Virus record (IMG/VR): IMGVR_UViG_3300027892_002613
Location: 9,288-73,287 of that record
Length of the DNA: 64,000 bases
Origin: a virus
Lineage: Duplodnaviria; Caudoviricetes
Direction: 5' to 3' (one strand)
The translations under genes and the position numbers were made by a program. This document shows, one piece after another, positions 1-64,000 of the stretch (the first letter of the stretch is position 1; each line of letters starts with the position of its first letter). The notes beneath the pieces were generated by a model that was not told where the DNA came from, did not search any database, and was given only the letters and a program-made list of their open reading frames with translations.

Positions 1-1
1 A

Positions 2-673
2 AGAGTATTCTTTGAACCAAAGCCTGCATTAGCTCGTTTCTTTGACCCTTATGCAATTAGTGGTATGGGTACTTTAAATATCACTCAGGAGTTCGGATTC
101 AGTTCGTTCAGTACTGCTACCCAATTCGTATTAATGCCGTTCTATGAAGACCTCTTGAGGATTCAGGCTATAGAGTTTAACGACCAAATTAGAAAATCAG
201 CACATACGTTTAGTATTGTAAATGGTAAACTTAAAATATTCCCTGTCCCAACAACTAATCAAAAACTATGGTTTGAATACTATGTTAGAGATGAGTATGA
301 TACGAATTCATTAGGGCTTAGAGATGGCAGAGTATCCGATTATTCAAATATAGGATATGATTTTATACCGTATCAAAGAATTAATGATGTGGGAAGACAG
401 TGGATTAGAAAATATACATTAGCTTTATGTAAGGAATTATTAGGAGCAATTAGAGAGAAATATAGTAGTATCCCTATTCCAGGTGGAGAAACTACATTGG
501 ATGGTGCTCAATTAAGAGCGGAAGCAACTACTGAAAAAGAAAATCTAGTAACTCAATTAAGAGAGAATTTAGATGAGGTTTCAAGAAAAAAGATTTTTGA
601 AAATAAAGCTGCAGAAGCAAACCAACAAATGGAAATGTTGCAGAAAGCACCTTTAGCAATATTTGTAGGATAA
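2..673 (+). CDS. Neck/head-tail adaptor protein (T4 gp13-like), 5'-truncated by the window
   Basis: The frame is open from base 2 (RVFFEPKPALARFFDPYAISGM...). The C-terminal WIRKYTLALCKELLG..R.KY..IPIPGGETTLDG motif is typical of gp13-like neck proteins. It precedes gp14/gp15-like genes. Confidence 0.75.
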   Translation, partial: RVFFEPKPALARFFDPYAISGMGTLNITQEFGFSSFSTATQFVLMPFYEDLLRIQAIEFNDQIRKSAHTFSIVNGKLKIFPVPTTNQKLWFEYYVRDEYDTNSLGLRDGRVSDYSNIGYDFIPYQRINDVGRQWIRKYTLALCKELLGAIREKYSSIPIPGGETTLDGAQLRAEATTEKENLVTQLRENLDEVSRKKIFENKAAEANQQMEMLQKAPLAIFVG

Positions 674-674
674 T

Positions 675-1130
675 ATGCCACGATTTAACTCCGCAAGGGA
701 CATACGTTTTTTTGAACAAGTATCAACTGAAATGGTTAATGATGTAATCGAAACATTGGTTACATTATTTAAAATCAATTCAGCGGAAACTTCTTATAAC
801 CTATATGGTGAGAGCTTGGATAAGCAGTATTATAGAGGATTGGATACATACACTATAATAGAAAGAGCACCTACGGAAACTAATTATGAGGGGTTTGGTG
901 CGGATACGAGTAGAACTTCTAATTTCAGATTTAATAGACATACTTTAATAGATGCAAATTTCTATCCTGAAGTTGGTGATTTAATTTTATTAGATAGTTC
1001 TTATTATGAGGTATCCAATGTTAATGAAGACCAATGGATAGGTGGAGGATACCAAAACAAATTCTCTGTTATATGTGAAACATTTATTACTAGAAATAGT
1101 GCAATTAATATTGAAGAAAGAGTACGATAA
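675..1130 (+). CDS. Head closure/neck protein (gp14-like)
   Basis: NLYGES..K.Y and YPEVGDLI motifs; lies between the gp13-like and gp15-like genes. Confidence 0.65.
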   Translation: MPRFNSARDIRFFEQVSTEMVNDVIETLVTLFKINSAETSYNLYGESLDKQYYRGLDTYTIIERAPTETNYEGFGADTSRTSNFRFNRHTLIDANFYPEVGDLILLDSSYYEVSNVNEDQWIGGGYQNKFSVICETFITRNSAINIEERVR

Positions 1131-2008
1131 TGGCAGATAAAAACTTTTCAAAAATAGTAAAGCAGGATGAACAGGAAATGTTCTCTATATCATTAGTTGA
1201 TATAGATAGTACTATTGCATCCTATATGGAAACCCACATCATTCCTGAAGTAGAACAAAATAAATCTAAAGTTAAAGTTCCATTAATATATGGTAATGCT
1301 GAAAGATGGAAAGGGGCTCAAAAAGATGGATACTTAAAAGATAAATTGGGAAAAATTCAAATCCCACTTATTATGTTTAAGAGAAACTCTTTTGCTAAAA
1401 ATGAGGCAATGAAGTTCTTAAAGGATGATAAGATTACATATCCAACTATTAGAAAGTTTTCGAATAAAAATGCATACGATAGGTTTTCATTACTTAATTC
1501 GGAATTCAAAAAGAGATATGAAACATTTGATGTAAAGATGCCTGATTACGTTACCGTCACTTATGAAGTAATGGTATGGACAAACTTTACAGAACATAAT
1601 AATAAAATCATAGAACAATTCCAATATTTTACTGATAGATATTGGGGTGAAGATGATAGATATAAATTCAGAGTTATGATTGATAACTTTGATAACCAAC
1701 AAGAAGTAGGAGCAGGAACGGAGAGAATAATAAGAACTACATTCACTATGAGTGTAAATGCTTATCTATTACCTAAGAGAGCTGATAATGTTCCTACTAC
1801 ACAAAAAGGATTTACAATTAGAAAGGTTGTGGTAACTAATGAGGTTTTATTACAAGGAGGAGATGGTTATGATTTGAATGGTAGAGTTGAACCAACTACT
1901 AATAGAATAGTAGACGAGATATTAAGTAATAATAATTTAATTCCGGAAGGTTCACCATTTGATGCTACCGAACTTCAAGATGAAAACGGAAACCCGATAC
2001 AACTATAA
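1130..2008 (+). CDS. Tail terminator / sheath stabiliser (gp15-like)
   Basis: KVPLIYGNAERW, QIPLIMFKR, PDYVTVTYEVMVWT...NKIIEQ motifs and gene order. Confidence 0.65.
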   Translation: MADKNFSKIVKQDEQEMFSISLVDIDSTIASYMETHIIPEVEQNKSKVKVPLIYGNAERWKGAQKDGYLKDKLGKIQIPLIMFKRNSFAKNEAMKFLKDDKITYPTIRKFSNKNAYDRFSLLNSEFKKRYETFDVKMPDYVTVTYEVMVWTNFTEHNNKIIEQFQYFTDRYWGEDDRYKFRVMIDNFDNQQEVGAGTERIIRTTFTMSVNAYLLPKRADNVPTTQKGFTIRKVVVTNEVLLQGGDGYDLNGRVEPTTNRIVDEILSNNNLIPEGSPFDATELQDENGNPIQL

Positions 2009-2023
2009 AAATATATTTAAGAC

Positions 2024-4471
2024 ATGCCTAAAATTTCACAATTACCAACACTCGAAACCATAACAACCGGAAGTATAATTCCAGTTGTAGAAAATTCAAT
2101 AACACAGAAGTTATCAGTAGGTAAACTATATGAATTCCTTAGTGGAACTTTAGACCAAACATTTGCTACGGAAATAGAATTGATGTTAAGTGCATCTTCA
2201 TTAGTAACTACTTCATCGTTCAATGCTTATACTGCATCAGCTAATACATCTTCATTAGTAACTACATCTTCATTTAATTCATATACATCTTCAAATGATG
2301 GAAAGTGGAATACATTGGGAGGACAAACGGGTTCATTTGTAACAGAAGCGGAGACGGGTAGTTTTGTAACTAATGTATCGATGTTTTTATCTAAATCAGC
2401 ATTTGATACTTACACAGGAAGTGCTGCAAATGCAGTTAGTTCTGCTATCAATACAGCTACTTCATCATTGAGTTCATCTAATGCGGCTTTAGATAATATA
2501 CAATTATTTACATCATCATTCAATACATTTACATCATCGGTTAATTCTACTACGCAATCTTTAAATAATTTTACTGCGAGTGTAATTGCAACCGGTTCAA
2601 ATATAAACTCATTCACCGCAAGTGTAAACGGAAAGACGGGTTCATATGCGACAACCGGTTCAAATATTTTTATTGGCACACAAACTATAACCGGTTCATT
2701 AAACGTAAGTGGTAACACTGTTTTAAGTGGTTCATTGACCATAACTGGTAGTATAGTTGGTGCAAATAATTTAGTAACTACATCTTCATTCAATGCTTAT
2801 ACTGCATCAGTAGTAAGTGTTAATACATCTTCATTAGCAACTACTGCTTCATTAAATTCATATACATCTTCAAATGATGGAAAGTGGAATACATTAGGTG
2901 GTCAAACAGGTTCATTTGTAACAGAAGCGGAGACAGGTAGTTTTGTGACTAATGTATCGATGTTCTTATCTAAATCGGCATTTGATACTTACACAGGAAG
3001 TGCAGCAAATGCAGTTAGTTCTGCTATTAATGCAGCTACTGCATCATTTAATTCATATACATCTTCAAATGATGGAAAGTGGAATACATTAGGTGGTCAA
3101 ACAGGTTCATTTGTAACTACATCTTCATTCAATTCATTTAGTAGTTCGATTAATACAACAACTGCTTCATTAAATACTTTTAGTGCGAGTGTAATTGCTA
3201 CCGGTTCATTAATTAATACATTCACCGCAAGTGTAAACGGAAAGACAGGTTCATTTGCAACAACGGGTTCAAATACATTTATAGGTAACCAAACAATAAG
3301 TGGTTCTCTAAATATTACATCCACCGGTTCGGTTCAACCATCAATAGGAGATAGTCTTGAGGGTGGAAAGGTGGCGTACATACTAACATCTAGCGATGCC
3401 GGATATGACCCAACTTTAATTAAAGGTATTATAGTAGCAACAACAGACCAAAGTACCGGAATTCAATGGTATAATGGTGCTTTTACAACCACTTCAGCAA
3501 CAGGAACTGCTATAGGAACGGGGTTATCCAATACAGATGCCATTATTGCAAGTCAAGGAGCTGTTACTACTAATTATGCAGCAGGATTAGCGAGAGCATA
3601 TGGAGGTGGGGGTTATTCAGATTGGTTTTTACCATCTAAAGATGAACTTAATCAATTATATCTAAATAGAGTTGCTATTGGGGGTTTTGCGAGTGCCTTC
3701 TATTGGAGTTCTACGGAGGCCACCCAATTCTTCACGTGGAGGCAGAACTTAAATACTGGTGTTCAGGACACCCTCGGTAAGAGTGGGCTAATGTATGTTC
3801 GCGCCATTAGGACTTTTTCAATCCCTGCATTAACTGTGGTTGCGTTGGGTAGTAATACAACGATATCCGGTTCGTTAACTATAACTGGTTCGGTTAATAT
3901 AAGTGGTTCTACGAATATTACTCAATATTTAACTGTAGGGGGTAACATAATTAATTCATCAACTGCAACTTCATTGACTTTAGATGGTGAAAATGTAACA
4001 GTTACTGGTGATTTATCTGTAGGTGGAAATGATATTAAATCAAATATAGGAACAACTGCAATCACATTAAGTGGTTCATCTGTTTCTATGCCAGGTCCTG
4101 TTACCATAACCGGTTCATTAAATGTAAGTGGTTCATTAATAGTAACTGGAAGTGCGAGAGGAAATGTAGTTCCAATAACTATTGTATCCTCAACTGCATC
4201 ATTAGATATGACTTCAGGTAGTTACTTCACCCTAACTCTTGCGAACACTACGAATACACACATTAGAGCTACAAGCATAACACCTGGAATAAGTGCAACA
4301 CTTTTAATTACAACGGGTACAAACTCATCTGCATCATTATCACCTTTATTATTACAACCATCTGGTAGTTCTTATACTGCTTCATTAGGTAGTGGTAAAA
4401 AAGATGTACTTTCATTGGTCGCATTTGATTCAACAAATATGTATGTAGTATCAACTAAAGCAATGCAATAA
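2024..4471 (+). CDS. Tail fibre/virion protein with internal repeats and an internal DUF1566 (CLec-fold) domain; probable DGR target
   Basis: N-terminal KISQLP motif; Ser/Thr-rich repeats; segment IGDSLEGGKVAYI...GYSDWFLPSKDELNQLY...YWSSTE...W...YVRAIRTF matches DUF1566/Lcl-C. Confidence 0.75.
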   Translation: MPKISQLPTLETITTGSIIPVVENSITQKLSVGKLYEFLSGTLDQTFATEIELMLSASSLVTTSSFNAYTASANTSSLVTTSSFNSYTSSNDGKWNTLGGQTGSFVTEAETGSFVTNVSMFLSKSAFDTYTGSAANAVSSAINTATSSLSSSNAALDNIQLFTSSFNTFTSSVNSTTQSLNNFTASVIATGSNINSFTASVNGKTGSYATTGSNIFIGTQTITGSLNVSGNTVLSGSLTITGSIVGANNLVTTSSFNAYTASVVSVNTSSLATTASLNSYTSSNDGKWNTLGGQTGSFVTEAETGSFVTNVSMFLSKSAFDTYTGSAANAVSSAINAATASFNSYTSSNDGKWNTLGGQTGSFVTTSSFNSFSSSINTTTASLNTFSASVIATGSLINTFTASVNGKTGSFATTGSNTFIGNQTISGSLNITSTGSVQPSIGDSLEGGKVAYILTSSDAGYDPTLIKGIIVATTDQSTGIQWYNGAFTTTSATGTAIGTGLSNTDAIIASQGAVTTNYAAGLARAYGGGGYSDWFLPSKDELNQLYLNRVAIGGFASAFYWSSTEATQFFTWRQNLNTGVQDTLGKSGLMYVRAIRTFSIPALTVVALGSNTTISGSLTITGSVNISGSTNITQYLTVGGNIINSSTATSLTLDGENVTVTGDLSVGGNDIKSNIGTTAITLSGSSVSMPGPVTITGSLNVSGSLIVTGSARGNVVPITIVSSTASLDMTSGSYFTLTLANTTNTHIRATSITPGISATLLITTGTNSSASLSPLLLQPSGSSYTASLGSGKKDVLSLVAFDSTNMYVVSTKAMQ
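2197..3125 (+). repeat. Intragenic direct repeats: about 260 bp unit at ~2197-2460 and ~2770-3040, with a third partial copy at ~3045-3125
   Basis: Near-identical DNA encodes SFNSYTSSNDGKWNTLGGQTGSFVTEAETGSFVTNVSMFLSKSAFDTYTGSAANAVSSAIN twice, and SSNDGKWNTLGGQTGSFVT a third time. Confidence 0.9.
3683..3817 (+). other. Putative DGR variable region (VR) inside the DUF1566 domain
   Basis: Encodes GFASAFYWSSTEATQFFTWRQNLNTGVQDTLGKSGLMYVRAIRTF. Hand count gives 66/130 G+C over 3681-3810, against AT-rich flanks. Many codons at positions that are Asn in typical DUF1566 templates are NNC/NNT. Confidence 0.7.
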
Positions 4472-4472
4472 T

Positions 4473-5171
4473 ATGATATTTCAAAACTTTGGATTTAATC
4501 AAAATTATCCAATCGCCGCAGCTATTAATTTTAATTTAATTTTTGATTTGGATGCAGCTAACTTTGCTGCCGTTCCAACTAGTGGTGTATCAACAGATGC
4601 AACTGGTACTTATACATTAACATCAAATGCTGGTGCTTCTCTTACTTGGAATAGTGCTAATGGTGGAACATTCGCTAAATCAAATAGTACAGGAACGGAT
4701 TTTATCGTTGGTGGGCCAAACTATGTTACCGCACAAAGTTATACGGTATTTATGGCATATAAGTTATCGGCAACCGCATCCGGTAGATTATTAAACACAC
4801 AGAGTGAAGCAACTAAGGATTGGTTAATGGGTGCATATAATGGAAACCCAAAAACATTCTATCCAAACTTTTCTGTAAACTTACCAGGAAGCGGTGCTGA
4901 TACCGTTTGGCATTTAGATTGGGCAACGTGGGATACGATAACTAGTACCGGTAAATTATATGCATCGACAACTACTGCACCAACTACTCATTCTTTTACA
5001 GCAACAAGTGGTGGTGGAGGTGGATTCAACCAATTAAGATTATTCAGCCGTTCAGGTGGATTTGAAGTTCAATCAGGAAATATCGCATTCGTTAAAGTAT
5101 ATAATGGAGTATTGGATATAGCAAGCATTCAGGCTTTACACGCAACTCACAAAGCGAGATTCGGATATTAA
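4473..5171 (+). CDS. Virion structural protein with LamG/concanavalin-A-like domain
   Basis: LIFDLDAAN start, YTVFMAYK and C-terminal GNIAFVKVYNGVL..IQALH pattern of phage LamG-like proteins. Confidence 0.55.
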   Translation: MIFQNFGFNQNYPIAAAINFNLIFDLDAANFAAVPTSGVSTDATGTYTLTSNAGASLTWNSANGGTFAKSNSTGTDFIVGGPNYVTAQSYTVFMAYKLSATASGRLLNTQSEATKDWLMGAYNGNPKTFYPNFSVNLPGSGADTVWHLDWATWDTITSTGKLYASTTTAPTTHSFTATSGGGGGFNQLRLFSRSGGFEVQSGNIAFVKVYNGVLDIASIQALHATHKARFGY

Positions 5172-5234
5172 AATATTGGATAATTGGAAAGAGTTATATT
5201 TATAGAAGTATAAGAAATCTACAACTACAGATAA

Positions 5235-7901
5235 ATGGCATTATTACAGATAAGAAGGGGTAATAACGGAACTAAGGGTACACTACAATATGGTGAACCT
5301 TTCTTTAATTCAACCTTACAAACAGTTCAATTCGGAGCAAGTGGGAGTGAAGAGGTAACCCTCGTTAAATTAAATACAGGCATAGCAGGTATTAATACGT
5401 GGGGAAGTTCATCTGTGTTCGAAAACTCAGGTTCACTTTCGGTGACAGGAAATATTACTGCTTCTAATGCTTACTTTAGAGGAGATGTTACTATTAGTGG
5501 TAGTCTTAAATTAGGAGATAATGATACTGATTCTGTAACCGTTGTAGCAGATTTCACTTCCGACCTTATCCCAAACCAATCAGCTAGTTTTGATTTAGGA
5601 ACTGCTGCAAAATATTGGAATACTGCCTATTTAGGTTCACTTTCATTAGCTGCATTAGCAGGAGTGGATGCACCAAATAATATAGTATTTGTTAATGCGG
5701 TAAATCAATTAACAGCATCAAATGATTTCGAATACATTGAGGGAGCAAAATTAAGATTAGGTTCTGGTTCACAAGATAGATTTTGGGTAGAACCAAATAC
5801 GGGTAATACTTTTGCAAGTGGTAACCTTTATGTAAGTGGAACTACTGGTATTATATTAAAGGGTAATATTTCATCTTCCGGTGGAAATTTATTTATGGTT
5901 AGTGGTGTATTTGCTAACTTAAATCCATCGTTTAATCCATCCGCAGCAGATAATGGATTGGTATTTACTCAAGGAGGTTCTTTGGTAAATATGTCCGGTA
6001 TTAGATATTTCAATGCACAGGAACAATTTAACATTGGTAATGGTAAATTCATTGTAGAAGGTACTAATGGTAATGTATTCTCAAGTGGAACATTACATGT
6101 ATTAGGGCAAGTATCAGGTTCATCTGCGATATTAACACAAACATTACAAGTTGATGGTGCAACTACACTTAATAATCAACTAAGTGTATTGGGTGCAGGT
6201 GGTAGGGTTAATATTAATCAAGATTTAAGAGCAGATGGTAGTGGTTCGTTTGGTAATGGATTAACCGTAACCGGTAGTGTTCTTCTTAATGCAGGAAATA
6301 TAGGAACAACACAGATTAGTGGAAACCTATTTATTGGAAGTAATTCACAAACGAGTATCACAAGTATTAGTGGTGCATTTTCACAGGAATATTCTGGAAG
6401 TACTTTAGAAATTTTACATAAGAGAATATCACCTTTCAGAAATGCTAGTATAATATTTGATGATGATAACTCTCCTATTATTGCTGGAGCACCTGGTAAA
6501 ATAGTATTAAGAAATCAAAGTACAGATGGTGTTTTAGATTCACAGATAACTACCGGAGTAACAAGTAGTGGTATAGTTGTATCAAATGGAGGAGGAAGTG
6601 CAGGTTCAGTTAACATAGCATACGCAACTCCTGGAGATAATACATCGGTTAGAGTAAACATTGGTGCAACTAATGGTATCGCTTTAAATAATAGAACTCA
6701 ATTAACATCAAATTTATCGGTAACGGGTTCTACAATATTAGCAGGTGGATTAACTACTAATACAACTAATGTTTTAATAAATGGTACTGGTAATAATGCA
6801 GGTAATATTCAAAACTTTAATACCGCATCATTTGGATTAGTAAACGTTTCATCTTCACTTTATGTAACCGGTTCAACAACTATTTTAGGTGTTGTAAATA
6901 TTGGAGATTTAGCGACTAGTGCTAGTGGATTAATTGAAGGTAGTGCATCTATAGCGGGAGATTTAACCGTAAGAGGTAATTCAGTTTATTTAGGAGTAAG
7001 TAGAGTTTCTGCTGAAGCTAAATTAATTGAAATTGGAAGTGGTTCTACAATACCTTCTCAAGTAGAAGGAGCTGGTTTATTTATAAGTGGAGCTAGTGCT
7101 CAATTTGTTTATAGAGAAGTTGGTGATAGAATGTTCCTTAACAAAGGTTTAAAAATCGAAGGAGATTCTATTAGTGGATTTGGTTTACAAGTTTCTGCAT
7201 CTACATACTTAACAGGTAATTTAGAAGTAAGTGGTAACTTAGGTGTATATGGTAATATAAACTTAGGAAATGTTACTATTACAAATACCGCTTCTATTCA
7301 ACACTTAATTGTAAACAATAATATTTCAGGTGGTAATAATCTTAATATTGCTAATAACGCAGCGATATCTGGTAACTTAACTATATTTGGTAATGAGATA
7401 GTAAACGGAACACTAAAATCAAATGGTGCAACTGCTTTACATTCTACATTAAATGTTAGTGGAGCGGTAGGATTAAATAGTACATTAAGAGTAACAGGTT
7501 CTACTGCAATAACAGGAGGATTATTTGTAAGTGGTAATACTGAATTAAGTTCTTCATTAACTGTTAAAGAGTATTCTTTCTTTGAAAAGAATATGAGAGT
7601 AAGTGGAAACTTACAAGTTGATGGTAACCTTGAAATATTAGGAGATGTTACACAACTTCAGGTTTCTAACCTACAGATTGAAGATAAGAATATTATCATA
7701 GCAAGTGGTTCGTTATCATCTTTACAATCTGCTGATGCAGGTTTAACGATTTTAGGGCCTACTACACCTATACAATTTGTTTGGGACCACACTAATCAAC
7801 GAATGAATCTTAATAAAAATTTCAATATTAGTGGAAGTTTATTAGTTCAGGGAGATGATATAATAGATACTGCGGTTGCATTGGCAATTGCATTAGGATA
7901 A
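5235..7901 (+). CDS. Tail fibre/structural protein (beta-rich, G(N/S)L.V.G repeats)
   Basis: N-terminal LQIRRG...LQYGEPFF fibre-attachment-type motif, many GNLxVxG repeats, C-terminal AVALAIALG. Confidence 0.65.
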   Translation: MALLQIRRGNNGTKGTLQYGEPFFNSTLQTVQFGASGSEEVTLVKLNTGIAGINTWGSSSVFENSGSLSVTGNITASNAYFRGDVTISGSLKLGDNDTDSVTVVADFTSDLIPNQSASFDLGTAAKYWNTAYLGSLSLAALAGVDAPNNIVFVNAVNQLTASNDFEYIEGAKLRLGSGSQDRFWVEPNTGNTFASGNLYVSGTTGIILKGNISSSGGNLFMVSGVFANLNPSFNPSAADNGLVFTQGGSLVNMSGIRYFNAQEQFNIGNGKFIVEGTNGNVFSSGTLHVLGQVSGSSAILTQTLQVDGATTLNNQLSVLGAGGRVNINQDLRADGSGSFGNGLTVTGSVLLNAGNIGTTQISGNLFIGSNSQTSITSISGAFSQEYSGSTLEILHKRISPFRNASIIFDDDNSPIIAGAPGKIVLRNQSTDGVLDSQITTGVTSSGIVVSNGGGSAGSVNIAYATPGDNTSVRVNIGATNGIALNNRTQLTSNLSVTGSTILAGGLTTNTTNVLINGTGNNAGNIQNFNTASFGLVNVSSSLYVTGSTTILGVVNIGDLATSASGLIEGSASIAGDLTVRGNSVYLGVSRVSAEAKLIEIGSGSTIPSQVEGAGLFISGASAQFVYREVGDRMFLNKGLKIEGDSISGFGLQVSASTYLTGNLEVSGNLGVYGNINLGNVTITNTASIQHLIVNNNISGGNNLNIANNAAISGNLTIFGNEIVNGTLKSNGATALHSTLNVSGAVGLNSTLRVTGSTAITGGLFVSGNTELSSSLTVKEYSFFEKNMRVSGNLQVDGNLEILGDVTQLQVSNLQIEDKNIIIASGSLSSLQSADAGLTILGPTTPIQFVWDHTNQRMNLNKNFNISGSLLVQGDDIIDTAVALAIALG

Positions 7902-7938
7902 ACTAAATAACTTAATAATTATATATAATTAAAAACAA

Positions 7939-8271
7939 ATGGCAAACTTTTTCAAAAATAGCTTAGAAAGTGGGGTAGGAACTGCGGGAGCAGTTGCATA
8001 CACTTGTCCAGCAGGTAGAACTTCTACAGTCATAGGAGTATCTGTGGCTAATATAGCTGCAGCAGATGTTGGATTAACGGTAAAGGCACATGATGTTTCT
8101 ACCGCTGATATTTCGCATGTAATCAAAGGATTTATCGTTGCTGAAAATTCAACATTAGTGTTATTTGGTGGCGACCAAAAATTAGTATTAGAAGCAGGAG
8201 ATTTTATTTCGGTAACAGGTTCAGCAAATACTGCTTTCGATGTAATTGTATCTGTTTTGGAACAGGGGTAA
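7939..8271 (+). CDS. Small virion structural protein
   Basis: MANFFKN...YTCPAG..STVIG..VAN...KLVLEAGD pattern, which usually follows genes ending in 'ALAIALG' in large phages. Confidence 0.55.
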   Translation: MANFFKNSLESGVGTAGAVAYTCPAGRTSTVIGVSVANIAAADVGLTVKAHDVSTADISHVIKGFIVAENSTLVLFGGDQKLVLEAGDFISVTGSANTAFDVIVSVLEQG

Positions 8272-8301
8272 TAAATAAACAAAATAAAATTCTTTTCTTA
8301 A

Positions 8302-11300
8302 ATGAAAGTAATAGGTAAACAAAATTCAGGTGTAAATTTAGTTGCAAGTGGTACACTTGGTATATCGGTATTAGGTAATAACGAAATCCTAATGAGTCTT
8401 GATAGGACATTCATATCATCATCATTGGTGGTAAGTGAATCTCTATTTGTATCAGGAAACTCACAATTAGGTATCAACACCGCTAGTACACATGAAATCA
8501 CTGGTAGTTTTTTACTTTCCGGTTCTTCAAAACAAATTGGAACATCGGTAATAACGGGTAGTATAACTGTAACAAGAGATTCTACTTTCATTCAAGATGT
8601 ATATATAAGTGGTACTCTAAAAGGTCCGTTTTCTTCTTCAATCGAACAAAGAGTTAATTCTTTAGAGGAACAGAGATTTATATTACGAGGGGATGTAAGT
8701 GCGAATGCAGTATTAACTGGTTCAGCAAAATCTACATATACTGCTTCATTAAACATAACATTAAATCAAATATCAGCTTCTAAGATTATTTTTCCTGAAG
8801 AATCTAGAAGAATTTATGTTGCTGAATATGGTAGTGATATTTTAATAACTCCTCATAGAGGTAAATCACCTGCAACTGCATTTAAATCAGTTAAAGCAGC
8901 GGTACAAAGTATATACAGCAATTATCAAATATCCGCTTCACAAGTTAGTGGGTCTGGAAATAGTGGTTCTGCAACTGAAGCTTCTGCTATTTCACAATCA
9001 TATGCAACTGTTGCTGAAATATTAGCAGGTGGGTTGGGTGTAACTCCAGCCGAAGTGAAAAATGGTGCAACTACTTTAGTATTAGTTGGAAATGTATCAC
9101 AAAGTTTTTACGATGGATATGGTGGAAACTCAGAATCTTCATCAGTAAGTTCTTCATTTGCAACCGTAATAAATATATTAGGTAATGGATTAGGTGTAGT
9201 TCCTGCATTAGTAGAAAATGGTAGAACACCTGTAAAACTTTCCACAAATGTTCAGATAACAGGAACAGGTGGTACTAACGCAGTATCATCATCAATCAGT
9301 TCATCATTTGCAGTTATCACATCTATTATCAACGGAGGATTAGGAACTGCTCCGGTGGTTGTTAATAATTCAGAAGTAATATCTACAGATGCGAATAAAT
9401 TAAATGCTAGAACATTAGTATTACAAAATAAAGGGTTTATACAGGATGAAACAGTTGAATATTTAAATGCCGTTTTTCCTTTCTTTGATTATAATAGTTT
9501 AAGATGTAAAAGAGATGTTGGTTTACTTATAGATGCCGTATTAGATGATTTAGTATTTGGAGGAAATCAAAGAACGGTTGAAGCAGGTATATCATATTAT
9601 AATGGTAACTTTGGAGCCATTCAATTTGGAGGAAGTGGAGTAGCAAATACTCAAAAAGACCAAACAATAGCAGCTATTCTTTACGCAAGTAGAATGGCTC
9701 AAATCATTTCGGTAAACGGAGCGATTTCTGCACCAACTAATGCTAAATCAAATGCAAAAGCTGCATTATTAGGAAATAAATCATTAATTCAAGAAGAGAT
9801 AATCTACTTCATTGAGCATGTTTATATAAAAGGTAAAGACCAGACTGGGACACCATTTACATATGATAGAGATAAATGTAGAAGAGATACTGGATATATT
9901 ATAGATGGTGTTGCAACCGATTTAATACTTGGAGGAAATCAACAATCTATTATAAATGGTTCGGCATATTATAATGGAGTATTTGGAAATGGTGCGGGTG
10001 TTATAAATAACCAATTAGTTGAGACGGTAACATCTCTTTCATACGGAGCTAGAATAGCTAAAGATGCCGTTGTAGGTAATGTAGTTGCTAAACTATCTAC
10101 AAATAAAAAGAATGCAGTTTCCTTATTGGAAATGAACAAAACATTCTTAGGAGAACAGACTGTAGGACTTATTTCTTCATCATTCCCTAATTTAATTTAT
10201 AGTTCATCTAAATGTGTTAGAGATGTTGGATTAATTACCGATTGTGTTATTGTAGATTTAATCTATGGTGGTAACGAACAGGCAATTAATGCAGGTACAT
10301 CTTATTACACAAATGCTTATGGAAATGCAGCTTTAGTTCCTGGAGCTCAATTAACGGAGACCGTAGCTGGTATTTTATATGCGGGTGCTATTGCACAGAA
10401 AGTTTCTAAAGATGAATTTGTAACAAATACATTTGCACCTTGGTTCTCTCCATTTTTAAACTATAATGCAACTATATTTGTAGAGACCGGAACTTATATA
10501 GAAGATAACCCTATTGTAATTCCTCCTGGAGTTGCGATTAAAGGTGATACATTAAAACAATCATTATTATATGCGAAGAATCCTAAATTGGATTACTTCC
10601 ACGTACATAGTGCCGATTATATAGATTCAGTAAGATTCTTAGATTTACAAAGACCAGCTTATACTGTAGCTTTCCCTTCTGCTATTATCGATTATACGAT
10701 TTCAGCGGGTAAAATTACAAATCCGGTTGTATTGTATTCTCCTATTGGTTATACCGCTTCTGTAAATATTATGGTTGAGGAACCTGATTCTCCACCTGAA
10801 AGTGGTTCAATCAGAGCTGAATTTACACCTGTTATTTCAAATGGTAAAATTGTATCATTAACTTATGTTAACTCTGGTAGTGGATATGTTTCTACAGAGA
10901 GACCACATATTTCAATTCCTGCTCCGCAAAATCAAAGGCCGTTTATTCAGGCATCTCCGTATGTTTGGAATTCAACTGCAATCACAGGACCTTTTAATTT
11001 TAATGGAGAAAAGATTTCTGCATTAGTACCACTTCCTTATGATTTGGATGATTTAGGTGTAGATAACACCGGAGCCGGTGGTGGTATGAGAGTGGATGGT
11101 AATTGTTGTAGAGAAGCATCACCTCGTTCTCCACTTCGTTCAATGGTAGCGGCGGCATTTACGCAAGTTAATCAGGGAGGGCCTGGACACCACGTTTGTA
11201 ATACGGGATACGCTCAGTTCGTATCTATGTTTACCACATATTGTACTTTTGGATTTAAAACATCAGGTGGTGGATTTGCAAACATTTCTAACTCCGTAGT

Positions 11301-14300
11301 TGACTTTGGTCTGCAAGGAATTATATCAAAAAGAAATTATAGAGACACATATACAAGTGCATTAGTATTATCAGCGGGTACTTCAAATGTAGCTGGTTTC
11401 ACTGTAACTATTCCTGGTAGTGGATACACCACAGCACCGGTTGTTACAATTAGTGGAGGTGGCGGTAGTGGAGCAAGTGGTTCGGCTATTATAACATCAG
11501 GACAGGTAGTAGCATTAAATTTAGAAAGTAGTGGTAGTGGTTATTCATCCGTACCATCAGTTTCTATTGCATTACCTAGTACACCTGGAGGAGTTGGAGC
11601 AACCGCTACTGCAGTATTAAGTGGTTTGGCTAATATCTTTGTTAGAGTTACCGGTTCATTCCAGGGACAACAAAGAAATATTGACTTCTCTTCTTTGATG
11701 AAGTTAAATGGTGCTGATTACTTAGTAACTGATATTAATACAACTGTAGAACCAGATGAATTCTTCGTTGAAACTTTCCCTGCAGTATTTTCCGTTACCG
11801 CAGGAGATAATGCTAATTTCTTCCAATTATCGAACATATCAACGGGAGGTCTTGTATTAGAATACGTTGGAGCAGGTATTACTTATAATGCTATTCCTGA
11901 ATATGGTGGAATTCCAGATTCATCAAAAGAGGTTGTAATGATTGAACCTGGAAAAGTATTCGCTGTAACAATTGATAACAGAGGTAACTTAAAAGTTGGT
12001 AGATTCTTTAAAGTAGACCAATTGACGGGTGCGGTAACAATCGATGCAAATCAGTTCTCACTATCAGGTTTATCATCAATAGGACCTTTCAGAAGAAATG
12101 GAGTTCCTGTCGGTATTGTAATCAATGAGGCATCTGATAACGATACATTATTAAACTCACAGGGTATACCTGGAAGAGATACCGTTCCATCTCAGCAAGC
12201 GGTTAAAACTTATGTTGATACTAGAACTATTGCAGCAACTGGTACTAATAATCAAGTATTAGCTAAGAGTGGTAGTACTATATACGCAACTGAATTTAGA
12301 AATACAATTGATACAATTTCAACTAACACATTAAGTGGTTCTAAAATTGTATCCCGTTCATTAGGTAGAGATTTAATTGTAACACATTCATTAACTGCAT
12401 TAGAGATTTCATCTTCTACATTTGGTAATGGATTGACAGGTGGTAATGGAACTCCGGTAGAAGTAGTATTTGGTGTATTTGCATCACAATCTACAGATGG
12501 AGCTCAATTTACTGCGTTCTCTCAGAGTGTTAGTGAATCAGTTAGATTCTTATTGGCTACATCTGCGACAACCGGTTCAAACACATTTAAAGGTAATCAA
12601 ATTGTAAGTGGTAATTTGACTGTTAGTGGAAACGTTGATATCAAATTAGATACTAGAATAAGTGGAAACCTATTCATCTTAAATTCTACAAACTTAGGCC
12701 CGACAGTTGAGATAAGCGGAAACTTATCTGTGACAGGTTCAACTATATTGAGTGGAGGTTTAGATGTATTCAAATTTGCTAACATACAAGCACCTTTCAC
12801 TGCAAGTGGATTAAGATATCCAAATAGTGATGCACAAGGTGTAGGTAAAATTTTAAGAAGTGATGGAGCAGGTGGAATCTTTTTTGGTTTCACAGATAGA
12901 ACTTCGATTGGAATTGTAAATATAGGAAATGGTGGACCAATTGCAAAGGGTACTCCATTATATATAAAAGGATTTGATGCGGGAACTGGATTAACAATAG
13001 TTGGAGCAGCTTCATCATCTCAATTAAATAAAATGCCAGCCGTAGGATTGGCAGCTGATAATTTATTAGAAAGTGGGTCAGGTTCATTAACTGCATTGGG
13101 TATCTTAACAAACTATGATACAACTGCATTAACATCTGGACAACAATTATACGTTGGACCTAATGGAGGGTTAACAACTGAATTACCTACGGGTTCATTC
13201 TATGTACAAAACGTAGCTGTTGTTGGTAGAATCAATATCAACGATGGTGAATTATTGGTAGAACATCCAGGAACTTTCTACAGATTACCTAACCTTCCAC
13301 AAGATTGGATATGGTATGGTAGTAATGGAGGTGCAGCAGTTTCTCAATCATTGACTGGGGCTATTGCTTCGTATCAATTAGCTAGAACTGTTGTAGGTGT
13401 TACAAATCAATCGGATAATTGGTATGAAGGAGCTTTAGTAGTAAGTGGAGGTTTAGGTGTTGCGAAAAACGCTCAAGTATCAGGTAACTTAACTATCTAT
13501 GGTAACTTTGATGTAAAGGGTAGTACAACTATTACATCTATTACCGCATCTAACTTAGATATTGCGGAAAATACAATTGCGGTAAGAGAGTTTTCACCAG
13601 TAGTTAGATTCGGTGGATTGATTGTATATGATTCTGGTTCTGTAGTAGGTGGAACTCCTCCAAATAACGTATATGCATCCGGTTCATTATTCTATGATGG
13701 TGTAGATAATAACTGGGTAATTGCACAAAATGATGGGCGTTCTTCATCTTTAATGATAGGAGGACCTGTTAATGGTGGATTATATGGTAACGAAGAAGGA
13801 TTACCGATGGGAACTATTCCTGTAATTCAATATACTGGTAACAACTTAACATCTTCTACAATGACCGATAACGGAGTTGTAGTAAGAATGACAAATGATT
13901 TAGTAGTAACCGGTTCTATCGGTGGTAGATTGACAGGTTCTATTCAAGGAACATCATTATCAATATTTAACTCATTAAGTGCAACGGGTTCATTTAGTGG
14001 AAACGGATTCTTAACCGGTTCATTCACAGGTTCATTTACTGGAGCTGCTGATTTGGCATTTGCTATTACCGGTGGAAATGCAGGTGGATTTGATTACTTC
14101 AACTATAATGGTAGTGCATCGGCTACTGTAAAAATTGCAACACAATCTTTACACTTTGAAGAAGGTATTAAGAAAAAAATAAATTACGAACAAGTAATAA
14201 GTTCATCTATACAAATTAGAGAGTATGGATATGAATTCTCCGGTTCAGTTAACGCATTTACCGCTTCTACTAATTTGGCATTGAGTGGATTAAACTCATA

Positions 14301-16941
14301 CTCTGCTTCATTAAAACAAGCTATTAATACAAACGGAAACGATTTAATAGTACATGGTACGTTAAGAGTAACCGGTTCTAAAGTATTGTTAGAAGTTGGT
14401 GATGTTAAGATAGTAGATAAATTCATAGAAATCGCAAGTGGTTCGTTGAACTCAGCGGCAGCAGATGGGGCAGGTTTCTATATTAGTGGTGCTGATGCAT
14501 ATGTAACTTGGTCACATGGTTCTCAAAGTTTCAATTTCTCAGATACACTTTATTCTGATAACAATATTGAAGTAAGAGGAACTGTTGATGGAACGTTAAT
14601 TAGAGAATTCGCACCTTCACATAATAATTTCTCTTCATCAATAAACGCATATACTGCATCATTAAGAACTGCGGTATCTGAAAGTAATGGTGATTTAATT
14701 ATATTCAATAACTTACAAGTTAGAGGTACATTAGGTGAGCTAAGAGTTGATAGATTACAAGTTAAAGATAAGCAGATTGAACTTAATAGTGGTTCAACAA
14801 CCTCTGCGGCATCTGATAAAGCAGGTTTATACATAAGTGGTGCGGATGTTAATTTCTATTGGGACCATCCTAATCAGTATATGTACTTAGATAAGAATTT
14901 CACTGTAAATGGTGATTTCAATGCAAGTACAATTAATGGTATTAACTTAGGTGCATTTAGAAATTCAGTTAATCAGGCAACCGGTGCATTAGAAGTTTAT
15001 TCTTCTTCATTAAAAAATGCTATAACCGTTGCGGGAACAGGAGTTTCATCTGTAACAACTATACAAGGTGATTTGAATGTATTGGGTACAACAACTCAAC
15101 TTCAAATTTCAGATTTAAAAATTGAAGACCGTTTAATTGAAATCGCTAGTGGTTCAACTACATCGGTTTCTGCAAACGGAGCCGGTTTATTCATAAGTGG
15201 TGCTAACGTATTCTTCTCATGGTCGAATGCTGAAACTAATATGAGATTAGCTAGTGGATTGTTTGTAAACGGAGCAATTACTTCATCTACGATATTAGTA
15301 GCTCAAACAGCATCATTTAATCATATATCAGCTAGTGGAAACATTAGTGGTGGAGCATTATTTGTAGAAGGTAACACTTCATTGAGAGGTAATGTAACTG
15401 CAAGTGGAACGGTATCTGCATCTGTATTATTTGTACAAAATGCAACTAACATAAGTGGAGGATTAGAAGTTGTTGGAAACATAAGTGGTAAAGAATACAT
15501 CTCTGCGAGTAAAGGTATCACAGGTAGTGGTGTTTGGTCAGCAGGTGAAATTAGAGCATTATCAAATGTTCAATTCGATGGAACTGGATTAGTTGGTGGA
15601 AAATTAACCGTAACTAATGCGATTTCAGCTAGTAATTCTATATCAGGTGCAGGTATCCAATCAAACGGAAACTTTAGAGCAACGGGTAATTCAATATTAG
15701 ACGGATTAGCTACATTTAACAATAGTATTTCTGCGAGTGGTGTAATAACTGCAAGTGGATTAAGAATAGAAGGTGAAGGTTTTTATGGTTCTTCATCATT
15801 CGTTGGACCAATCACAGGTTCTACTGCGTGGTTCTCTGATAATTTAAGAGTAACTGGTTCAATAACCGCTTCTCTTAATATGAGTGCAAGTGGATTCGTA
15901 AGTGCTTCGGCTTCTAATTTTAGAGGTGAAGTAAGTGCAACTCTTCATAAAGGAGATTTACAATTTAATGTTATCGCGGGTAGTGGTATTAGTGGTTCAG
16001 TATTCCGTAACCAAACGGATACTACATTCACTATTGATACACAATCAGTTCATTTCCAATCTGGTTCTCAGCAAGCGGTTGTATCTTATATCAAAGGAGA
16101 TATTACGATTGCAAGTGATGGTACTGCAACAATCGCGGGTAACTCAATTACATTAGGAACTGATACGGCTGGAGATTATGTAGCAAGTATTAATCCTGGA
16201 AGTGGTTTGACCGGTGGTGCGACAAGTGGAGAAGGTGTTGCTCATACTTTAGCGGTAGGAGGAGGGGATGGTATATCAGTTGGAGCAGATGTTGTTTCAT
16301 TGAATACTGGTTCTACACACTTTACTAATGGAGCTAGAATAACTGTTGCTAACTTTGTTAGTGGTGAGGTATCAATCAATCCATCAACCGGTGTTGCTTC
16401 ATTAGTTATCCCAACATTATCTAGAGCAAGTAACATAACAGGAACTGCCAATCAGATTACTGTAGGAGGCGTAACTGCAACCGGAGCATTTACTGCATCA
16501 TTATCATTACCTCAAAACATCCATACTGCGGCTGACTTTAGAGTTGGTTCATTAGGAGTTGGAGTAGCGGCGAGTGCAACAAGTGGTAGAATCGATGCGG
16601 CAAATGATATCGTAGCTTACTCTTCATCGGATAGAAGATTTAAAGAGAACATCAAAAATATACCAAACGCATTGGCTAAGGTATTAAGAATAGGTGGATA
16701 TGAATTCGATTGGATTTCAAACGTTGAATTACATGGACACGAAGGACATGATATCGGAGTTATCGCACAAGAAATTGAGGAGATACTTCCAGAATTAGTT
16801 CAAACGAGAGAAAGTGGATATAAAGCGGTTAAGTATGATAAGTTAGTTGCACTTCTTATCGAAGGTATGAAAGAGCAACAAGTACAAATCGATAACTTAA
16901 AATCAGAAGTAGAAAATTTAAAAAGAGCAAGAGGGTTATAA
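8302..16941 (+). CDS. Giant tail fibre/spike protein (2879 aa) with beta-helix-like region, CxRD repeats and C-terminal peptidase S74 intramolecular chaperone
   Basis: C-terminal SSDRRFKENIKNIPNAL...GVIAQEIEEILPELV...YKAVKYDKLVALLIEGMKE is an S74 chaperone. IYVAEYGSD/TIFVETGTYIE is a pectin-lyase-like start. GSGYTTAPVVTISGGGGSGA repeats are present. Confidence 0.8.
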   Translation: MKVIGKQNSGVNLVASGTLGISVLGNNEILMSLDRTFISSSLVVSESLFVSGNSQLGINTASTHEITGSFLLSGSSKQIGTSVITGSITVTRDSTFIQDVYISGTLKGPFSSSIEQRVNSLEEQRFILRGDVSANAVLTGSAKSTYTASLNITLNQISASKIIFPEESRRIYVAEYGSDILITPHRGKSPATAFKSVKAAVQSIYSNYQISASQVSGSGNSGSATEASAISQSYATVAEILAGGLGVTPAEVKNGATTLVLVGNVSQSFYDGYGGNSESSSVSSSFATVINILGNGLGVVPALVENGRTPVKLSTNVQITGTGGTNAVSSSISSSFAVITSIINGGLGTAPVVVNNSEVISTDANKLNARTLVLQNKGFIQDETVEYLNAVFPFFDYNSLRCKRDVGLLIDAVLDDLVFGGNQRTVEAGISYYNGNFGAIQFGGSGVANTQKDQTIAAILYASRMAQIISVNGAISAPTNAKSNAKAALLGNKSLIQEEIIYFIEHVYIKGKDQTGTPFTYDRDKCRRDTGYIIDGVATDLILGGNQQSIINGSAYYNGVFGNGAGVINNQLVETVTSLSYGARIAKDAVVGNVVAKLSTNKKNAVSLLEMNKTFLGEQTVGLISSSFPNLIYSSSKCVRDVGLITDCVIVDLIYGGNEQAINAGTSYYTNAYGNAALVPGAQLTETVAGILYAGAIAQKVSKDEFVTNTFAPWFSPFLNYNATIFVETGTYIEDNPIVIPPGVAIKGDTLKQSLLYAKNPKLDYFHVHSADYIDSVRFLDLQRPAYTVAFPSAIIDYTISAGKITNPVVLYSPIGYTASVNIMVEEPDSPPESGSIRAEFTPVISNGKIVSLTYVNSGSGYVSTERPHISIPAPQNQRPFIQASPYVWNSTAITGPFNFNGEKISALVPLPYDLDDLGVDNTGAGGGMRVDGNCCREASPRSPLRSMVAAAFTQVNQGGPGHHVCNTGYAQFVSMFTTYCTFGFKTSGGGFANISNSVVDFGLQGIISKRNYRDTYTSALVLSAGTSNVAGFTVTIPGSGYTTAPVVTISGGGGSGASGSAIITSGQVVALNLESSGSGYSSVPSVSIALPSTPGGVGATATAVLSGLANIFVRVTGSFQGQQRNIDFSSLMKLNGADYLVTDINTTVEPDEFFVETFPAVFSVTAGDNANFFQLSNISTGGLVLEYVGAGITYNAIPEYGGIPDSSKEVVMIEPGKVFAVTIDNRGNLKVGRFFKVDQLTGAVTIDANQFSLSGLSSIGPFRRNGVPVGIVINEASDNDTLLNSQGIPGRDTVPSQQAVKTYVDTRTIAATGTNNQVLAKSGSTIYATEFRNTIDTISTNTLSGSKIVSRSLGRDLIVTHSLTALEISSSTFGNGLTGGNGTPVEVVFGVFASQSTDGAQFTAFSQSVSESVRFLLATSATTGSNTFKGNQIVSGNLTVSGNVDIKLDTRISGNLFILNSTNLGPTVEISGNLSVTGSTILSGGLDVFKFANIQAPFTASGLRYPNSDAQGVGKILRSDGAGGIFFGFTDRTSIGIVNIGNGGPIAKGTPLYIKGFDAGTGLTIVGAASSSQLNKMPAVGLAADNLLESGSGSLTALGILTNYDTTALTSGQQLYVGPNGGLTTELPTGSFYVQNVAVVGRININDGELLVEHPGTFYRLPNLPQDWIWYGSNGGAAVSQSLTGAIASYQLARTVVGVTNQSDNWYEGALVVSGGLGVAKNAQVSGNLTIYGNFDVKGSTTITSITASNLDIAENTIAVREFSPVVRFGGLIVYDSGSVVGGTPPNNVYASGSLFYDGVDNNWVIAQNDGRSSSLMIGGPVNGGLYGNEEGLPMGTIPVIQYTGNNLTSSTMTDNGVVVRMTNDLVVTGSIGGRLTGSIQGTSLSIFNSLSATGSFSGNGFLTGSFTGSFTGAADLAFAITGGNAGGFDYFNYNGSASATVKIATQSLHFEEGIKKKINYEQVISSSIQIREYGYEFSGSVNAFTASTNLALSGLNSYSASLKQAINTNGNDLIVHGTLRVTGSKVLLEVGDVKIVDKFIEIASGSLNSAAADGAGFYISGADAYVTWSHGSQSFNFSDTLYSDNNIEVRGTVDGTLIREFAPSHNNFSSSINAYTASLRTAVSESNGDLIIFNNLQVRGTLGELRVDRLQVKDKQIELNSGSTTSAASDKAGLYISGADVNFYWDHPNQYMYLDKNFTVNGDFNASTINGINLGAFRNSVNQATGALEVYSSSLKNAITVAGTGVSSVTTIQGDLNVLGTTTQLQISDLKIEDRLIEIASGSTTSVSANGAGLFISGANVFFSWSNAETNMRLASGLFVNGAITSSTILVAQTASFNHISASGNISGGALFVEGNTSLRGNVTASGTVSASVLFVQNATNISGGLEVVGNISGKEYISASKGITGSGVWSAGEIRALSNVQFDGTGLVGGKLTVTNAISASNSISGAGIQSNGNFRATGNSILDGLATFNNSISASGVITASGLRIEGEGFYGSSSFVGPITGSTAWFSDNLRVTGSITASLNMSASGFVSASASNFRGEVSATLHKGDLQFNVIAGSGISGSVFRNQTDTTFTIDTQSVHFQSGSQQAVVSYIKGDITIASDGTATIAGNSITLGTDTAGDYVASINPGSGLTGGATSGEGVAHTLAVGGGDGISVGADVVSLNTGSTHFTNGARITVANFVSGEVSINPSTGVASLVIPTLSRASNITGTANQITVGGVTATGAFTASLSLPQNIHTAADFRVGSLGVGVAASATSGRIDAANDIVAYSSSDRRFKENIKNIPNALAKVLRIGGYEFDWISNVELHGHEGHDIGVIAQEIEEILPELVQTRESGYKAVKYDKLVALLIEGMKEQQVQIDNLKSEVENLKRARGL

Positions 16942-16942
16942 G

Positions 16943-17956
16943 ATGTACGATGTTTATTTTACCACAGGAATAGGTAAAATCAGTACGGGAGTAGATATTT
17001 GGGTAAACAACTGGTTGAGTGAGGTAAGTAAAGACTTAAACACTCAGCCAGTTTTACTTATTTATAGAACTAAACCAACTGATTTTAATTTTGATATACC
17101 AATCGAACACTATTGGTATAACGATGAGAACGGAAATCACAGAGATATTTTTGAAGAAAAGTTTAGAGAGTGTAGGAGAGTTAATATATTACATGCTCAC
17201 TACACTCCATTGGAATTAATAGAAGAGAATAGGGATAAAATACATTCCTATATAATCCACAATTGTTTAGATAAAGTTGTAGTAGAAACCGGTATAAGTG
17301 ATTTACCATTTGGTTGGACTCCTTATTATTCTCAAAAGTGGGAAACGGAAATACTATCATATGCTAAAAACAAAGTATGGATAGGATTATACGAATTGAA
17401 AGGTGAGAAGTTTGAAGGAGCAGTTAGTATCCCATCTTATTACGAATTCATTCATAATAAAGAATTATCTGATTCAAATTTCATAGGATTTACTGCGAGA
17501 TGTGAGAGTAGAAAGAACCCACATTATTTAGACCAATTGGGAGGATTTATGTTTACGAATATAAGAACCTTTCAGAAGACTTGGAAACATACAACTGATA
17601 TAAACTTTAAAAACTTAAAACAAATTCAATATGAAAGCCCATTTGAAGAAATATATTATGGTATGGATTGGGGTATATCTCATTGTGCATTTTCTGCTGA
17701 GCCATTTGGGTTCTCCATATTTCAAAGTTTAGATTGGGGTAAATTACCTATTATATCAAAAGATTGGTGTGAAGATATACCTTATAAGTTTAGAGCTAGT
17801 ACTAAAGAAGAATTTAAAGATATTTATGATAGTATTGGGTATCTCACATATGAAGAGAAAAAAGAAGAGTTTGATAAATTTAAATATTTATTAGCACAAC
17901 GTTTCAATACAAAACAAAGTTGGAGAGAACAATTAACAAACTTATATAATGCCTAG
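16943..17956 (+). CDS. Glycosyltransferase (GT-B-like)
   Basis: GFTARCESRKNPHYL and EPFGFSIFQSLDWGKLPII resemble the GT4 E-x-F-G nucleotide-sugar-binding motif. Confidence 0.6.
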   Translation: MYDVYFTTGIGKISTGVDIWVNNWLSEVSKDLNTQPVLLIYRTKPTDFNFDIPIEHYWYNDENGNHRDIFEEKFRECRRVNILHAHYTPLELIEENRDKIHSYIIHNCLDKVVVETGISDLPFGWTPYYSQKWETEILSYAKNKVWIGLYELKGEKFEGAVSIPSYYEFIHNKELSDSNFIGFTARCESRKNPHYLDQLGGFMFTNIRTFQKTWKHTTDINFKNLKQIQYESPFEEIYYGMDWGISHCAFSAEPFGFSIFQSLDWGKLPIISKDWCEDIPYKFRASTKEEFKDIYDSIGYLTYEEKKEEFDKFKYLLAQRFNTKQSWREQLTNLYNA

Positions 17957-19247
17957 AGTTCAGGGAGACAATTTAGAATTATCGAATTTAAAAGCAGCGA
18001 CAGGTAATACGGCTACTTCTAACTACTCCATTGCTACTGCGGCAGGTACAACTACCGGTCCAATTGCATTTTCGGATTTCACAATAGATGCGGTAGGTTC
18101 AACTATATCAGGATTCACATATGTAAAGGAATCAACTGCGGAAACATTTAATATGAACTTTACAAATGCTGGAACTAGATTCCTAAGTAGAGTTGGTTCT
18201 CAATATAATAATTTCACATGGAGTTTATCAGTAGGGGCAGAGTTTACAATTCAATCTCTTCCTCCTTATAACCCAACGGTAACTGCTAATGCTATAGGTA
18301 ATTCATCTACATTAGCTGCACCAACGGCTAGAACATTAACCGCAACATTCAGAGACCTTTATAATGACCATGCATCAAGCTATAATGTAGCTATGACAAA
18401 AACCATTTACAATGTAGATGATTATGCGGGAGCGAGTGGATTATGTTTACATTTAGATGAGATGATTGAGATGTGGGATGGTACATTTAAGAAAGCAGGT
18501 GATTTAGTAGAAGAGGATGTCGTAAAAGCATATTTCCCTCCACATTTTCAACAACAGGATGATTTCAATTTTTATGATTGGGAATATTATACACCAGGAG
18601 GAATATTAGTTCCTGCTTATGTAAAGGATGTTGCATATACATTTGTGGATAGATGGAATATAATACGAACTGATAAAGGTGATGTTAGAGGAAATGGTGA
18701 GCATCCTATGATGATATTTGATATAAACGAAGAAGTTTATAAGTTCAAACCATTAGGATTGCTTCAACCTGGAGATAGATTAATAAAAGTATTGGGTGAG
18801 AACCAAATAGAGGAAGTAGAGATAATTGCAAATGAAGTTCAATCATCCACATTAGAGGTTGTATCGATAGATGTTGAAGATGTGGATACATACATAGTAA
18901 ATGGATTTGTTACCCACAATAAGGGTGCAAACTCATTAGCGGGGTATTCAATATCAACCAACCCAACTATATCAATTTTGGGAACAATTATTGGTGGAGA
19001 TGCATATAAAACTTTAACATTAAGTACGAATTCAGCAGTAGTTTCTCCTGGTTCAACTGCGATTACTGCAAACTTCTCTTATGATATACAGATAGCATCT
19101 GATAGTGGATTTAGTACTATATTAGCAACTTTTACAGCATATAGTTCTAATACATTAAACTATAAGACGGGTTCTACTATTTTTGCGAGGGCTAAAACAA
19201 ACTTCGCAGGATTACAAAGTGGATTTGGTTCAACTGCGACAGGATAA
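17949..19247 (+). CDS. Probable structural protein containing a Hint (intein-like) domain
   Basis: CLHLDEMIEMWDGTFKKAGDL (N-terminal block), NGEHP (block B), VVSIDVEDVDTYIVNGFVTHN (C-terminal blocks) at 18444-18920. Confidence 0.75.
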   Translation: MPRVQGDNLELSNLKAATGNTATSNYSIATAAGTTTGPIAFSDFTIDAVGSTISGFTYVKESTAETFNMNFTNAGTRFLSRVGSQYNNFTWSLSVGAEFTIQSLPPYNPTVTANAIGNSSTLAAPTARTLTATFRDLYNDHASSYNVAMTKTIYNVDDYAGASGLCLHLDEMIEMWDGTFKKAGDLVEEDVVKAYFPPHFQQQDDFNFYDWEYYTPGGILVPAYVKDVAYTFVDRWNIIRTDKGDVRGNGEHPMMIFDINEEVYKFKPLGLLQPGDRLIKVLGENQIEEVEIIANEVQSSTLEVVSIDVEDVDTYIVNGFVTHNKGANSLAGYSISTNPTISILGTIIGGDAYKTLTLSTNSAVVSPGSTAITANFSYDIQIASDSGFSTILATFTAYSSNTLNYKTGSTIFARAKTNFAGLQSGFGSTATG

Positions 19248-19261
19248 CAAAATAATATAAT

Positions 19262-19447
19262 ATGTTTAAGATAACAAAACAATTAGTAAGTGAAGGAAAG
19301 GTAATCGAAAGGATTTACGTTTCTAAAGATTATACCTTTGATGGAATTGAACTCTTCGAAACGGAGGTGGAAGCTACCGAAAAAAAGGAAGAATTAGAAA
19401 GTTTAGATAATTTTGGTGCTAAATATAAGGTTACGGAAATATCGTAA
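19262..19447 (+). CDS. Hypothetical protein
   Basis: 61 aa ORF in operon context with typical codon usage. Confidence 0.5.
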   Translation: MFKITKQLVSEGKVIERIYVSKDYTFDGIELFETEVEATEKKEELESLDNFGAKYKVTEIS

Positions 19448-19487
19448 TATTTATAGATATATACCATAATTAAAACAAAACAAAAAA

Positions 19488-19739
19488 ATGGAAAACAAAT
19501 TGTTATCTCAAGATGAACTAAATGAAATAGTTCAGTTACGAAATGAATTTGCAAACGTATTTGCAAGTATTGGTTCTATTCAATCGAGAATAAAAGAATT
19601 GGAAGAAGAAAACGAATCAAACTACATCACCCTTAAAGAAATTCAGAAAAAAGAGGAAGTATTATTCGAAAAACTAAAGAATAATTACGGAGAAGGGAAT
19701 ATAGATTTGATTACTGGAGAATTTAAACCAATTCAGTAA
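19488..19739 (+). CDS. Hypothetical coiled-coil protein
   Basis: Heptad pattern ending in YGEGNIDLITGEF, a small-protein type often found just before sheath genes. Confidence 0.55.
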   Translation: MENKLLSQDELNEIVQLRNEFANVFASIGSIQSRIKELEEENESNYITLKEIQKKEEVLFEKLKNNYGEGNIDLITGEFKPIQ

Positions 19740-19759
19740 TATTTTGGAAGTTTCTTTTG

Positions 19760-19768
19760 ATATTTATA
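19760..19768 (+). promoter_or_regulatory. Putative phage late-promoter motif ATATTTATA (sheath gene example)
   Basis: The same motif occurs about 20-45 nt upstream of starts at 5196, 19447, 22150, 22751, 23777 and 39198, with variants at 33485 and 39599. Confidence 0.55.
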
Positions 19769-19803
19769 TAGAGGAAATCTAAAAATTTTTAAATAAAGAT
19801 AAC

Positions 19804-22137
19804 ATGGCAGAAAAAATTGTATCACCTGGTGTATTTACAAGAGAGAACGACCTTTCTTTTTTACCACAAGGTATATCGCAAATAGGAGCAGCGATAGTTG
19901 GACCAACTGAAAAAGGACCAGCTTTCATCCCTACTTTAATAACAACACAGGCTGAGTATGAAAGTATTTTCGGTACTCCAAAAGATTACTACACAGGATA
20001 TGCAGTTCAGAACTATCTAAGAGATGCTGGTGCTGTAACTGTTGTAAGAGTTGGTGGTATCGGTGGATACTCTCAAAAAGGTTCATTAGCAGTTGTTGCA
20101 AATGATGTTAGTACTGGAGTTAAACAAATTGTAGCAGTATTAGCACATAGTTCATCTGCACAATCTGCATCATTTACTATAGCTAATAGTACATTAGTTG
20201 GTGCGGCTGAGTTTGGAGTATTCTCTATCACAGGTTCTACTAGTCAATATAGAATGGATATGAAAAAGACTTCAGCTGATTCAATTGATGATGTATTAGG
20301 AACTTCACCTTCATTCAACAGAGATGCATACGCTTATACTTATTTTGACCATACTAAAACCGCTTTATCATCTTCAACTATTGATGGCGATGTAGTTTTC
20401 GCATCGGATTCAGAAACTTTATCTGCACAAAATTTCACTGCTGATGCAAGTAATGCAAGTACTCCATATGTTCAATCTCAATTATATAATGGAACAACTA
20501 GATATAACCTATTTAGAATTCATACTATAGCTGATGGAAACACAGAGAACGTAAGATTCAAAGTTCAAATTTCTAACATCAAATCTTCAAATGGTTCAGA
20601 TTATGGAACATTCAGTTTAGTATTAAGAGCATTTGGTGATACAGATAAGAGAAAATCAATTTTAGAACAATATAATAATTTAACATTAGACCCATCATCT
20701 CCTAACTTTGTTGGAAGAAGAATTGGTGATAGAGATGTAACAATTGATTCAGTAGGTAAAATTACTGAAACAGGAGATTATCAAAATAGAAGTAAGTTTA
20801 TTAGAGTTGAAATATCAACTACTACATATCCTGTAACTGCTATTCCTTATGGACATGATAAGTATGAATTACCTGTTAATTGTATTGCAGCTGATTCAAC
20901 TGATTTAACTGCATTATTTCCAATTGTAACTTTCACATCGGCTTCATTCAGTTCATCAATATTCTCAAGTGGATTTGATTTTGAAACTGCAATCGTATCT
21001 GATAATAATAAAAATTACTTATCTCCGTTACCTGTAGGTTCTGGAAATGGTGCTAACTACTCTTTCGGTTTAGACAACCCTAAAGGAGTTACTTCATTCT
21101 CAAGATACGGATTAGGATTAAGTGCGGCTGAAACAACTGATTCAACTCAAGTCGCAATGAGAAACTTCACTTTGGCTTTTCAAGGTGGATGGGATGGAAT
21201 TGACCCAACTATAACAATTAATAAGGGAGAAGATATTAGTGCAACGAATACACAAGGATTCAATTGTGCATCATCAACGACAAGTGGTTCAGTAGCTTAT
21301 GCTAAAGCATTAAACGCTGTTCAAAATCCTGATGAATATGATATCAACTTATTAATCACTCCTGGTATTATCAGACAATATCATCCTTATGTAACAACGA
21401 AGGCAATCGATATTTGTCAAGAAAGAGAAGATGTATTCTACATTGCAGATTTTGCTGGTGCAGGTGCTACTATTTCAGAAGCAGTTGAGCAAGCAGCAGG
21501 AGAAGATTCTAACTATGTAGGTACATACTATCCTTGGATTAAAACTATCGATGTAAATACAAACAAATTAGTAGCAGTTCCACCATCAGTATTATTAGCA
21601 GGAACATATGCACAGAATGATAGATTAGGTGCTGAGTGGTTCGCACCAGCTGGTTTAAATAGAGGTGGGATTGCAGGAGCAGTTCAAGTATTGAATAGAT
21701 TAACTCAATCAGAAAGAGATACATTATATGAAGGTAAAGTAAACCCAATCGCAACATTCCCTGGACAAGGTATTAGTGCATTTGGACAAAAAACTTTACA
21801 AGATAAAGCATCTGCATTGGATAGAATCAACGTAAGAAGATTGTTAATTAACTTAAAGAAGTTTGTTGCATCTACTTCAAGATTCTTAGTGTTCGAACAA
21901 AATACGGCACAAACAAGAAGTAAATTCTTAAATACTGTAAACCCTTACTTAGAAGCAGTTCAACAAAGACAAGGACTTTACGCATTTAGAGTGGTTATGG
22001 ATGAGACAAATAATACACCAGATGTAATCGACAGAAACATATTACAAGGTTCTGTGTTTTTACAACCTTCTAAGACGGCTGAATTCATCGTAATTGATTT
22101 CAACATCTTACCGACGGGGGCAACATTTAGTGTATAA
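19804..22137 (+). CDS. Tail sheath protein (gp18-like)
   Basis: SPGVFTRENDLS, GPTEKGP, WFAPAGLNRG, GQKTLQ...SALDRINVRRL, FEQNT...VMDETNNTPDVIDRN motifs. Confidence 0.95.
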   Translation: MAEKIVSPGVFTRENDLSFLPQGISQIGAAIVGPTEKGPAFIPTLITTQAEYESIFGTPKDYYTGYAVQNYLRDAGAVTVVRVGGIGGYSQKGSLAVVANDVSTGVKQIVAVLAHSSSAQSASFTIANSTLVGAAEFGVFSITGSTSQYRMDMKKTSADSIDDVLGTSPSFNRDAYAYTYFDHTKTALSSSTIDGDVVFASDSETLSAQNFTADASNASTPYVQSQLYNGTTRYNLFRIHTIADGNTENVRFKVQISNIKSSNGSDYGTFSLVLRAFGDTDKRKSILEQYNNLTLDPSSPNFVGRRIGDRDVTIDSVGKITETGDYQNRSKFIRVEISTTTYPVTAIPYGHDKYELPVNCIAADSTDLTALFPIVTFTSASFSSSIFSSGFDFETAIVSDNNKNYLSPLPVGSGNGANYSFGLDNPKGVTSFSRYGLGLSAAETTDSTQVAMRNFTLAFQGGWDGIDPTITINKGEDISATNTQGFNCASSTTSGSVAYAKALNAVQNPDEYDINLLITPGIIRQYHPYVTTKAIDICQEREDVFYIADFAGAGATISEAVEQAAGEDSNYVGTYYPWIKTIDVNTNKLVAVPPSVLLAGTYAQNDRLGAEWFAPAGLNRGGIAGAVQVLNRLTQSERDTLYEGKVNPIATFPGQGISAFGQKTLQDKASALDRINVRRLLINLKKFVASTSRFLVFEQNTAQTRSKFLNTVNPYLEAVQQRQGLYAFRVVMDETNNTPDVIDRNILQGSVFLQPSKTAEFIVIDFNILPTGATFSV

Positions 22138-22173
22138 TTTCAATAACTGATATTTATATAAAAGAAATAAAAA

Positions 22174-22665
22174 ATGGCAGAAGTATTAGAATTTAACGAA
22201 ATGTTTTATACCAATTTCGAACCTAAGATGAAAAACAGATTCATCGTAGAAATAGATGGTATTCCTTCATACTTAGTAAAAGTGGCTAACAGACCTACAA
22301 TTCAATTTGAAACTGTAGTGTTAGACCATATCAACATCAAAAGAAAGTTAAAAGGTAAAGGTGATTGGCAAGATTTATCTATGACACTTTACGACCCAAT
22401 TGTTCCATCTGGAGCACAAGCGGTAATGGAGTGGATTAGAACATCACATGAATCGTTGACAGGTAGAGATGGATACGCAGAATTCTATAAGAAGGATGTG
22501 GATTTCTATATGTTAGGTCCAGTAGGTGATAAGATTGAACAATGGAAATTAAAAGGTGCATATATCCAACAAGCGAACTTTGGTGAGTTAGATTGGAGTA
22601 ATGCTACAGACCCTGCAACAATCGAAATCACATTAACTTACGATTACGCAATCTTAGAATTCTAA
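22174..22665 (+). CDS. Tail tube protein (gp19-like)
   Basis: Follows the sheath; FEPKMKNRF, WQDLSMTLYDPI, EQWKLKGAYI...FGELDW...IEITLTYDYA. Confidence 0.9.
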   Translation: MAEVLEFNEMFYTNFEPKMKNRFIVEIDGIPSYLVKVANRPTIQFETVVLDHINIKRKLKGKGDWQDLSMTLYDPIVPSGAQAVMEWIRTSHESLTGRDGYAEFYKKDVDFYMLGPVGDKIEQWKLKGAYIQQANFGELDWSNATDPATIEITLTYDYAILEF

Positions 22666-22697
22666 ATAATATTCCTTACGGATGCTACCGAAGGACA

Positions 22698-22733
22698 GCC
22701 CTCATCAGAAATGGTGGGGGTTTTTTGTTTTTT
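22698..22733 (+). terminator. Rho-independent terminator after the tube gene
   Basis: GCCCTCATCA-GAAA-TGGTGGGGGT stem-loop (G:U pairs, GNRA loop) followed by TTTTTGTTTTTT. A second hairpin, TCCTTACGG-atgcta-CCGAAGGA, lies just upstream (~22673-22695). Confidence 0.8.
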
Positions 22734-22780
22734 GAAAAATTAAGATATATATATTTATATACAAACAATAAGTTATTATT

Positions 22781-23542
22781 ATGGCAGAAACCAATTACGA
22801 TTTTCCAACGGAGGTTATAACACTCCCATCAGAGGGTAAAGCATACCCAGAATCAAACCCATTATCAAAGGGTACAATAGAAATCAAATATATGACGGCT
22901 AAGGAGGAGGAAATTCTATCTTCACAAAACCTTATTAAAAAAGGTGTTGTGTTAGATAAATTATTTGAATCCATTATAGTTGAAAAAAGTATTAATATCG
23001 ATGATATTTTAATCGGAGATAAGAATGCTATTATGTTAGCTACTCGTATATTAGCATATGGACCTCAATATGAAGTTGAAACATATGGTAATAGTGATGA
23101 TAGAGAGACGGTTCATATAGATTTAACCAGTATCAGAACAAAAGATATCGATTCTACTAAATTAAAAAGAGATAATAGATATGAGTTCACAACCCCATCC
23201 GGTAATAAATTAGTTATTAAACTATTAACTCATGGAGATGAGGGTAAGATAGATGCGGATATCAAAGCATTATCTAAATTTAATAAAGGAGGAGTTAGTG
23301 CAGAATTAACAACTCGTTATCGTTATATGATACAATCGGTAGATGGCAAAGAGGATATGAAATCTATAACAGATTTTATCAATAATAGATTTATAACTAG
23401 AGATACTAGAGCAATGAGAGAGTTTATTAAAGAAATATCTCCTGATGTAGTTATGGAATACGAATACGAAGACCCTGAGACAGGAGAAAAGGAGGTACGT
23501 CCGATTCCAATGGGCGTAGGCTTTTTTTACCCTTCCCTCTAA
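22781..23542 (+). CDS. Tail/baseplate-hub assembly chaperone (gp26-like)
   Basis: LPSEGKAYP, IKYMTAKEEEIL, LIGDKNAIMLATRILAYG, ending GFFYPSL; lies between the tube and tape-measure genes. Confidence 0.7.
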   Translation: MAETNYDFPTEVITLPSEGKAYPESNPLSKGTIEIKYMTAKEEEILSSQNLIKKGVVLDKLFESIIVEKSINIDDILIGDKNAIMLATRILAYGPQYEVETYGNSDDRETVHIDLTSIRTKDIDSTKLKRDNRYEFTTPSGNKLVIKLLTHGDEGKIDADIKALSKFNKGGVSAELTTRYRYMIQSVDGKEDMKSITDFINNRFITRDTRAMREFIKEISPDVVMEYEYEDPETGEKEVRPIPMGVGFFYPSL

Positions 23543-23756
23543 TTATTCGGTTCAATTACATAATCAAATATTTGAATTATGTTATTATGGAAATGGGTTT
23601 ACTCAATTGGAGGTCTATAAACTTCCGGTTCATTTGAGGAACTTTTATTATAAGAAATTAGCGGATGCTAAAAAAACTGAAAATGATAGTATGAAAAAGC
23701 AATCAAATTCAGCCGGAAAACCAAAGACACCATCAAAAGTGAGAGTTAATAGATAA
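23520..23756 (+). CDS. Unannotated start-less ORF (gp51/GT-like chaperone extension), probably expressed by a +1 frameshift
   Basis: The +1 frame reads ...TLPSNYSVQLHNQIFELCYYGNGFTQLEVYKLPVHLRNFYYKKLADAKKTENDSMKK...RVNR*. It is bounded upstream by TAG at 23517-19 and has no start codon before the conserved-looking core. A T7 run lies at 23522-23528. Confidence 0.7.
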   Translation, partial: AFFTLPSNYSVQLHNQIFELCYYGNGFTQLEVYKLPVHLRNFYYKKLADAKKTENDSMKKQSNSAGKPKTPSKVRVNR

Positions 23757-23770
23757 CTCTCATTTTTTTT
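23739..23770 (+). terminator. Rho-independent terminator overlapping the stop of the frameshift ORF
   Basis: GTGAGAGTTA-atag-ATAACTCTCAT hairpin followed by a T run. Confidence 0.75.
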
Positions 23771-23806
23771 ATAATGATATTTATAAGAGTATAAACATAC
23801 TTCAAA

Positions 23807-24061
23807 ATGAAATTAAAAGTAACAAAAGAAGAAAAAGCTAAATTAACCGAAGTTCTTACTAAACATAAGGGTATGAATGAAGGTATAATTAAATGGATTT
23901 TCAACAAATATCTTACAAACAAAATCAAAAACGATAGTGATATTATGAGTAAGATTACTGCAGCTGATAGAGCTATGGATAATCTTAAAAATAGTATTGC
24001 TGATGTTGAAAAAAGAGGGTATAAAGTAGACCCGGAGCTTAAAAAAATGGTTGGATTATAA
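23807..24061 (+). CDS. Hypothetical protein
   Basis: 84 aa ORF preceded by an ATATTTATA motif. Confidence 0.55.
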   Translation: MKLKVTKEEKAKLTEVLTKHKGMNEGIIKWIFNKYLTNKIKNDSDIMSKITAADRAMDNLKNSIADVEKRGYKVDPELKKMVGL

Positions 24062-24077
24062 TAAATTCTATTTCTAA

Positions 24078-26576
24078 ATGAGTGGAAACGGACATGATAA
24101 TGGTGGTGCAGAAGAAAGGAATAATTTAGAGAAGGAATATCAAGACCTTCTAAAAGTTAGTACTTCTCAGATAGGTATTATGCAAAGGCAAATGGATATC
24201 TATGCGGATACCTATGCGAATTTGACTCCGATAGGAAAAAAACACATTGACCAATTAAGAGAAGGAACAGATGGGTTATCTGACCAAAAATCATTAGTAA
24301 CTCAAATAAACAAATACAAAAAAGAGAGAAATTTTTTAGAAGATAAATATAAACAAACTGGATATAGTATATATTCCGATTTAGGTGCTCAAATGCAGCT
24401 TCAGATTGATGCACTTAATGTAATGAATAAACGTATAAGTGCTATTAAAGCAGTTGGTGATGCAGCAGACCATACTGCCGAAAGTGTCAATGGCATACTT
24501 ACAGGAATGGAACATCATTTAAATGATATACCATTAGTAGGGGGCATGTTTGCAAAAATAGCAAAAGGTCCTGTTCATCATTTACAACATGCTATAACAG
24601 AATCGGCAGGAGCATTTAAAGTTGGATTTGGTAAAGCATTATCTGAAGGTAAAACTGGGTTTCAAGCGTTGGGAGCAGCGGGCAACGCATCGTTTGCTTC
24701 ATTTGGAGCACTTCTTAATCCAGTTGTATTAGCAATCGCTGCAATAGGATTGGCAATAGGAGCAGGATTTGCTAGAATGCATGAATTAGAAGCAGCGGCA
24801 ACAGATTTTAAAGTTCAAACGGGTTTAGCGGGAATTAATCTACATGATATAGAATCTACTATACATCATGCTCAAATGGGTATGTTGGATATAGGGGTAA
24901 CCGCAGGAGAAATGAGTAAAGCGATGTCGGAGTTCACAAATGAATTCTCAGATTTATCCATACCAGCTGAATCAACTGCAATGTCGGTTGCAATGATGTC
25001 AAAGCAATTTGGTGTATTCGGCGCGGAAGTAGCTGGGGTTAACAAACTATTCCAAAATATGGGAGGGTTATCAGAACAACAGGCTCAATATTTAGCGGGT
25101 TCAGTTGTGGAAATGGCTAATTTGGCAGCTGTTGCACCTGATACTGTAATTAAAGATTTATCTCAAAATACTAAGGAGATAATGATATATAATAGAGGTA
25201 GTGTAAAAGAACTTGCTAAGATGGCGGTTAATGCTGCTAAATTAGGAACTTCTATGAAGGAAACCGCTGCAGTATCAGAAAAACTTTTAGATTTTGAAGA
25301 TAGTATAACAAAAGAATTAGAATTAAGTGCTTTAGTTGGAAGAGATTTAAATTTTGCTAGAGCTAGAGAATTGGCTTTTGCAGGTGATACGTTAGGGGCT
25401 CAGCAAGAAATGGTTAAGCAATTAGACCAAATGGGAGACCTTAGTCAATTAGATGCAATTACCAAAAAACAAATAGAGGAAACAACTGGAATGGAATTAG
25501 ATTCTTTAGTAAATCAACAAAGAATTAGAAAACAATTTGGTACATTAGGTAAAGACCAATTAGCAGCAGCGAATGCATTATTAGATAAAGGAATAGATAT
25601 AAACGATGTAAGTGAAGAAGATTTGGTAGCTCAGACTAAGAGAATGAAGCAACAAGAAAATATGCAAGATTTGATGGCTAAAATAGGAAATAAGTTATCA
25701 GCAATAGGAGTTGCATTTAGTGATATGTTTGCACCTTTAGGTCTTTTTGTAGTAAATGTATTAGGTGGTCTAGTAAGTGTACTTAGTGGTGTAATAGTTC
25801 CTATATTTAAAACATTGGGTACAATAATGTACTATGCATTTAAACCAATTAATTATGCAGTATCTTCATTTGGAAAATTAATAGATTATGCAAAGCAATA
25901 TTATGATTATATTATTGCAGCGGGAATAGGTGCAGGGATTGTATTGGCATACACTAATAGACAGGTTATTGCGGATGGAGCGGTTAATGCGGTTAAATTT
26001 ATAGGAAATCAATTATCAAAAGAAGGTTGGTTGTATCAAACATACCAAACTGTGGCAACTTTCGCTACCGCTGCAGCTCAATCGGCATTGAACTTCGTAA
26101 AAAATCTAGGCTCGGCAACAGGTAGAAAAGATTTAATGCTATCAATTGCTAAAATGGCTACAACAGCATATGAATCTGTAGCCAAAATACCATACATTGG
26201 ACCTATTTTAGGTGCAATTGCAGCGGCTGGAGCATATGCATTAGGTAAAAGTTATTTCTCAAAAGCAGGTGATGTGAATTCTCCTGCTGATGGTAAAACC
26301 CGTATATCAACTAAAGAAGGTGGGTTATTTGAATTATCACCAAATGATGATTTTGCAGCAGGTGTCGGAATATCAGATGCATTAGAAGGTGGTGTAAGTG
26401 GAAACGCTTCGGCTGGAGGCGGTGGAGCAATAGCAGGATTAGTTAATTCAATGATAACAGAAATAAGAGGATTAAGAACTGATTTAGCATCAGGAAAGGT
26501 TGCAGTTTATATGGATGGTAGATTGGTTACTGCGCAAGTTGCTTCAGCAGCATCTAAAAACCCAGTAACTTCTTAA
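24078..26576 (+). CDS. Tape measure protein
   Basis: Long helical Ala/Gly-rich protein with hydrophobic segments and LLDFEDSITKELELSALVGRDLNFARARELA; lies after the chaperones and before the baseplate genes. Confidence 0.8.
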   Translation: MSGNGHDNGGAEERNNLEKEYQDLLKVSTSQIGIMQRQMDIYADTYANLTPIGKKHIDQLREGTDGLSDQKSLVTQINKYKKERNFLEDKYKQTGYSIYSDLGAQMQLQIDALNVMNKRISAIKAVGDAADHTAESVNGILTGMEHHLNDIPLVGGMFAKIAKGPVHHLQHAITESAGAFKVGFGKALSEGKTGFQALGAAGNASFASFGALLNPVVLAIAAIGLAIGAGFARMHELEAAATDFKVQTGLAGINLHDIESTIHHAQMGMLDIGVTAGEMSKAMSEFTNEFSDLSIPAESTAMSVAMMSKQFGVFGAEVAGVNKLFQNMGGLSEQQAQYLAGSVVEMANLAAVAPDTVIKDLSQNTKEIMIYNRGSVKELAKMAVNAAKLGTSMKETAAVSEKLLDFEDSITKELELSALVGRDLNFARARELAFAGDTLGAQQEMVKQLDQMGDLSQLDAITKKQIEETTGMELDSLVNQQRIRKQFGTLGKDQLAAANALLDKGIDINDVSEEDLVAQTKRMKQQENMQDLMAKIGNKLSAIGVAFSDMFAPLGLFVVNVLGGLVSVLSGVIVPIFKTLGTIMYYAFKPINYAVSSFGKLIDYAKQYYDYIIAAGIGAGIVLAYTNRQVIADGAVNAVKFIGNQLSKEGWLYQTYQTVATFATAAAQSALNFVKNLGSATGRKDLMLSIAKMATTAYESVAKIPYIGPILGAIAAAGAYALGKSYFSKAGDVNSPADGKTRISTKEGGLFELSPNDDFAAGVGISDALEGGVSGNASAGGGGAIAGLVNSMITEIRGLRTDLASGKVAVYMDGRLVTAQVASAASKNPVTS

Positions 26577-26582
26577 TAAATA

Positions 26583-28631
26583 ATGGGAAAATCAATATTA
26601 GAACTTTTTGAAAGTAAAGCGGTATCAAAACAAATACCTCAAGATAAACCTACGAGTGGAACACCTCAGGAAGGTCAATTTCTTATTGATAGAAATAATA
26701 AGGTAGGTGCATTTTTTACCAGAATATTAGGAACGGGAGACCCATTAAAAGAAACTGCATTTGAGCAGGAAACAAATGGTAACAGAGTTAGAACATTTGT
26801 AAACCAAACTGCACTTTACGGAACTGATTTAATTAGAATAACTAACCAATCAACTGATGTGGTTGATGGTATGAAAGCGGCTAAAACAAGTGAAGCTAAT
26901 GCAAATTTGGTTGCTATATTAGATAACGCAAATAAGATAGAGGGTAATAAAGGATTCGTTGGAAAGGTAAATCGTTTCTTAGGGATACCACGAATAATAT
27001 ACCCATCATCATTAAGAGCAAATCCAAAATTCTTAGAAGCGGCACCTAGAAAACCAGAAACATTAGCTGAAATTAGAAAAGATGCAGCTGGTACTTTATT
27101 TGGTAGATACTTAAAAGATACCGGAACAGGAACTCCTCAACAGGCATCTAAAAGAGTAATAGGTGGTGGATTGAGTTTAGCTAAAGGAGTTGTTAGAAAT
27201 GCATTAATTGGAAAAGAAAAAATTGTAGTAATAACATCGGGAAGCTTAGATAACTTTAACCAAAAGTATTATTTTGGAAATACATATCAGGCATCAATGA
27301 CAACTCAAACTTTACCTGACTCAAAAAATACATTTGATATATCACTTAATTCACCTATTTTTGGATTTAATAACAAAGATGGTAAGTTTGGTAAAACTAG
27401 ATATTCAAATCAAAGTAGTTATGGGTTTGAATTATCCGATACAACTGCTAATCGAAAAAAAGGTGAACCAACTCAACTCCAACTGTCATTATTTTATAAT
27501 ACTTGGAAAAAGGATGATGTAATAAACATGGCGGGTCCATATGATGGTGGGAGAGGTGGTGAAGTAAAGGATGGCCAACTTGTTGTGCTTGTAGGCTTCG
27601 ATGGGAAGGTTGGGGGTGGATTACTTAATTCAAAAGAAGGAATTCTAAATTTCTTAAAACCAAAAAGTTTACAAAGAGAGAATTGGCAGAAAGATAGATA
27701 CACATTAGATAAGAATACCAAAACTATTACATCAGGTGGAAAAAGATATGATGAAACATTAGATAAAAGAAGAGGAATATCAACCGATAGAGATGTTCTA
27801 AATCAAACAGGTAGATTAACTGCGGGAGAATTAAATAGTGTTAAGTTCAATGATAAAACATTAGTAAATACAGATTTCGCTCCACTTAGATTTAAAAGTG
27901 TATCAGATGGCTCTGCTGTTTATTTTAGAAGTATAGTAAGTGGATTCAACGAAACGTTCTCTCCATCATGGGAAGAAAGTAGAATGATTGGTTCGCCATT
28001 TAGTTTTTATACATACCAAAAGATAGAAAGAAAATTAACTTTCAATATGAAGGTTTATGCAATGTCTCAATCTGAATTGGTAATGATGTGGAGAAGATTA
28101 GAATATTTAGCACACTTAACATATCCGGCATCATATTCAGGAGGTGGAATTGTTCAACCTAATTTAGTTAAGTTTACATTTGGTAGTATCTATACTGATA
28201 AAGTTTGTTTTATAGATGCGTTAACATATTCGATTGAAGATAGTGAAAACCTTTGGGAAACAGGTGGAGGAAAAGTTAAAAACAAAAGAGGTAGGTACTT
28301 ATTCGATGGTACTTTTTATAAAGATGCTACAAACTCAGGACCTACTTTAACTACTACAACTGCTGAGGTATATGAGACTTCTAGAGATAGAATAATGCAA
28401 TCGGATGCACTATCTACTAATTCAAAGTATGTAAACGAAATATATAGTAAAAAAGATAAAAAGAGTAATATTCATACTGAAACTGATAGAGATACAGTTT
28501 CAACCGGTAATTATAATATGGATGAATATAAATTACCTAAGATAATAAATGCGGCAGTTGGCTTAACATTTATTGAGAGTAGAAATGATACTACTGCTAA
28601 TATTTACGGATACGGTAAACCTATAACATAA
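26583..28631 (+). CDS. Baseplate/tail-tube initiator-like protein
   Basis: C-terminal FRSIVSGFNETFSPSWEE..MIG....YTY....RKLTFNMKVYA motif of tube-initiator-type proteins; gene position. Confidence 0.55.
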   Translation: MGKSILELFESKAVSKQIPQDKPTSGTPQEGQFLIDRNNKVGAFFTRILGTGDPLKETAFEQETNGNRVRTFVNQTALYGTDLIRITNQSTDVVDGMKAAKTSEANANLVAILDNANKIEGNKGFVGKVNRFLGIPRIIYPSSLRANPKFLEAAPRKPETLAEIRKDAAGTLFGRYLKDTGTGTPQQASKRVIGGGLSLAKGVVRNALIGKEKIVVITSGSLDNFNQKYYFGNTYQASMTTQTLPDSKNTFDISLNSPIFGFNNKDGKFGKTRYSNQSSYGFELSDTTANRKKGEPTQLQLSLFYNTWKKDDVINMAGPYDGGRGGEVKDGQLVVLVGFDGKVGGGLLNSKEGILNFLKPKSLQRENWQKDRYTLDKNTKTITSGGKRYDETLDKRRGISTDRDVLNQTGRLTAGELNSVKFNDKTLVNTDFAPLRFKSVSDGSAVYFRSIVSGFNETFSPSWEESRMIGSPFSFYTYQKIERKLTFNMKVYAMSQSELVMMWRRLEYLAHLTYPASYSGGGIVQPNLVKFTFGSIYTDKVCFIDALTYSIEDSENLWETGGGKVKNKRGRYLFDGTFYKDATNSGPTLTTTTAEVYETSRDRIMQSDALSTNSKYVNEIYSKKDKKSNIHTETDRDTVSTGNYNMDEYKLPKIINAAVGLTFIESRNDTTANIYGYGKPIT

Positions 28632-28632
28632 T

Positions 28633-28911
28633 ATGAGATACAATAGTGTAAAGACAAAAAGATTGGCTACCGGTAAAAAAGTATTAACAACGGTGATACC
28701 TCGTACTATTGAAAAAAGAGATGATGATATTTACATTATTACTCAGGAAACAGATAGATTGGATTTACTTGCACAACAATTTTATGGTGAGAGTAAACTA
28801 TGGTGGATTATTGCACAGGCGAATAATATAAATGGAGCTAATATAGGTTTAGATGGTGGTATTCAATTGAGAATTCCAAAGAATAAATTTTTGATAATAA
28901 ATAATTTATAG
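28633..28911 (+). CDS. LysM-like baseplate wedge protein (gp53/gpX-like)
   Basis: DRLDLLAQQFYGESKLWWIIAQANNI...GIQLRIP. Confidence 0.8.
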   Translation: MRYNSVKTKRLATGKKVLTTVIPRTIEKRDDDIYIITQETDRLDLLAQQFYGESKLWWIIAQANNINGANIGLDGGIQLRIPKNKFLIINNL

Positions 28912-28915
28912 AATT

Positions 28916-30985
28916 ATGGCATTAGGTTTCCCTTGGTATAAAAGTATTGACCCTTATATAATAACAGAATTAAATGCTAGAAAGAATCCGGTAACGGTAT
29001 CAGGTATGGTGCCTTGGATTTATGTTACATCTAATTTAGGTGGGCAGAAAACTATATCATCCGGAACATACGCGGATATAATAGGGGATGCCTATAAATT
29101 AGATAAAGAATATGGATTTAGACCTTCACCAATTATAACAGATTTTTCTGTAGATTTTTCACAAAGAGGAACTCTTAGGGCAGGTACGATAAAAATAAAA
29201 TGTTTTACTGTAGAACAATATACCGATATACTTAAATATTTTTTAGAGCCAGGAATTAGTGTATTCATTCAATGGGGTTGGAATAAAACTGCAGCAAGTG
29301 GCAAAGCAGTTGGCCCTTTAGCAGCTAATTCAGGAAATGTAAATTCATACAATAGAAATCCTGATACATTAAATGCAATTAGACAAGCAAACGGTGGATG
29401 TTATGATAATATGGTTGGTATTATAACTGGTGGAGATAGTTCAATTGACGGAGAAAATTTTGAAGTTCAATGTAAGGTAACTACGATAGGTGAAATTTTA
29501 TTTAATTATAATCAAGCGGCAGTAACCGTAGATGGGGAAAAGCCTGAGCCGATAGCATATGAGATAGTTCCAAATTCACTAGGACTTCAAAATAATTGGT
29601 ACTATTGTTTTAATCAATTGCCGGATGAAGTTAGAACTACAAAAGTTCAGGCATTGAAATCTGACTTTGCTAAATATGAATTTAATGAGTTTGTTAACTT
29701 TATGGAAGATATTTTAGAAGAAGCTAAAACTGAAACTGCAAAAAGTGGTTGGTTCACCGGTGATATAACATATAAAGGAGCATCATTTCAAGCGTTAGAT
29801 GCAGAAAGTCCGGTTACTCCAAAAAAATATATTAGTTTTAATGCATTTATTAAAATACTAAACGAATCTAGAGTAAAAATATCAGGTGGAGCAGCTGAAT
29901 TTAATGTTAACATAGACAACACTTATATAAGTTGTTTTCCTGGAATATTTTCTACCGATGATAGAATTTTTATACCAAATAAAGCAACATATAATTATTT
30001 AGGTGAGAATGAATATTTCAAAAAAGCGGGAGGAACTGCTGGGGGTACAATGGATACCTCTCTTGGTAAGATTAGTTTTCCAGGAGTAGAAGGTGCTCTT
30101 ACAGATGCTACTGTAACAAAAGGAAATGAAACGATAACATTAGCGGCGAATACATTTGGTGATATACGATGGGTTTTTTTGGATTCTGAAATTGTAGCAG
30201 AGGCATTGAGAAATCAAACTAAACCCATCAAAGAAGTATTAGATGGAGTATTATCTGTAATGGCGGAAGCAGTGGAGGGATTATGGTCATTTCAGATGTT
30301 AGAAAATAGTGGTCAATTAAAAATAGTAGATTCTAATTTAAGAAATAGTGATAAGGAAAGTGTTCATACGTTTTCATTATCAGGAACGGATAGTGTATTT
30401 CTTACTGCAAAATTTGGAATGGATATATCAAAGGCAACTCAATCAAAAATATATTTAGAAAAATCAACAGGATTGAAAAACCCAAATGAATTAACAGGAT
30501 TATTCTCAAACCAAACTGATAGTATATTGGCAAAACAAACAGTGGATTCATCATCACCCGCAAAAGGTGATGATACCGCATTAACAGATGCAAAGACACA
30601 AGGATGGATTGATTTTAGAAGAAACAATAGATTAGCAGTTCATCCTAAAGCAACTCTCAAAGGTGAATCGGAAATAGGAGATGGTAATTTAGATGAATGG
30701 GCAGTACCGGTCGTGTGTTTGAATAAAAAAATGTTTACAGACCAACTTAAAACATACCTTACTGGGTTTGGAGTGGCATATACAGGTAGAACATTACCAG
30801 TGGAATTTAGTTTTACTGTTTTGGGTATAAGTGGATTTAAAGTTGGTCATATGTATAGAGTAATAGGTTTACCTGATTATTATAATAATAAAGGGGCATT
30901 TCAAGTAGAAGAGATAAAGCATGCCGTTGATTCGGCAAAATGGACAACAGAAGTAATCGGGCACTATAGACCTTTCAGTAAATAA
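28916..30985 (+). CDS. Baseplate hub protein (gp27/gpD-like)
   Basis: YFLEPGISVFIQWGW, and C-terminal PVEFSFTVLGISGFKVG...GAFQVEEIKHAV...WTTEV; follows the LysM gene. Confidence 0.6.
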   Translation: MALGFPWYKSIDPYIITELNARKNPVTVSGMVPWIYVTSNLGGQKTISSGTYADIIGDAYKLDKEYGFRPSPIITDFSVDFSQRGTLRAGTIKIKCFTVEQYTDILKYFLEPGISVFIQWGWNKTAASGKAVGPLAANSGNVNSYNRNPDTLNAIRQANGGCYDNMVGIITGGDSSIDGENFEVQCKVTTIGEILFNYNQAAVTVDGEKPEPIAYEIVPNSLGLQNNWYYCFNQLPDEVRTTKVQALKSDFAKYEFNEFVNFMEDILEEAKTETAKSGWFTGDITYKGASFQALDAESPVTPKKYISFNAFIKILNESRVKISGGAAEFNVNIDNTYISCFPGIFSTDDRIFIPNKATYNYLGENEYFKKAGGTAGGTMDTSLGKISFPGVEGALTDATVTKGNETITLAANTFGDIRWVFLDSEIVAEALRNQTKPIKEVLDGVLSVMAEAVEGLWSFQMLENSGQLKIVDSNLRNSDKESVHTFSLSGTDSVFLTAKFGMDISKATQSKIYLEKSTGLKNPNELTGLFSNQTDSILAKQTVDSSSPAKGDDTALTDAKTQGWIDFRRNNRLAVHPKATLKGESEIGDGNLDEWAVPVVCLNKKMFTDQLKTYLTGFGVAYTGRTLPVEFSFTVLGISGFKVGHMYRVIGLPDYYNNKGAFQVEEIKHAVDSAKWTTEVIGHYRPFSK

Positions 30986-30986
30986 T

Positions 30987-31373
30987 ATGGGAGCAGTAGA
31001 ACAATATAAGAAATTAAAAAATTATATTAAGATAAAAAATAGTATGCCTAAAGCTCATTATCCATCACCAACGGATGAGGATTATATTAAAGGTATTATT
31101 GTTCGTTATTTTGTGCAAAGAAGAGATACTCCCGGCTCTGTAATAATTGAAATAAATTCTCAAAGATTCAATGAATATAGTGGCGGTGTATATTATAAAA
31201 CCACAACACTTAAATGGAGAATCACCGGAAATTTAGAAGATACTTATACTAATCAAGGTGCATTAATTCCATCGGTAATACGTTCAAATCAAATGGCTAT
31301 TAAAGAGGCAGAAAAGGAATTACCGGAGTTAAATCTATATTTGGTTAATCCGAAACAATTTTATAGAGCTTGA
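30987..31373 (+). CDS. Hypothetical protein (baseplate-associated)
   Basis: PTDEDYIKGIIVRYFV...LKWRITG pattern; last gene of the structural block. Confidence 0.5.
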   Translation: MGAVEQYKKLKNYIKIKNSMPKAHYPSPTDEDYIKGIIVRYFVQRRDTPGSVIIEINSQRFNEYSGGVYYKTTTLKWRITGNLEDTYTNQGALIPSVIRSNQMAIKEAEKELPELNLYLVNPKQFYRA

Positions 31374-31390
31374 TATAAATCATAAATTTA

Positions 31391-31422
31391 TTTGGAAAAT
31401 TAAATAATTCATCGTATATTTA
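31391..31422 (+). promoter_or_regulatory. Bacteroidota-type promoter (-33 TTTG / -7 TATATTTA) for the PhyH gene
   Basis: TTTG at 31391-94, 20 nt spacer, TATATTTA at 31415-22. Confidence 0.6.
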
Positions 31423-31445
31423 TAGTTATAATAAACAACAAAGTT

Positions 31446-32222
31446 ATGTTCAAACATCTTACAGATTTAGAAGTCCAACAAATTACGTTTGATTGGCGAT
31501 ACAGAGGATTTACAACCTTAGAATTACTTACCGAAGAAGAGTGTGATGAAATAAATGATGAGTTAGAAAGACTTCGTCAAGAAAGAAAAGGAACACTTAC
31601 TCCAGATGGTAAAGAGTGGGGAGAGTGGGACCCGTTTTCATACCCACACAAAATTTCAGAAAAAATAGAGAAACTATTTGTTCACCCGAAGATTATTGAA
31701 GCATGCTCATATCTTATGGGAGGTGAAATCGTTGGTATGCAGACTTGGTCGTATTTTAAACCACCTGGACAATTAGGTAGAGATATGCACCAAAATGCAT
31801 TCTACACAGGATGTGGACACAATGAAATCATCAATACTGCATTGGCTTTAGATAACCACGATGCGGGTAATGGAGCAGTATGGAACTACGAAGGTTCACA
31901 CCGTTTACCAACTTTACCGATTGAAGTGGATGAGGAAAGAGCTAAAACTAATCCTAACTTTTGGAGAAACGAAAGAGGTAAACCTTGTATTATGCCAGAA
32001 GGACATGATTTCCGTAAGGTAGAAGGAGTTCTTAAAAAGGGACAGGTAGTTTTACTTCACTCACATTGTGTGCATGGTTCAGAAGCAAACGATTCAAACC
32101 GATTCCGTAGAAACTTATTAGGAGGATATCTTAAAAGAGGAGCTTACTTCAATCAGGGTTCACATATGAAGAGAGAACCAATTGAGTTGCAACCTTTACA
32201 AGAAAAATATTGGAATTCTTAA
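31446..32222 (+). CDS. Phytanoyl-CoA dioxygenase family (Fe(II)/2-oxoglutarate) protein
   Basis: YFKPPG...HQN, ALD....NGAVW...GSH, KKGQVVLLHSHCVHGSEANDSNRFRR. Confidence 0.85.
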   Translation: MFKHLTDLEVQQITFDWRYRGFTTLELLTEEECDEINDELERLRQERKGTLTPDGKEWGEWDPFSYPHKISEKIEKLFVHPKIIEACSYLMGGEIVGMQTWSYFKPPGQLGRDMHQNAFYTGCGHNEIINTALALDNHDAGNGAVWNYEGSHRLPTLPIEVDEERAKTNPNFWRNERGKPCIMPEGHDFRKVEGVLKKGQVVLLHSHCVHGSEANDSNRFRRNLLGGYLKRGAYFNQGSHMKREPIELQPLQEKYWNS

Positions 32223-32240
32223 AAATTTTTCGTATATTTG
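32210..32240 (+). promoter_or_regulatory. Bacteroidota-type promoter for the PolA-like gene
   Basis: TTG at 32210-12, 20 nt spacer, TATATTTG at 32233-40. Confidence 0.65.
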
Positions 32241-33485
32241 TTTTCTATGGTTTACTATGTAGAAAATAAAGATATTGAGACAAGATTTATGGATGAATAC
32301 ACATCCAAAGATTCCGTTATATTCCCTCTATTCAAAAATAGAACAGAACACCCTATAGCCAATAAGCTGTTGGGTGTTTTTGTGTTTATAGGAGAACATT
32401 GTTGGGTTATAATGGAAGAGCACAATGATTGTGTTTCCCTTAGCCTATCCATATTGGAGAGAAGTGATAGAGTTAAGTACATCTTCGATACAAAATGGTT
32501 CTTACACCAAACCAAAATAACAAATTGGAAAAGTGTTGATGTTTCATACCACTTAATGGAGTTTAAATCCTATGCATATGATATGATATACCAATCTTTT
32601 ACCAATGGATATAGGGACAAATCTGATATTTCATTCATTCCAATTGCAACTATTCTAAAAGGAGTTGTGAATTTCGTTGTGGAGAACGCTAAGTATGCTA
32701 GAATCGATTCAAATGGTTTTGATAGATACAATGATTACACAATTCCATCGTTCCTTAGAATCGAAGCAAATGGTATTCCTACCACATATGGGTATGAGTA
32801 TTCTCTTTACAATAATTTTACCACAACAGGGAGACCTTCGAATACATTTGGAGGAATAAATTATTCGGCTCTTAAGAAATCTGATGGTAGTAGAGATTTC
32901 ATTGTTAGTAAAAATGGAGAATTGGTTCAATATGATTTTGATGGATATCACATTCGATTAATTGCAAAATTAATAGGAGAGCCAATGCCGGAAGGTTCTG
33001 CACATGAATGGTTAGGGAGACAATATTTTGGGAAAGATGAGTTAACAGAAGAGGATTACCTTAATAGTAAGAAAATTACTTTCCAACAATTGTATGGTGG
33101 AATCGATGTTCATAATTTAGAGATACCATTCTTCCAAAAAACAAATGATTTCATAACTAAATTATATAAGAATTTTGTAGTAAATGGATTTATTGAGACT
33201 AGATTTGGGAAGCGGATACCATTTACTAAGATAGATAATCATAATGCTCAGAAAGTGTTTAACTATTATTTGCAGGCATTAGAGACTGAACAAAATGTTT
33301 TACTACTTCATCAATTGAATATTTTGTTGGAAAATACTAAGACAAAATTGGTTCTTTACACATATGATTCTTTTTTATTTGATGTTGATACTAACGAAAT
33401 TGAACTTTTATCCAAAATAGAGGAGGTTTTGCATAGAATATCCCCTACAAAGATGGAGAAAAATTATACTTACGGAAATATTTAA
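32238..33485 (+). CDS. Short, divergent family A DNA polymerase (likely start ATG at 32247)
   Basis: TTTGRPSN, motif A YDFDGYHIRLIA, motif B KKITFQQLYG, NYYLQALETE, motif C LYTYDSFLFD. Confidence 0.8.
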   Translation: MFSMVYYVENKDIETRFMDEYTSKDSVIFPLFKNRTEHPIANKLLGVFVFIGEHCWVIMEEHNDCVSLSLSILERSDRVKYIFDTKWFLHQTKITNWKSVDVSYHLMEFKSYAYDMIYQSFTNGYRDKSDISFIPIATILKGVVNFVVENAKYARIDSNGFDRYNDYTIPSFLRIEANGIPTTYGYEYSLYNNFTTTGRPSNTFGGINYSALKKSDGSRDFIVSKNGELVQYDFDGYHIRLIAKLIGEPMPEGSAHEWLGRQYFGKDELTEEDYLNSKKITFQQLYGGIDVHNLEIPFFQKTNDFITKLYKNFVVNGFIETRFGKRIPFTKIDNHNAQKVFNYYLQALETEQNVLLLHQLNILLENTKTKLVLYTYDSFLFDVDTNEIELLSKIEEVLHRISPTKMEKNYTYGNI

Positions 33486-33523
33486 TACTTATATAGGATA
33501 AAAAGTATAAAATAAATCGTTAG

Positions 33524-33919
33524 ATGAAAACACAGTTACTATGCACCTTTACAGATAAAGAAGTTTTGCAGGATATATTGCAACAAATTAGAGAAAATTA
33601 TAAAATAGTATATAACTACATCTACATTCTACAGAATAAGACCAATTTAGATGAATTATATATTACATATAATATCGATGTGGAGTTCAGGCCAAATAAG
33701 CAGTTATCCAACACTATATTGGTACATAGAAAGAAACAATCGAACACCCTATATACAATCAATGCATTGAACCAATTAATTAAAGAAGAAAACGGAGGAG
33801 TATTAGATACCTCATTCTCTTTAGATTGGGATAAATTTAGAAATTGTATTATATTAACGGGTTTACAAGGAATTAGAAAAGTTCCTACAAGAATTTTTGA
33901 AAAGATAGAATTTAATTAA
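33524..33919 (+). CDS. Hypothetical phage protein
   Basis: MKTQLLCTF...TILVHRKKQSNTLYTINALN; intact ORF with an upstream ATACTTATA motif. Confidence 0.6.
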   Translation: MKTQLLCTFTDKEVLQDILQQIRENYKIVYNYIYILQNKTNLDELYITYNIDVEFRPNKQLSNTILVHRKKQSNTLYTINALNQLIKEENGGVLDTSFSLDWDKFRNCIILTGLQGIRKVPTRIFEKIEFN

Positions 33920-33923
33920 TCTT

Positions 33924-36900
33924 ATGGCAGATATTAAGAATATCATAAATGAGCTTTTATTAGAATTATCTGTAACCTATCCATTCCCTAATATGAAGGA
34001 TAGAGAGCAGGTTTTTGCTCTATTAGAGATATGTGATGAATTGGGGTATAGTTATCTTAAACCTCAATTAGAAGAGATGTTTCTAAACGAAGCAGAAAAA
34101 GAGGGAGAATCTAAATTATTTCCAGGTAAGTTTCACTTAGGAGGTGGGTTTTATTCATCTAAAAATGGTGGAGAGGCTGAACTTAAAAATGAAAAAGGAA
34201 GTCTTAGACCCGTAACTCCGGAAGAGAAAGCCAAATTTGATGCAAAGAGTGGTAAGGGTGAAGAACCTAAGCCTAACGATGAGCCTAAAAAAGATGAACC
34301 TTCAGCAGAAAAACCGGCTGATAAACCAGAAGAAAAACCAGAAACTCCAACCGGAGATAAACCTTCAGCCGAACAACCTGAAAAACCTGCCCCACCTCAA
34401 GCAAATCCAGAAGTAGAGAAAGGTAAGAAAGATGCAAAGGAAGACCCACAAAAAGTATTGAGTGACCCAAATGCTACTGCTCAGAGTAAAGCTATGGCTA
34501 GAGCATTTAAGGCACAGAAAGATACAGATAGTGCGGATACCGAAGATAAACCTACTGAGGATGATATAAAAACTAAAAGCGAGACGGTATCAAAGGGATT
34601 AAAAAATAGAAAAAGTAAAGATGGTGAAGATTTAGATGTAGAAACTACTGAAAATGGTTCATTGATTATTGGAGTTGAGCACGGAAAAAGAAAAAAAAGT
34701 AATAAACAAACAATAGAACAAATAAAAACTTTACCTAAAGATACAAAAGTAATGTTTGTAGGTGAGGGTGGTATGAGTAAAGATGATAATGGTAATATTG
34801 AATTTGGTGGAGAACAAAATGAAATTAGAAATGCAGTAAAAGGACACTTTGATAATGCAGAAGAAAGTAGTTGGGATGAAAATGCAGACGTATTGGATGA
34901 TAAATCACCTGTGTTTGATGAAGTAGCAAAATCGGTAGGGGGTAGTAAATCCAAAGCAAAAGCAGCCATATGGTCAAATATGTATGGACAAGATGGTCCT
35001 GACGAAAATATGACACCTGAAGATTATTTAGATGATGAAGGAAAAGAGTGGTTAATCGACCAGGCTAAAAAAGGTGGAAGTTCGGAATTTGATGGCGAGG
35101 TTGATTGGAATAACCTAACCGATGCACAGCAAAAAGACCTTTATGAATTAAATTACAGAGATGATGATGGGTATGGTGAAACTGAAATAAGTAAAACTCA
35201 AGAAGCATACAACGGATTCCGTCAAAAAGAATTAGATAGAAAAATAAAAGAGGCAGAAGATGCTGGATACACAGTAATTGCACCGGTTGGAAACTCTCAC
35301 GTTGATATGTGGAGAAAGAGAAATAAGAAAAATGAATTCAAACCTGTAGAAGCAGATGAAGTATCAAACGAAATGCCTGATGCAGATAAAGAGATATTCA
35401 ATTCAAATGCGGAAGCACTTAGTGGATTACAACCTGCTCAATTGGAACAATTCAATACTGATATAGACAAAGTTGCTAAGATGATTTCTGACGCGGAAGC
35501 TAAAGGAGAACCTGCACCTGATATCAATTTATGTGATATTACTATTCCTGGAACTAACTTATATTGTGATGATAATAAGGGAATACCTAGAGAAGAAATG
35601 CCTCAATTCAAAGGAAAGGCGGTAGAAGGTAGTAAAGCAGCAGGTATGGAAACTGATAAGGATGGTGAAGTAGATACAGAGCCGGTATTCAGAGAAATGT
35701 TGAAACAAAAGAACGTTAAAGTATTACAAACTAAAGTTCCCGCAGATAAATTAAAAGCAACTCAAAAAGATTTAGTAGGCGGTAAAGTAATTGGTATGAT
35801 GGGAGCATTGGAAAAAGACCCTACCAATCCAAAGATTACTGCACCAATATATGTGAGTAGAGATGGATATGTAATCGATGGACACCACAGATGGGCTGCA
35901 ATTGTAGCTTACAATGCTAAACACCCAGATTCACCGATTGAAATGAAATCAACGGTAATCGATATGGATATTAAAGATGCGATTCCGATGGCGAATAAGT
36001 TTGCTGAAGATATGGGAATTGCAGCTAAAAAAGCGGATGTTAAAGATGGAGAAGTACCTGCACCAAAAGAACCAAATAAAAAAGAAGGTGGAGTAATACA
36101 TCCAGTAGGTGGAAATTATTATTCAGATACTCCTGATGGCCCTGCACAATATGTAAAAACAGAAAGTGTAGTTAGAGAAATATTTGAAAATGAAAATGAA
36201 AAGTTTTTAAGTTTATTATTTGAAAAGAGTGTAACAAAAAAATTACCAAATGGTGATACAGTTAAAGTAACACCAATTGATGTAAAAGACCAACCGGAGG
36301 CGACTGCAAAAGCCGATGAATTAGATTCTAATGTAAATGCAGATGTAGCAACTGCAAGAACTAATTTGAAAATAAGCGATGATGTTATAAAAAAGCGTAT
36401 AGCAGAGGCTAATAAACATATCGATAATTCTGAAGCGGATGATTCAACTAAAAAAATATTAAAAGATGCTATTGCCAAAATCCTTAAAGGAGAAGATGTA
36501 GACCCTAATGATTTAGAGATTGCAAGTAAGTGGTTAGCGGTTAGAGTTGGAGGAGGAAATGATATTGGTCTTTATATAGCTAAAACAGAAGGAGATTTTA
36601 ATTCTAATTCAAGAGAAAAAATCCAAATGAATATAGACCCTCAAAAGGTTGAGGATTATGATACTAAAGCAGAGGAGTGGAATGATAGTATGGTAAATAA
36701 ATATGGATTACCTATTAGAACCCAAACTGGTGCGTATGTAAATAAAAAAGATTGGACTGCGAATAAAATGAATAAAAAACGCAGAAAAGTAAAGTTTGAA
36801 GTTTCCGAAAATGGAAATAGCGTAACAGTAGATGGGGTTACTTATACTAAAAGACCAGTGCCGGATAAGGAAACTTTAGTAGAACAAACAAATTTAGTTG

Positions 36901-38183
36901 AACAATTTATTAAACAAGGTTCTTCTGAAGAGGAGGCAAACGAAGAAGCTAGGAAAGTAATTGCTGCTATTGAAAGAGGAAACACAATGGTTGATAAACT
37001 TTCAAAAGATGGTGAAATGGAAGTGGTGGATTATGGTCCAACTGATACCAATGATAATAGAAAAAAGACCCTTAAGAATACAATAGATAAAACTAGAAAA
37101 AGTATATTAAAATCTATAAAAAAATATTCAGGATTATCTGAAGAAGAAATTTTAGAAAAATATGCAGACTTATTTAAAAGTATAGATGAGATAGAAAAAT
37201 CCGCACCCATAAACAATCCGAATTGGGATTCTATGAGTGCAGAGGAAAAAGAAAAAGCATCAGCAGAATATTTAGGTAAACTTACAAATGTATTACAAAA
37301 TATAAGAAGAGATAAAGATATAGCATCAGGTGGTCCTGATATAGCGGAAGTTTTAGTATTTATGAATGAAATCGGAAAAGGAAATCAGGCATTTTTACCT
37401 TCATCATCAAACTTCCCAACTGTTGATATAGTTTCATTTAATCAACAAAAAACCCCACCGGAAAACGCAACTCCAGAAGAATTAGCGGAATTTTATGCAA
37501 ATGAATACTCTGCAAATAGTGTTTCATTTATTGATAGTGATGCTGAAAGTATTAAATTGGGTAAGGGTGGTGCAAGTGCGGGCCCTTCAAAAACTGATGG
37601 AAGTACATTTAATAACGAAAAAACAAAAGAAGTATTGGATTCAATGATGGATAGTTATCATGCTATTTATGGAGAGTATCCACCTTCAAAAGAAGCAATT
37701 GATAAAGCGGAGGAAGGTTATAAAGCACAAAGAGCCCATATGATAGAAATTTTAGTTGGGCAGGGTAAGAGTCCTGAGCAGGCTGAAAGAATGGTTTCCG
37801 ATGTAGAAACGAAGGCAACAGATGGTGAAAAATCTGCATATCAACAGGCTAAAAAATCATATCAAAATAGTTTAGGGGAAGAGGAAATGGATGCTGAATT
37901 TGATAGAGGATTAAAATTATATAATAAGACTGGGATGTTATTTGAGATGATGTTCAATGAAGACGTTAAATCAAATAACTTTGGTAATGTTAGATTTGTA
38001 GAAAGTGGTACCGGTGCACGAACTAGAATTTCAATGGAAGTTTTGGATGGTATAAATGAAAAGTGCTGTGTTAAATTCAATCCAAATCCGGGAGAACTCA
38101 AAATTAAAGGTGATGCGAGCGGAAAGAGAAAAGCGGGTATAAATGTATCTTATTCAACTTGGATAGTAAAATGTAAAAAATAA
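33924..38183 (+). CDS. Large acidic multidomain protein (1419 aa) with a ParB/Srx-like domain
   Basis: ADKLKATQKDL...PIYVSRDGYVIDGHHRWAA is a ParB-N/sulfiredoxin motif; Pro/Glu/Lys-rich linkers. Confidence 0.6.
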   Translation: MADIKNIINELLLELSVTYPFPNMKDREQVFALLEICDELGYSYLKPQLEEMFLNEAEKEGESKLFPGKFHLGGGFYSSKNGGEAELKNEKGSLRPVTPEEKAKFDAKSGKGEEPKPNDEPKKDEPSAEKPADKPEEKPETPTGDKPSAEQPEKPAPPQANPEVEKGKKDAKEDPQKVLSDPNATAQSKAMARAFKAQKDTDSADTEDKPTEDDIKTKSETVSKGLKNRKSKDGEDLDVETTENGSLIIGVEHGKRKKSNKQTIEQIKTLPKDTKVMFVGEGGMSKDDNGNIEFGGEQNEIRNAVKGHFDNAEESSWDENADVLDDKSPVFDEVAKSVGGSKSKAKAAIWSNMYGQDGPDENMTPEDYLDDEGKEWLIDQAKKGGSSEFDGEVDWNNLTDAQQKDLYELNYRDDDGYGETEISKTQEAYNGFRQKELDRKIKEAEDAGYTVIAPVGNSHVDMWRKRNKKNEFKPVEADEVSNEMPDADKEIFNSNAEALSGLQPAQLEQFNTDIDKVAKMISDAEAKGEPAPDINLCDITIPGTNLYCDDNKGIPREEMPQFKGKAVEGSKAAGMETDKDGEVDTEPVFREMLKQKNVKVLQTKVPADKLKATQKDLVGGKVIGMMGALEKDPTNPKITAPIYVSRDGYVIDGHHRWAAIVAYNAKHPDSPIEMKSTVIDMDIKDAIPMANKFAEDMGIAAKKADVKDGEVPAPKEPNKKEGGVIHPVGGNYYSDTPDGPAQYVKTESVVREIFENENEKFLSLLFEKSVTKKLPNGDTVKVTPIDVKDQPEATAKADELDSNVNADVATARTNLKISDDVIKKRIAEANKHIDNSEADDSTKKILKDAIAKILKGEDVDPNDLEIASKWLAVRVGGGNDIGLYIAKTEGDFNSNSREKIQMNIDPQKVEDYDTKAEEWNDSMVNKYGLPIRTQTGAYVNKKDWTANKMNKKRRKVKFEVSENGNSVTVDGVTYTKRPVPDKETLVEQTNLVEQFIKQGSSEEEANEEARKVIAAIERGNTMVDKLSKDGEMEVVDYGPTDTNDNRKKTLKNTIDKTRKSILKSIKKYSGLSEEEILEKYADLFKSIDEIEKSAPINNPNWDSMSAEEKEKASAEYLGKLTNVLQNIRRDKDIASGGPDIAEVLVFMNEIGKGNQAFLPSSSNFPTVDIVSFNQQKTPPENATPEELAEFYANEYSANSVSFIDSDAESIKLGKGGASAGPSKTDGSTFNNEKTKEVLDSMMDSYHAIYGEYPPSKEAIDKAEEGYKAQRAHMIEILVGQGKSPEQAERMVSDVETKATDGEKSAYQQAKKSYQNSLGEEEMDAEFDRGLKLYNKTGMLFEMMFNEDVKSNNFGNVRFVESGTGARTRISMEVLDGINEKCCVKFNPNPGELKIKGDASGKRKAGINVSYSTWIVKCKK

Positions 38184-38215
38184 TTTGGAAATATAAAATT
38201 TTCTTATTATCTTTA
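38184..38215 (+). promoter_or_regulatory. Bacteroidota-type promoter
   Basis: TTTG at 38184-87, 20 nt spacer, TATCTTTA at 38208-15. Confidence 0.6.
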
Positions 38216-38234
38216 CACTTATAAACCAAACGTT

Positions 38235-38591
38235 ATGACAATCAACTATAAGAACCCAGAAATAGTAGCTCAAATTGAAGCTGAGTATCCGGAAACGACA
38301 GCGGAATACAAAAAGATTATGATAGAAGGATATGAAACCTTCTGTTTAAAACAATCAAATTACGGACCAGGTAATATATCAGTAGGAACATCATTAGTTA
38401 CCGAAGAGGAGAGAAAATTATCTCAAACAGGATTGTGGTTCAGAATGAATGATAAGATTCAGAGATTAAAACAATTAGTGGTATTGGGTAAACAAGATAA
38501 TGTGGGAGAAGCAATAGATGATACTTATCAGGATTTATCTGTATATGGAATCATTGCACAATTAGTTAGTAGAGGAAAGTGGGCTAAGTAA
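38235..38591 (+). CDS. DUF1599 / nucleotide modification-associated domain protein
   Basis: KQSNYG...RMNDKIQRL...IDDTYQDLSVYGII pattern. Confidence 0.7.
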   Translation: MTINYKNPEIVAQIEAEYPETTAEYKKIMIEGYETFCLKQSNYGPGNISVGTSLVTEEERKLSQTGLWFRMNDKIQRLKQLVVLGKQDNVGEAIDDTYQDLSVYGIIAQLVSRGKWAK

Positions 38592-38770
38592 TGACTTATA
38601 TAAACATATACATACCTAAATTAAGTGAACTAAAACAGAGGTTAGAAGAAAATCCTAAACTAATTGAATATTATATCAAATATGAAGGTTGGACAGGTGA
38701 TTCCGACTCAATTAATTTTTTAGAGGAAAAAGTAAAAGAATTTTTTAAAAATAAAAAAGAAGCAAAATGA
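38591..38770 (+). CDS. Small hypothetical protein (59 aa), absent from the ORF track
   Basis: MTYINIYIPKLSELKQRLEENPKLIEYYIKYEGWTGDSDSINFLEEKVKEFFKNKKEAK*. It overlaps its neighbours by TAATG and ATGA, suggesting translational coupling. Confidence 0.6.
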   Translation: MTYINIYIPKLSELKQRLEENPKLIEYYIKYEGWTGDSDSINFLEEKVKEFFKNKKEAK

Positions 38771-39177
38771 AAGTATGGTTATGGAGAGCATTAGGATTGG
38801 TATTCGTAGGTTGTGCATATATAGGAGCAATAGTTCCAGGTGTACCAATGACTACATTCGTTATATTAGCGGCATGGGCTTTCGCTAAAAGTTCACCAAA
38901 GTTAAATCATTGGTTGCACACTCACCCAACATTCTCACCACACTTAATTCGTTGGGAAGAAAAAAGTATTTACCCAACAAAGGTAAAATGGATAATGGTA
39001 ACTACTATGATTATCAGTTATACTATTCTATTATTTACATTACATAAACCTGCGGCACTTATTGGTATTGGTGGATTTATGTTATTTTGGATAGTATGGG
39101 CATGGAGATTTCCCGGCTCAGAAGAAGAGTGGAAACGAAGAAAAAAAGAAGGTAAAAAAATAGGTTGGATAAAGTAA
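38767..39177 (+). CDS. ybaN: YbaN/DUF454 family inner-membrane protein
   Basis: LG....G..G..VPG.P.T.F.ILAAWAFAKSSP....WL..HP.F signature. Confidence 0.8.
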   Translation: MKVWLWRALGLVFVGCAYIGAIVPGVPMTTFVILAAWAFAKSSPKLNHWLHTHPTFSPHLIRWEEKSIYPTKVKWIMVTTMIISYTILLFTLHKPAALIGIGGFMLFWIVWAWRFPGSEEEWKRRKKEGKKIGWIK

Positions 39178-39231
39178 TTGTTTTTGTATATTTGTATATA
39201 TTTATAGGGGAATCTCAACTCCTTCCGTTTC

Positions 39232-39525
39232 ATGAAAAAGTTTTTAAACAAAATCATCTCATTCTTTACTCCTACACCTAAAGGAGAATTTCCTGCAACC
39301 CCACGAGGGTTTACTGCTGCCAAAAATTGGGCACAGAATCAACCACATCCATATTCCGAAAACTTAACCCTTTGGGAATCGATATACACTACAAACGATG
39401 ACGGGTGGTATGTTCTTCAGAGAATCAATCGTCATAAGAAATTACACGATGCTTACACTAAATGTAAGACTACTAAAGGGTGTAATGAATTGAATCTCAA
39501 AGAGTTAGAAGAGGAAATATTTTAG
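39232..39525 (+). CDS. Hypothetical protein
   Basis: 97 aa ORF with an upstream ATATTTATA motif. Confidence 0.5.
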   Translation: MKKFLNKIISFFTPTPKGEFPATPRGFTAAKNWAQNQPHPYSENLTLWESIYTTNDDGWYVLQRINRHKKLHDAYTKCKTTKGCNELNLKELEEEIF

Positions 39526-39546
39526 TAAAAAAATATTAAAAAAAGC

Positions 39547-39577
39547 TTGGAATATTCGATATATTAGTGTATCTTTG
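39547..39577 (+). promoter_or_regulatory. Bacteroidota-type promoter for the SSB-recA-exonuclease operon
   Basis: TTG at 39547-49, 20 nt spacer, TATCTTTG at 39570-77. A second motif, GTATTTATA, lies at 39599-607. Confidence 0.65.
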
Positions 39578-39652
39578 TTCTAAGTTTATTACTTGTAGGT
39601 ATTTATATCTATAAACTTAAACTTAATTTTTAAACCATAAAACAAATAAAGC

Positions 39653-40528
39653 ATGTCAACAAACATTGATGCAATCAGAGCCCGTCTGAACAAACTTCAG
39701 GGGACACAGAAAACGGCTGACTCACTATGGAAGCCAACAGTTGGTAAACACCAAATCCGTTTAGTACCTTACAAATTCAACAAGGATATTCCTTTTATTG
39801 AATTGTATTTTCACTACAACATCAACAACAAATCCTATTTATCACCAGCTTCATTCGGAAGACCTGACCCTATCGTAGAGTTTGCAGAAAAACTTAAGAG
39901 AATGGGTGGAAAGGATGATTACCGCGAAGCTAAGAAAATGGAGCCAAAATTGAGAACTTTTGTTCCCGTAATCGTAAGAGGTCAGGAAAATGAAGGTGTT
40001 AAGTTTTGGGGATTCGGTAAGACAGTTTATCAAGAATTATTGGGTTATTTCGCAGACCCAGATTACGGTGATTTATCTGACCCTTTTAGTGGTAGAGATA
40101 TCGTCGTAGATTACGCAGCAGCGGAAGGTGGAGCATCTTACCCAACTACTACTATCAGAGTTAAACCTACAACTACTAAGTTGCATGAGAACGATGAGAA
40201 GATTAAGGAGTTGATTGGTAACGAAAAAGAAATCACCACTATCTACTCAGAATTGTCATATGATGAGTTGAAGAAAATCTTAGAAAATTGGTTAGCTGGA
40301 AACACAACTGATGAGGGTGCACAATCTGCTACACAAGAAACACTTGTGGCTAAAACAGAGAAAAGTGTAAGTGATTCATTTGACTTCGATACAAAGCCTC
40401 ACCAATTAGATGATGCGATTCCACATAAGGCTACTCAGCAAGAGTTACCTTGGGATGAAACACCATCAGCACCTGTATCCAAAACAACTCAACAAGTTGC
40501 GGATGCATTCGAAGATTTATTCAAATAA
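39653..40528 (+). CDS. Single-stranded DNA-binding protein (gp32-like)
   Basis: LWKP..G...IRLVP, PFIELYFHY, VKFWGFGKTVY, DLSDPFSGRDI, acidic tail AFEDLFK. Confidence 0.8.
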   Translation: MSTNIDAIRARLNKLQGTQKTADSLWKPTVGKHQIRLVPYKFNKDIPFIELYFHYNINNKSYLSPASFGRPDPIVEFAEKLKRMGGKDDYREAKKMEPKLRTFVPVIVRGQENEGVKFWGFGKTVYQELLGYFADPDYGDLSDPFSGRDIVVDYAAAEGGASYPTTTIRVKPTTTKLHENDEKIKELIGNEKEITTIYSELSYDELKKILENWLAGNTTDEGAQSATQETLVAKTEKSVSDSFDFDTKPHQLDDAIPHKATQQELPWDETPSAPVSKTTQQVADAFEDLFK

Positions 40529-40543
40529 TAACAAGTTATAATT

Positions 40544-41662
40544 ATGGCAAAAAATGATTTAGCAGATATTCTGGTCGAAAGTCTGAACAAGAAAAATAAA
40601 GACCAAAAAATCGCCTTCTTCTTAGATGATGATTCCGATGGAGCACCAACCAATGTAAATGGATGGATTTCAACCGGAGCAGCTATGTTGGATGTTGCTA
40701 TTTCTAATCGCCCGTATGGTGGAATACCTGTTGGTAGAATTACTGAAATCACAGGTTTAGAGCAGAGTGGTAAATCATTACTCTCTGCTCACATCTTAGC
40801 GGAAACTCAAAAACAAGGTGGAGTTGCGGTATTGATTGATACTGAAACTGCGGTAAGTAGAGAGTTCTTTGATGCAATTGGAGTAGATGTATCCAAACTT
40901 CTATATGTGAGTGTAGATACAGTTGAGGATATATTTGAAACAATTGAAACAATCATTGAAAAAGTTAGAACATCTGACAAAGATAGATTAGTAACAATCG
41001 TTGTGGATTCCGTTGCGGCGGCTTCTACTAAGAAAGAGATGGAATCGGATTATGATAAAGACGGTTATGCAACCGATAAAGCTATTATCATATCTAAGGC
41101 AATGAGAAAGATTACCAATGTAATTGGTAGACAGAAAATTGCAGTTATCTTCACAAACCAATTAAGACAAAAGTTAGGAGTAATGTTCGGTGACCCTTGG
41201 ACAACAAGTGGTGGTAAGGCTTTGGCTTTCCACGCATCGGTTCGTTTAAGATTGAAGAACGTTGGACAAGTTAAAACTAAAATTGGTGGAACGGATAAAA
41301 CAGTAGGAATCTCAGTAAGAGCACAAGTGGTTAAGAACCGATTAGGGCCACCACTCCGTTCAGCTGATTTTGAAATCTATTTCGATAGAGGTATTGATAA
41401 TTATGGTAGCTGGCTAACTGTATTGAAAGATAATAAGTTAGTTAAGCAAGGTGGAGCTTGGTATGAGTATGTAGATACTGATACGGGTGAAGTTGTGAAA
41501 TTCCAATCTAAGGATTTCATTGTAATGATGCAACAAAAACCTGAGTTAAGAGACCAAATTTATAAAAAGATTTGTGAAACAACTATTATTCAATATAAGA
41601 AAGATACATACGATATTGAATCAATGGAAATTGATACAAATTTACCAAACGAAGTAGAATAG
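40544..41662 (+). CDS. recA: RecA/UvsX recombinase
   Basis: GGIPVGRITEITGLEQSGKS Walker A, IVVDSVAA, FTNQLR, TTSGGKALAFHASVRLRL. Confidence 0.95.
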   Translation: MAKNDLADILVESLNKKNKDQKIAFFLDDDSDGAPTNVNGWISTGAAMLDVAISNRPYGGIPVGRITEITGLEQSGKSLLSAHILAETQKQGGVAVLIDTETAVSREFFDAIGVDVSKLLYVSVDTVEDIFETIETIIEKVRTSDKDRLVTIVVDSVAAASTKKEMESDYDKDGYATDKAIIISKAMRKITNVIGRQKIAVIFTNQLRQKLGVMFGDPWTTSGGKALAFHASVRLRLKNVGQVKTKIGGTDKTVGISVRAQVVKNRLGPPLRSADFEIYFDRGIDNYGSWLTVLKDNKLVKQGGAWYEYVDTDTGEVVKFQSKDFIVMMQQKPELRDQIYKKICETTIIQYKKDTYDIESMEIDTNLPNEVE

Positions 41663-42699
41663 TGAATAACAAATACAAGAATTTATTAGATGAAGTAAAT
41701 TTGGAACATACCACTAAACACCTTAGAACTAGAAATTCTAAGGTGTTATTTGTGGATGGTTTAAATATGTTCTTCCGTTGCTGGAGTACAAACCCAACAA
41801 TGAACGAAGATGGAGAACACACAGGTGGTATGGTTGGATTCCTAAAATCATTAGGAGCAGTTATACGCCAGGAAAACCCTACTAGAGTAGTAGTAATATT
41901 TGATGGTAAGGGGGGCTCACAAAAAAGAAAAGAAGTATTCTCAAATTACAAAGCGGATAGAAAAGTTAAATTCAGAGTCAATCGTCAGTATGCTGATATG
42001 ATGAGTGAAGAAGATGAGCAAGTAAGTTTGAGAAGGCAATTGAGTTCATTGGCTAACATCTTAGGTGTATTGCCTGTAACTACAATGATATATGATAACA
42101 TAGAGGCAGATGATGTAATAGGTTATTTAGCTAAACAAGTTATCAAAGAAGATGAAGGAGCATTAATTCTTTCATCGGATAAAGATTTCCTACAATTAGT
42201 TTCGGATAATATCCACGTTTGGAATCCATTGAAGAAACAAAAAATTGATAAGGATAAATTAAAAGAATTATACGGAGTTCACGCAGAAAACTTTATATGG
42301 TATAGAGTAATGGATGGTGATAAATCCGATAACATAGATGGTGTAAGGGGATGTGGATTAAAAACACTTCTTAAAAGATTGCCTGTATTGGAAACCGATG
42401 CTAGATTGACAGTAGATGAACTGATGAGATTAGCGGAAGAACAAAAAGGGGAATACAAAGTTTTTCAAACCATTTTAGATAGTAAAAAAATAATTGAAAG
42501 AAATTTCCAAATAATGCAATTGGAAGACCCGGATATTAGCGGGATTACCAAACTTAAAATAAACGACAGATTTATTGAATCAGTTGAACCATTGGATAAA
42601 ATGAAATTCATTGGGTTTGGAATGAAATATAAGATACTACAAAATTGGGGAGATGTTAATGATTGGCTGAGGTCATCATTCGGTAATTTAGTTTTATAA
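41662..42699 (+). CDS. 5'-3' exonuclease / flap endonuclease (T4 RNase H-like)
   Basis: FVDGLNMFFR, VIFDG, YKADR, IEADDVIG, SSDKDFLQL, GDKSDNIDGVRGCGLKT. Confidence 0.9.
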   Translation: MNNKYKNLLDEVNLEHTTKHLRTRNSKVLFVDGLNMFFRCWSTNPTMNEDGEHTGGMVGFLKSLGAVIRQENPTRVVVIFDGKGGSQKRKEVFSNYKADRKVKFRVNRQYADMMSEEDEQVSLRRQLSSLANILGVLPVTTMIYDNIEADDVIGYLAKQVIKEDEGALILSSDKDFLQLVSDNIHVWNPLKKQKIDKDKLKELYGVHAENFIWYRVMDGDKSDNIDGVRGCGLKTLLKRLPVLETDARLTVDELMRLAEEQKGEYKVFQTILDSKKIIERNFQIMQLEDPDISGITKLKINDRFIESVEPLDKMKFIGFGMKYKILQNWGDVNDWLRSSFGNLVL

Positions 42700-42702
42700 T
42701 AA

Positions 42703-42734
42703 TTTGGAAATTCCAAATTTTAATCTTATATTTG
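42703..42734 (+). promoter_or_regulatory. Bacteroidota-type promoter for the helicase gene
   Basis: TTTG at 42703-06, 20 nt spacer, TATATTTG at 42727-34; the ATG follows after only 4 nt. Confidence 0.7.
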
Positions 42735-42738
42735 TGGT

Positions 42739-44100
42739 ATGAGTGAAGCGGTAGATAATTTAGCAAAATACGGACAGAGTTACCAAACAAAAGTGGTAAC
42801 CAATTTAGTAACAGATAGACCTTTCTTAGAGCAAGTTTCGGATATTTTGGAAACAAAATATTTTGAATCCGATACTAACAAATGGGTAGTTGATATAACC
42901 CGTAAATATTTTTCTAAATACAAAAATACTCCTACTACTGATTTCTTTAAAACGGAGATACAAAAAATTACCGATAAGGCACTTCAACAAAATGTTCTTA
43001 CTCAATTAAAAGCAATTTACGCTCTTCAAAGTGGAGGGGATTCCGAATGGGTTAAGAACGAATTCGTAACATTCTGTAAAAATCAAAACTTTAAAAATGT
43101 TATCCTTACATCAGTTGACTTATTACAAACGGGTCAATTTGATAAGATTGAAAAATTAGTAAGAGATGCGGTTAAAGTTGGACAATCAAATGATTTAGGA
43201 TTAGATTACAAAGAAGATATAGAAGTTCGTTTTGAAGAGGTTAATAGAAAAACCGTTAAAACTAATTGGGATGTAATCGATGAGTTAATAGATGGAGGAT
43301 TGGGGCCTGGTGAATTAGGAGTAATCGTTGCACCATCTGGAGTTGGTAAGACTTGGGTTCTTTGCCACATTGGTGCGGAAGCAGTTAGACAAGGTAAGAA
43401 TGTATTACACTATACATTAGAACTTACACAGAACTATGTTGGGCAGAGATATGATACAATCTTTACCGGTATCCCATCAGCTGAGTTAAGAGATAATAAA
43501 GAACACATTAAGGATAAGGTAGATAAACTAAAAGGTGGATTGATGATTAAATATTATCCACCAAAGGGTATTACTGCAAACACAATTGCGGCACACATTG
43601 ATATGGTTCGTTCAACCAAATTTCAGCCCGATTTGATAATTATAGACTACGCTGATTTATTGATGAGTGTTAGCTCAAAAAATAATTCAGATTATCAGGA
43701 ACAAGGTGGTATCTATATTGATTTAAGAGCAATGGGAGGTGAGTATCAAATACCAATTTGGACTGCATCCCAAACTAATAGAAGTGCTATTGAAAGTGAA
43801 GTAATTCACGCTGATAAAATTGCGGATAGTTATGCAAAAGTAATGAACGCAGATTTAATCATATCAGTTAGTAGAAAAGATACTGATAAGTTGAATGATA
43901 CTGCTAGATTCCACGTTATGAAAAACAGATTTGGACCAGATGGATTAACATTCCCTGCAAAGATGAACACTAACAAAGGTATCATTGAAGTATATGCGGC
44001 TAATTCATCAAATGGAATTATAGCGAGTAAAGAGAGTAAAAATGGAGAGTTATTACAAAAACAACTACTACATAAAAAGTATGTAGATAATATGGGATAA
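42739..44100 (+). CDS. Replicative DnaB-like helicase (gp41-like)
   Basis: GELGVIVAPSGVGKT Walker A, YTLEL, IIIDYADLL, WTASQTNR, MKNRFGPDG. Confidence 0.9.
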   Translation: MSEAVDNLAKYGQSYQTKVVTNLVTDRPFLEQVSDILETKYFESDTNKWVVDITRKYFSKYKNTPTTDFFKTEIQKITDKALQQNVLTQLKAIYALQSGGDSEWVKNEFVTFCKNQNFKNVILTSVDLLQTGQFDKIEKLVRDAVKVGQSNDLGLDYKEDIEVRFEEVNRKTVKTNWDVIDELIDGGLGPGELGVIVAPSGVGKTWVLCHIGAEAVRQGKNVLHYTLELTQNYVGQRYDTIFTGIPSAELRDNKEHIKDKVDKLKGGLMIKYYPPKGITANTIAAHIDMVRSTKFQPDLIIIDYADLLMSVSSKNNSDYQEQGGIYIDLRAMGGEYQIPIWTASQTNRSAIESEVIHADKIADSYAKVMNADLIISVSRKDTDKLNDTARFHVMKNRFGPDGLTFPAKMNTNKGIIEVYAANSSNGIIASKESKNGELLQKQLLHKKYVDNMG

Positions 44101-44110
44101 AATATATTTT

Positions 44111-44461
44111 ATGTTAACACAAGAACAAATAGACATTATCGATGGTATATCAACCGGTATGGCCATCTTAGAAGGATTAGATGAAGCCATAATGGGGTAT
44201 GATTCATCATCTAAAAGAATTGTATATGATTACTCCACCATAGTAGAAATTTTAGTAGAAGGTGGTATGTTAGAATATGATGCTATTGAATATATTGAAT
44301 ATAATATAGTGAATATGAAATTAACGGATGATGCTGGAGTAGATATAACTCCAATATTATTTAGCGAATATCCATCAATAGATGAATTAGAAGAATTAGA
44401 AAATGAGGATTTAGAAGAAGAGATAGAGGAAGAAGATGAAAATTTTTCTAAAGAAAACTAA
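44111..44461 (+). CDS. Hypothetical highly acidic protein
   Basis: EGLDEAIMG...IVYDY...DAIEYIEYNI core plus a poly-Glu tail. Confidence 0.55.
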   Translation: MLTQEQIDIIDGISTGMAILEGLDEAIMGYDSSSKRIVYDYSTIVEILVEGGMLEYDAIEYIEYNIVNMKLTDDAGVDITPILFSEYPSIDELEELENEDLEEEIEEEDENFSKEN

Positions 44462-44567
44462 AGAAAAAACGACAGAAAAAGATTTCTAAAGAACCAAAAA
44501 CTTTTTAGAGATTTTGATGTATTTATTCTTACCCCTATTAGGATAAACACATAATAAAGACTATAAT

Positions 44568-45581
44568 ATGAGCAAATTATTTACGGATAGAATCGCCTAT
44601 AAACCATTTGAATTTCCAGAATACTATAACGAAGGTTGGTTAAAACAAATGCAGGCATTTTGGTTACATACTGAAATACCAATGCAAGGCGATGTGAAGG
44701 ATTGGAATGAGAATTTAACAAAAGAAGAAAAACATTTAGTTGGAAATATTCTTTTAGGTTTTGCTCAAACGGAATGTGCAGTATCAGACTATTGGACTGG
44801 TATGGTTACAAAATGGTTTCCAAAGCATGAGATTAGACAGATGGCAATGGCATTTGGTTCACAAGAAACAATACATTCAGTTGCATACTCATACTTAAAT
44901 GAAACATTAGGATTAGATGATTTCGCAGGCTTTATGCATGATGAGGTTATGAAAGAAAGATTTGAATTACTAACGAATACAACAGCTGAATGGACTCCTA
45001 AAGATTTGGATACTAATCATACGGCTAGAGTTGAGGTTGCTCGCTCACTTGCTATATTTTCAGCATTTGCAGAAGGTGTAGCATTGTATTCTTCATTTGC
45101 AGTTCTTTATAGTTTCCAAATGAGAAACTTACTAAAAGGAATTGGACAACAAATGAAATGGAGTGTTAGAGATGAATCCCTACATTCAAAGATGGGTTGT
45201 CAATTATTCAGACATATGTGTAGTGAATTTCCTGAATTGTTAGAAGAAGCAAAAGCTGATATCTACAAAGCAGCTGAAATCATTAGAGATTTGGAACACA
45301 AATTCATTGATAAGATTTTTGAACAGGGTGATTTAGATAATCTTAAAAAAGATGAGCTAAAAGAATTCATTACAAAGAGAGTTAATGAAAAATTGGGAGA
45401 GTTAGGATATAACCCAATTAAAGGTGGAGATGACTACTTTGAGTTTAACGAAAAGAAAGCATCCGAATTAGATTGGTTTTATCATCTTACAGGTGGAGTA
45501 ACCCACACAGATTTCTTCGCTATGAGACCTACTGATTATAGTAAGGCAGGTGAAGGTGAAAATTGGGATGATTTATTTTAA
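44568..45581 (+). CDS. nrdB: Ribonucleotide reductase class I beta subunit
   Basis: YKPFEFP, QTECAV, ETIHSVAY, EGVALYSSF, RDESLH di-metal ligands. Confidence 0.95.
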   Translation: MSKLFTDRIAYKPFEFPEYYNEGWLKQMQAFWLHTEIPMQGDVKDWNENLTKEEKHLVGNILLGFAQTECAVSDYWTGMVTKWFPKHEIRQMAMAFGSQETIHSVAYSYLNETLGLDDFAGFMHDEVMKERFELLTNTTAEWTPKDLDTNHTARVEVARSLAIFSAFAEGVALYSSFAVLYSFQMRNLLKGIGQQMKWSVRDESLHSKMGCQLFRHMCSEFPELLEEAKADIYKAAEIIRDLEHKFIDKIFEQGDLDNLKKDELKEFITKRVNEKLGELGYNPIKGGDDYFEFNEKKASELDWFYHLTGGVTHTDFFAMRPTDYSKAGEGENWDDLF

Positions 45582-45590
45582 AAAAAGTTT

Positions 45591-47372
45591 ATGAAAAATT
45601 ACGGAGAAGAATACGATTGGGAAGTTGATGTCGACTTTCCTTCTTGGGGAAACAATGAGATATATGTAAAAACTATATCCAAAACATATTTGCAAGCAGG
45701 AGAAAAACCAAAAGATGCATATTGGAGAGTTGCTACGACAGTTGCTAAGAGGTTAGAAAAACCACAATTAGCAACAAAGTTCTTTGATTACATTTGGAGA
45801 GGATGGTTATGTTTAGCAACGCCAGTATTATCAAACACAGGTACGGATAGAGGTTTACCAATCTCTTGTTTTGGTATTGATGTGGGTGATAGTATTTTTG
45901 AAATCGGTTCAAAGAATTTAGAATTAATGTTGTTAGCAAAGCACGGAGGTGGAGTTGGTATCGGAATCAATATGATTCGACCTGCAGGTACTAAAATCAC
46001 AGGAAATGGTACATCTGATGGGGTAGTTCCTTTTTGTAAAATCTATGATTCAACTATCCTTGCAACAAATCAGGGTTCAGTTCGTAGAGGAGCAGCATCA
46101 GTAAATATTAAAATCGAACATAAAGATATTGAAGATTTCTTAGAGATTAGAGAACCCAAAGGCGATGTTAATCGTCAATCACTTAACTTACACCAATGTG
46201 TTGTAATTAGTGATAGATTTATGAAGAAGTTAGAAGAAGGTGATTCAGAAGCCCGTAGAAAGTGGGGTAAAATATTACAAAAAAGAAAAGCAACCGGTGA
46301 ACCATATATTATGTATAAGGGAAATGTGAACAAAGCAAATCCTGAAATGTATAAGAAGAATGGTTTGAAAGTTCATATGACTAATATTTGTTCTGAAATC
46401 GTTTTACATACTGATGAGCAACATTCATTTGTTTGTTGCCTAAGTTCATTAAACTTGGCAAAATACGATGAGTGGAAAGATACTGATTTAGTTTATACAT
46501 CTACTATTTTCTTAGATGGTGTATTAGAAGAGTTCTTACAAAGAGCTAAGAATATGAAAGGATTTGAAAATGCAGTTCGTTCAGCAGAAAAAGGTAGAGC
46601 ATTAGGATTAGGTGTATTAGGATGGCACACTTACTTACAACAAAAAGGATTACCATTTGAAGGATTGCAGGCTCAATTTGAAACTCGTAAGATTTTCTCT
46701 GGAATTAAGATTGAATCTGAAAGAGCAAGTAGAGATTTAGCAAATGAATATGGTGAACCACTATGGTGTAAAGAGAGTGGATTCCGTAATACTCACCTAA
46801 GAGCAGTAGCACCCACTGTATCAAACTCTAAGTTGAGTGGTAACGTAAGTAGTGGTATTGAACCTTGGGCTGCTAATGTATTTACAGAACAAACATCAAA
46901 AGGAACTTTCATTAGAAAAAATCCTGAATTGAGAAGAGTATTGAAAAAAATTGGATTTGATACAAAAGAAACATGGGATTCGATTTTAGCAGATGGTGGT
47001 TCTGTAATGGGATTAGATTTCTTAGATGAGTGGTGTTATTTAGATGGTAAATTAGTTGAGTGTAATGAGGTAACCGAAGAATCACATAAAGGTAGATGTT
47101 ATTCAGTTAAGGATGTATTCAAAACATTTAAAGAAATTAATCAATTAGATTTAGTAAGACAAGCGGGTATTAGACAACAATACATTGACCAAGCCGTTTC
47201 TCTAAACTTAGCGTTTCCTGCAATAGCAGAACCAAAGTGGATTAATCAAGTTCACTTAGAAGCTTGGAAACAAGGTGTTAAGACTCTTTACTATATGAGA
47301 ACTGAATCAGTATTAAGAGGAGATATTGCGGCAAAAGCAATGGACCCAGAATGTGTAAGTTGTGAAGGTTAA
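45591..47372 (+). CDS. nrdA: Ribonucleotide reductase class I alpha subunit (no ATP cone)
   Basis: ATPVLSN, PISCF, GGGVG, TNICSEI, CCLSSLNL, APTVSNS, KTLYY, C-terminal CVSCEG. Confidence 0.95.
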   Translation: MKNYGEEYDWEVDVDFPSWGNNEIYVKTISKTYLQAGEKPKDAYWRVATTVAKRLEKPQLATKFFDYIWRGWLCLATPVLSNTGTDRGLPISCFGIDVGDSIFEIGSKNLELMLLAKHGGGVGIGINMIRPAGTKITGNGTSDGVVPFCKIYDSTILATNQGSVRRGAASVNIKIEHKDIEDFLEIREPKGDVNRQSLNLHQCVVISDRFMKKLEEGDSEARRKWGKILQKRKATGEPYIMYKGNVNKANPEMYKKNGLKVHMTNICSEIVLHTDEQHSFVCCLSSLNLAKYDEWKDTDLVYTSTIFLDGVLEEFLQRAKNMKGFENAVRSAEKGRALGLGVLGWHTYLQQKGLPFEGLQAQFETRKIFSGIKIESERASRDLANEYGEPLWCKESGFRNTHLRAVAPTVSNSKLSGNVSSGIEPWAANVFTEQTSKGTFIRKNPELRRVLKKIGFDTKETWDSILADGGSVMGLDFLDEWCYLDGKLVECNEVTEESHKGRCYSVKDVFKTFKEINQLDLVRQAGIRQQYIDQAVSLNLAFPAIAEPKWINQVHLEAWKQGVKTLYYMRTESVLRGDIAAKAMDPECVSCEG

Positions 47373-47394
47373 TATTTAAATAAAAGAAAAAGAC

Positions 47395-47658
47395 ATGTTA
47401 GAAGTAAAAAGATTTTCAGCAGTATGGTGTGGGCCGTGTAGAGCATTAGCACCTGTAATGGAAGGTATTAAAAGCCAATATTCAAATGTAGTGTTTGAAA
47501 CAATTGATGTAGATACAGACCACGAACAGGCATCTAAATACGGAATTCGTTCAGTACCAACTGTAGTGTTTGTAAAGGATGGAGTAGAAGTTGATAGATT
47601 AGCAGGTGTAAATGCAAAGATGACTTACGAGAACAAAATTAAGGAATATATTGGGTAA
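47395..47658 (+). CDS. trxA: Thioredoxin
   Basis: WCGPC active site, GIRSVPT. Confidence 0.9.
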   Translation: MLEVKRFSAVWCGPCRALAPVMEGIKSQYSNVVFETIDVDTDHEQASKYGIRSVPTVVFVKDGVEVDRLAGVNAKMTYENKIKEYIG

Positions 47659-47662
47659 TAAA

Positions 47663-47694
47663 TTTGGTATTATCGTATAATTTTCGTATCTTTG
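47663..47694 (+). promoter_or_regulatory. Bacteroidota-type promoter for PolB
   Basis: TTTG at 47663-66, 20 nt spacer, TATCTTTG at 47687-94. Confidence 0.7.
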
Positions 47695-47714
47695 TGATAC
47701 ACTAAAATGTTACA

Positions 47715-50255
47715 ATGTATCAAAACATATACTACCAACGGAATACCAATACCGTCCACATTTGGGATGATGTAAAAGGATATTTCACTATACCTTACCA
47801 AAGATACGCTTTCAAACCCGCTCAAAACGGAGAATGGGAGAGTATCTATGGTGATAGGTTAACAAAGATTTACAAATACACAAAAGAAGATGAGGGTTTA
47901 TTCGAATCGGATGTACCTGAAGTTACTAGAGTATTAGTAGATTTATATACAAATTCAGATATACCATCGGAAGGGCATAGAGTATGTACTTTTGACATTG
48001 AGGTAGAGATGATTACTGGTCTACCTGATACCGAAAAGGCACAGAATGAAATAACTTCTATTGCTGCACATGATTCGGTGGAAGATTTTTATTATGTGTT
48101 AGTTCTCGATAAAAAGGGAACAATGACTTCTTCAAAAACGGAAAACAGAATTGTAGTTCCGTTCAAATCAGAAGGAGAAATGCTATCTAAGTTTCTCTCA
48201 ATATACGAACACATTAACCCAACAATTATTACTGGGTGGAACATCGATTTCTTTGATGTTCCTTATCTTTACAATCGTTTAAAAAATGTATTAGGTGAAA
48301 AGCAAGCGAGAAGATTATCTCCTATCAGAGAAGTATTCTTTTCACCGTATAGAAAGAAATGGTTTATAGGAGGAGTATCCGCATTAGATTATTTAGTATT
48401 ATATAAGGAATACAACTATACTGAATTAGATAACTATCGTTTGGATACCGTTGCTAAAATTGAATTAGGTAGAGGTAAGGTTGAATACTCTGGTAATTTG
48501 GATGATTTATTTAGAGATGATATTGAAAAGTTCATTGAGTATAACTTAGAAGATGTTCGATTGATTGTAGATATGGATAAAAAACTACAATTTATTGACC
48601 TATGTAGAGGTATTGCTCACGCCGGACACGTTGCTTATGAAGATGTATTTTTCACATCTCGTTCATTAGAAGGTGCGTTATTATGCTTCCTAAAACAAAG
48701 AGGTTTAGTAGCACCAAACAAAATGAGGAAAGAGGATTCGGATAGAATGTTAGATTCAATGCGAGAACAGGGTGGTATAAATGAAGGGGCAAAAGACCAA
48801 AAGTTTATCGGAGCGTATGTAAAAGACCCGATTGTTGGTAAGTATGATTGGATATATGATTTGGATTTAACTTCACTATATCCATCAATCATTATGACGG
48901 TGAATATCTCACCCGAAACAAAGATGGCAAAGGTTGACAATTGGGATGTTCAGAGGTATCTTAAAAAAGAAGATGATTTCTATACAATAAGCGGAAAACA
49001 AATAGCAAGAGATAAGTTTGAAGATTTTTTAAAGAGTAGTGGAAATTCAATTGCATCAAATGGTGTAATTTATAGACAAGATAAAATAGGATGTATTCCT
49101 GCAATCTTAGATGAATGGTTCAGTAAGCGTGTTGAGTATCGTAAGTTAGAAAATAAGTATGGTGAAGAAGGAGATGCTGAAAAATATGCATTCTATAAGA
49201 AACGACAATTAGTACAAAAGATTTTACTTAACTCATTATATGGAGTATTAGGATTACCATCATTTCGATTCTATGATGTGGATAACGCTGAAGCAGTAAC
49301 ACTAACAGGTCAGAGGGTAATTAAATCTACCGCTGATATGGCTAACATCAAATACAATAAAGAGTTAGGAACAACAGATGGTGATTACAACATTTATATT
49401 GATACGGATTCAGTATTCTTTTCAGCTGTACCTTTATTAGAAAAGAGGCATCCTAATTGGAGAGATATGCCGGATGATGAAGTTGCTATGAAAGTGGATG
49501 GGATTGCAGGAGAAACACAGGATTACTTAAATAATTTCTATGATGTATTCTCTGAAAGGATATTAAATGTTTCAAAGGATAAACACCGATTACAGATTAA
49601 AAAAGAATTTGTAAGTAGGTCTGGAATTTGGATTGCAAAGAAACGATATGCACAATGGATTATTGCTGAGAATGGTATTAAATGTGATACACTTCAAGTA
49701 AAAGGATTGGATGTAGTTCGTTCTTCGTTTCCAGGAGCATTCAAAGTGTTTATGAAACAAACATTAATTGATATCCTACGAAGTGAACCAAAGGAAGTAA
49801 TGGATGAGAAGATTATGACATTCAAAGCATCGTTGCCATTAATTGGATTCTATGATATTGCTAAGAGTAGTTCGGTTAAAGAATTATCTAAATACACACC
49901 GAGCAAAGGAGCTATGTTCCAATTCGCAAAAGGAACTCCTGCGCACGTTAAAGCAGCATGGACTTATAATCAATTGTTGAAACACTTTAATTGTGGATTC
50001 AAATATTCACCTATGAGAAATGGTGATAAAATGAAATGGGTATATCTTAAGCAAAATCCATTGGGATTAGATACTATAGGATTCAAAGGGGCAAACGACC
50101 CGGAAGAGATAGAATCTTTCATCAAAAATTACATCGATTATGATAAGATTTTTGAGCATGAAATGCAGAACAAATTAGAGGATTTCTACAAAGCATTAGG
50201 GTGGGGGCATTTACAACTAAAAATCACCAAATCTGATAAGTTTTTCTCATTTTAA
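47715..50255 (+). CDS. DNA polymerase family B (gp43-like)
   Basis: Exonuclease motifs FDIEV, GWNIDFFDVPY, YNLED; polymerase motifs DLTSLYPSII, KILLNSLYG, YIDTDS, KKRYA. Confidence 0.95.
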   Translation: MYQNIYYQRNTNTVHIWDDVKGYFTIPYQRYAFKPAQNGEWESIYGDRLTKIYKYTKEDEGLFESDVPEVTRVLVDLYTNSDIPSEGHRVCTFDIEVEMITGLPDTEKAQNEITSIAAHDSVEDFYYVLVLDKKGTMTSSKTENRIVVPFKSEGEMLSKFLSIYEHINPTIITGWNIDFFDVPYLYNRLKNVLGEKQARRLSPIREVFFSPYRKKWFIGGVSALDYLVLYKEYNYTELDNYRLDTVAKIELGRGKVEYSGNLDDLFRDDIEKFIEYNLEDVRLIVDMDKKLQFIDLCRGIAHAGHVAYEDVFFTSRSLEGALLCFLKQRGLVAPNKMRKEDSDRMLDSMREQGGINEGAKDQKFIGAYVKDPIVGKYDWIYDLDLTSLYPSIIMTVNISPETKMAKVDNWDVQRYLKKEDDFYTISGKQIARDKFEDFLKSSGNSIASNGVIYRQDKIGCIPAILDEWFSKRVEYRKLENKYGEEGDAEKYAFYKKRQLVQKILLNSLYGVLGLPSFRFYDVDNAEAVTLTGQRVIKSTADMANIKYNKELGTTDGDYNIYIDTDSVFFSAVPLLEKRHPNWRDMPDDEVAMKVDGIAGETQDYLNNFYDVFSERILNVSKDKHRLQIKKEFVSRSGIWIAKKRYAQWIIAENGIKCDTLQVKGLDVVRSSFPGAFKVFMKQTLIDILRSEPKEVMDEKIMTFKASLPLIGFYDIAKSSSVKELSKYTPSKGAMFQFAKGTPAHVKAAWTYNQLLKHFNCGFKYSPMRNGDKMKWVYLKQNPLGLDTIGFKGANDPEEIESFIKNYIDYDKIFEHEMQNKLEDFYKALGWGHLQLKITKSDKFFSF

Positions 50256-50287
50256 TTTGGTAGTTTGAAATAAATTTCGTATCTTTA
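50256..50287 (+). promoter_or_regulatory. Bacteroidota-type promoter for the clamp operon
   Basis: TTTG at 50256-59, 20 nt spacer, TATCTTTA at 50280-87. Confidence 0.6.
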
Positions 50288-50313
50288 CATTAATAAAAAA
50301 TAAAACAAAAATT

Positions 50314-51030
50314 ATGGAAAAAAATCGTTTAAGCCGCTTTATCTCAAAATATAATTTGGCAGGATTAGTTGAATCAGTTGCATGGAATTCAGAAGGTGGT
50401 AAACTTTCTACTAAATTCGTATCAGATGATAAGACTGTATTAGGAGTAGTTACATTGGATAATTTCGAATTTGAAGATGCTATTATAGGTGTGTATAACA
50501 CAAACACCTTAAAAGGTTTATTAAATGTGTTAGGTAATGATGTACAGATTGATTTAAAGAAAATTGATGAAAAACCAATTTCTCTTTCATTAACATCTGA
50601 TTCTACAACTGTTCAGTATCAATTAGCAGATTTAACTGTTATCCCAAATGTACCGGATTTAAAGCAATTACCTGAATTTGGTATTTCTATTGATTTAGAT
50701 GCAAACTTTATTGATAAATTTATCAAAGCAAAGAGTGCATTAAGTGATGTAGATAACTTTACTGTATTAACTGAAAAGGGTAAATTAAAAATTGTTATTG
50801 GATATTCTAATATCAATACAAACAGAGTTGATATTGTAGTAAACGATAATTTTACTCAAGAAGTTAAACCAATTTCATTCTCAGCGAAATACTTTAAAGA
50901 AATTCTTTCTGCTAATAAAGAAGCAAATAAAGCTACTTTAGCAGTATCTAAGGATGGATTATCACATGTTGAATTCGCAGTAGATGGATATACTTCATCT
51001 TATTATTTAGTTGAAGTACAATTATCATAA
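50314..51030 (+). CDS. Sliding clamp (gp45/PCNA-like)
   Basis: Size, beta-rich two-domain pattern and position between PolB and the clamp loader. Confidence 0.65.
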   Translation: MEKNRLSRFISKYNLAGLVESVAWNSEGGKLSTKFVSDDKTVLGVVTLDNFEFEDAIIGVYNTNTLKGLLNVLGNDVQIDLKKIDEKPISLSLTSDSTTVQYQLADLTVIPNVPDLKQLPEFGISIDLDANFIDKFIKAKSALSDVDNFTVLTEKGKLKIVIGYSNINTNRVDIVVNDNFTQEVKPISFSAKYFKEILSANKEANKATLAVSKDGLSHVEFAVDGYTSSYYLVEVQLS

Positions 51031-51048
51031 TTTTAAACCCAATAAAGT

Positions 51049-51996
51049 ATGAGTTTTTTTGAACAACAAGAAGAAGAAGTTCACTCACTTTGGGTTGAGA
51101 AATATAGACCTACAAATTTAGATGATTATGTAGGTAATGAAAATCTTAAAGCAAAGGTAAGGGGATACATCGAAAGTGGTGATATCCCTCACCTTTTGTT
51201 TTTTGGTAAAGCAGGAACAGGTAAGACTACTTTAGCTAAATTAATTGTAAAAAACATAGATTCAGATGTGATGATTATTAACGCATCAGATGAGAATAAT
51301 GTTGATACGGTTAGAAATAAAGTTAAAAACTTTGCAAGTGGGGTTGGGTTCAAAAAATATAAGATTGTTATCTTAGATGAGTTTGATTATATGACTCCAA
51401 ACGCACAGGCATTGTTAAGAAACTTAATGGAAACATTTAGTAGGCATTGTAGATTTATTCTAACCTGTAACTATATTGAAAAAATCATCCTACCAATTCA
51501 AAGTAGATGTCAATCATTTCAGATTGTACCTCCAACTAAAAAAGATGTAGCAGTTCAGATTGCTAAAATCTTAAAGCAAGAGGAGATGCAATTTAATCCA
51601 ACTGATTTAGTTCCTATTGTAGATGGATATTATCCGGATATTAGAAAAATTATCAACACTTGTCAATTAGCTTGTGTAGGTGGTGTATTAAAAACTGATA
51701 GTGCTACAATTGTAGATTCGGATTTCCGTATTAAATTAGTGGAGATACTTAAATCAAAAGATGAACTTAGAAATAAGTTTATGAATATTAGGCAGTTAGT
51801 TGCAGATAATAGAGTAACTGATTTTACTGATACATACACTTATCTATACGATAAATTAGATGATTACGCAAAGGGTAATGTTGCAAATGTTATTATAGCA
51901 TTAGCAGAAGCCTCAGCAAAAGATGCATTGGTAGTAGATAAAGAAATTCAATTTATGAGTGGTATTATTGCGGTATTGCAAATACTCAATAAATAA
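51049..51996 (+). CDS. Clamp loader AAA+ subunit (gp44/RFC small)
   Basis: LWVEKYRP, GKAGTGKTT, INASDE, ILDEFD, IQSRC. Confidence 0.92.
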   Translation: MSFFEQQEEEVHSLWVEKYRPTNLDDYVGNENLKAKVRGYIESGDIPHLLFFGKAGTGKTTLAKLIVKNIDSDVMIINASDENNVDTVRNKVKNFASGVGFKKYKIVILDEFDYMTPNAQALLRNLMETFSRHCRFILTCNYIEKIILPIQSRCQSFQIVPPTKKDVAVQIAKILKQEEMQFNPTDLVPIVDGYYPDIRKIINTCQLACVGGVLKTDSATIVDSDFRIKLVEILKSKDELRNKFMNIRQLVADNRVTDFTDTYTYLYDKLDDYAKGNVANVIIALAEASAKDALVVDKEIQFMSGIIAVLQILNK

Positions 51997-52274
51997 TGCA
52001 TCAACTTTTAATATATTTTTGTGTAATACTAACTCAATTGGCTTTAGCAGTTTTTAAAGTGTTAGAAATCAAATGGGTAGTTGAAAATAATATAACAAAA
52101 TCTGTAGTATTATTTAATATACAAACAATGTTTTGGATTGCTTCTACTGCATGGTCGGTAGATAGTTTTCTAAAAGGAGATTGGATTACCATTACTCTAT
52201 TCTTATTATCTGGTTCAATTGGTAAGATTATAATACTAAAATACTTCAAACGAAAAGAAGAATGTGCGGAATAA
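51996..52274 (+). CDS. Small membrane protein
   Basis: Three hydrophobic segments; overlaps both neighbours. Confidence 0.5.
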   Translation: MHQLLIYFCVILTQLALAVFKVLEIKWVVENNITKSVVLFNIQTMFWIASTAWSVDSFLKGDWITITLFLLSGSIGKIIILKYFKRKEECAE

Positions 52275-53710
52275 TAGGAGGTAACGGATTTACTAATAAA
52301 ACAATTAAGGTGGGGTTAGATAAAACTATACACAGAGGAAGAGACAACTCTTCCTTTGTTGATATAGAGGGATTCTTAGTTGGTCACAATAGATTATCTA
52401 TACAAGACCTTTCCGATAGTGCAAACCAACCAATGTTTGATGTGAATAATCAAGTTTGTATTGTTTACAATGGAGAGTTATGGGATAGTGTTGAAACAAA
52501 AGAATTAAAGAAATCATTACGAACCCCATTTCGAACCAAATCCGATACTGAAATTATTCTAAATGCTTATTTGGAAATGGGAGTTGATTCATTTGAAATG
52601 CTAGATGGGATGTTTTCATTCTGTATAGTTGATAAAAGAATAAATAAAGCATTTGTAGTTAGAGATTATGTAGGAGAACTTCCATTGTGGTATGCTATAA
52701 ATAATGATGGTAAATTAGTTTTTTGTTCAGAGAAAAAAGGATTACCTATAGATGAATTATTTGAAGAACAAGTTAAAGCAGTTTATCCTGGAACATATCT
52801 AGAATATGATTACACCACATTGTATCATTATACTAAAACATACTACAAATTACCTACTAAAATTATAAATGATGATAGGGAAACTATTATCAAAAACATA
52901 CGAACTTTATTAGATGAAGCTGTAGGTGTTAAAATGATTTCTGATGTGCCTATTTGTACGATATTAAGTGGAGGTATAGATTCTGTTATTACAACGTATC
53001 TCCTCTCTAAACGAAAGCCAGACGTACAAGCATTCGTTGTGTCTATGGGTGATGGGAATACTATTAACGATGATATAAAATATGCTAGAATTGCGGCTAA
53101 AGAATTTGGTGTAAACTTAAATGAAATCATTCTTACTGAAAAAGATGTATTGGATTCAATTGAAGAAACACTATATGTTATTGAGCAAGCTAGGTGGCAG
53201 AATTTAGGTAGTGCAATTGCTCAGGTTGCATTAGGAAGAAAGATAAATGAGATGGGATTTAAGGTTGTGTTTAGTGGAGACCTTTCCGATGAGATTTGGG
53301 GAAGTTATGGTCACATTCAAGCGTTTCATTGGAGACCGGAGGATTATGATAAAGCGAGAAGAAAATTAGTAGAGGATGTTCATAAAACAAACTTCTTAAC
53401 TACCAACCAATCTATTATGTGGGGAGGAACGGTAGAAGTAAGAACTCCATATAGTTGGAGACCGTTTGTTGAATATTCATTAAATATACCACCTTTATAT
53501 CAGAAGGAAAATAACCATATGAAACCTTTATTAAGGGAAGCATTTAGAGGTGAAATTTCCGATGAATTATTGTGGAGACCAAAAGTGTTCTTTGCTAAAG
53601 GTGCTAGAACAGGTGAATTGATAGAGGCTCAAAAAAATACTTTGAAATCTAAATTAAAATCCTTATATTTGTATCGTAATGATATATTAATAAATAAATT
53701 CTTTGAATAA
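52262..53710 (+). CDS. Asparagine synthetase B-like glutamine amidotransferase
   Basis: N-terminal MCGI (Ntn Cys), HRGRD, HNRLSIQD, YNGEL, SDTE, LSGGIDS PP-loop, SGDLSDEIWGSY, EVRTPY. Confidence 0.9.
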   Translation: MCGIIGGNGFTNKTIKVGLDKTIHRGRDNSSFVDIEGFLVGHNRLSIQDLSDSANQPMFDVNNQVCIVYNGELWDSVETKELKKSLRTPFRTKSDTEIILNAYLEMGVDSFEMLDGMFSFCIVDKRINKAFVVRDYVGELPLWYAINNDGKLVFCSEKKGLPIDELFEEQVKAVYPGTYLEYDYTTLYHYTKTYYKLPTKIINDDRETIIKNIRTLLDEAVGVKMISDVPICTILSGGIDSVITTYLLSKRKPDVQAFVVSMGDGNTINDDIKYARIAAKEFGVNLNEIILTEKDVLDSIEETLYVIEQARWQNLGSAIAQVALGRKINEMGFKVVFSGDLSDEIWGSYGHIQAFHWRPEDYDKARRKLVEDVHKTNFLTTNQSIMWGGTVEVRTPYSWRPFVEYSLNIPPLYQKENNHMKPLLREAFRGEISDELLWRPKVFFAKGARTGELIEAQKNTLKSKLKSLYLYRNDILINKFFE

Positions 53711-54288
53711 TGCTTAGAGTGTTACACATACATGAAGATGGTCCTGAGATGGATAAAGCTATTGCAGAGGCAATGGAAACAATTGATATATATCCTCATT
53801 TTTTTCCACACTTATATAAGCAAGGATTTAAATTAAGAAAATATTTTAATAAACCACATGGTGGAGTGGTATTACAGGATGGTGTAGTTATTACATTTGA
53901 AAAGAGTAAAAGTAATAATAGAGTTGCTAGAAAAACATTTGCAAGAAAAAAGAAAGGTGATATGATATTACATCAAATTGCTGCAAAAGAAAGAAATGGT
54001 TCGGCTCAAAGGGTATTCAATCAGTTTGTTCAATATTGTAAAACTCAGCATTGTGAAAATATAATTCTTTCAGTTAGAACATCAAACGAAATTGCTAGAA
54101 GATTCTATGAAAAGAATGGATTTGAATTAGTTGATTCTAACCCATCAATGTGGAATAGCAAAAAAGATGGACCAATCGGAGGTTCAATTTATAGATTGAG
54201 ATTACCTGCTGAAAAGAATATAGAAAACATAAACGAACCTAAAATAAAATTAAACTTCATACAAAATGTACTTAGATTATTTAGATAA
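53710..54288 (+). CDS. GNAT-family acetyltransferase
   Basis: LHQIAA..RNGSA, LSVRTSNEIARRFYEKNGF. Confidence 0.8.
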   Translation: MLRVLHIHEDGPEMDKAIAEAMETIDIYPHFFPHLYKQGFKLRKYFNKPHGGVVLQDGVVITFEKSKSNNRVARKTFARKKKGDMILHQIAAKERNGSAQRVFNQFVQYCKTQHCENIILSVRTSNEIARRFYEKNGFELVDSNPSMWNSKKDGPIGGSIYRLRLPAEKNIENINEPKIKLNFIQNVLRLFR

Positions 54289-55495
54289 ATACAAAGGAAT
54301 GGAGCCGTATCTTCACATACCAAAAGAAGATTGGACTTACATTAAAGCTACATTTGCTATAGATGATGTTAAAGAAACATTAGCAACTATTCTTATGGAG
54401 TATCCTATTCCTTATGCTGAGATTTCTGAAAAAGATGCATTGGATTCGTATAAAAAATTAAAAGGAACTTGGTGGGCAGATTTACTTAAAGAAGGAGAGT
54501 GGTTTCCTAGAAAAGCATCAGAGAGTAGATATCCGATAACATTCAGAGGTAAGCAACAATACTTTAGTAGAAACAATATAGGTAATGAAGCATCAAATCA
54601 TTTTCAACAGGCAAATCGTTGGAGTGTAGACGGGACAGTTTCTCCTGGTCCAAAAAGAACTTGGGAAACAAAAGAGTTTATGGTTTCACTTATGGGTGGG
54701 TTATATACTCTTAAGTTTGATGAGATTGATAGAAACTCACTAAGAACTTGTTTAGGATTGAGAAAGTATATTTGCGCACAATTCAAACCAAATGTAGCTA
54801 AAGCATTATACGATTACTTAGAGTGCAAAAATGTATTGGATTTCTCAGCAGGATGGGGTGACAGAGTGGCAGGTTTCTTTGCATCAGAATATGGAGAACA
54901 TTATGTGGGTATTGACCCTAGAAAAGAAAATCATCCAATCTATAATCAACAGGCTGAATTCTATAAAAAACATAACGGATTTTTTGAAACAGATAAGAAA
55001 GCAGAGTTCCATTGTTCACCAGCGGAAGATTTTGATTTCTCATCTTATACAGACCACTTTGATATTGCATTTACATCACCTCCGTACTTTAACGTAGAGC
55101 GATATTCTTATGATGATACACAGAGTTGGGTAAGATATAAATCAATTGATGCGTGGAATGAAGATTTTCTACACAAAGTAATTCATAACCTATGGCCAAC
55201 GTTGCGCAAAGGGGGTTATTTGGCAGTTAATATTGCGGATGTATATGCTAAATCAAATGATAGAGAAAAGGGATATGTGGAGATTACAAACCCTATGAAC
55301 GATTACATCAAATCATTAGGTGCTGAGTATGAAGGATGTTTAGGCATGGAAATGGCTAAGAGACCTGGTTCAGCAGGAGCAGGTGCTATTATCGAAGGAG
55401 ATGAAGGAAGATATACAGAGGAAGCATTAGCAAAAGCGGAGGAAGCAAGAGGTAAAAGATTTTGTGAACCAATGTGGGTATGGAAAAAATTATAG
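54266..55495 (+). CDS. SAM-dependent amino (N6-A/N4-C) DNA methyltransferase-like protein
   Basis: VLDFSAGWGDR (motif I-like), YVGIDP, FTSPPYFNVERY (SPPY motif IV). Confidence 0.8.
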   Translation: MYLDYLDKYKGMEPYLHIPKEDWTYIKATFAIDDVKETLATILMEYPIPYAEISEKDALDSYKKLKGTWWADLLKEGEWFPRKASESRYPITFRGKQQYFSRNNIGNEASNHFQQANRWSVDGTVSPGPKRTWETKEFMVSLMGGLYTLKFDEIDRNSLRTCLGLRKYICAQFKPNVAKALYDYLECKNVLDFSAGWGDRVAGFFASEYGEHYVGIDPRKENHPIYNQQAEFYKKHNGFFETDKKAEFHCSPAEDFDFSSYTDHFDIAFTSPPYFNVERYSYDDTQSWVRYKSIDAWNEDFLHKVIHNLWPTLRKGGYLAVNIADVYAKSNDREKGYVEITNPMNDYIKSLGAEYEGCLGMEMAKRPGSAGAGAIIEGDEGRYTEEALAKAEEARGKRFCEPMWVWKKL

Positions 55496-56394
55496 ATAAA
55501 GTAATATTATGGGGATGTTCAATTGGGTATGGATTGAACTCTGATAAAGATAAGATATTTGGACAAAGAATAGCTGATGATTTAGGAGTTCCCTTTATAA
55601 ACTTATCTATTAGTGGTGCAGGAAACATCGTAGGTGCAACTGTATTACTCAATAAACCAATTGATTTTTTTAAGAACGCATTAGTTCTATTTCAGACTAC
55701 ATACTTTGAAAGACAAATTGATAAAGACCTCCTACAGAATCCATTTTATGATAATCGATTTTATAAGGAAGTGTTTACCAATACATTTTCAATAGACGAT
55801 TTTGAAAAGAAATATAAAGAAAAGGCTGAGATATTAAGAATTGATGATTGGGTTGGATATTGGACAGATTATAAACCTTTTTACGAAAGAACTTATTGGT
55901 CTTATAAAAAAGATTTTGACCATACCAAATGGGTTGCTTATATGAAGGAGTTGTATAAACAAAACACATATCCTTTATACTTAGTTCACAAATGGTTTAA
56001 AGTAAACAATGTAGAACATCTATTTTTTGATATACCTGTACCGGTTATGGGGTATAAGTTAGAATATAGAAATTATGAATTTTCAGATTTTAATTTCTTT
56101 GGAAAAACAATGATTAAATTTCTAACAGAGAATAGTGACGAAAGAAATGCGTTCTATGAATCATTTAGACAAGAAAACTTTTTCTTTGTTGATGAAATAG
56201 ATGAGGCTAACAAAATAACTGATATACTCATAGAACCGATTTATAGTGGTAGTGATACAACTGTTTGGAAAGAGTTTCTTTTACCGGATAGACCAATGGG
56301 AACACCTGATAACTCACATCCAAATGAAAATGGACATCGAAAGATATATGATGTATTAAAAGAGAATTTGAAAAGAAAATTAAATATAAATTAA
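55474..56394 (+). CDS. SGNH/GDSL hydrolase-like protein
   Basis: WGCSIGYG (block I), NLSISGAGN (block II), DNSHPNENGH (block V). Confidence 0.65.
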   Translation: MGMEKIIDKVILWGCSIGYGLNSDKDKIFGQRIADDLGVPFINLSISGAGNIVGATVLLNKPIDFFKNALVLFQTTYFERQIDKDLLQNPFYDNRFYKEVFTNTFSIDDFEKKYKEKAEILRIDDWVGYWTDYKPFYERTYWSYKKDFDHTKWVAYMKELYKQNTYPLYLVHKWFKVNNVEHLFFDIPVPVMGYKLEYRNYEFSDFNFFGKTMIKFLTENSDERNAFYESFRQENFFFVDEIDEANKITDILIEPIYSGSDTTVWKEFLLPDRPMGTPDNSHPNENGHRKIYDVLKENLKRKLNIN

Positions 56395-56405
56395 AACAAA
56401 ACAAA

Positions 56406-56723
56406 ATGGCACAAATTTTAGGAAACCAACCAGGAGTTCCACAACAACCTAGAGTGGATTTATCGCAAGCACAAGACATGAATTGTCCTCATTGTAATTA
56501 TCCTTACTTTATTCAGGCAGTAATGGTAAAGAAGATTTCAAGATTCGCAGCAAATACTGCTAAAGATGCTGTATTACCTGTGGATGTATTATTATGTGGT
56601 AATTGTGGAAAACCATTGGATGAGTTATTACCTGCTGAATTAAGAAGACAATCAACCCCACAAACAGAAACACCTACTACACCTGAAGAGCCTGTAGTTA
56701 CTAAAAGTTCATTAGAAATTTAA
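56406..56723 (+). CDS. Zinc-ribbon hypothetical protein
   Basis: CPHC...CGNCG pairs. Confidence 0.6.
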   Translation: MAQILGNQPGVPQQPRVDLSQAQDMNCPHCNYPYFIQAVMVKKISRFAANTAKDAVLPVDVLLCGNCGKPLDELLPAELRRQSTPQTETPTTPEEPVVTKSSLEI

Positions 56724-56724
56724 T

Positions 56725-57297
56725 ATGGAAGTATTATTCATATGTGCATTACCGGATGAATCAGATAGGGAAACTACTCTATTTGGTTCACCGATAATTC
56801 ATACGGGTGTTGGTAAGATAAATGCAGGGTATAAAACTGCTTTGGCTATCCAACAATATAAACCTAAATTTATTTGTAACTTTGGAAGCTGTGGTTCATT
56901 CCAATTAGAAAAAGGAACATTAGTAACCGTAAAGGAAGTATTCAATGGTGATATGGATGCAGAGCCATTTGTAAGATACTCAGTTACTCCATTTGAAGAA
57001 GATGGGGGTTCGTTTCCTGTAATGGATATGGGAGTTAAATGCTTCACAACTGAAACATTCATAACAAAGGATAAAATTAAATCTTTCCCTCCTCAAAAGT
57101 TGGAATTATTAAATAATTGTAGTATCTTTGAGATGGAATTATACTCAATCACTAGAGTTTGTAGAGAGTTCAAAATACCCATCACTTCTTACAAATGGGT
57201 AAGTGATGATGGAGGAACTGAAGACTGGATGGAAAATTGTAGAATTGGGTATGAACAATTTAAACAAAAATTTTATAACACTTATATCAAAGGCTAA
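56725..57297 (+). CDS. MTA/SAH nucleosidase family (PNP_UDP_1)
   Basis: TGVGKINA, NFGSCG, FEMELYSI, KWVSDD. Confidence 0.8.
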   Translation: MEVLFICALPDESDRETTLFGSPIIHTGVGKINAGYKTALAIQQYKPKFICNFGSCGSFQLEKGTLVTVKEVFNGDMDAEPFVRYSVTPFEEDGGSFPVMDMGVKCFTTETFITKDKIKSFPPQKLELLNNCSIFEMELYSITRVCREFKIPITSYKWVSDDGGTEDWMENCRIGYEQFKQKFYNTYIKG

Positions 57298-57761
57298 TGG
57301 CTAAAACATTATTTGACCATTTAAACGCAATATCAAAAGACCAAAAACCTAATTACTTCAAAGATTTATCGGAAGAAGATAAAAAGACTTGGAGTAATTA
57401 TATGATTCATAGATTTCTTTCGATGAATTATGATTTTGTAGATTTGATTGCACAGGTTCAACCATTAACACAAACAATGGAGCCTGAAATATTCTATAAA
57501 TTACTTATTGGGATGATACCATCCGGTAGATATTATTTTAGATACATCAAAGGCAAATCTGAGGAAACATCCGATGAATCAATTGTTCAATTGTTACAAC
57601 AAGAATACTCTTGTTCAAAATCAACTGCTATAGATTATTACCATATACTGACCTGTATTAAAGAGGGTGAAGAGTATAAGAAGTACTTGAAAGAAAAGTA
57701 TGGATACAAAGGGAAAGAGAAAGTTCCAAAAACAGAAAAAGTAAAAAAAGGTAAAAAATAA
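57297..57761 (+). CDS. Clamp loader small subunit (gp62-like)
   Basis: LFDHLNAI...WSNYMIHRFLSM...FYKLL...YFRYIKGK pattern resembles gp62. Confidence 0.55.
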   Translation: MAKTLFDHLNAISKDQKPNYFKDLSEEDKKTWSNYMIHRFLSMNYDFVDLIAQVQPLTQTMEPEIFYKLLIGMIPSGRYYFRYIKGKSEETSDESIVQLLQQEYSCSKSTAIDYYHILTCIKEGEEYKKYLKEKYGYKGKEKVPKTEKVKKGKK

Positions 57762-57764
57762 TTT

Positions 57765-58628
57765 ATGGGAAGAGTTTCGTTTTCGCAATATTCAATGTGG
57801 TCAACCTGTCCGCAGCAATACAAATTAAATTATATAGATAAGTTATCAGTATCAAATGCAAATATACATTTGATATTTGGTACTGCTATGCACGAAACCC
57901 TACAACACTTTTTAGATATAATGTATAATACCACTAAAACTGCTGCGATGGCTTTAGATTTAGATGGACTGTTGGGGAAAAGATTAGTTGAAAATTTTAA
58001 CAAAGAAAAAGAGAAGTTAGAAGAAGGAGAGTTTCCTTGCACGAAAGAAGAGTTGGAAGAATTCTACGGAGATGGTAGAAAGATAATTCATTACTTCAAA
58101 ACTAAATTAGGAAGTTTCTTTAATAAGAAAGGATTTGAATTAGTTGCTATTGAATTACCACTTAATATGCAAATTAAAGAGAATGTAAACTTCATAGGAT
58201 TTGTAGATGTTATCGTTAGAGATACATGGGATAAATCAGTTACAATTATAGATTTCAAAACATCAACCGCAGGGTGGAGTAAATATCAGAAATCAGACCC
58301 AATTAAAAACGCGCAGATTCTTATCTACAAAAAATTCTATGCTGAAAAATATAACATAAGTGAAGATAAGGTTAAGGTAGAGTTTCATATACTAAAAAGA
58401 AAGGTTAAGGAAGATGCCGATTACCCGATTCCTCGTATCTCAAAGCATGTGCCAGCAAGTGGTAAACCATCTGTAAATAAAGCATGGAATGGATTTATGG
58501 AGTTCGTTAATACGGTGTTTGATGATGCCGGAAACTATAGAGATATAGACTATCCAACTAAAAAAGGAACATCTTGTAATTGGTGTGAGTTCAAAGAAAG
58601 AAAACTCTGTCCACTTTATACAGATTAA
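57765..58628 (+). CDS. PD-(D/E)XK Cas4/RecB-like exonuclease
   Basis: SFSQ...CPQQY, FGTAMHE, GFVDV...IIDFKTS, QILIY, C-terminal CNWCEF....C. Confidence 0.8.
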   Translation: MGRVSFSQYSMWSTCPQQYKLNYIDKLSVSNANIHLIFGTAMHETLQHFLDIMYNTTKTAAMALDLDGLLGKRLVENFNKEKEKLEEGEFPCTKEELEEFYGDGRKIIHYFKTKLGSFFNKKGFELVAIELPLNMQIKENVNFIGFVDVIVRDTWDKSVTIIDFKTSTAGWSKYQKSDPIKNAQILIYKKFYAEKYNISEDKVKVEFHILKRKVKEDADYPIPRISKHVPASGKPSVNKAWNGFMEFVNTVFDDAGNYRDIDYPTKKGTSCNWCEFKERKLCPLYTD

Positions 58629-58700
58629 AAAAATATTCAAAAAACTTATCGTTTTACCAAAAATACATATATATATCTATATATACAAATACAAAACGAT

Positions 58701-58892
58701 ATGGATGTAAAATTAACAAGTGTGAAAATCCTTAGAGATTTGTATTCTTCATTTAAGAGAACTACATTAGATGATAAGATGAGTTTACAAAAATTAGTTA
58801 ACCGCTCACTTACACTTTATGTAGAAGACCCAATCTTTAAACAGAAGATTGACTCATTCGGAGAATTACAAATATCAGGTTCACAATTTTAA
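58701..58892 (+). CDS. Small hypothetical protein (possible ribbon-helix-helix)
   Basis: LTSVKI strand followed by two helices (LYSSFKR; SLQKLVNRSLTLY). Confidence 0.5.
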   Translation: MDVKLTSVKILRDLYSSFKRTTLDDKMSLQKLVNRSLTLYVEDPIFKQKIDSFGELQISGSQF

Positions 58893-58913
58893 AAAAGAGA
58901 TTATTAATAAGTT

Positions 58914-60317
58914 ATGGCGAACAAAAGAAAGACAATCTTACTTTTATCAGATGATTTAAGAATGCATAGTGGAATAGCTACTATGTCAAAAGAAATAGTT
59001 GTAGGTAGCTTACACAAATACGATTGGATTCAATTAGGTGCAGCAATTAATCATCCTGAGCAAGGAAAAATAGTTGATGTATCAGAAGATGCAAGACGAG
59101 TTGCAGGTCTAACAGAGGGTAATGTAACAATTTATCCTTTTAGTGGTTATGGGGATTACAATATTGTTAAACAATTAATAGATAAACATAATCCAGATGC
59201 TATCTTACACTTTACAGACCCTAGATATTGGATTTGGTTGTATGATATCGAGCATGAAATCAGACAAACTACACCTATATTTTTCTATCACATTTGGGAT
59301 GATTTACCAGACCCACATTTTAACAGAGATTACTACGAAAGTTGCGATTGGATTGGGTGTATTTCTAAGCAAACTTATGGTATTACCAAAAGAGTTGGGC
59401 AATTAGAAAATGGGAAAACCTGGGTTCCTAGAGAAGATTGGCAAGTATCATATGTACCACATGGTGTATCTAATTTATACAAACCATTGGAAGAATCTGA
59501 AATTGATAAAGCTTTCACTAAACAATTATTTGAAGGAAAGGAATATGATTTTGTATTCCATTGGTCAAACAGAAATATTCGTAGAAAGCAGCCATCTGAT
59601 GTAATTTGGGCTTACGATGAGTTCTGTAAAACATTAACACCCGAGCAAAAAGATAAAGTGTTATTATTAATGCACACTCAGCCTGTAGATGAAAATGGTA
59701 CTGATTTACCAGCGGTTATTCAGAGAATATCTCCTACTACTAATATAAAGTTTTCAACAGGAAAATTAAATACAGAACAACTTAATCAAGTTTTAAATGT
59801 ATCAGATGTATCAATTAATATATGTGGTAACGAAGGATTTGGGTTAGGAACTGCGGAAGCTGTGATGGCGGGTACACCGATTATTGTTTTAACAACAGGT
59901 GGATTACAAGACCAATGTGGATTCCGTTGGAAAGATAGTGGGGAATTAGTAACTGCGGAAGATTATGTAAAAATCGGTTCACTTCATAATTGGAGAGATT
60001 CGCAGGATAAAGTAACATATGGTGAGTGGGTTAAACCAGTATGGGCAAAGGCACAAACAATGACAGGTTCAGTTCCTACACCATACATTATCGATGATAA
60101 GATTGATATTCAAGATTTAGCAGATGCTATGAGATATTGGTACGATATTCCAAAAGAGGAAAGAAAGAAAAGAGGATTAATCGGAAATGAATTCTTCAAA
60201 GGGCCAAACGGATACCACGCGAAAAGAATGTGTGATACAATGATAGAAGGAATGGAAGGGGCATTTGAAAATTGGAAACCTAGAAAACGATTTGATTTAT
60301 TTAAAATAAAAGAATAA
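58914..60317 (+). CDS. Glycosyltransferase family 4-like
   Basis: LLLSDD....SG, YVPHGV, NRNIRRKQ, NEGFGLGTAEAVMAGTPII. Confidence 0.85.
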   Translation: MANKRKTILLLSDDLRMHSGIATMSKEIVVGSLHKYDWIQLGAAINHPEQGKIVDVSEDARRVAGLTEGNVTIYPFSGYGDYNIVKQLIDKHNPDAILHFTDPRYWIWLYDIEHEIRQTTPIFFYHIWDDLPDPHFNRDYYESCDWIGCISKQTYGITKRVGQLENGKTWVPREDWQVSYVPHGVSNLYKPLEESEIDKAFTKQLFEGKEYDFVFHWSNRNIRRKQPSDVIWAYDEFCKTLTPEQKDKVLLLMHTQPVDENGTDLPAVIQRISPTTNIKFSTGKLNTEQLNQVLNVSDVSINICGNEGFGLGTAEAVMAGTPIIVLTTGGLQDQCGFRWKDSGELVTAEDYVKIGSLHNWRDSQDKVTYGEWVKPVWAKAQTMTGSVPTPYIIDDKIDIQDLADAMRYWYDIPKEERKKRGLIGNEFFKGPNGYHAKRMCDTMIEGMEGAFENWKPRKRFDLFKIKE

Positions 60318-60318
60318 T

Positions 60319-60588
60319 ATGGTAAAGCAATTAGAATTATTTCCAAAAGATGAATTTGATATATTTGAAACCTGTATTCAATGTGGAGTAGAAACTACTA
60401 CATTAAAAACCACCCATATCGATTTTAGAACCGGATATGTAGAAGGAGCTGGACAATTATGTAGAGAATGTTATATGGGTAGCAGTAGAAACCTAATAAC
60501 AATAGATGAGAGAACAATTTTAGATACACCAAATAATGAAGAATTAGGTGCAAAAGTAAGAAGAAGATATTATGAAAGTAAAGATTAA
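60319..60588 (+). CDS. Hypothetical protein with CxxC pairs
   Basis: CIQCG...YVEGAGQLCRECY. Confidence 0.55.
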   Translation: MVKQLELFPKDEFDIFETCIQCGVETTTLKTTHIDFRTGYVEGAGQLCRECYMGSSRNLITIDERTILDTPNNEELGAKVRRRYYESKD

Positions 60589-61006
60589 AAAAGTACATTC
60601 AGATGCAGTAATTCCATTTTATGCAAAAAGTGGAGATGCAGGATTAGATTTAGTTGCAACAACAATTATAGGTGAAACATTAGGTTCTATAACATATGGA
60701 TTGGGTATTGCATTAGAAATACCCGAAGGATTTGTAGGATTAGTATTCCCTCGCTCATCTATCAGAAAAACAAACTTACAATTGAGTAATTCAGTTGGAG
60801 TAATTGATAGTGGATATAGAGGAGAATTACAAGCTACATTTAATAAGATACAGGGGATAGATAATGTAGAAAGAGAAAATTATAAAGTAGGCGATAGAGT
60901 TTGTCAAATTATGATTATCCCACATCCAACAATTGAACTTAACGAAGTAAACGAATTATCTAATACCGAAAGAGGCGAAGGCGGATTCGGTTCAACCGGA
61001 AAATAA
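60572..61006 (+). CDS. dut: dUTPase (trimeric)
   Basis: AGLDL, PRSS, NSVGVIDSGYRGE, GDRVCQ, RGEGGFGSTG. Confidence 0.95.
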   Translation: MKVKIKKVHSDAVIPFYAKSGDAGLDLVATTIIGETLGSITYGLGIALEIPEGFVGLVFPRSSIRKTNLQLSNSVGVIDSGYRGELQATFNKIQGIDNVERENYKVGDRVCQIMIIPHPTIELNEVNELSNTERGEGGFGSTGK

Positions 61007-61010
61007 AGTT

Positions 61011-62246
61011 ATGACACAAAAACCATTATTAGTTTTTCAGGCTCCAGTATCTACGAGAAGTGGCTACGGAGACCATAGTAGAGACCTTTTAAAATCTTTT
61101 AAAGATTTAGATTTATATGATATTAAGGTAGTATCAACAAAGTGGGGAAATTGCCCAATGGACCAATTAAATTCAGATAATGAATTTCATAAATGGATTA
61201 ATACACACACCGTTTCATCGGTAGATAGAGAGGTTGATATATATGTACAAGTAACTGTTCCAAACGAATTTCAAAGGATGGGTAAATTTAATATTGGCAT
61301 AACTGCTGGTATAGAAACTAACTTAGTAGCAAAAGATTGGATAGATGGTTGTAATAAAATGGATTTAATTATTACAACTTCCGAACATTCTAAAAGAGGA
61401 ATTGCGAACACCATTTATCATGAAAAAGATAAACAAACCGAACAAATTTTAGCTGAACATAAGTTAACGAAACCAATTGAAGTTTTGTTTGAAGGATGTG
61501 ATTATCATAAAACCGGAGGATTAGAATTGTTAGACCAAATTGAAGAAGATTTTATTTTCTTATTTGTAGGGCATTGGTTACCAGGTGGATTGTATCACGA
61601 TAGAAAAGATAATGGAGGATTAATCCAAACTTTCTTATCTGCATTTTCAAGAAGTAAAGGCAAAAAACCAGCATTAGTTCTTAAAACATCATCAGCAGGA
61701 TTTTCGGTAAGAGATAGAGAAGAAATGAGAAAGAAAATCGAAGATGCTAGTTCTAAAGTAAATGGTTCAGCACCTATCTATTTATTACATGGTGATTTAA
61801 GTGAGGAAGATATGTGGAAGTTATACAATCATCCTAAAGTAAAGGCATCTGTATCATTTACACATGGAGAAGGATATGGAAGACCTCTTTTAGAATTCAG
61901 TATGACAGGTAAACCTGTAGTTGTTTCTAAATGGAGTGGGCACTTAGATTTCTTAGATGAAAAAGGTGCAGTTTTATTAGAAGGGCAATTGAAAAATGTT
62001 GATGAAAGTGCAGCAAATCAATTCTTACTAAAAGATACACAATGGTTTTATGTAAATTATAGTAATGCAGCGGTTAAGATGCTTGACATTTATAAGAACT
62101 ATGATAAGTATTCAGCTGAATCTAAGAAATTAGGTGAAACAAATAAGGTTAAATTTAGTATGAATTCTATGACAGATTCTTTAAGAAAAATAGCTAACAC
62201 TCATATTAAGGTTGTACAAAAAATTGATTTAATACTACCTGACTAA
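61011..62246 (+). CDS. Glycosyltransferase family 4-like
   Basis: SGYGDHSR, FLFVGHW, DRKD, HGEGYGRPLLEFSMTGKPVV. Confidence 0.85.
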   Translation: MTQKPLLVFQAPVSTRSGYGDHSRDLLKSFKDLDLYDIKVVSTKWGNCPMDQLNSDNEFHKWINTHTVSSVDREVDIYVQVTVPNEFQRMGKFNIGITAGIETNLVAKDWIDGCNKMDLIITTSEHSKRGIANTIYHEKDKQTEQILAEHKLTKPIEVLFEGCDYHKTGGLELLDQIEEDFIFLFVGHWLPGGLYHDRKDNGGLIQTFLSAFSRSKGKKPALVLKTSSAGFSVRDREEMRKKIEDASSKVNGSAPIYLLHGDLSEEDMWKLYNHPKVKASVSFTHGEGYGRPLLEFSMTGKPVVVSKWSGHLDFLDEKGAVLLEGQLKNVDESAANQFLLKDTQWFYVNYSNAAVKMLDIYKNYDKYSAESKKLGETNKVKFSMNSMTDSLRKIANTHIKVVQKIDLILPD

Positions 62247-62968
62247 TGGCATTAACGCAGAGAAACTATAATCGACAATGGGAAAACCTAATCGTAAAGG
62301 AATTAAACAGACCTAAAACGATGATGAGGCAGGGTAATTTCTACAGATTAGAGGTTTACAAATATGCGGATGAGAAAATTGGAACAAAGAGATTGGTTGG
62401 TATAGATACGTGTTTTGTTTTTATAGTAGGTAGATTTGTAAGAGATGGGCATAATTGGTTGGCATCTATAAAATTAAAGCAAGTTAATCCAGATGCGTTT
62501 TTCGAAGGTATTAAAAGAGCGTGTAGACCTTTAGCTAATAAAGATTTTGATGAATGGGAAAGTTGGAATTTTAAAGATTTTATGAAAAAATATCCAGCAG
62601 ATGGGAAACCTTTGTTTGAATATTTAAAAACTAAACCTAGAATATACAGAGATACTTATAGGGAGTATAAATTGGTATCTATAAAAGACTGTAACGAAGT
62701 TGTTTTTAACATAGAGTATCTTAAGACTTGGTTAGTTACTATTAAAGATGAAACAGACCCTACAGAGGATGAGAAACGTAGTCAGAGAGAAAAATTGAAA
62801 CAACAGAAAGAAGAAAAAGAAGCGGCTATAAAAGAACAAAAGAAAAAAGATGCGGAAAAAATTTACGCGGATAAGAAAATAGCAGAAAAAGAAGTTGAAT
62901 CAAAAGAAACAAAAACAGTCGAGGAAGCAGGTATAGAAACAAGTAAGAATATCTACGGAGAAGATTAA
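62246..62968 (+). CDS. Hypothetical protein with charged C-terminal tail
   Basis: Intact 240 aa ORF coupled to the upstream gene (TAATG). Confidence 0.55.
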   Translation: MALTQRNYNRQWENLIVKELNRPKTMMRQGNFYRLEVYKYADEKIGTKRLVGIDTCFVFIVGRFVRDGHNWLASIKLKQVNPDAFFEGIKRACRPLANKDFDEWESWNFKDFMKKYPADGKPLFEYLKTKPRIYRDTYREYKLVSIKDCNEVVFNIEYLKTWLVTIKDETDPTEDEKRSQREKLKQQKEEKEAAIKEQKKKDAEKIYADKKIAEKEVESKETKTVEEAGIETSKNIYGED

Positions 62969-62973
62969 GAAAT

Positions 62974-63597
62974 ATGAAAATAAGTTACGCGATAACAGTT
63001 TGTAATGAACTGAAAGAGATTACAGAATTAACTAACTTCCTTCAGAGTAGAATTGAAGACGAAGATGAGATTATAATTCAATATGATACAAATGGTGTTA
63101 CAAAAGAAGTATCAGACTTTTTAACTATCTTTGGTGAGATAAATAAACAAACTAAGATAGTATCATTTCCACTTAACAAAGATTTTGCAACATTTAAAAA
63201 CAATCTCAAAAAGAATTGTAGTGGAGATTACATTTTTCAAATTGATGCAGACGAAATACCAACTGAATACTTAATGCAAAATCTTAAAACAATTTTGGAA
63301 AGTAATAATGTTGATATAGTTTTTGTTCCTAGAGTAAATACCGTAAATGGATTAACTGAGGCACATATTCAGGGATGGGGATGGAGAGTTAATGAAAAAG
63401 GATGGGTAAACTTTCCTGATTATCAAACTAGAATCTATAAAAATACAACTGATGTAGAGTGGTTTGGTAAAGTGCATGAGAGAATTAGTGGTTATAATAC
63501 CTTTGCCAATTTCCCTGCGGAAGAGAGATTTTCATTGTATCACCACAAGCAAATAGAAAGACAAGAAAAGCAAAACAATTTTTACAATAATATATGA
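62974..63597 (+). CDS. Glycosyltransferase family 2
   Basis: ISYAITVCNE, GDYIFQIDADE (DxD), PDYQTRIY, VHE. Confidence 0.85.
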   Translation: MKISYAITVCNELKEITELTNFLQSRIEDEDEIIIQYDTNGVTKEVSDFLTIFGEINKQTKIVSFPLNKDFATFKNNLKKNCSGDYIFQIDADEIPTEYLMQNLKTILESNNVDIVFVPRVNTVNGLTEAHIQGWGWRVNEKGWVNFPDYQTRIYKNTTDVEWFGKVHERISGYNTFANFPAEERFSLYHHKQIERQEKQNNFYNNI

Positions 63598-64000
63598 AAA
63601 AGAAAAGAGCACTAATCACCGGTATTAACGGAATGGATGGGTCACATTTAGCGGATTTCCTTTTAGAAAGAGGAGATTACGAAGTATTTGGAATTGAAAG
63701 AAGAAAGGCGAATTACTATTCACCTAATATAGCACACTTAGATGGGAAGATTTCTTTGTTAAAAGGAGATTTATCTGACCAAAACTCACTATTGAGAGCT
63801 ATCAAAGATTGTGAACCACATGAGGTTTATAACTTAGGAGCACAATCATTTGTGGGAGAGAGTTGGACAATGCCTGAGCAAACATCTGATATCACAGGTT
63901 TAGGTGCATTAAGAGTATTAGAAGCAATAAGAGAGTATGGTAATAAGAACACTAAGTTCTATCAGGCATCTTCTTCGGAAATGTTTGGTAAGCAAGGTGG
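63594..64000 (+). CDS. gmd: GDP-mannose 4,6-dehydratase, 3'-truncated by the window and absent from the ORF track
   Basis: MKKKRALITGINGMDGSHLADFLL...GDLSD...EVYNLGAQSFV..SW..PE.T....GLGALRVLEAIR...KFYQASSSEMFG. Confidence 0.9.
   Translation, partial: MKKKRALITGINGMDGSHLADFLLERGDYEVFGIERRKANYYSPNIAHLDGKISLLKGDLSDQNSLLRAIKDCEPHEVYNLGAQSFVGESWTMPEQTSDITGLGALRVLEAIREYGNKNTKFYQASSSEMFGKQG

Follow-up and report, generated by a model that had tools for sequence, protein, structure and literature searches.

In the main text of Wu et al. 2018 (PMC5758913), the Mtd/DGR system of Bordetella phage BPP-1 is the prototype of phage tail-fibre diversification, and the Legionella DGR, with its target LdtA, serves as the example of CLec2-class targets with a DUF1566/Lcl_C domain. 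Based on the same text, cDNA synthesis starts 3' of the codons of the variable region (VR) and moves upstream, inverted repeats occur downstream of the VR in only 127 of 372 DGRs, and internal VRs are known exceptions to C-terminal placement. We analyzed a tail-fibre gene of a freshwater phage within a window of 64,000 nt, the whole stretch of viral DNA under study (positions 9,288 to 73,287 of the 73,287-nt record IMGVR_UViG_3300027892_002613; Caudoviricetes). This gene carries a lectin-type domain with an internal, DGR-type VR that was probably separated from its retroelement. All coordinates below are window positions, and all features lie on the plus strand.

The fibre ORF (2024..4471, taken from the ORF list) encodes 815 aa and is composed of N-terminal repeats, an inserted Lcl_C cassette, beta-helix-like TxSGSLxxTGS repeats, and a C-terminal stretch of 131 aa; a tail sheath gene and other myophage genes lie downstream. 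The C-terminal 131 aa are shared with a homologue of 395 aa (L007) that is without the Lcl_C domain, has 75% identity to fibre aa 685-815, and also matches the N-terminal repeats. In PHROGs, the sole family assigned to the fibre is phrog_4245, which is listed with unknown function. The earlier note had described a DUF1566/CLec-type domain between two TISGSL.IT motifs in an 815-aa ORF, and this description was correct: the motifs, read from the sequence and its translation, are TISGSLNIT (3293..3319) and TISGSLTIT (3860..3886), and they flank a cassette of 167 aa (3341..3841) that we examined with Pfam, an AF2 model, and Foldseek.

Pfam identified Lcl_C (PF07603, formerly DUF1566) at aa 473-596 (E = 1.7e-8; model positions 3-117 of 117); at 35.2 bits (cut-off 34.9), the match is marginal for a single fibre sequence. 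Among 7987 candidates, 5067 cassette homologues had E ≤ 1e-5, and PF07603 was present in 120/120 of the matches listed. Using an alignment of 74 sequences, AF2 modeled the cassette with a pLDDT of 95.8 and a pTM of 0.91; an earlier model from 8 sequences (pLDDT 52) was not used. The top Foldseek match was 8q4e, the C-terminal domain of Legionella Lcl (E = 6.6e-8), followed by 4eps (E = 0.03) and by many C-type lectin-like domains with weak E values (0.15-2). As modeled, the cassette is CLec-like in fold. A tblastn search of the domain against GenBank phages returned four weak Lak megaphage matches (37.5% identical, with 23% of the query aligned), which are uninformative.

The cassette is found at 87-100% aa identity in fibres of at least nine different lengths, within proteins spanning 439 to 904 aa, as well as in the L005 (419 aa) and L015 (660 aa) fibres. 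Judged from these alignments, it appears clearly mobile among fibres of different architecture. We infer that it is most likely an accessory receptor-binding module for a host surface glycan or protein.

Within the cassette, codons 556-596 (41 codons; 3689..3811) stand out as an apparent relic of a DGR-type VR, delimited by extremes of third-position composition and by template register. We scanned the 73-kb record in 41-codon windows, using every ORF of 150 aa or more. The patch was the only one of 19,819 such windows with ≤3 A-ending codons (A3) and ≥25 G/C-ending codons (GC3), as it contains 3/41 and 25/41, respectively, vs means of 16.5 and 8.2; outside the patch, the lowest A3 was 6 and the highest GC3 was 21. 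Given the fibre gene's own codon usage, the binomial probability of A3 ≤ 3 of 41 is 3.7e-6. Third bases at codons 554-598 are T17, G13, C12, and A3, compared with T344, A322, G82, and C67 in the whole gene. The GC rise reported by the earlier note (66/130 at 3681-3810) is exact, in a gene with 35.9% GC and a window with 33.6%. Because A-ending codons were lost while T-ending codons were retained (17/45 vs 42% in the gene), this rise represents adenine avoidance rather than a general GC shift.

Three short blocks mark the patch. An 18-mer encoding the scaffold Y-W-S-S-T-E (3701..3718) is nucleotide-identical to the VR and the template repeat (TR) of a bacterial locus, L185, and occurs in 40 viral-contig stretches. 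The codons GAC ACC CTC GGT (3767..3778) correspond to template AAC AAC AAC AAT. The 3' constant block, Y-V-R-A-I-R (3794..3811), aligns with the start of the IMH region in true VRs and encodes Arg by CGC and AGG within an AT-rich gene; TR-VR identity in true pairs extends to this block and stops just past it, and an identical 18 nt is found in the VR of an unrelated complete phage, G016. As the earlier note had pointed out, the VR is unusually internal: 220 of the 815 codons follow it, whereas in the DGR-type VRs of other viral contigs (18/18) only 2-8 codons separate the VR from the stop.

We compared the patch with 100 homologous domain copies at 78 bacterial loci, in which four copies (L118, L162, L183, and L185) have a template ~700 nt downstream. 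These four VR/TR pairs each contain 20-23 adenine mismatches and 0-1 non-adenine mismatches. In the control VRs, A3 is 0.02-0.05 and GC3 0.59-0.76, compared with an A3 of 0.26-0.36 upstream, and 17/17 template-AAY codons are NNY. An RT was found in 4/4 of the control bacterial genomes, directly after the TR in L118, L183, and L185; the gene order in L185 is target (collagen + Lcl_C), bAvd, TR, RT. A conserved GC-rich hairpin lies ~35-45 nt past the VR in 4/4 controls. A template was present for 4/32 bacterial copies with the compositional signature vs 0/53 copies without it. As a negative control, the Lcl_C homologue in G005, a complete relative without an RT, has ordinary composition (A3 14/48).

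The window VR aligns codon for codon with these four Bacteroidota VR/TR pairs, in a common register of Y-W-S-S-x-E ... W-x-Q ... G-x-Q ... K ... V-R-A-x-R, and its scaffold codons are nucleotide-identical to the L185 TR. At the 17 template-AAY codons, which were assigned from homologous rather than cognate TRs, the window has C or T as the third base in 14; nine of those end in C (P = 2e-6 vs 8% C3 in the gene), and three codons no longer end in C or T. The codons singled out by the earlier note (GCC ACC .. TTC TTC, GAC ACC CTC GGT, and AGT) were listed correctly and sit at template AAC/AAT positions. When 1.74 Mb of compared loci were ranked by adenine-tolerant match to the window VR, the four bacterial TRs came directly after the allelic VRs, with 18-24 non-adenine mismatches. 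Adenine avoidance and NNC/NNT codons in register with true pairs support the view that the patch is a DGR-type VR by descent within a CLec-like domain; the earlier note had already read it as a DGR VR in a CLec-type domain.

We used an adenine-tolerant scan to search for a template differing almost only at adenines, as the earlier note had predicted. None was found in the 73,287-nt record, where the best non-self match had 34 non-adenine mismatches of 135, and no cognate template was found in the 1.74 Mb of compared loci, where the best match had 18 and all six template-like stretches were bacterial. The absence of an RT and a template repeat from the window extends to the whole record, and no RT was found in the 13 kb before or the 60 kb after the VR. 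RVT_1 was detected in 0/25 viral records (the window's own and 24 related records), three of which are CheckV-complete (G005, G006, and G016). For bAvd (PF22296), 0/16 viral records scored over the cut-off, vs 80.3 bits for the control G028 at its DGR. One match of 15 bits, in the relative G014, was rejected; it is a 110-aa ORF, MazG-like by eye, between glycosyltransferases and with no template nearby. The complete 117.6-kb phage G016 has a DGR-type VR, and no RT, TR, or bAvd was found in it.

No template was identified among 42 viral-contig matches to the scaffold-only 18-mer, which is able to match a template. A template-specific 26-mer from L185 had a single match, L228, which was set aside as an unrelated GC-rich DGR with at least 41 non-adenine mismatches. 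Exact-word scans with VR words recovered only allelic VRs in fibre context from viral contigs and 13 metagenome contigs, and gave 0 matches in genome contigs; four of the VR words include codons that templates carry as AAC/AAT, and the 3' word extends 2 nt beyond the point at which TR and VR stop being identical in the controls, so these scans are no evidence against a template. CheckV puts the completeness of the record at 37%, and only 13 kb of it lie upstream of the VR, so an RT and a TR could lie in the unsampled part. The closest complete relatives have a DNA polymerase identity of only 63-66%. Since 28/32 bacterial copies with the signature had no template in the flanks examined, absence nearby is by itself weak evidence.

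We identified nine VR alleles from 15 records. Codons GAC ACC CTC GGT are identical in 9/9 alleles, and 7/17 AAY-position codons are invariant. Variable columns make up 14/48 template-adenine positions vs 10/69 never-adenine positions (Fisher p = 0.065), and the latter hold 10/28 of the variable columns; one fourfold site carries all four bases. Near-identical allele pairs differ by single substitutions rather than by multi-site rewrites. In comparisons of the window with L005 and L015, synonymous divergence in the VR equalled the level of its flanks (pS 0.15-0.19 vs 0.19-0.27 upstream), and pN/pS was about 0.9 in the VR vs about 0.25 upstream. The stretch is present in 20 runs of 15 studies, and contigs of 4 runs, one from each of 4 studies, match the window allele with 0 differences; this comparison used assembled contigs, in which rare variants are invisible. 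Some allele differences at template-adenine positions are of A-to-N type (AAT AAC TAC vs AGT GCC TTC; ACG/GCG/TCG), so part of the allelic diversity, at least, may date from DGR activity. Present-day diversification is not supported by these data, and neither is the earlier note's suggestion that a remote cassette now diversifies the VR in trans: TR, RT, and bAvd were not found in the sequence searched, codons are frozen, the allele is the same in four studies, and variation is not adenine-specific.

A weak inverted repeat at 3843..3862, within coding sequence, had been proposed as a homing hairpin. The repeat exists as written, but it is probably functionless. Its region has a folding z of -0.10, with 72/200 shuffles folding as well; a 9-nt indel in L005 and L015 deletes part of it; and it is not GC-rich, unlike the conserved hairpin behind the control VRs. 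By eye, the window closes the repeat with C:G, L005 with G:C, and L015 with G:T, which is too little to count as covariation (one pair in three coding sequences). The window does have a 3' constant block that is homologous to the start of the IMH region, although an IMH is definable only against an IMH*.

We considered whether the VR is still being rewritten. An active target, served by the phage's own RT, Avd, and TR in the unsampled ~60% of the genome, would fit the incompleteness of the record, the undecayed signature, the A-to-N-like allele differences, and the raised pN/pS of the VR; in addition, the main text of PMC5758913 includes non-adjacent targets of phage DGRs, nearly all <50 kb from the RT, and one internal CLec2 VR. 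Nevertheless, we regard this explanation as fairly unlikely. No RT occurs in the flanks of 13 and 60 kb or in the 25 viral records, over a third of the variable columns (10/28) are never-adenine, near-identical pairs differ by single substitutions, and the same allele recurs in four studies. Moreover, cDNA synthesis starts 3' of GAC ACC CTC GGT, and rewriting of the variable 5' blocks should also rewrite these codons, yet they are the same in all nine alleles. A DGR encoded by the host, with a freshwater Bacteroidota template homing into the phage VR during infection, is suggested by the nucleotide-identical scaffold blocks shared by bacterial TRs and the phage VR, by complete phage G016, and by the ability of DGR components to act in trans (main text of PMC5758913). 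This route would make the receptor-binding diversity of a phage without an RT depend on a host retroelement, but we find it highly improbable, as even the best bacterial TR departs from the window VR at 18 non-adenine positions, vs 0-1 in true pairs, the 3' IMH-equivalent differs (AGG ACT vs CGG GCT), the GC-rich hairpin is missing, and codons are frozen and alleles stable. Service in trans by any route, either from a cassette >13 kb upstream in a ~200-kb myophage or from the DGR of a putative Bacteroidota host, is unlikely overall; if true, orphan VRs in phages lacking an RT, including complete G016, would be clients of foreign DGRs and not fossils.

The patch might instead have nothing to do with a DGR, being a recombined piece of a GC-richer genome or a product of other selection on its codons, for example through translation speed or mRNA structure. 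In favor of such an origin, GC does rise locally and the cassette is mobile among fibres; however, only A-ending codons were lost, whereas a GC-rich donor would have lost T-ending codons too. The patch also ends at the codons where TR-VR homology ends in true pairs, it has NNC/NNT at 14/17 template-AAY positions, and bacterial copies with and without a template show the same contrast in composition. We therefore judge an origin unrelated to DGRs very unlikely.

Codons 556-596 are probably an orphaned ("fossil") DGR variable region that now evolves conventionally. Under this explanation, the Lcl_C/DUF1566 domain would once have been the target of a CLec2-type DGR, like the intact target-bAvd-TR-RT cassettes of freshwater Bacteroidota, and long pairing with an adenine-mutagenic template would have left adenine-poor scaffold codons and NNC/NNT at displayed positions. 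The domain, with one mutagenized binding surface, would then have been captured as a cassette between the beta-helix repeats of a myophage fibre and later shuffled among fibres of differing architecture. At present, the lineage would possess no template, RT, or Avd, and the surface would change only through recombination between alleles and through point mutations, with selection relaxed or diversifying. The earlier note had named a recently acquired or fossil domain as its own alternative; that part fits better than ongoing diversification. The GC shift that it attributed to such a domain is adenine avoidance.

DGR surveys begin with the reverse transcriptase, so VRs separated from their element escape them. 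The orphaned VR would suggest that a binding surface made by a DGR can outlive the element and travel as a cassette into the fibres of phages without an RT. The avoidance of adenine at third positions, in the register of the CLec2 scaffold, may be enough to recognize such VRs without any data beyond the sequence, and this signature would make it simple to screen for DGR targets, whether former or remote. Should the pattern be general, freshwater phages would have had part of their receptor-binding repertoire diversified beforehand, elsewhere, and then fixed; the counts behind this are 18/42 viral-contig matches to one 18-mer and the 28/32 bacterial copies with the signature and without a template in the flanks examined. 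In the main texts of the literature searched, we came across no account of a phage that lacks an RT yet carries an orphan or fossil VR. This is not a new mechanism, as the domain class, adenine mutagenesis, non-adjacent targets, and internal VRs are already in print.

Remote DGR targets, in Treponema and others, resemble the window in having a VR without an adjoining RT; however, in the main text of PMC5758913 their VRs match a TR of the same genome with only A-to-N differences, and no such TR was found for the window. Like Mtd of BPP-1, as covered there, the window protein is a phage receptor-binding fibre with a CLec-type variable surface that would derive from adenine mutagenesis. The two differ in VR class (CLec1 in BPP-1, CLec2 in the window) and in that BPP-1 has the whole cassette beside a C-terminal VR and switches tropism, whereas no element was found for the window and its patch appears fixed. 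Compared with the CLec2 targets of the four Bacteroidota loci, the window VR is internal, has no GC-rich hairpin and no detected TR, RT, or bAvd, includes three of 17 codons that do not end in C or T, and has alleles that are few, stable, and not adenine-specific; it nevertheless shares with them the same Pfam domain, the same VR register, nucleotide-identical scaffold blocks, adenine avoidance, and NNC/NNT codons. Among solved structures, the C-terminal domain of Legionella pneumophila Lcl (8q4e) is the best match by fold (TM 0.75, normalized to target length) and alone matches significantly in sequence (E = 2.1e-11; 28% identical). Its architecture, collagen-like plus Lcl_C, is also that of the L015 fibre and the L185 target; the domain belongs to a bacterial adhesin in Lcl, whereas in the window it is a module of a phage fibre.

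The source record (73,287 nt, of which the window is positions 9288-73287) is AT-rich (33.6% GC) and 37% complete based on CheckV, and it represents a myophage encoding a tail sheath, a DnaB-like helicase, a ribonucleotide reductase, and a B-family DNA polymerase. Of the words sampled from 3300-4300, 71% or more were present in each of 20 sequencing runs from 15 studies; these runs are labelled as freshwater or lake-water metagenomes. The tail-fibre ORF (2024-4471, + strand, 815 aa) contains an Lcl_C domain (PF07603, formerly DUF1566) at aa 473-596 (Pfam E 1.7e-8; 35.2 bits, cut-off 34.9). AlphaFold2 modelled aa 440-606 with confidence from a 74-sequence alignment (pLDDT 95.8, pTM 0.91). Foldseek identified 8q4e, the C-terminal domain of Legionella Lcl, as the top solved-structure match (E 6.6e-8), followed by 4eps and then by many C-type lectin-like domains with weak E values; 8q4e was also matched by sequence (E 2.1e-11). 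Elsewhere in the window, a giant fibre ORF (8302-16941, 2879 aa) terminates with an intramolecular chaperone domain of the Peptidase_S74 type (E 5.5e-18) and has repeat units in common with an 888-aa ORF (5235-7901). An AT-rich motif of ~45 nt occurs four times (31383-31432, 38176-38225, 42695-42738, and 50253-50297; copies 68-73% identical), each copy stopping just 5' of a long + strand ORF or overlapping its first bases; these copies are candidate phage promoters or regulatory sites.

The candidate variable region (VR) of a diversity-generating retroelement (DGR) occupies 3689-3811, codons 556-596 of the fibre ORF. The GC count of the earlier note for 3681-3810 (66/130) was exact when recounted. 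Third bases of codons 554-598 are T17, G13, C12, and A3, compared to T344, A322, G82, and C67 in the whole gene. Codons ending in G or C (GAG, CAG, AAG, AGG, ACG, GCC, CTC, CGC) stand in place of those ending in A, and the shift is specific because A-ending codons are gone while T-ending codons remain. We scanned 19,819 windows of 41 codons from every ORF ≥150 aa on either strand of the record, counting codons ending in A (A3; mean 16.5 ± 3.3) and in G or C (GC3; mean 8.2 ± 3.2); only 3689-3811 had A3 ≤3 with GC3 ≥25, and outside the VR the minimum A3 was 6 and the maximum GC3 was 21. The composition signal is real and not a product of chance. The second-highest GC3 patch (window 38-160, record 9325-9487; up to 21/41 codons, A3 = 7) is far weaker and belongs to the first ORF (2-673), which is conserved. 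As a negative control, the Lcl_C homologue (46% identity) in G005, a complete 207-kb relative with no reverse transcriptase (RT), has an ordinary VR-equivalent (A3 14/48, a single C-ending codon); therefore, the signature is not inherent to the domain family or to the phage group.

We used a protein-pattern scan of the genomes of 185,579 species to retrieve related domains, and the best 80 loci, chiefly from freshwater Bacteroidota MAGs, yielded 100 domain copies in 78 loci, each of which was searched for a repeat mismatching the VR-equivalent only at repeat adenines. Four loci (L118, L162, L183, and L185) carry such a template repeat (TR) ~700 nt downstream, with 20-23 adenine mismatches to the VR and no non-adenine mismatches, except for one in L183. 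RVT_1 (RT) matches lie directly downstream of the TR in L118, L183, and L185; the last is a textbook DGR cassette, in the order target (collagen repeat and Lcl_C, 327 aa), accessory protein bAvd (81 bits), TR, and RT (83 bits). The four true VRs show the same composition signature as the window VR, with A3 of 0.02-0.05 and GC3 of 0.59-0.76 against A3 of 0.26-0.36 in the upstream half of the same domains. Among the 85 bacterial copies with upstream-half A3 ≥0.20 (genomes that are not GC-rich), VR-equivalent A3 was ≤0.075 in 32, intermediate in 38, and ordinary (≥0.20) in 15. Flanks of up to 8 kb held a template for 4/32 copies with adenine avoidance versus 0/53 others, leaving 28/32 copies with the signature and no template inside these flanks. 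The absence of a nearby template is common and may reflect service from a distance as well as loss. In freshwater Bacteroidota, too (L110-L189), VRs that look orphaned or are served remotely appear to be common.

The window VR aligns codon for codon with the true VR/TR pairs. Scaffold blocks have the same codons (Y-W-S-S-T-E, W, Q, G, Q, K, and Y-V-R-A-x-R), the 18 nt encoding Y-W-S-S-T-E being identical to the L185 TR, and between these scaffold codons all four TRs have AAC/AAT runs. We defined mutagenic positions as the 17 codons for which three or more of the four templates (homologous rather than cognate TRs) have AAC/AAT. At these positions the window reads TTC GCC ACC CAA TTC TTC AAC AAT ACT GTT GAC ACC CTC GGT AGT GGG ATG; a C or T third base is kept at 14/17 (17/17 in each true VR), and C is that third base in nine codons (P = 2e-6; C3 is 8% in the gene). 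When 226 loci (1.74 Mb) were scanned with tolerance for adenine mismatches, the four bacterial TRs were the best matches after the window's own alleles, with 18-24 non-adenine mismatches to the window VR; they are related to its template but are not that template. Signature and codon alignment together bear out the proposal of a DGR-type VR in a CLec-type domain.

Neither RVT_1 nor bAvd was found in the 73,287-nt, 37%-complete record, which also contains no direct repeat of the VR and no adenine-tolerant template (best non-self match, 34/135 non-adenine mismatches). The lack of RT and template reported in the earlier note thus holds from 13 kb upstream to 60 kb downstream of the VR. Further viral records were likewise negative for RVT_1 (0/24): four contained fibre relatives, five shared 85-100% DNA polymerase identity, and another five were at 63-66%, G005 and G006 (both complete) among them; the remaining ten carried DGR-type VRs from the same cassette family, and one of these is the complete G016 (117.6 kb). 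The complete genomes closest to this phage are distant relatives (63-66% polymerase identity). All six template-like stretches among the loci compared are bacterial; exact-word scans of large collections used words incapable of matching a cognate template.

In G016 (117,586 nt, CheckV 100%), apparently a phage unrelated to that of the window, an Lcl_C protein (L200:2793-3602) ends in a DGR-type VR (A3 1/41; 17/17 codons ending in C or T; stop 8 codons downstream) whose last 18 nt equal window 3794-3811. G016 has no RVT_1, no bAvd over the cut-off, and no second VR copy (only the self-match). Three phage fragments (L195:5956-6781, L196:3190-4000, and L213) carry three tandem short ORFs ~344-347 nt apart, each finishing in a distinct DGR-type VR with the stop 2 codons downstream; the arrangement resembles a multi-target DGR array, and no RVT_1 was found in these fragments (88, 21, and 79 kb; 11-28% complete). 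A 110-aa all-helical ORF in G014 (L227:4313-4645), with a glycosyltransferase-like gene on both sides, was rejected as bAvd (15 bits, sub-threshold; by eye, it resembles a MazG-type pyrophosphohydrolase).

We identified nine VR alleles in 15 records (the window, 3 viral contigs, and 11 metagenome contigs), leaving out duplicates of counted records (L001, L009, L014, L024) and the truncated L020. Seven of the 17 mutagenic-position codons are invariant, four of them consecutive (GAC ACC CTC GGT, 3767-3778), and blocks located more 5' (codons 556-559 and 567-571) differ among alleles. Because synthesis of the cDNA begins 3' and moves upstream, stopping at a 5' end that varies (PMC5758913), an event rewriting the 5' blocks should also rewrite 3767-3778. 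Variation among alleles is not adenine-specific: 14/48 template-adenine versus 10/69 never-adenine positions are variable (Fisher p = 0.065; adenine positions from homologous TRs), all four bases occur at one fourfold third position (GGA/GGC/GGG/GGT), and true VR/TR pairs differ at only 0-1 non-adenine sites. Overall, 28/123 columns vary in the VR and 69/378 in the rest of the domain. When the window is compared to the viral loci L005 and L015, pS is similar in the VR (0.15-0.19) and upstream (0.19-0.27), whereas non-synonymous divergence is ~3x higher in the VR (pN/pS ~0.9 versus ~0.25); the raised ratio at displayed positions is in keeping with relaxed or diversifying selection on a surface that contacts a ligand. 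Near-identical alleles show single changes rather than multi-site rewrites, as L005/L027 and L015/L026 are each separated by one non-synonymous VR substitution in the 501-nt domain alignment. The alleles are mosaics built from a few block variants, as recombination would produce. The window VR recurs with zero differences in contigs of four runs from four studies (spanning 3512-3822; 3527-3731 and 3702-3836; 3673-4300; and 3704-3836), beside contigs of other known alleles. Judged from assembled contigs, in which rare variants are invisible, the VR alleles are stable and look frozen.

These data point to a probable fossil or orphan VR. The binding surface would have been written by a DGR of the CLec2 type, located in either a bacterium or a different phage. 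Capture of the domain would have followed, placing it between the beta-helix repeats of a myophage fibre; since then, the lineage would have depended on point mutation and on cassette or block recombination. Some of the differences between alleles at template-adenine positions resemble A-to-N changes (AAT AAC TAC versus AGT GCC TTC), so several alleles may come from different DGR products that were recombined later.

A phage DGR in the unsampled part of the genome could serve the VR, given that the record is a 37% fragment; however, the 24 RVT_1-free viral records, the frozen codons, and the stable alleles make this unlikely. Service in trans by a host DGR is very improbable, as even the best bacterial TR has 18 non-adenine mismatches to the window VR. 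With no DGR parts found, alleles frozen, and variation not adenine-specific, the earlier suggestion of diversification in trans by a remote cassette is unsupported. A non-DGR origin of the patch is very unlikely, since a higher-GC donor would have removed both A3 and T3, whereas only A3 was lost.

The inverted repeat at 3843-3862, proposed in the earlier note as a possible cis homing element, exists as written; however, a homing role is unconvincing. Shuffled sequences fold just as well as this region (z = -0.10 for the window, -0.69 for L005, and +0.56 for L015), and a 9-nt indel changes the repeat in relatives. All four true Bacteroidota VRs have a conserved GC-rich hairpin ~35-45 nt downstream, whereas the window VR lacks one; because such repeats were detected in only 127/372 DGRs (PMC5758913), the missing hairpin is a weak point either way.

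The Lcl_C domain is an insert within the fibre. A homologous 395-aa fibre (L007) matches the window fibre in its N-terminal repeats and over the final 131 aa (75% identity) but lacks the domain. The motifs TISGSLNIT (3293-3319) and TISGSLTIT (3860-3886) flank the cassette upstream and downstream, and the cassette was found at 87-100% aa identity in fibres of 419, 439, 505-508, 660, 678, 750, 854, 897, and 904 aa. The domain is probably an accessory receptor-binding module, since the conserved C-terminal 131 aa, common to the domain-less fibre, stays the distal end.

The observations combine a lectin-like cassette bearing a DGR-type VR, no accompanying element, frozen mutagenic codons, conventional divergence, and modular spread among fibres. 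In the literature searched, we found no description of RT-less phages in which DGR-made VRs persist. As a DGR target domain, DUF1566 is well established: it was the commonest in human-microbiome DGRs (47 proteins; PMC4159848), and it defines the CLec2 VR class (51/372 DGRs); targets not adjacent to the element, action in trans, and a single internal CLec2 VR have already been described (PMC5758913). The Legionella collagen-like protein that names the Lcl_C domain has the same collagen and Lcl_C architecture as two of our loci: a 660-aa phage fibre allele with collagen-like G-T-S repeats (L015:3885-5867, - strand) and the bacterial DGR target of L185 (7338-8321).
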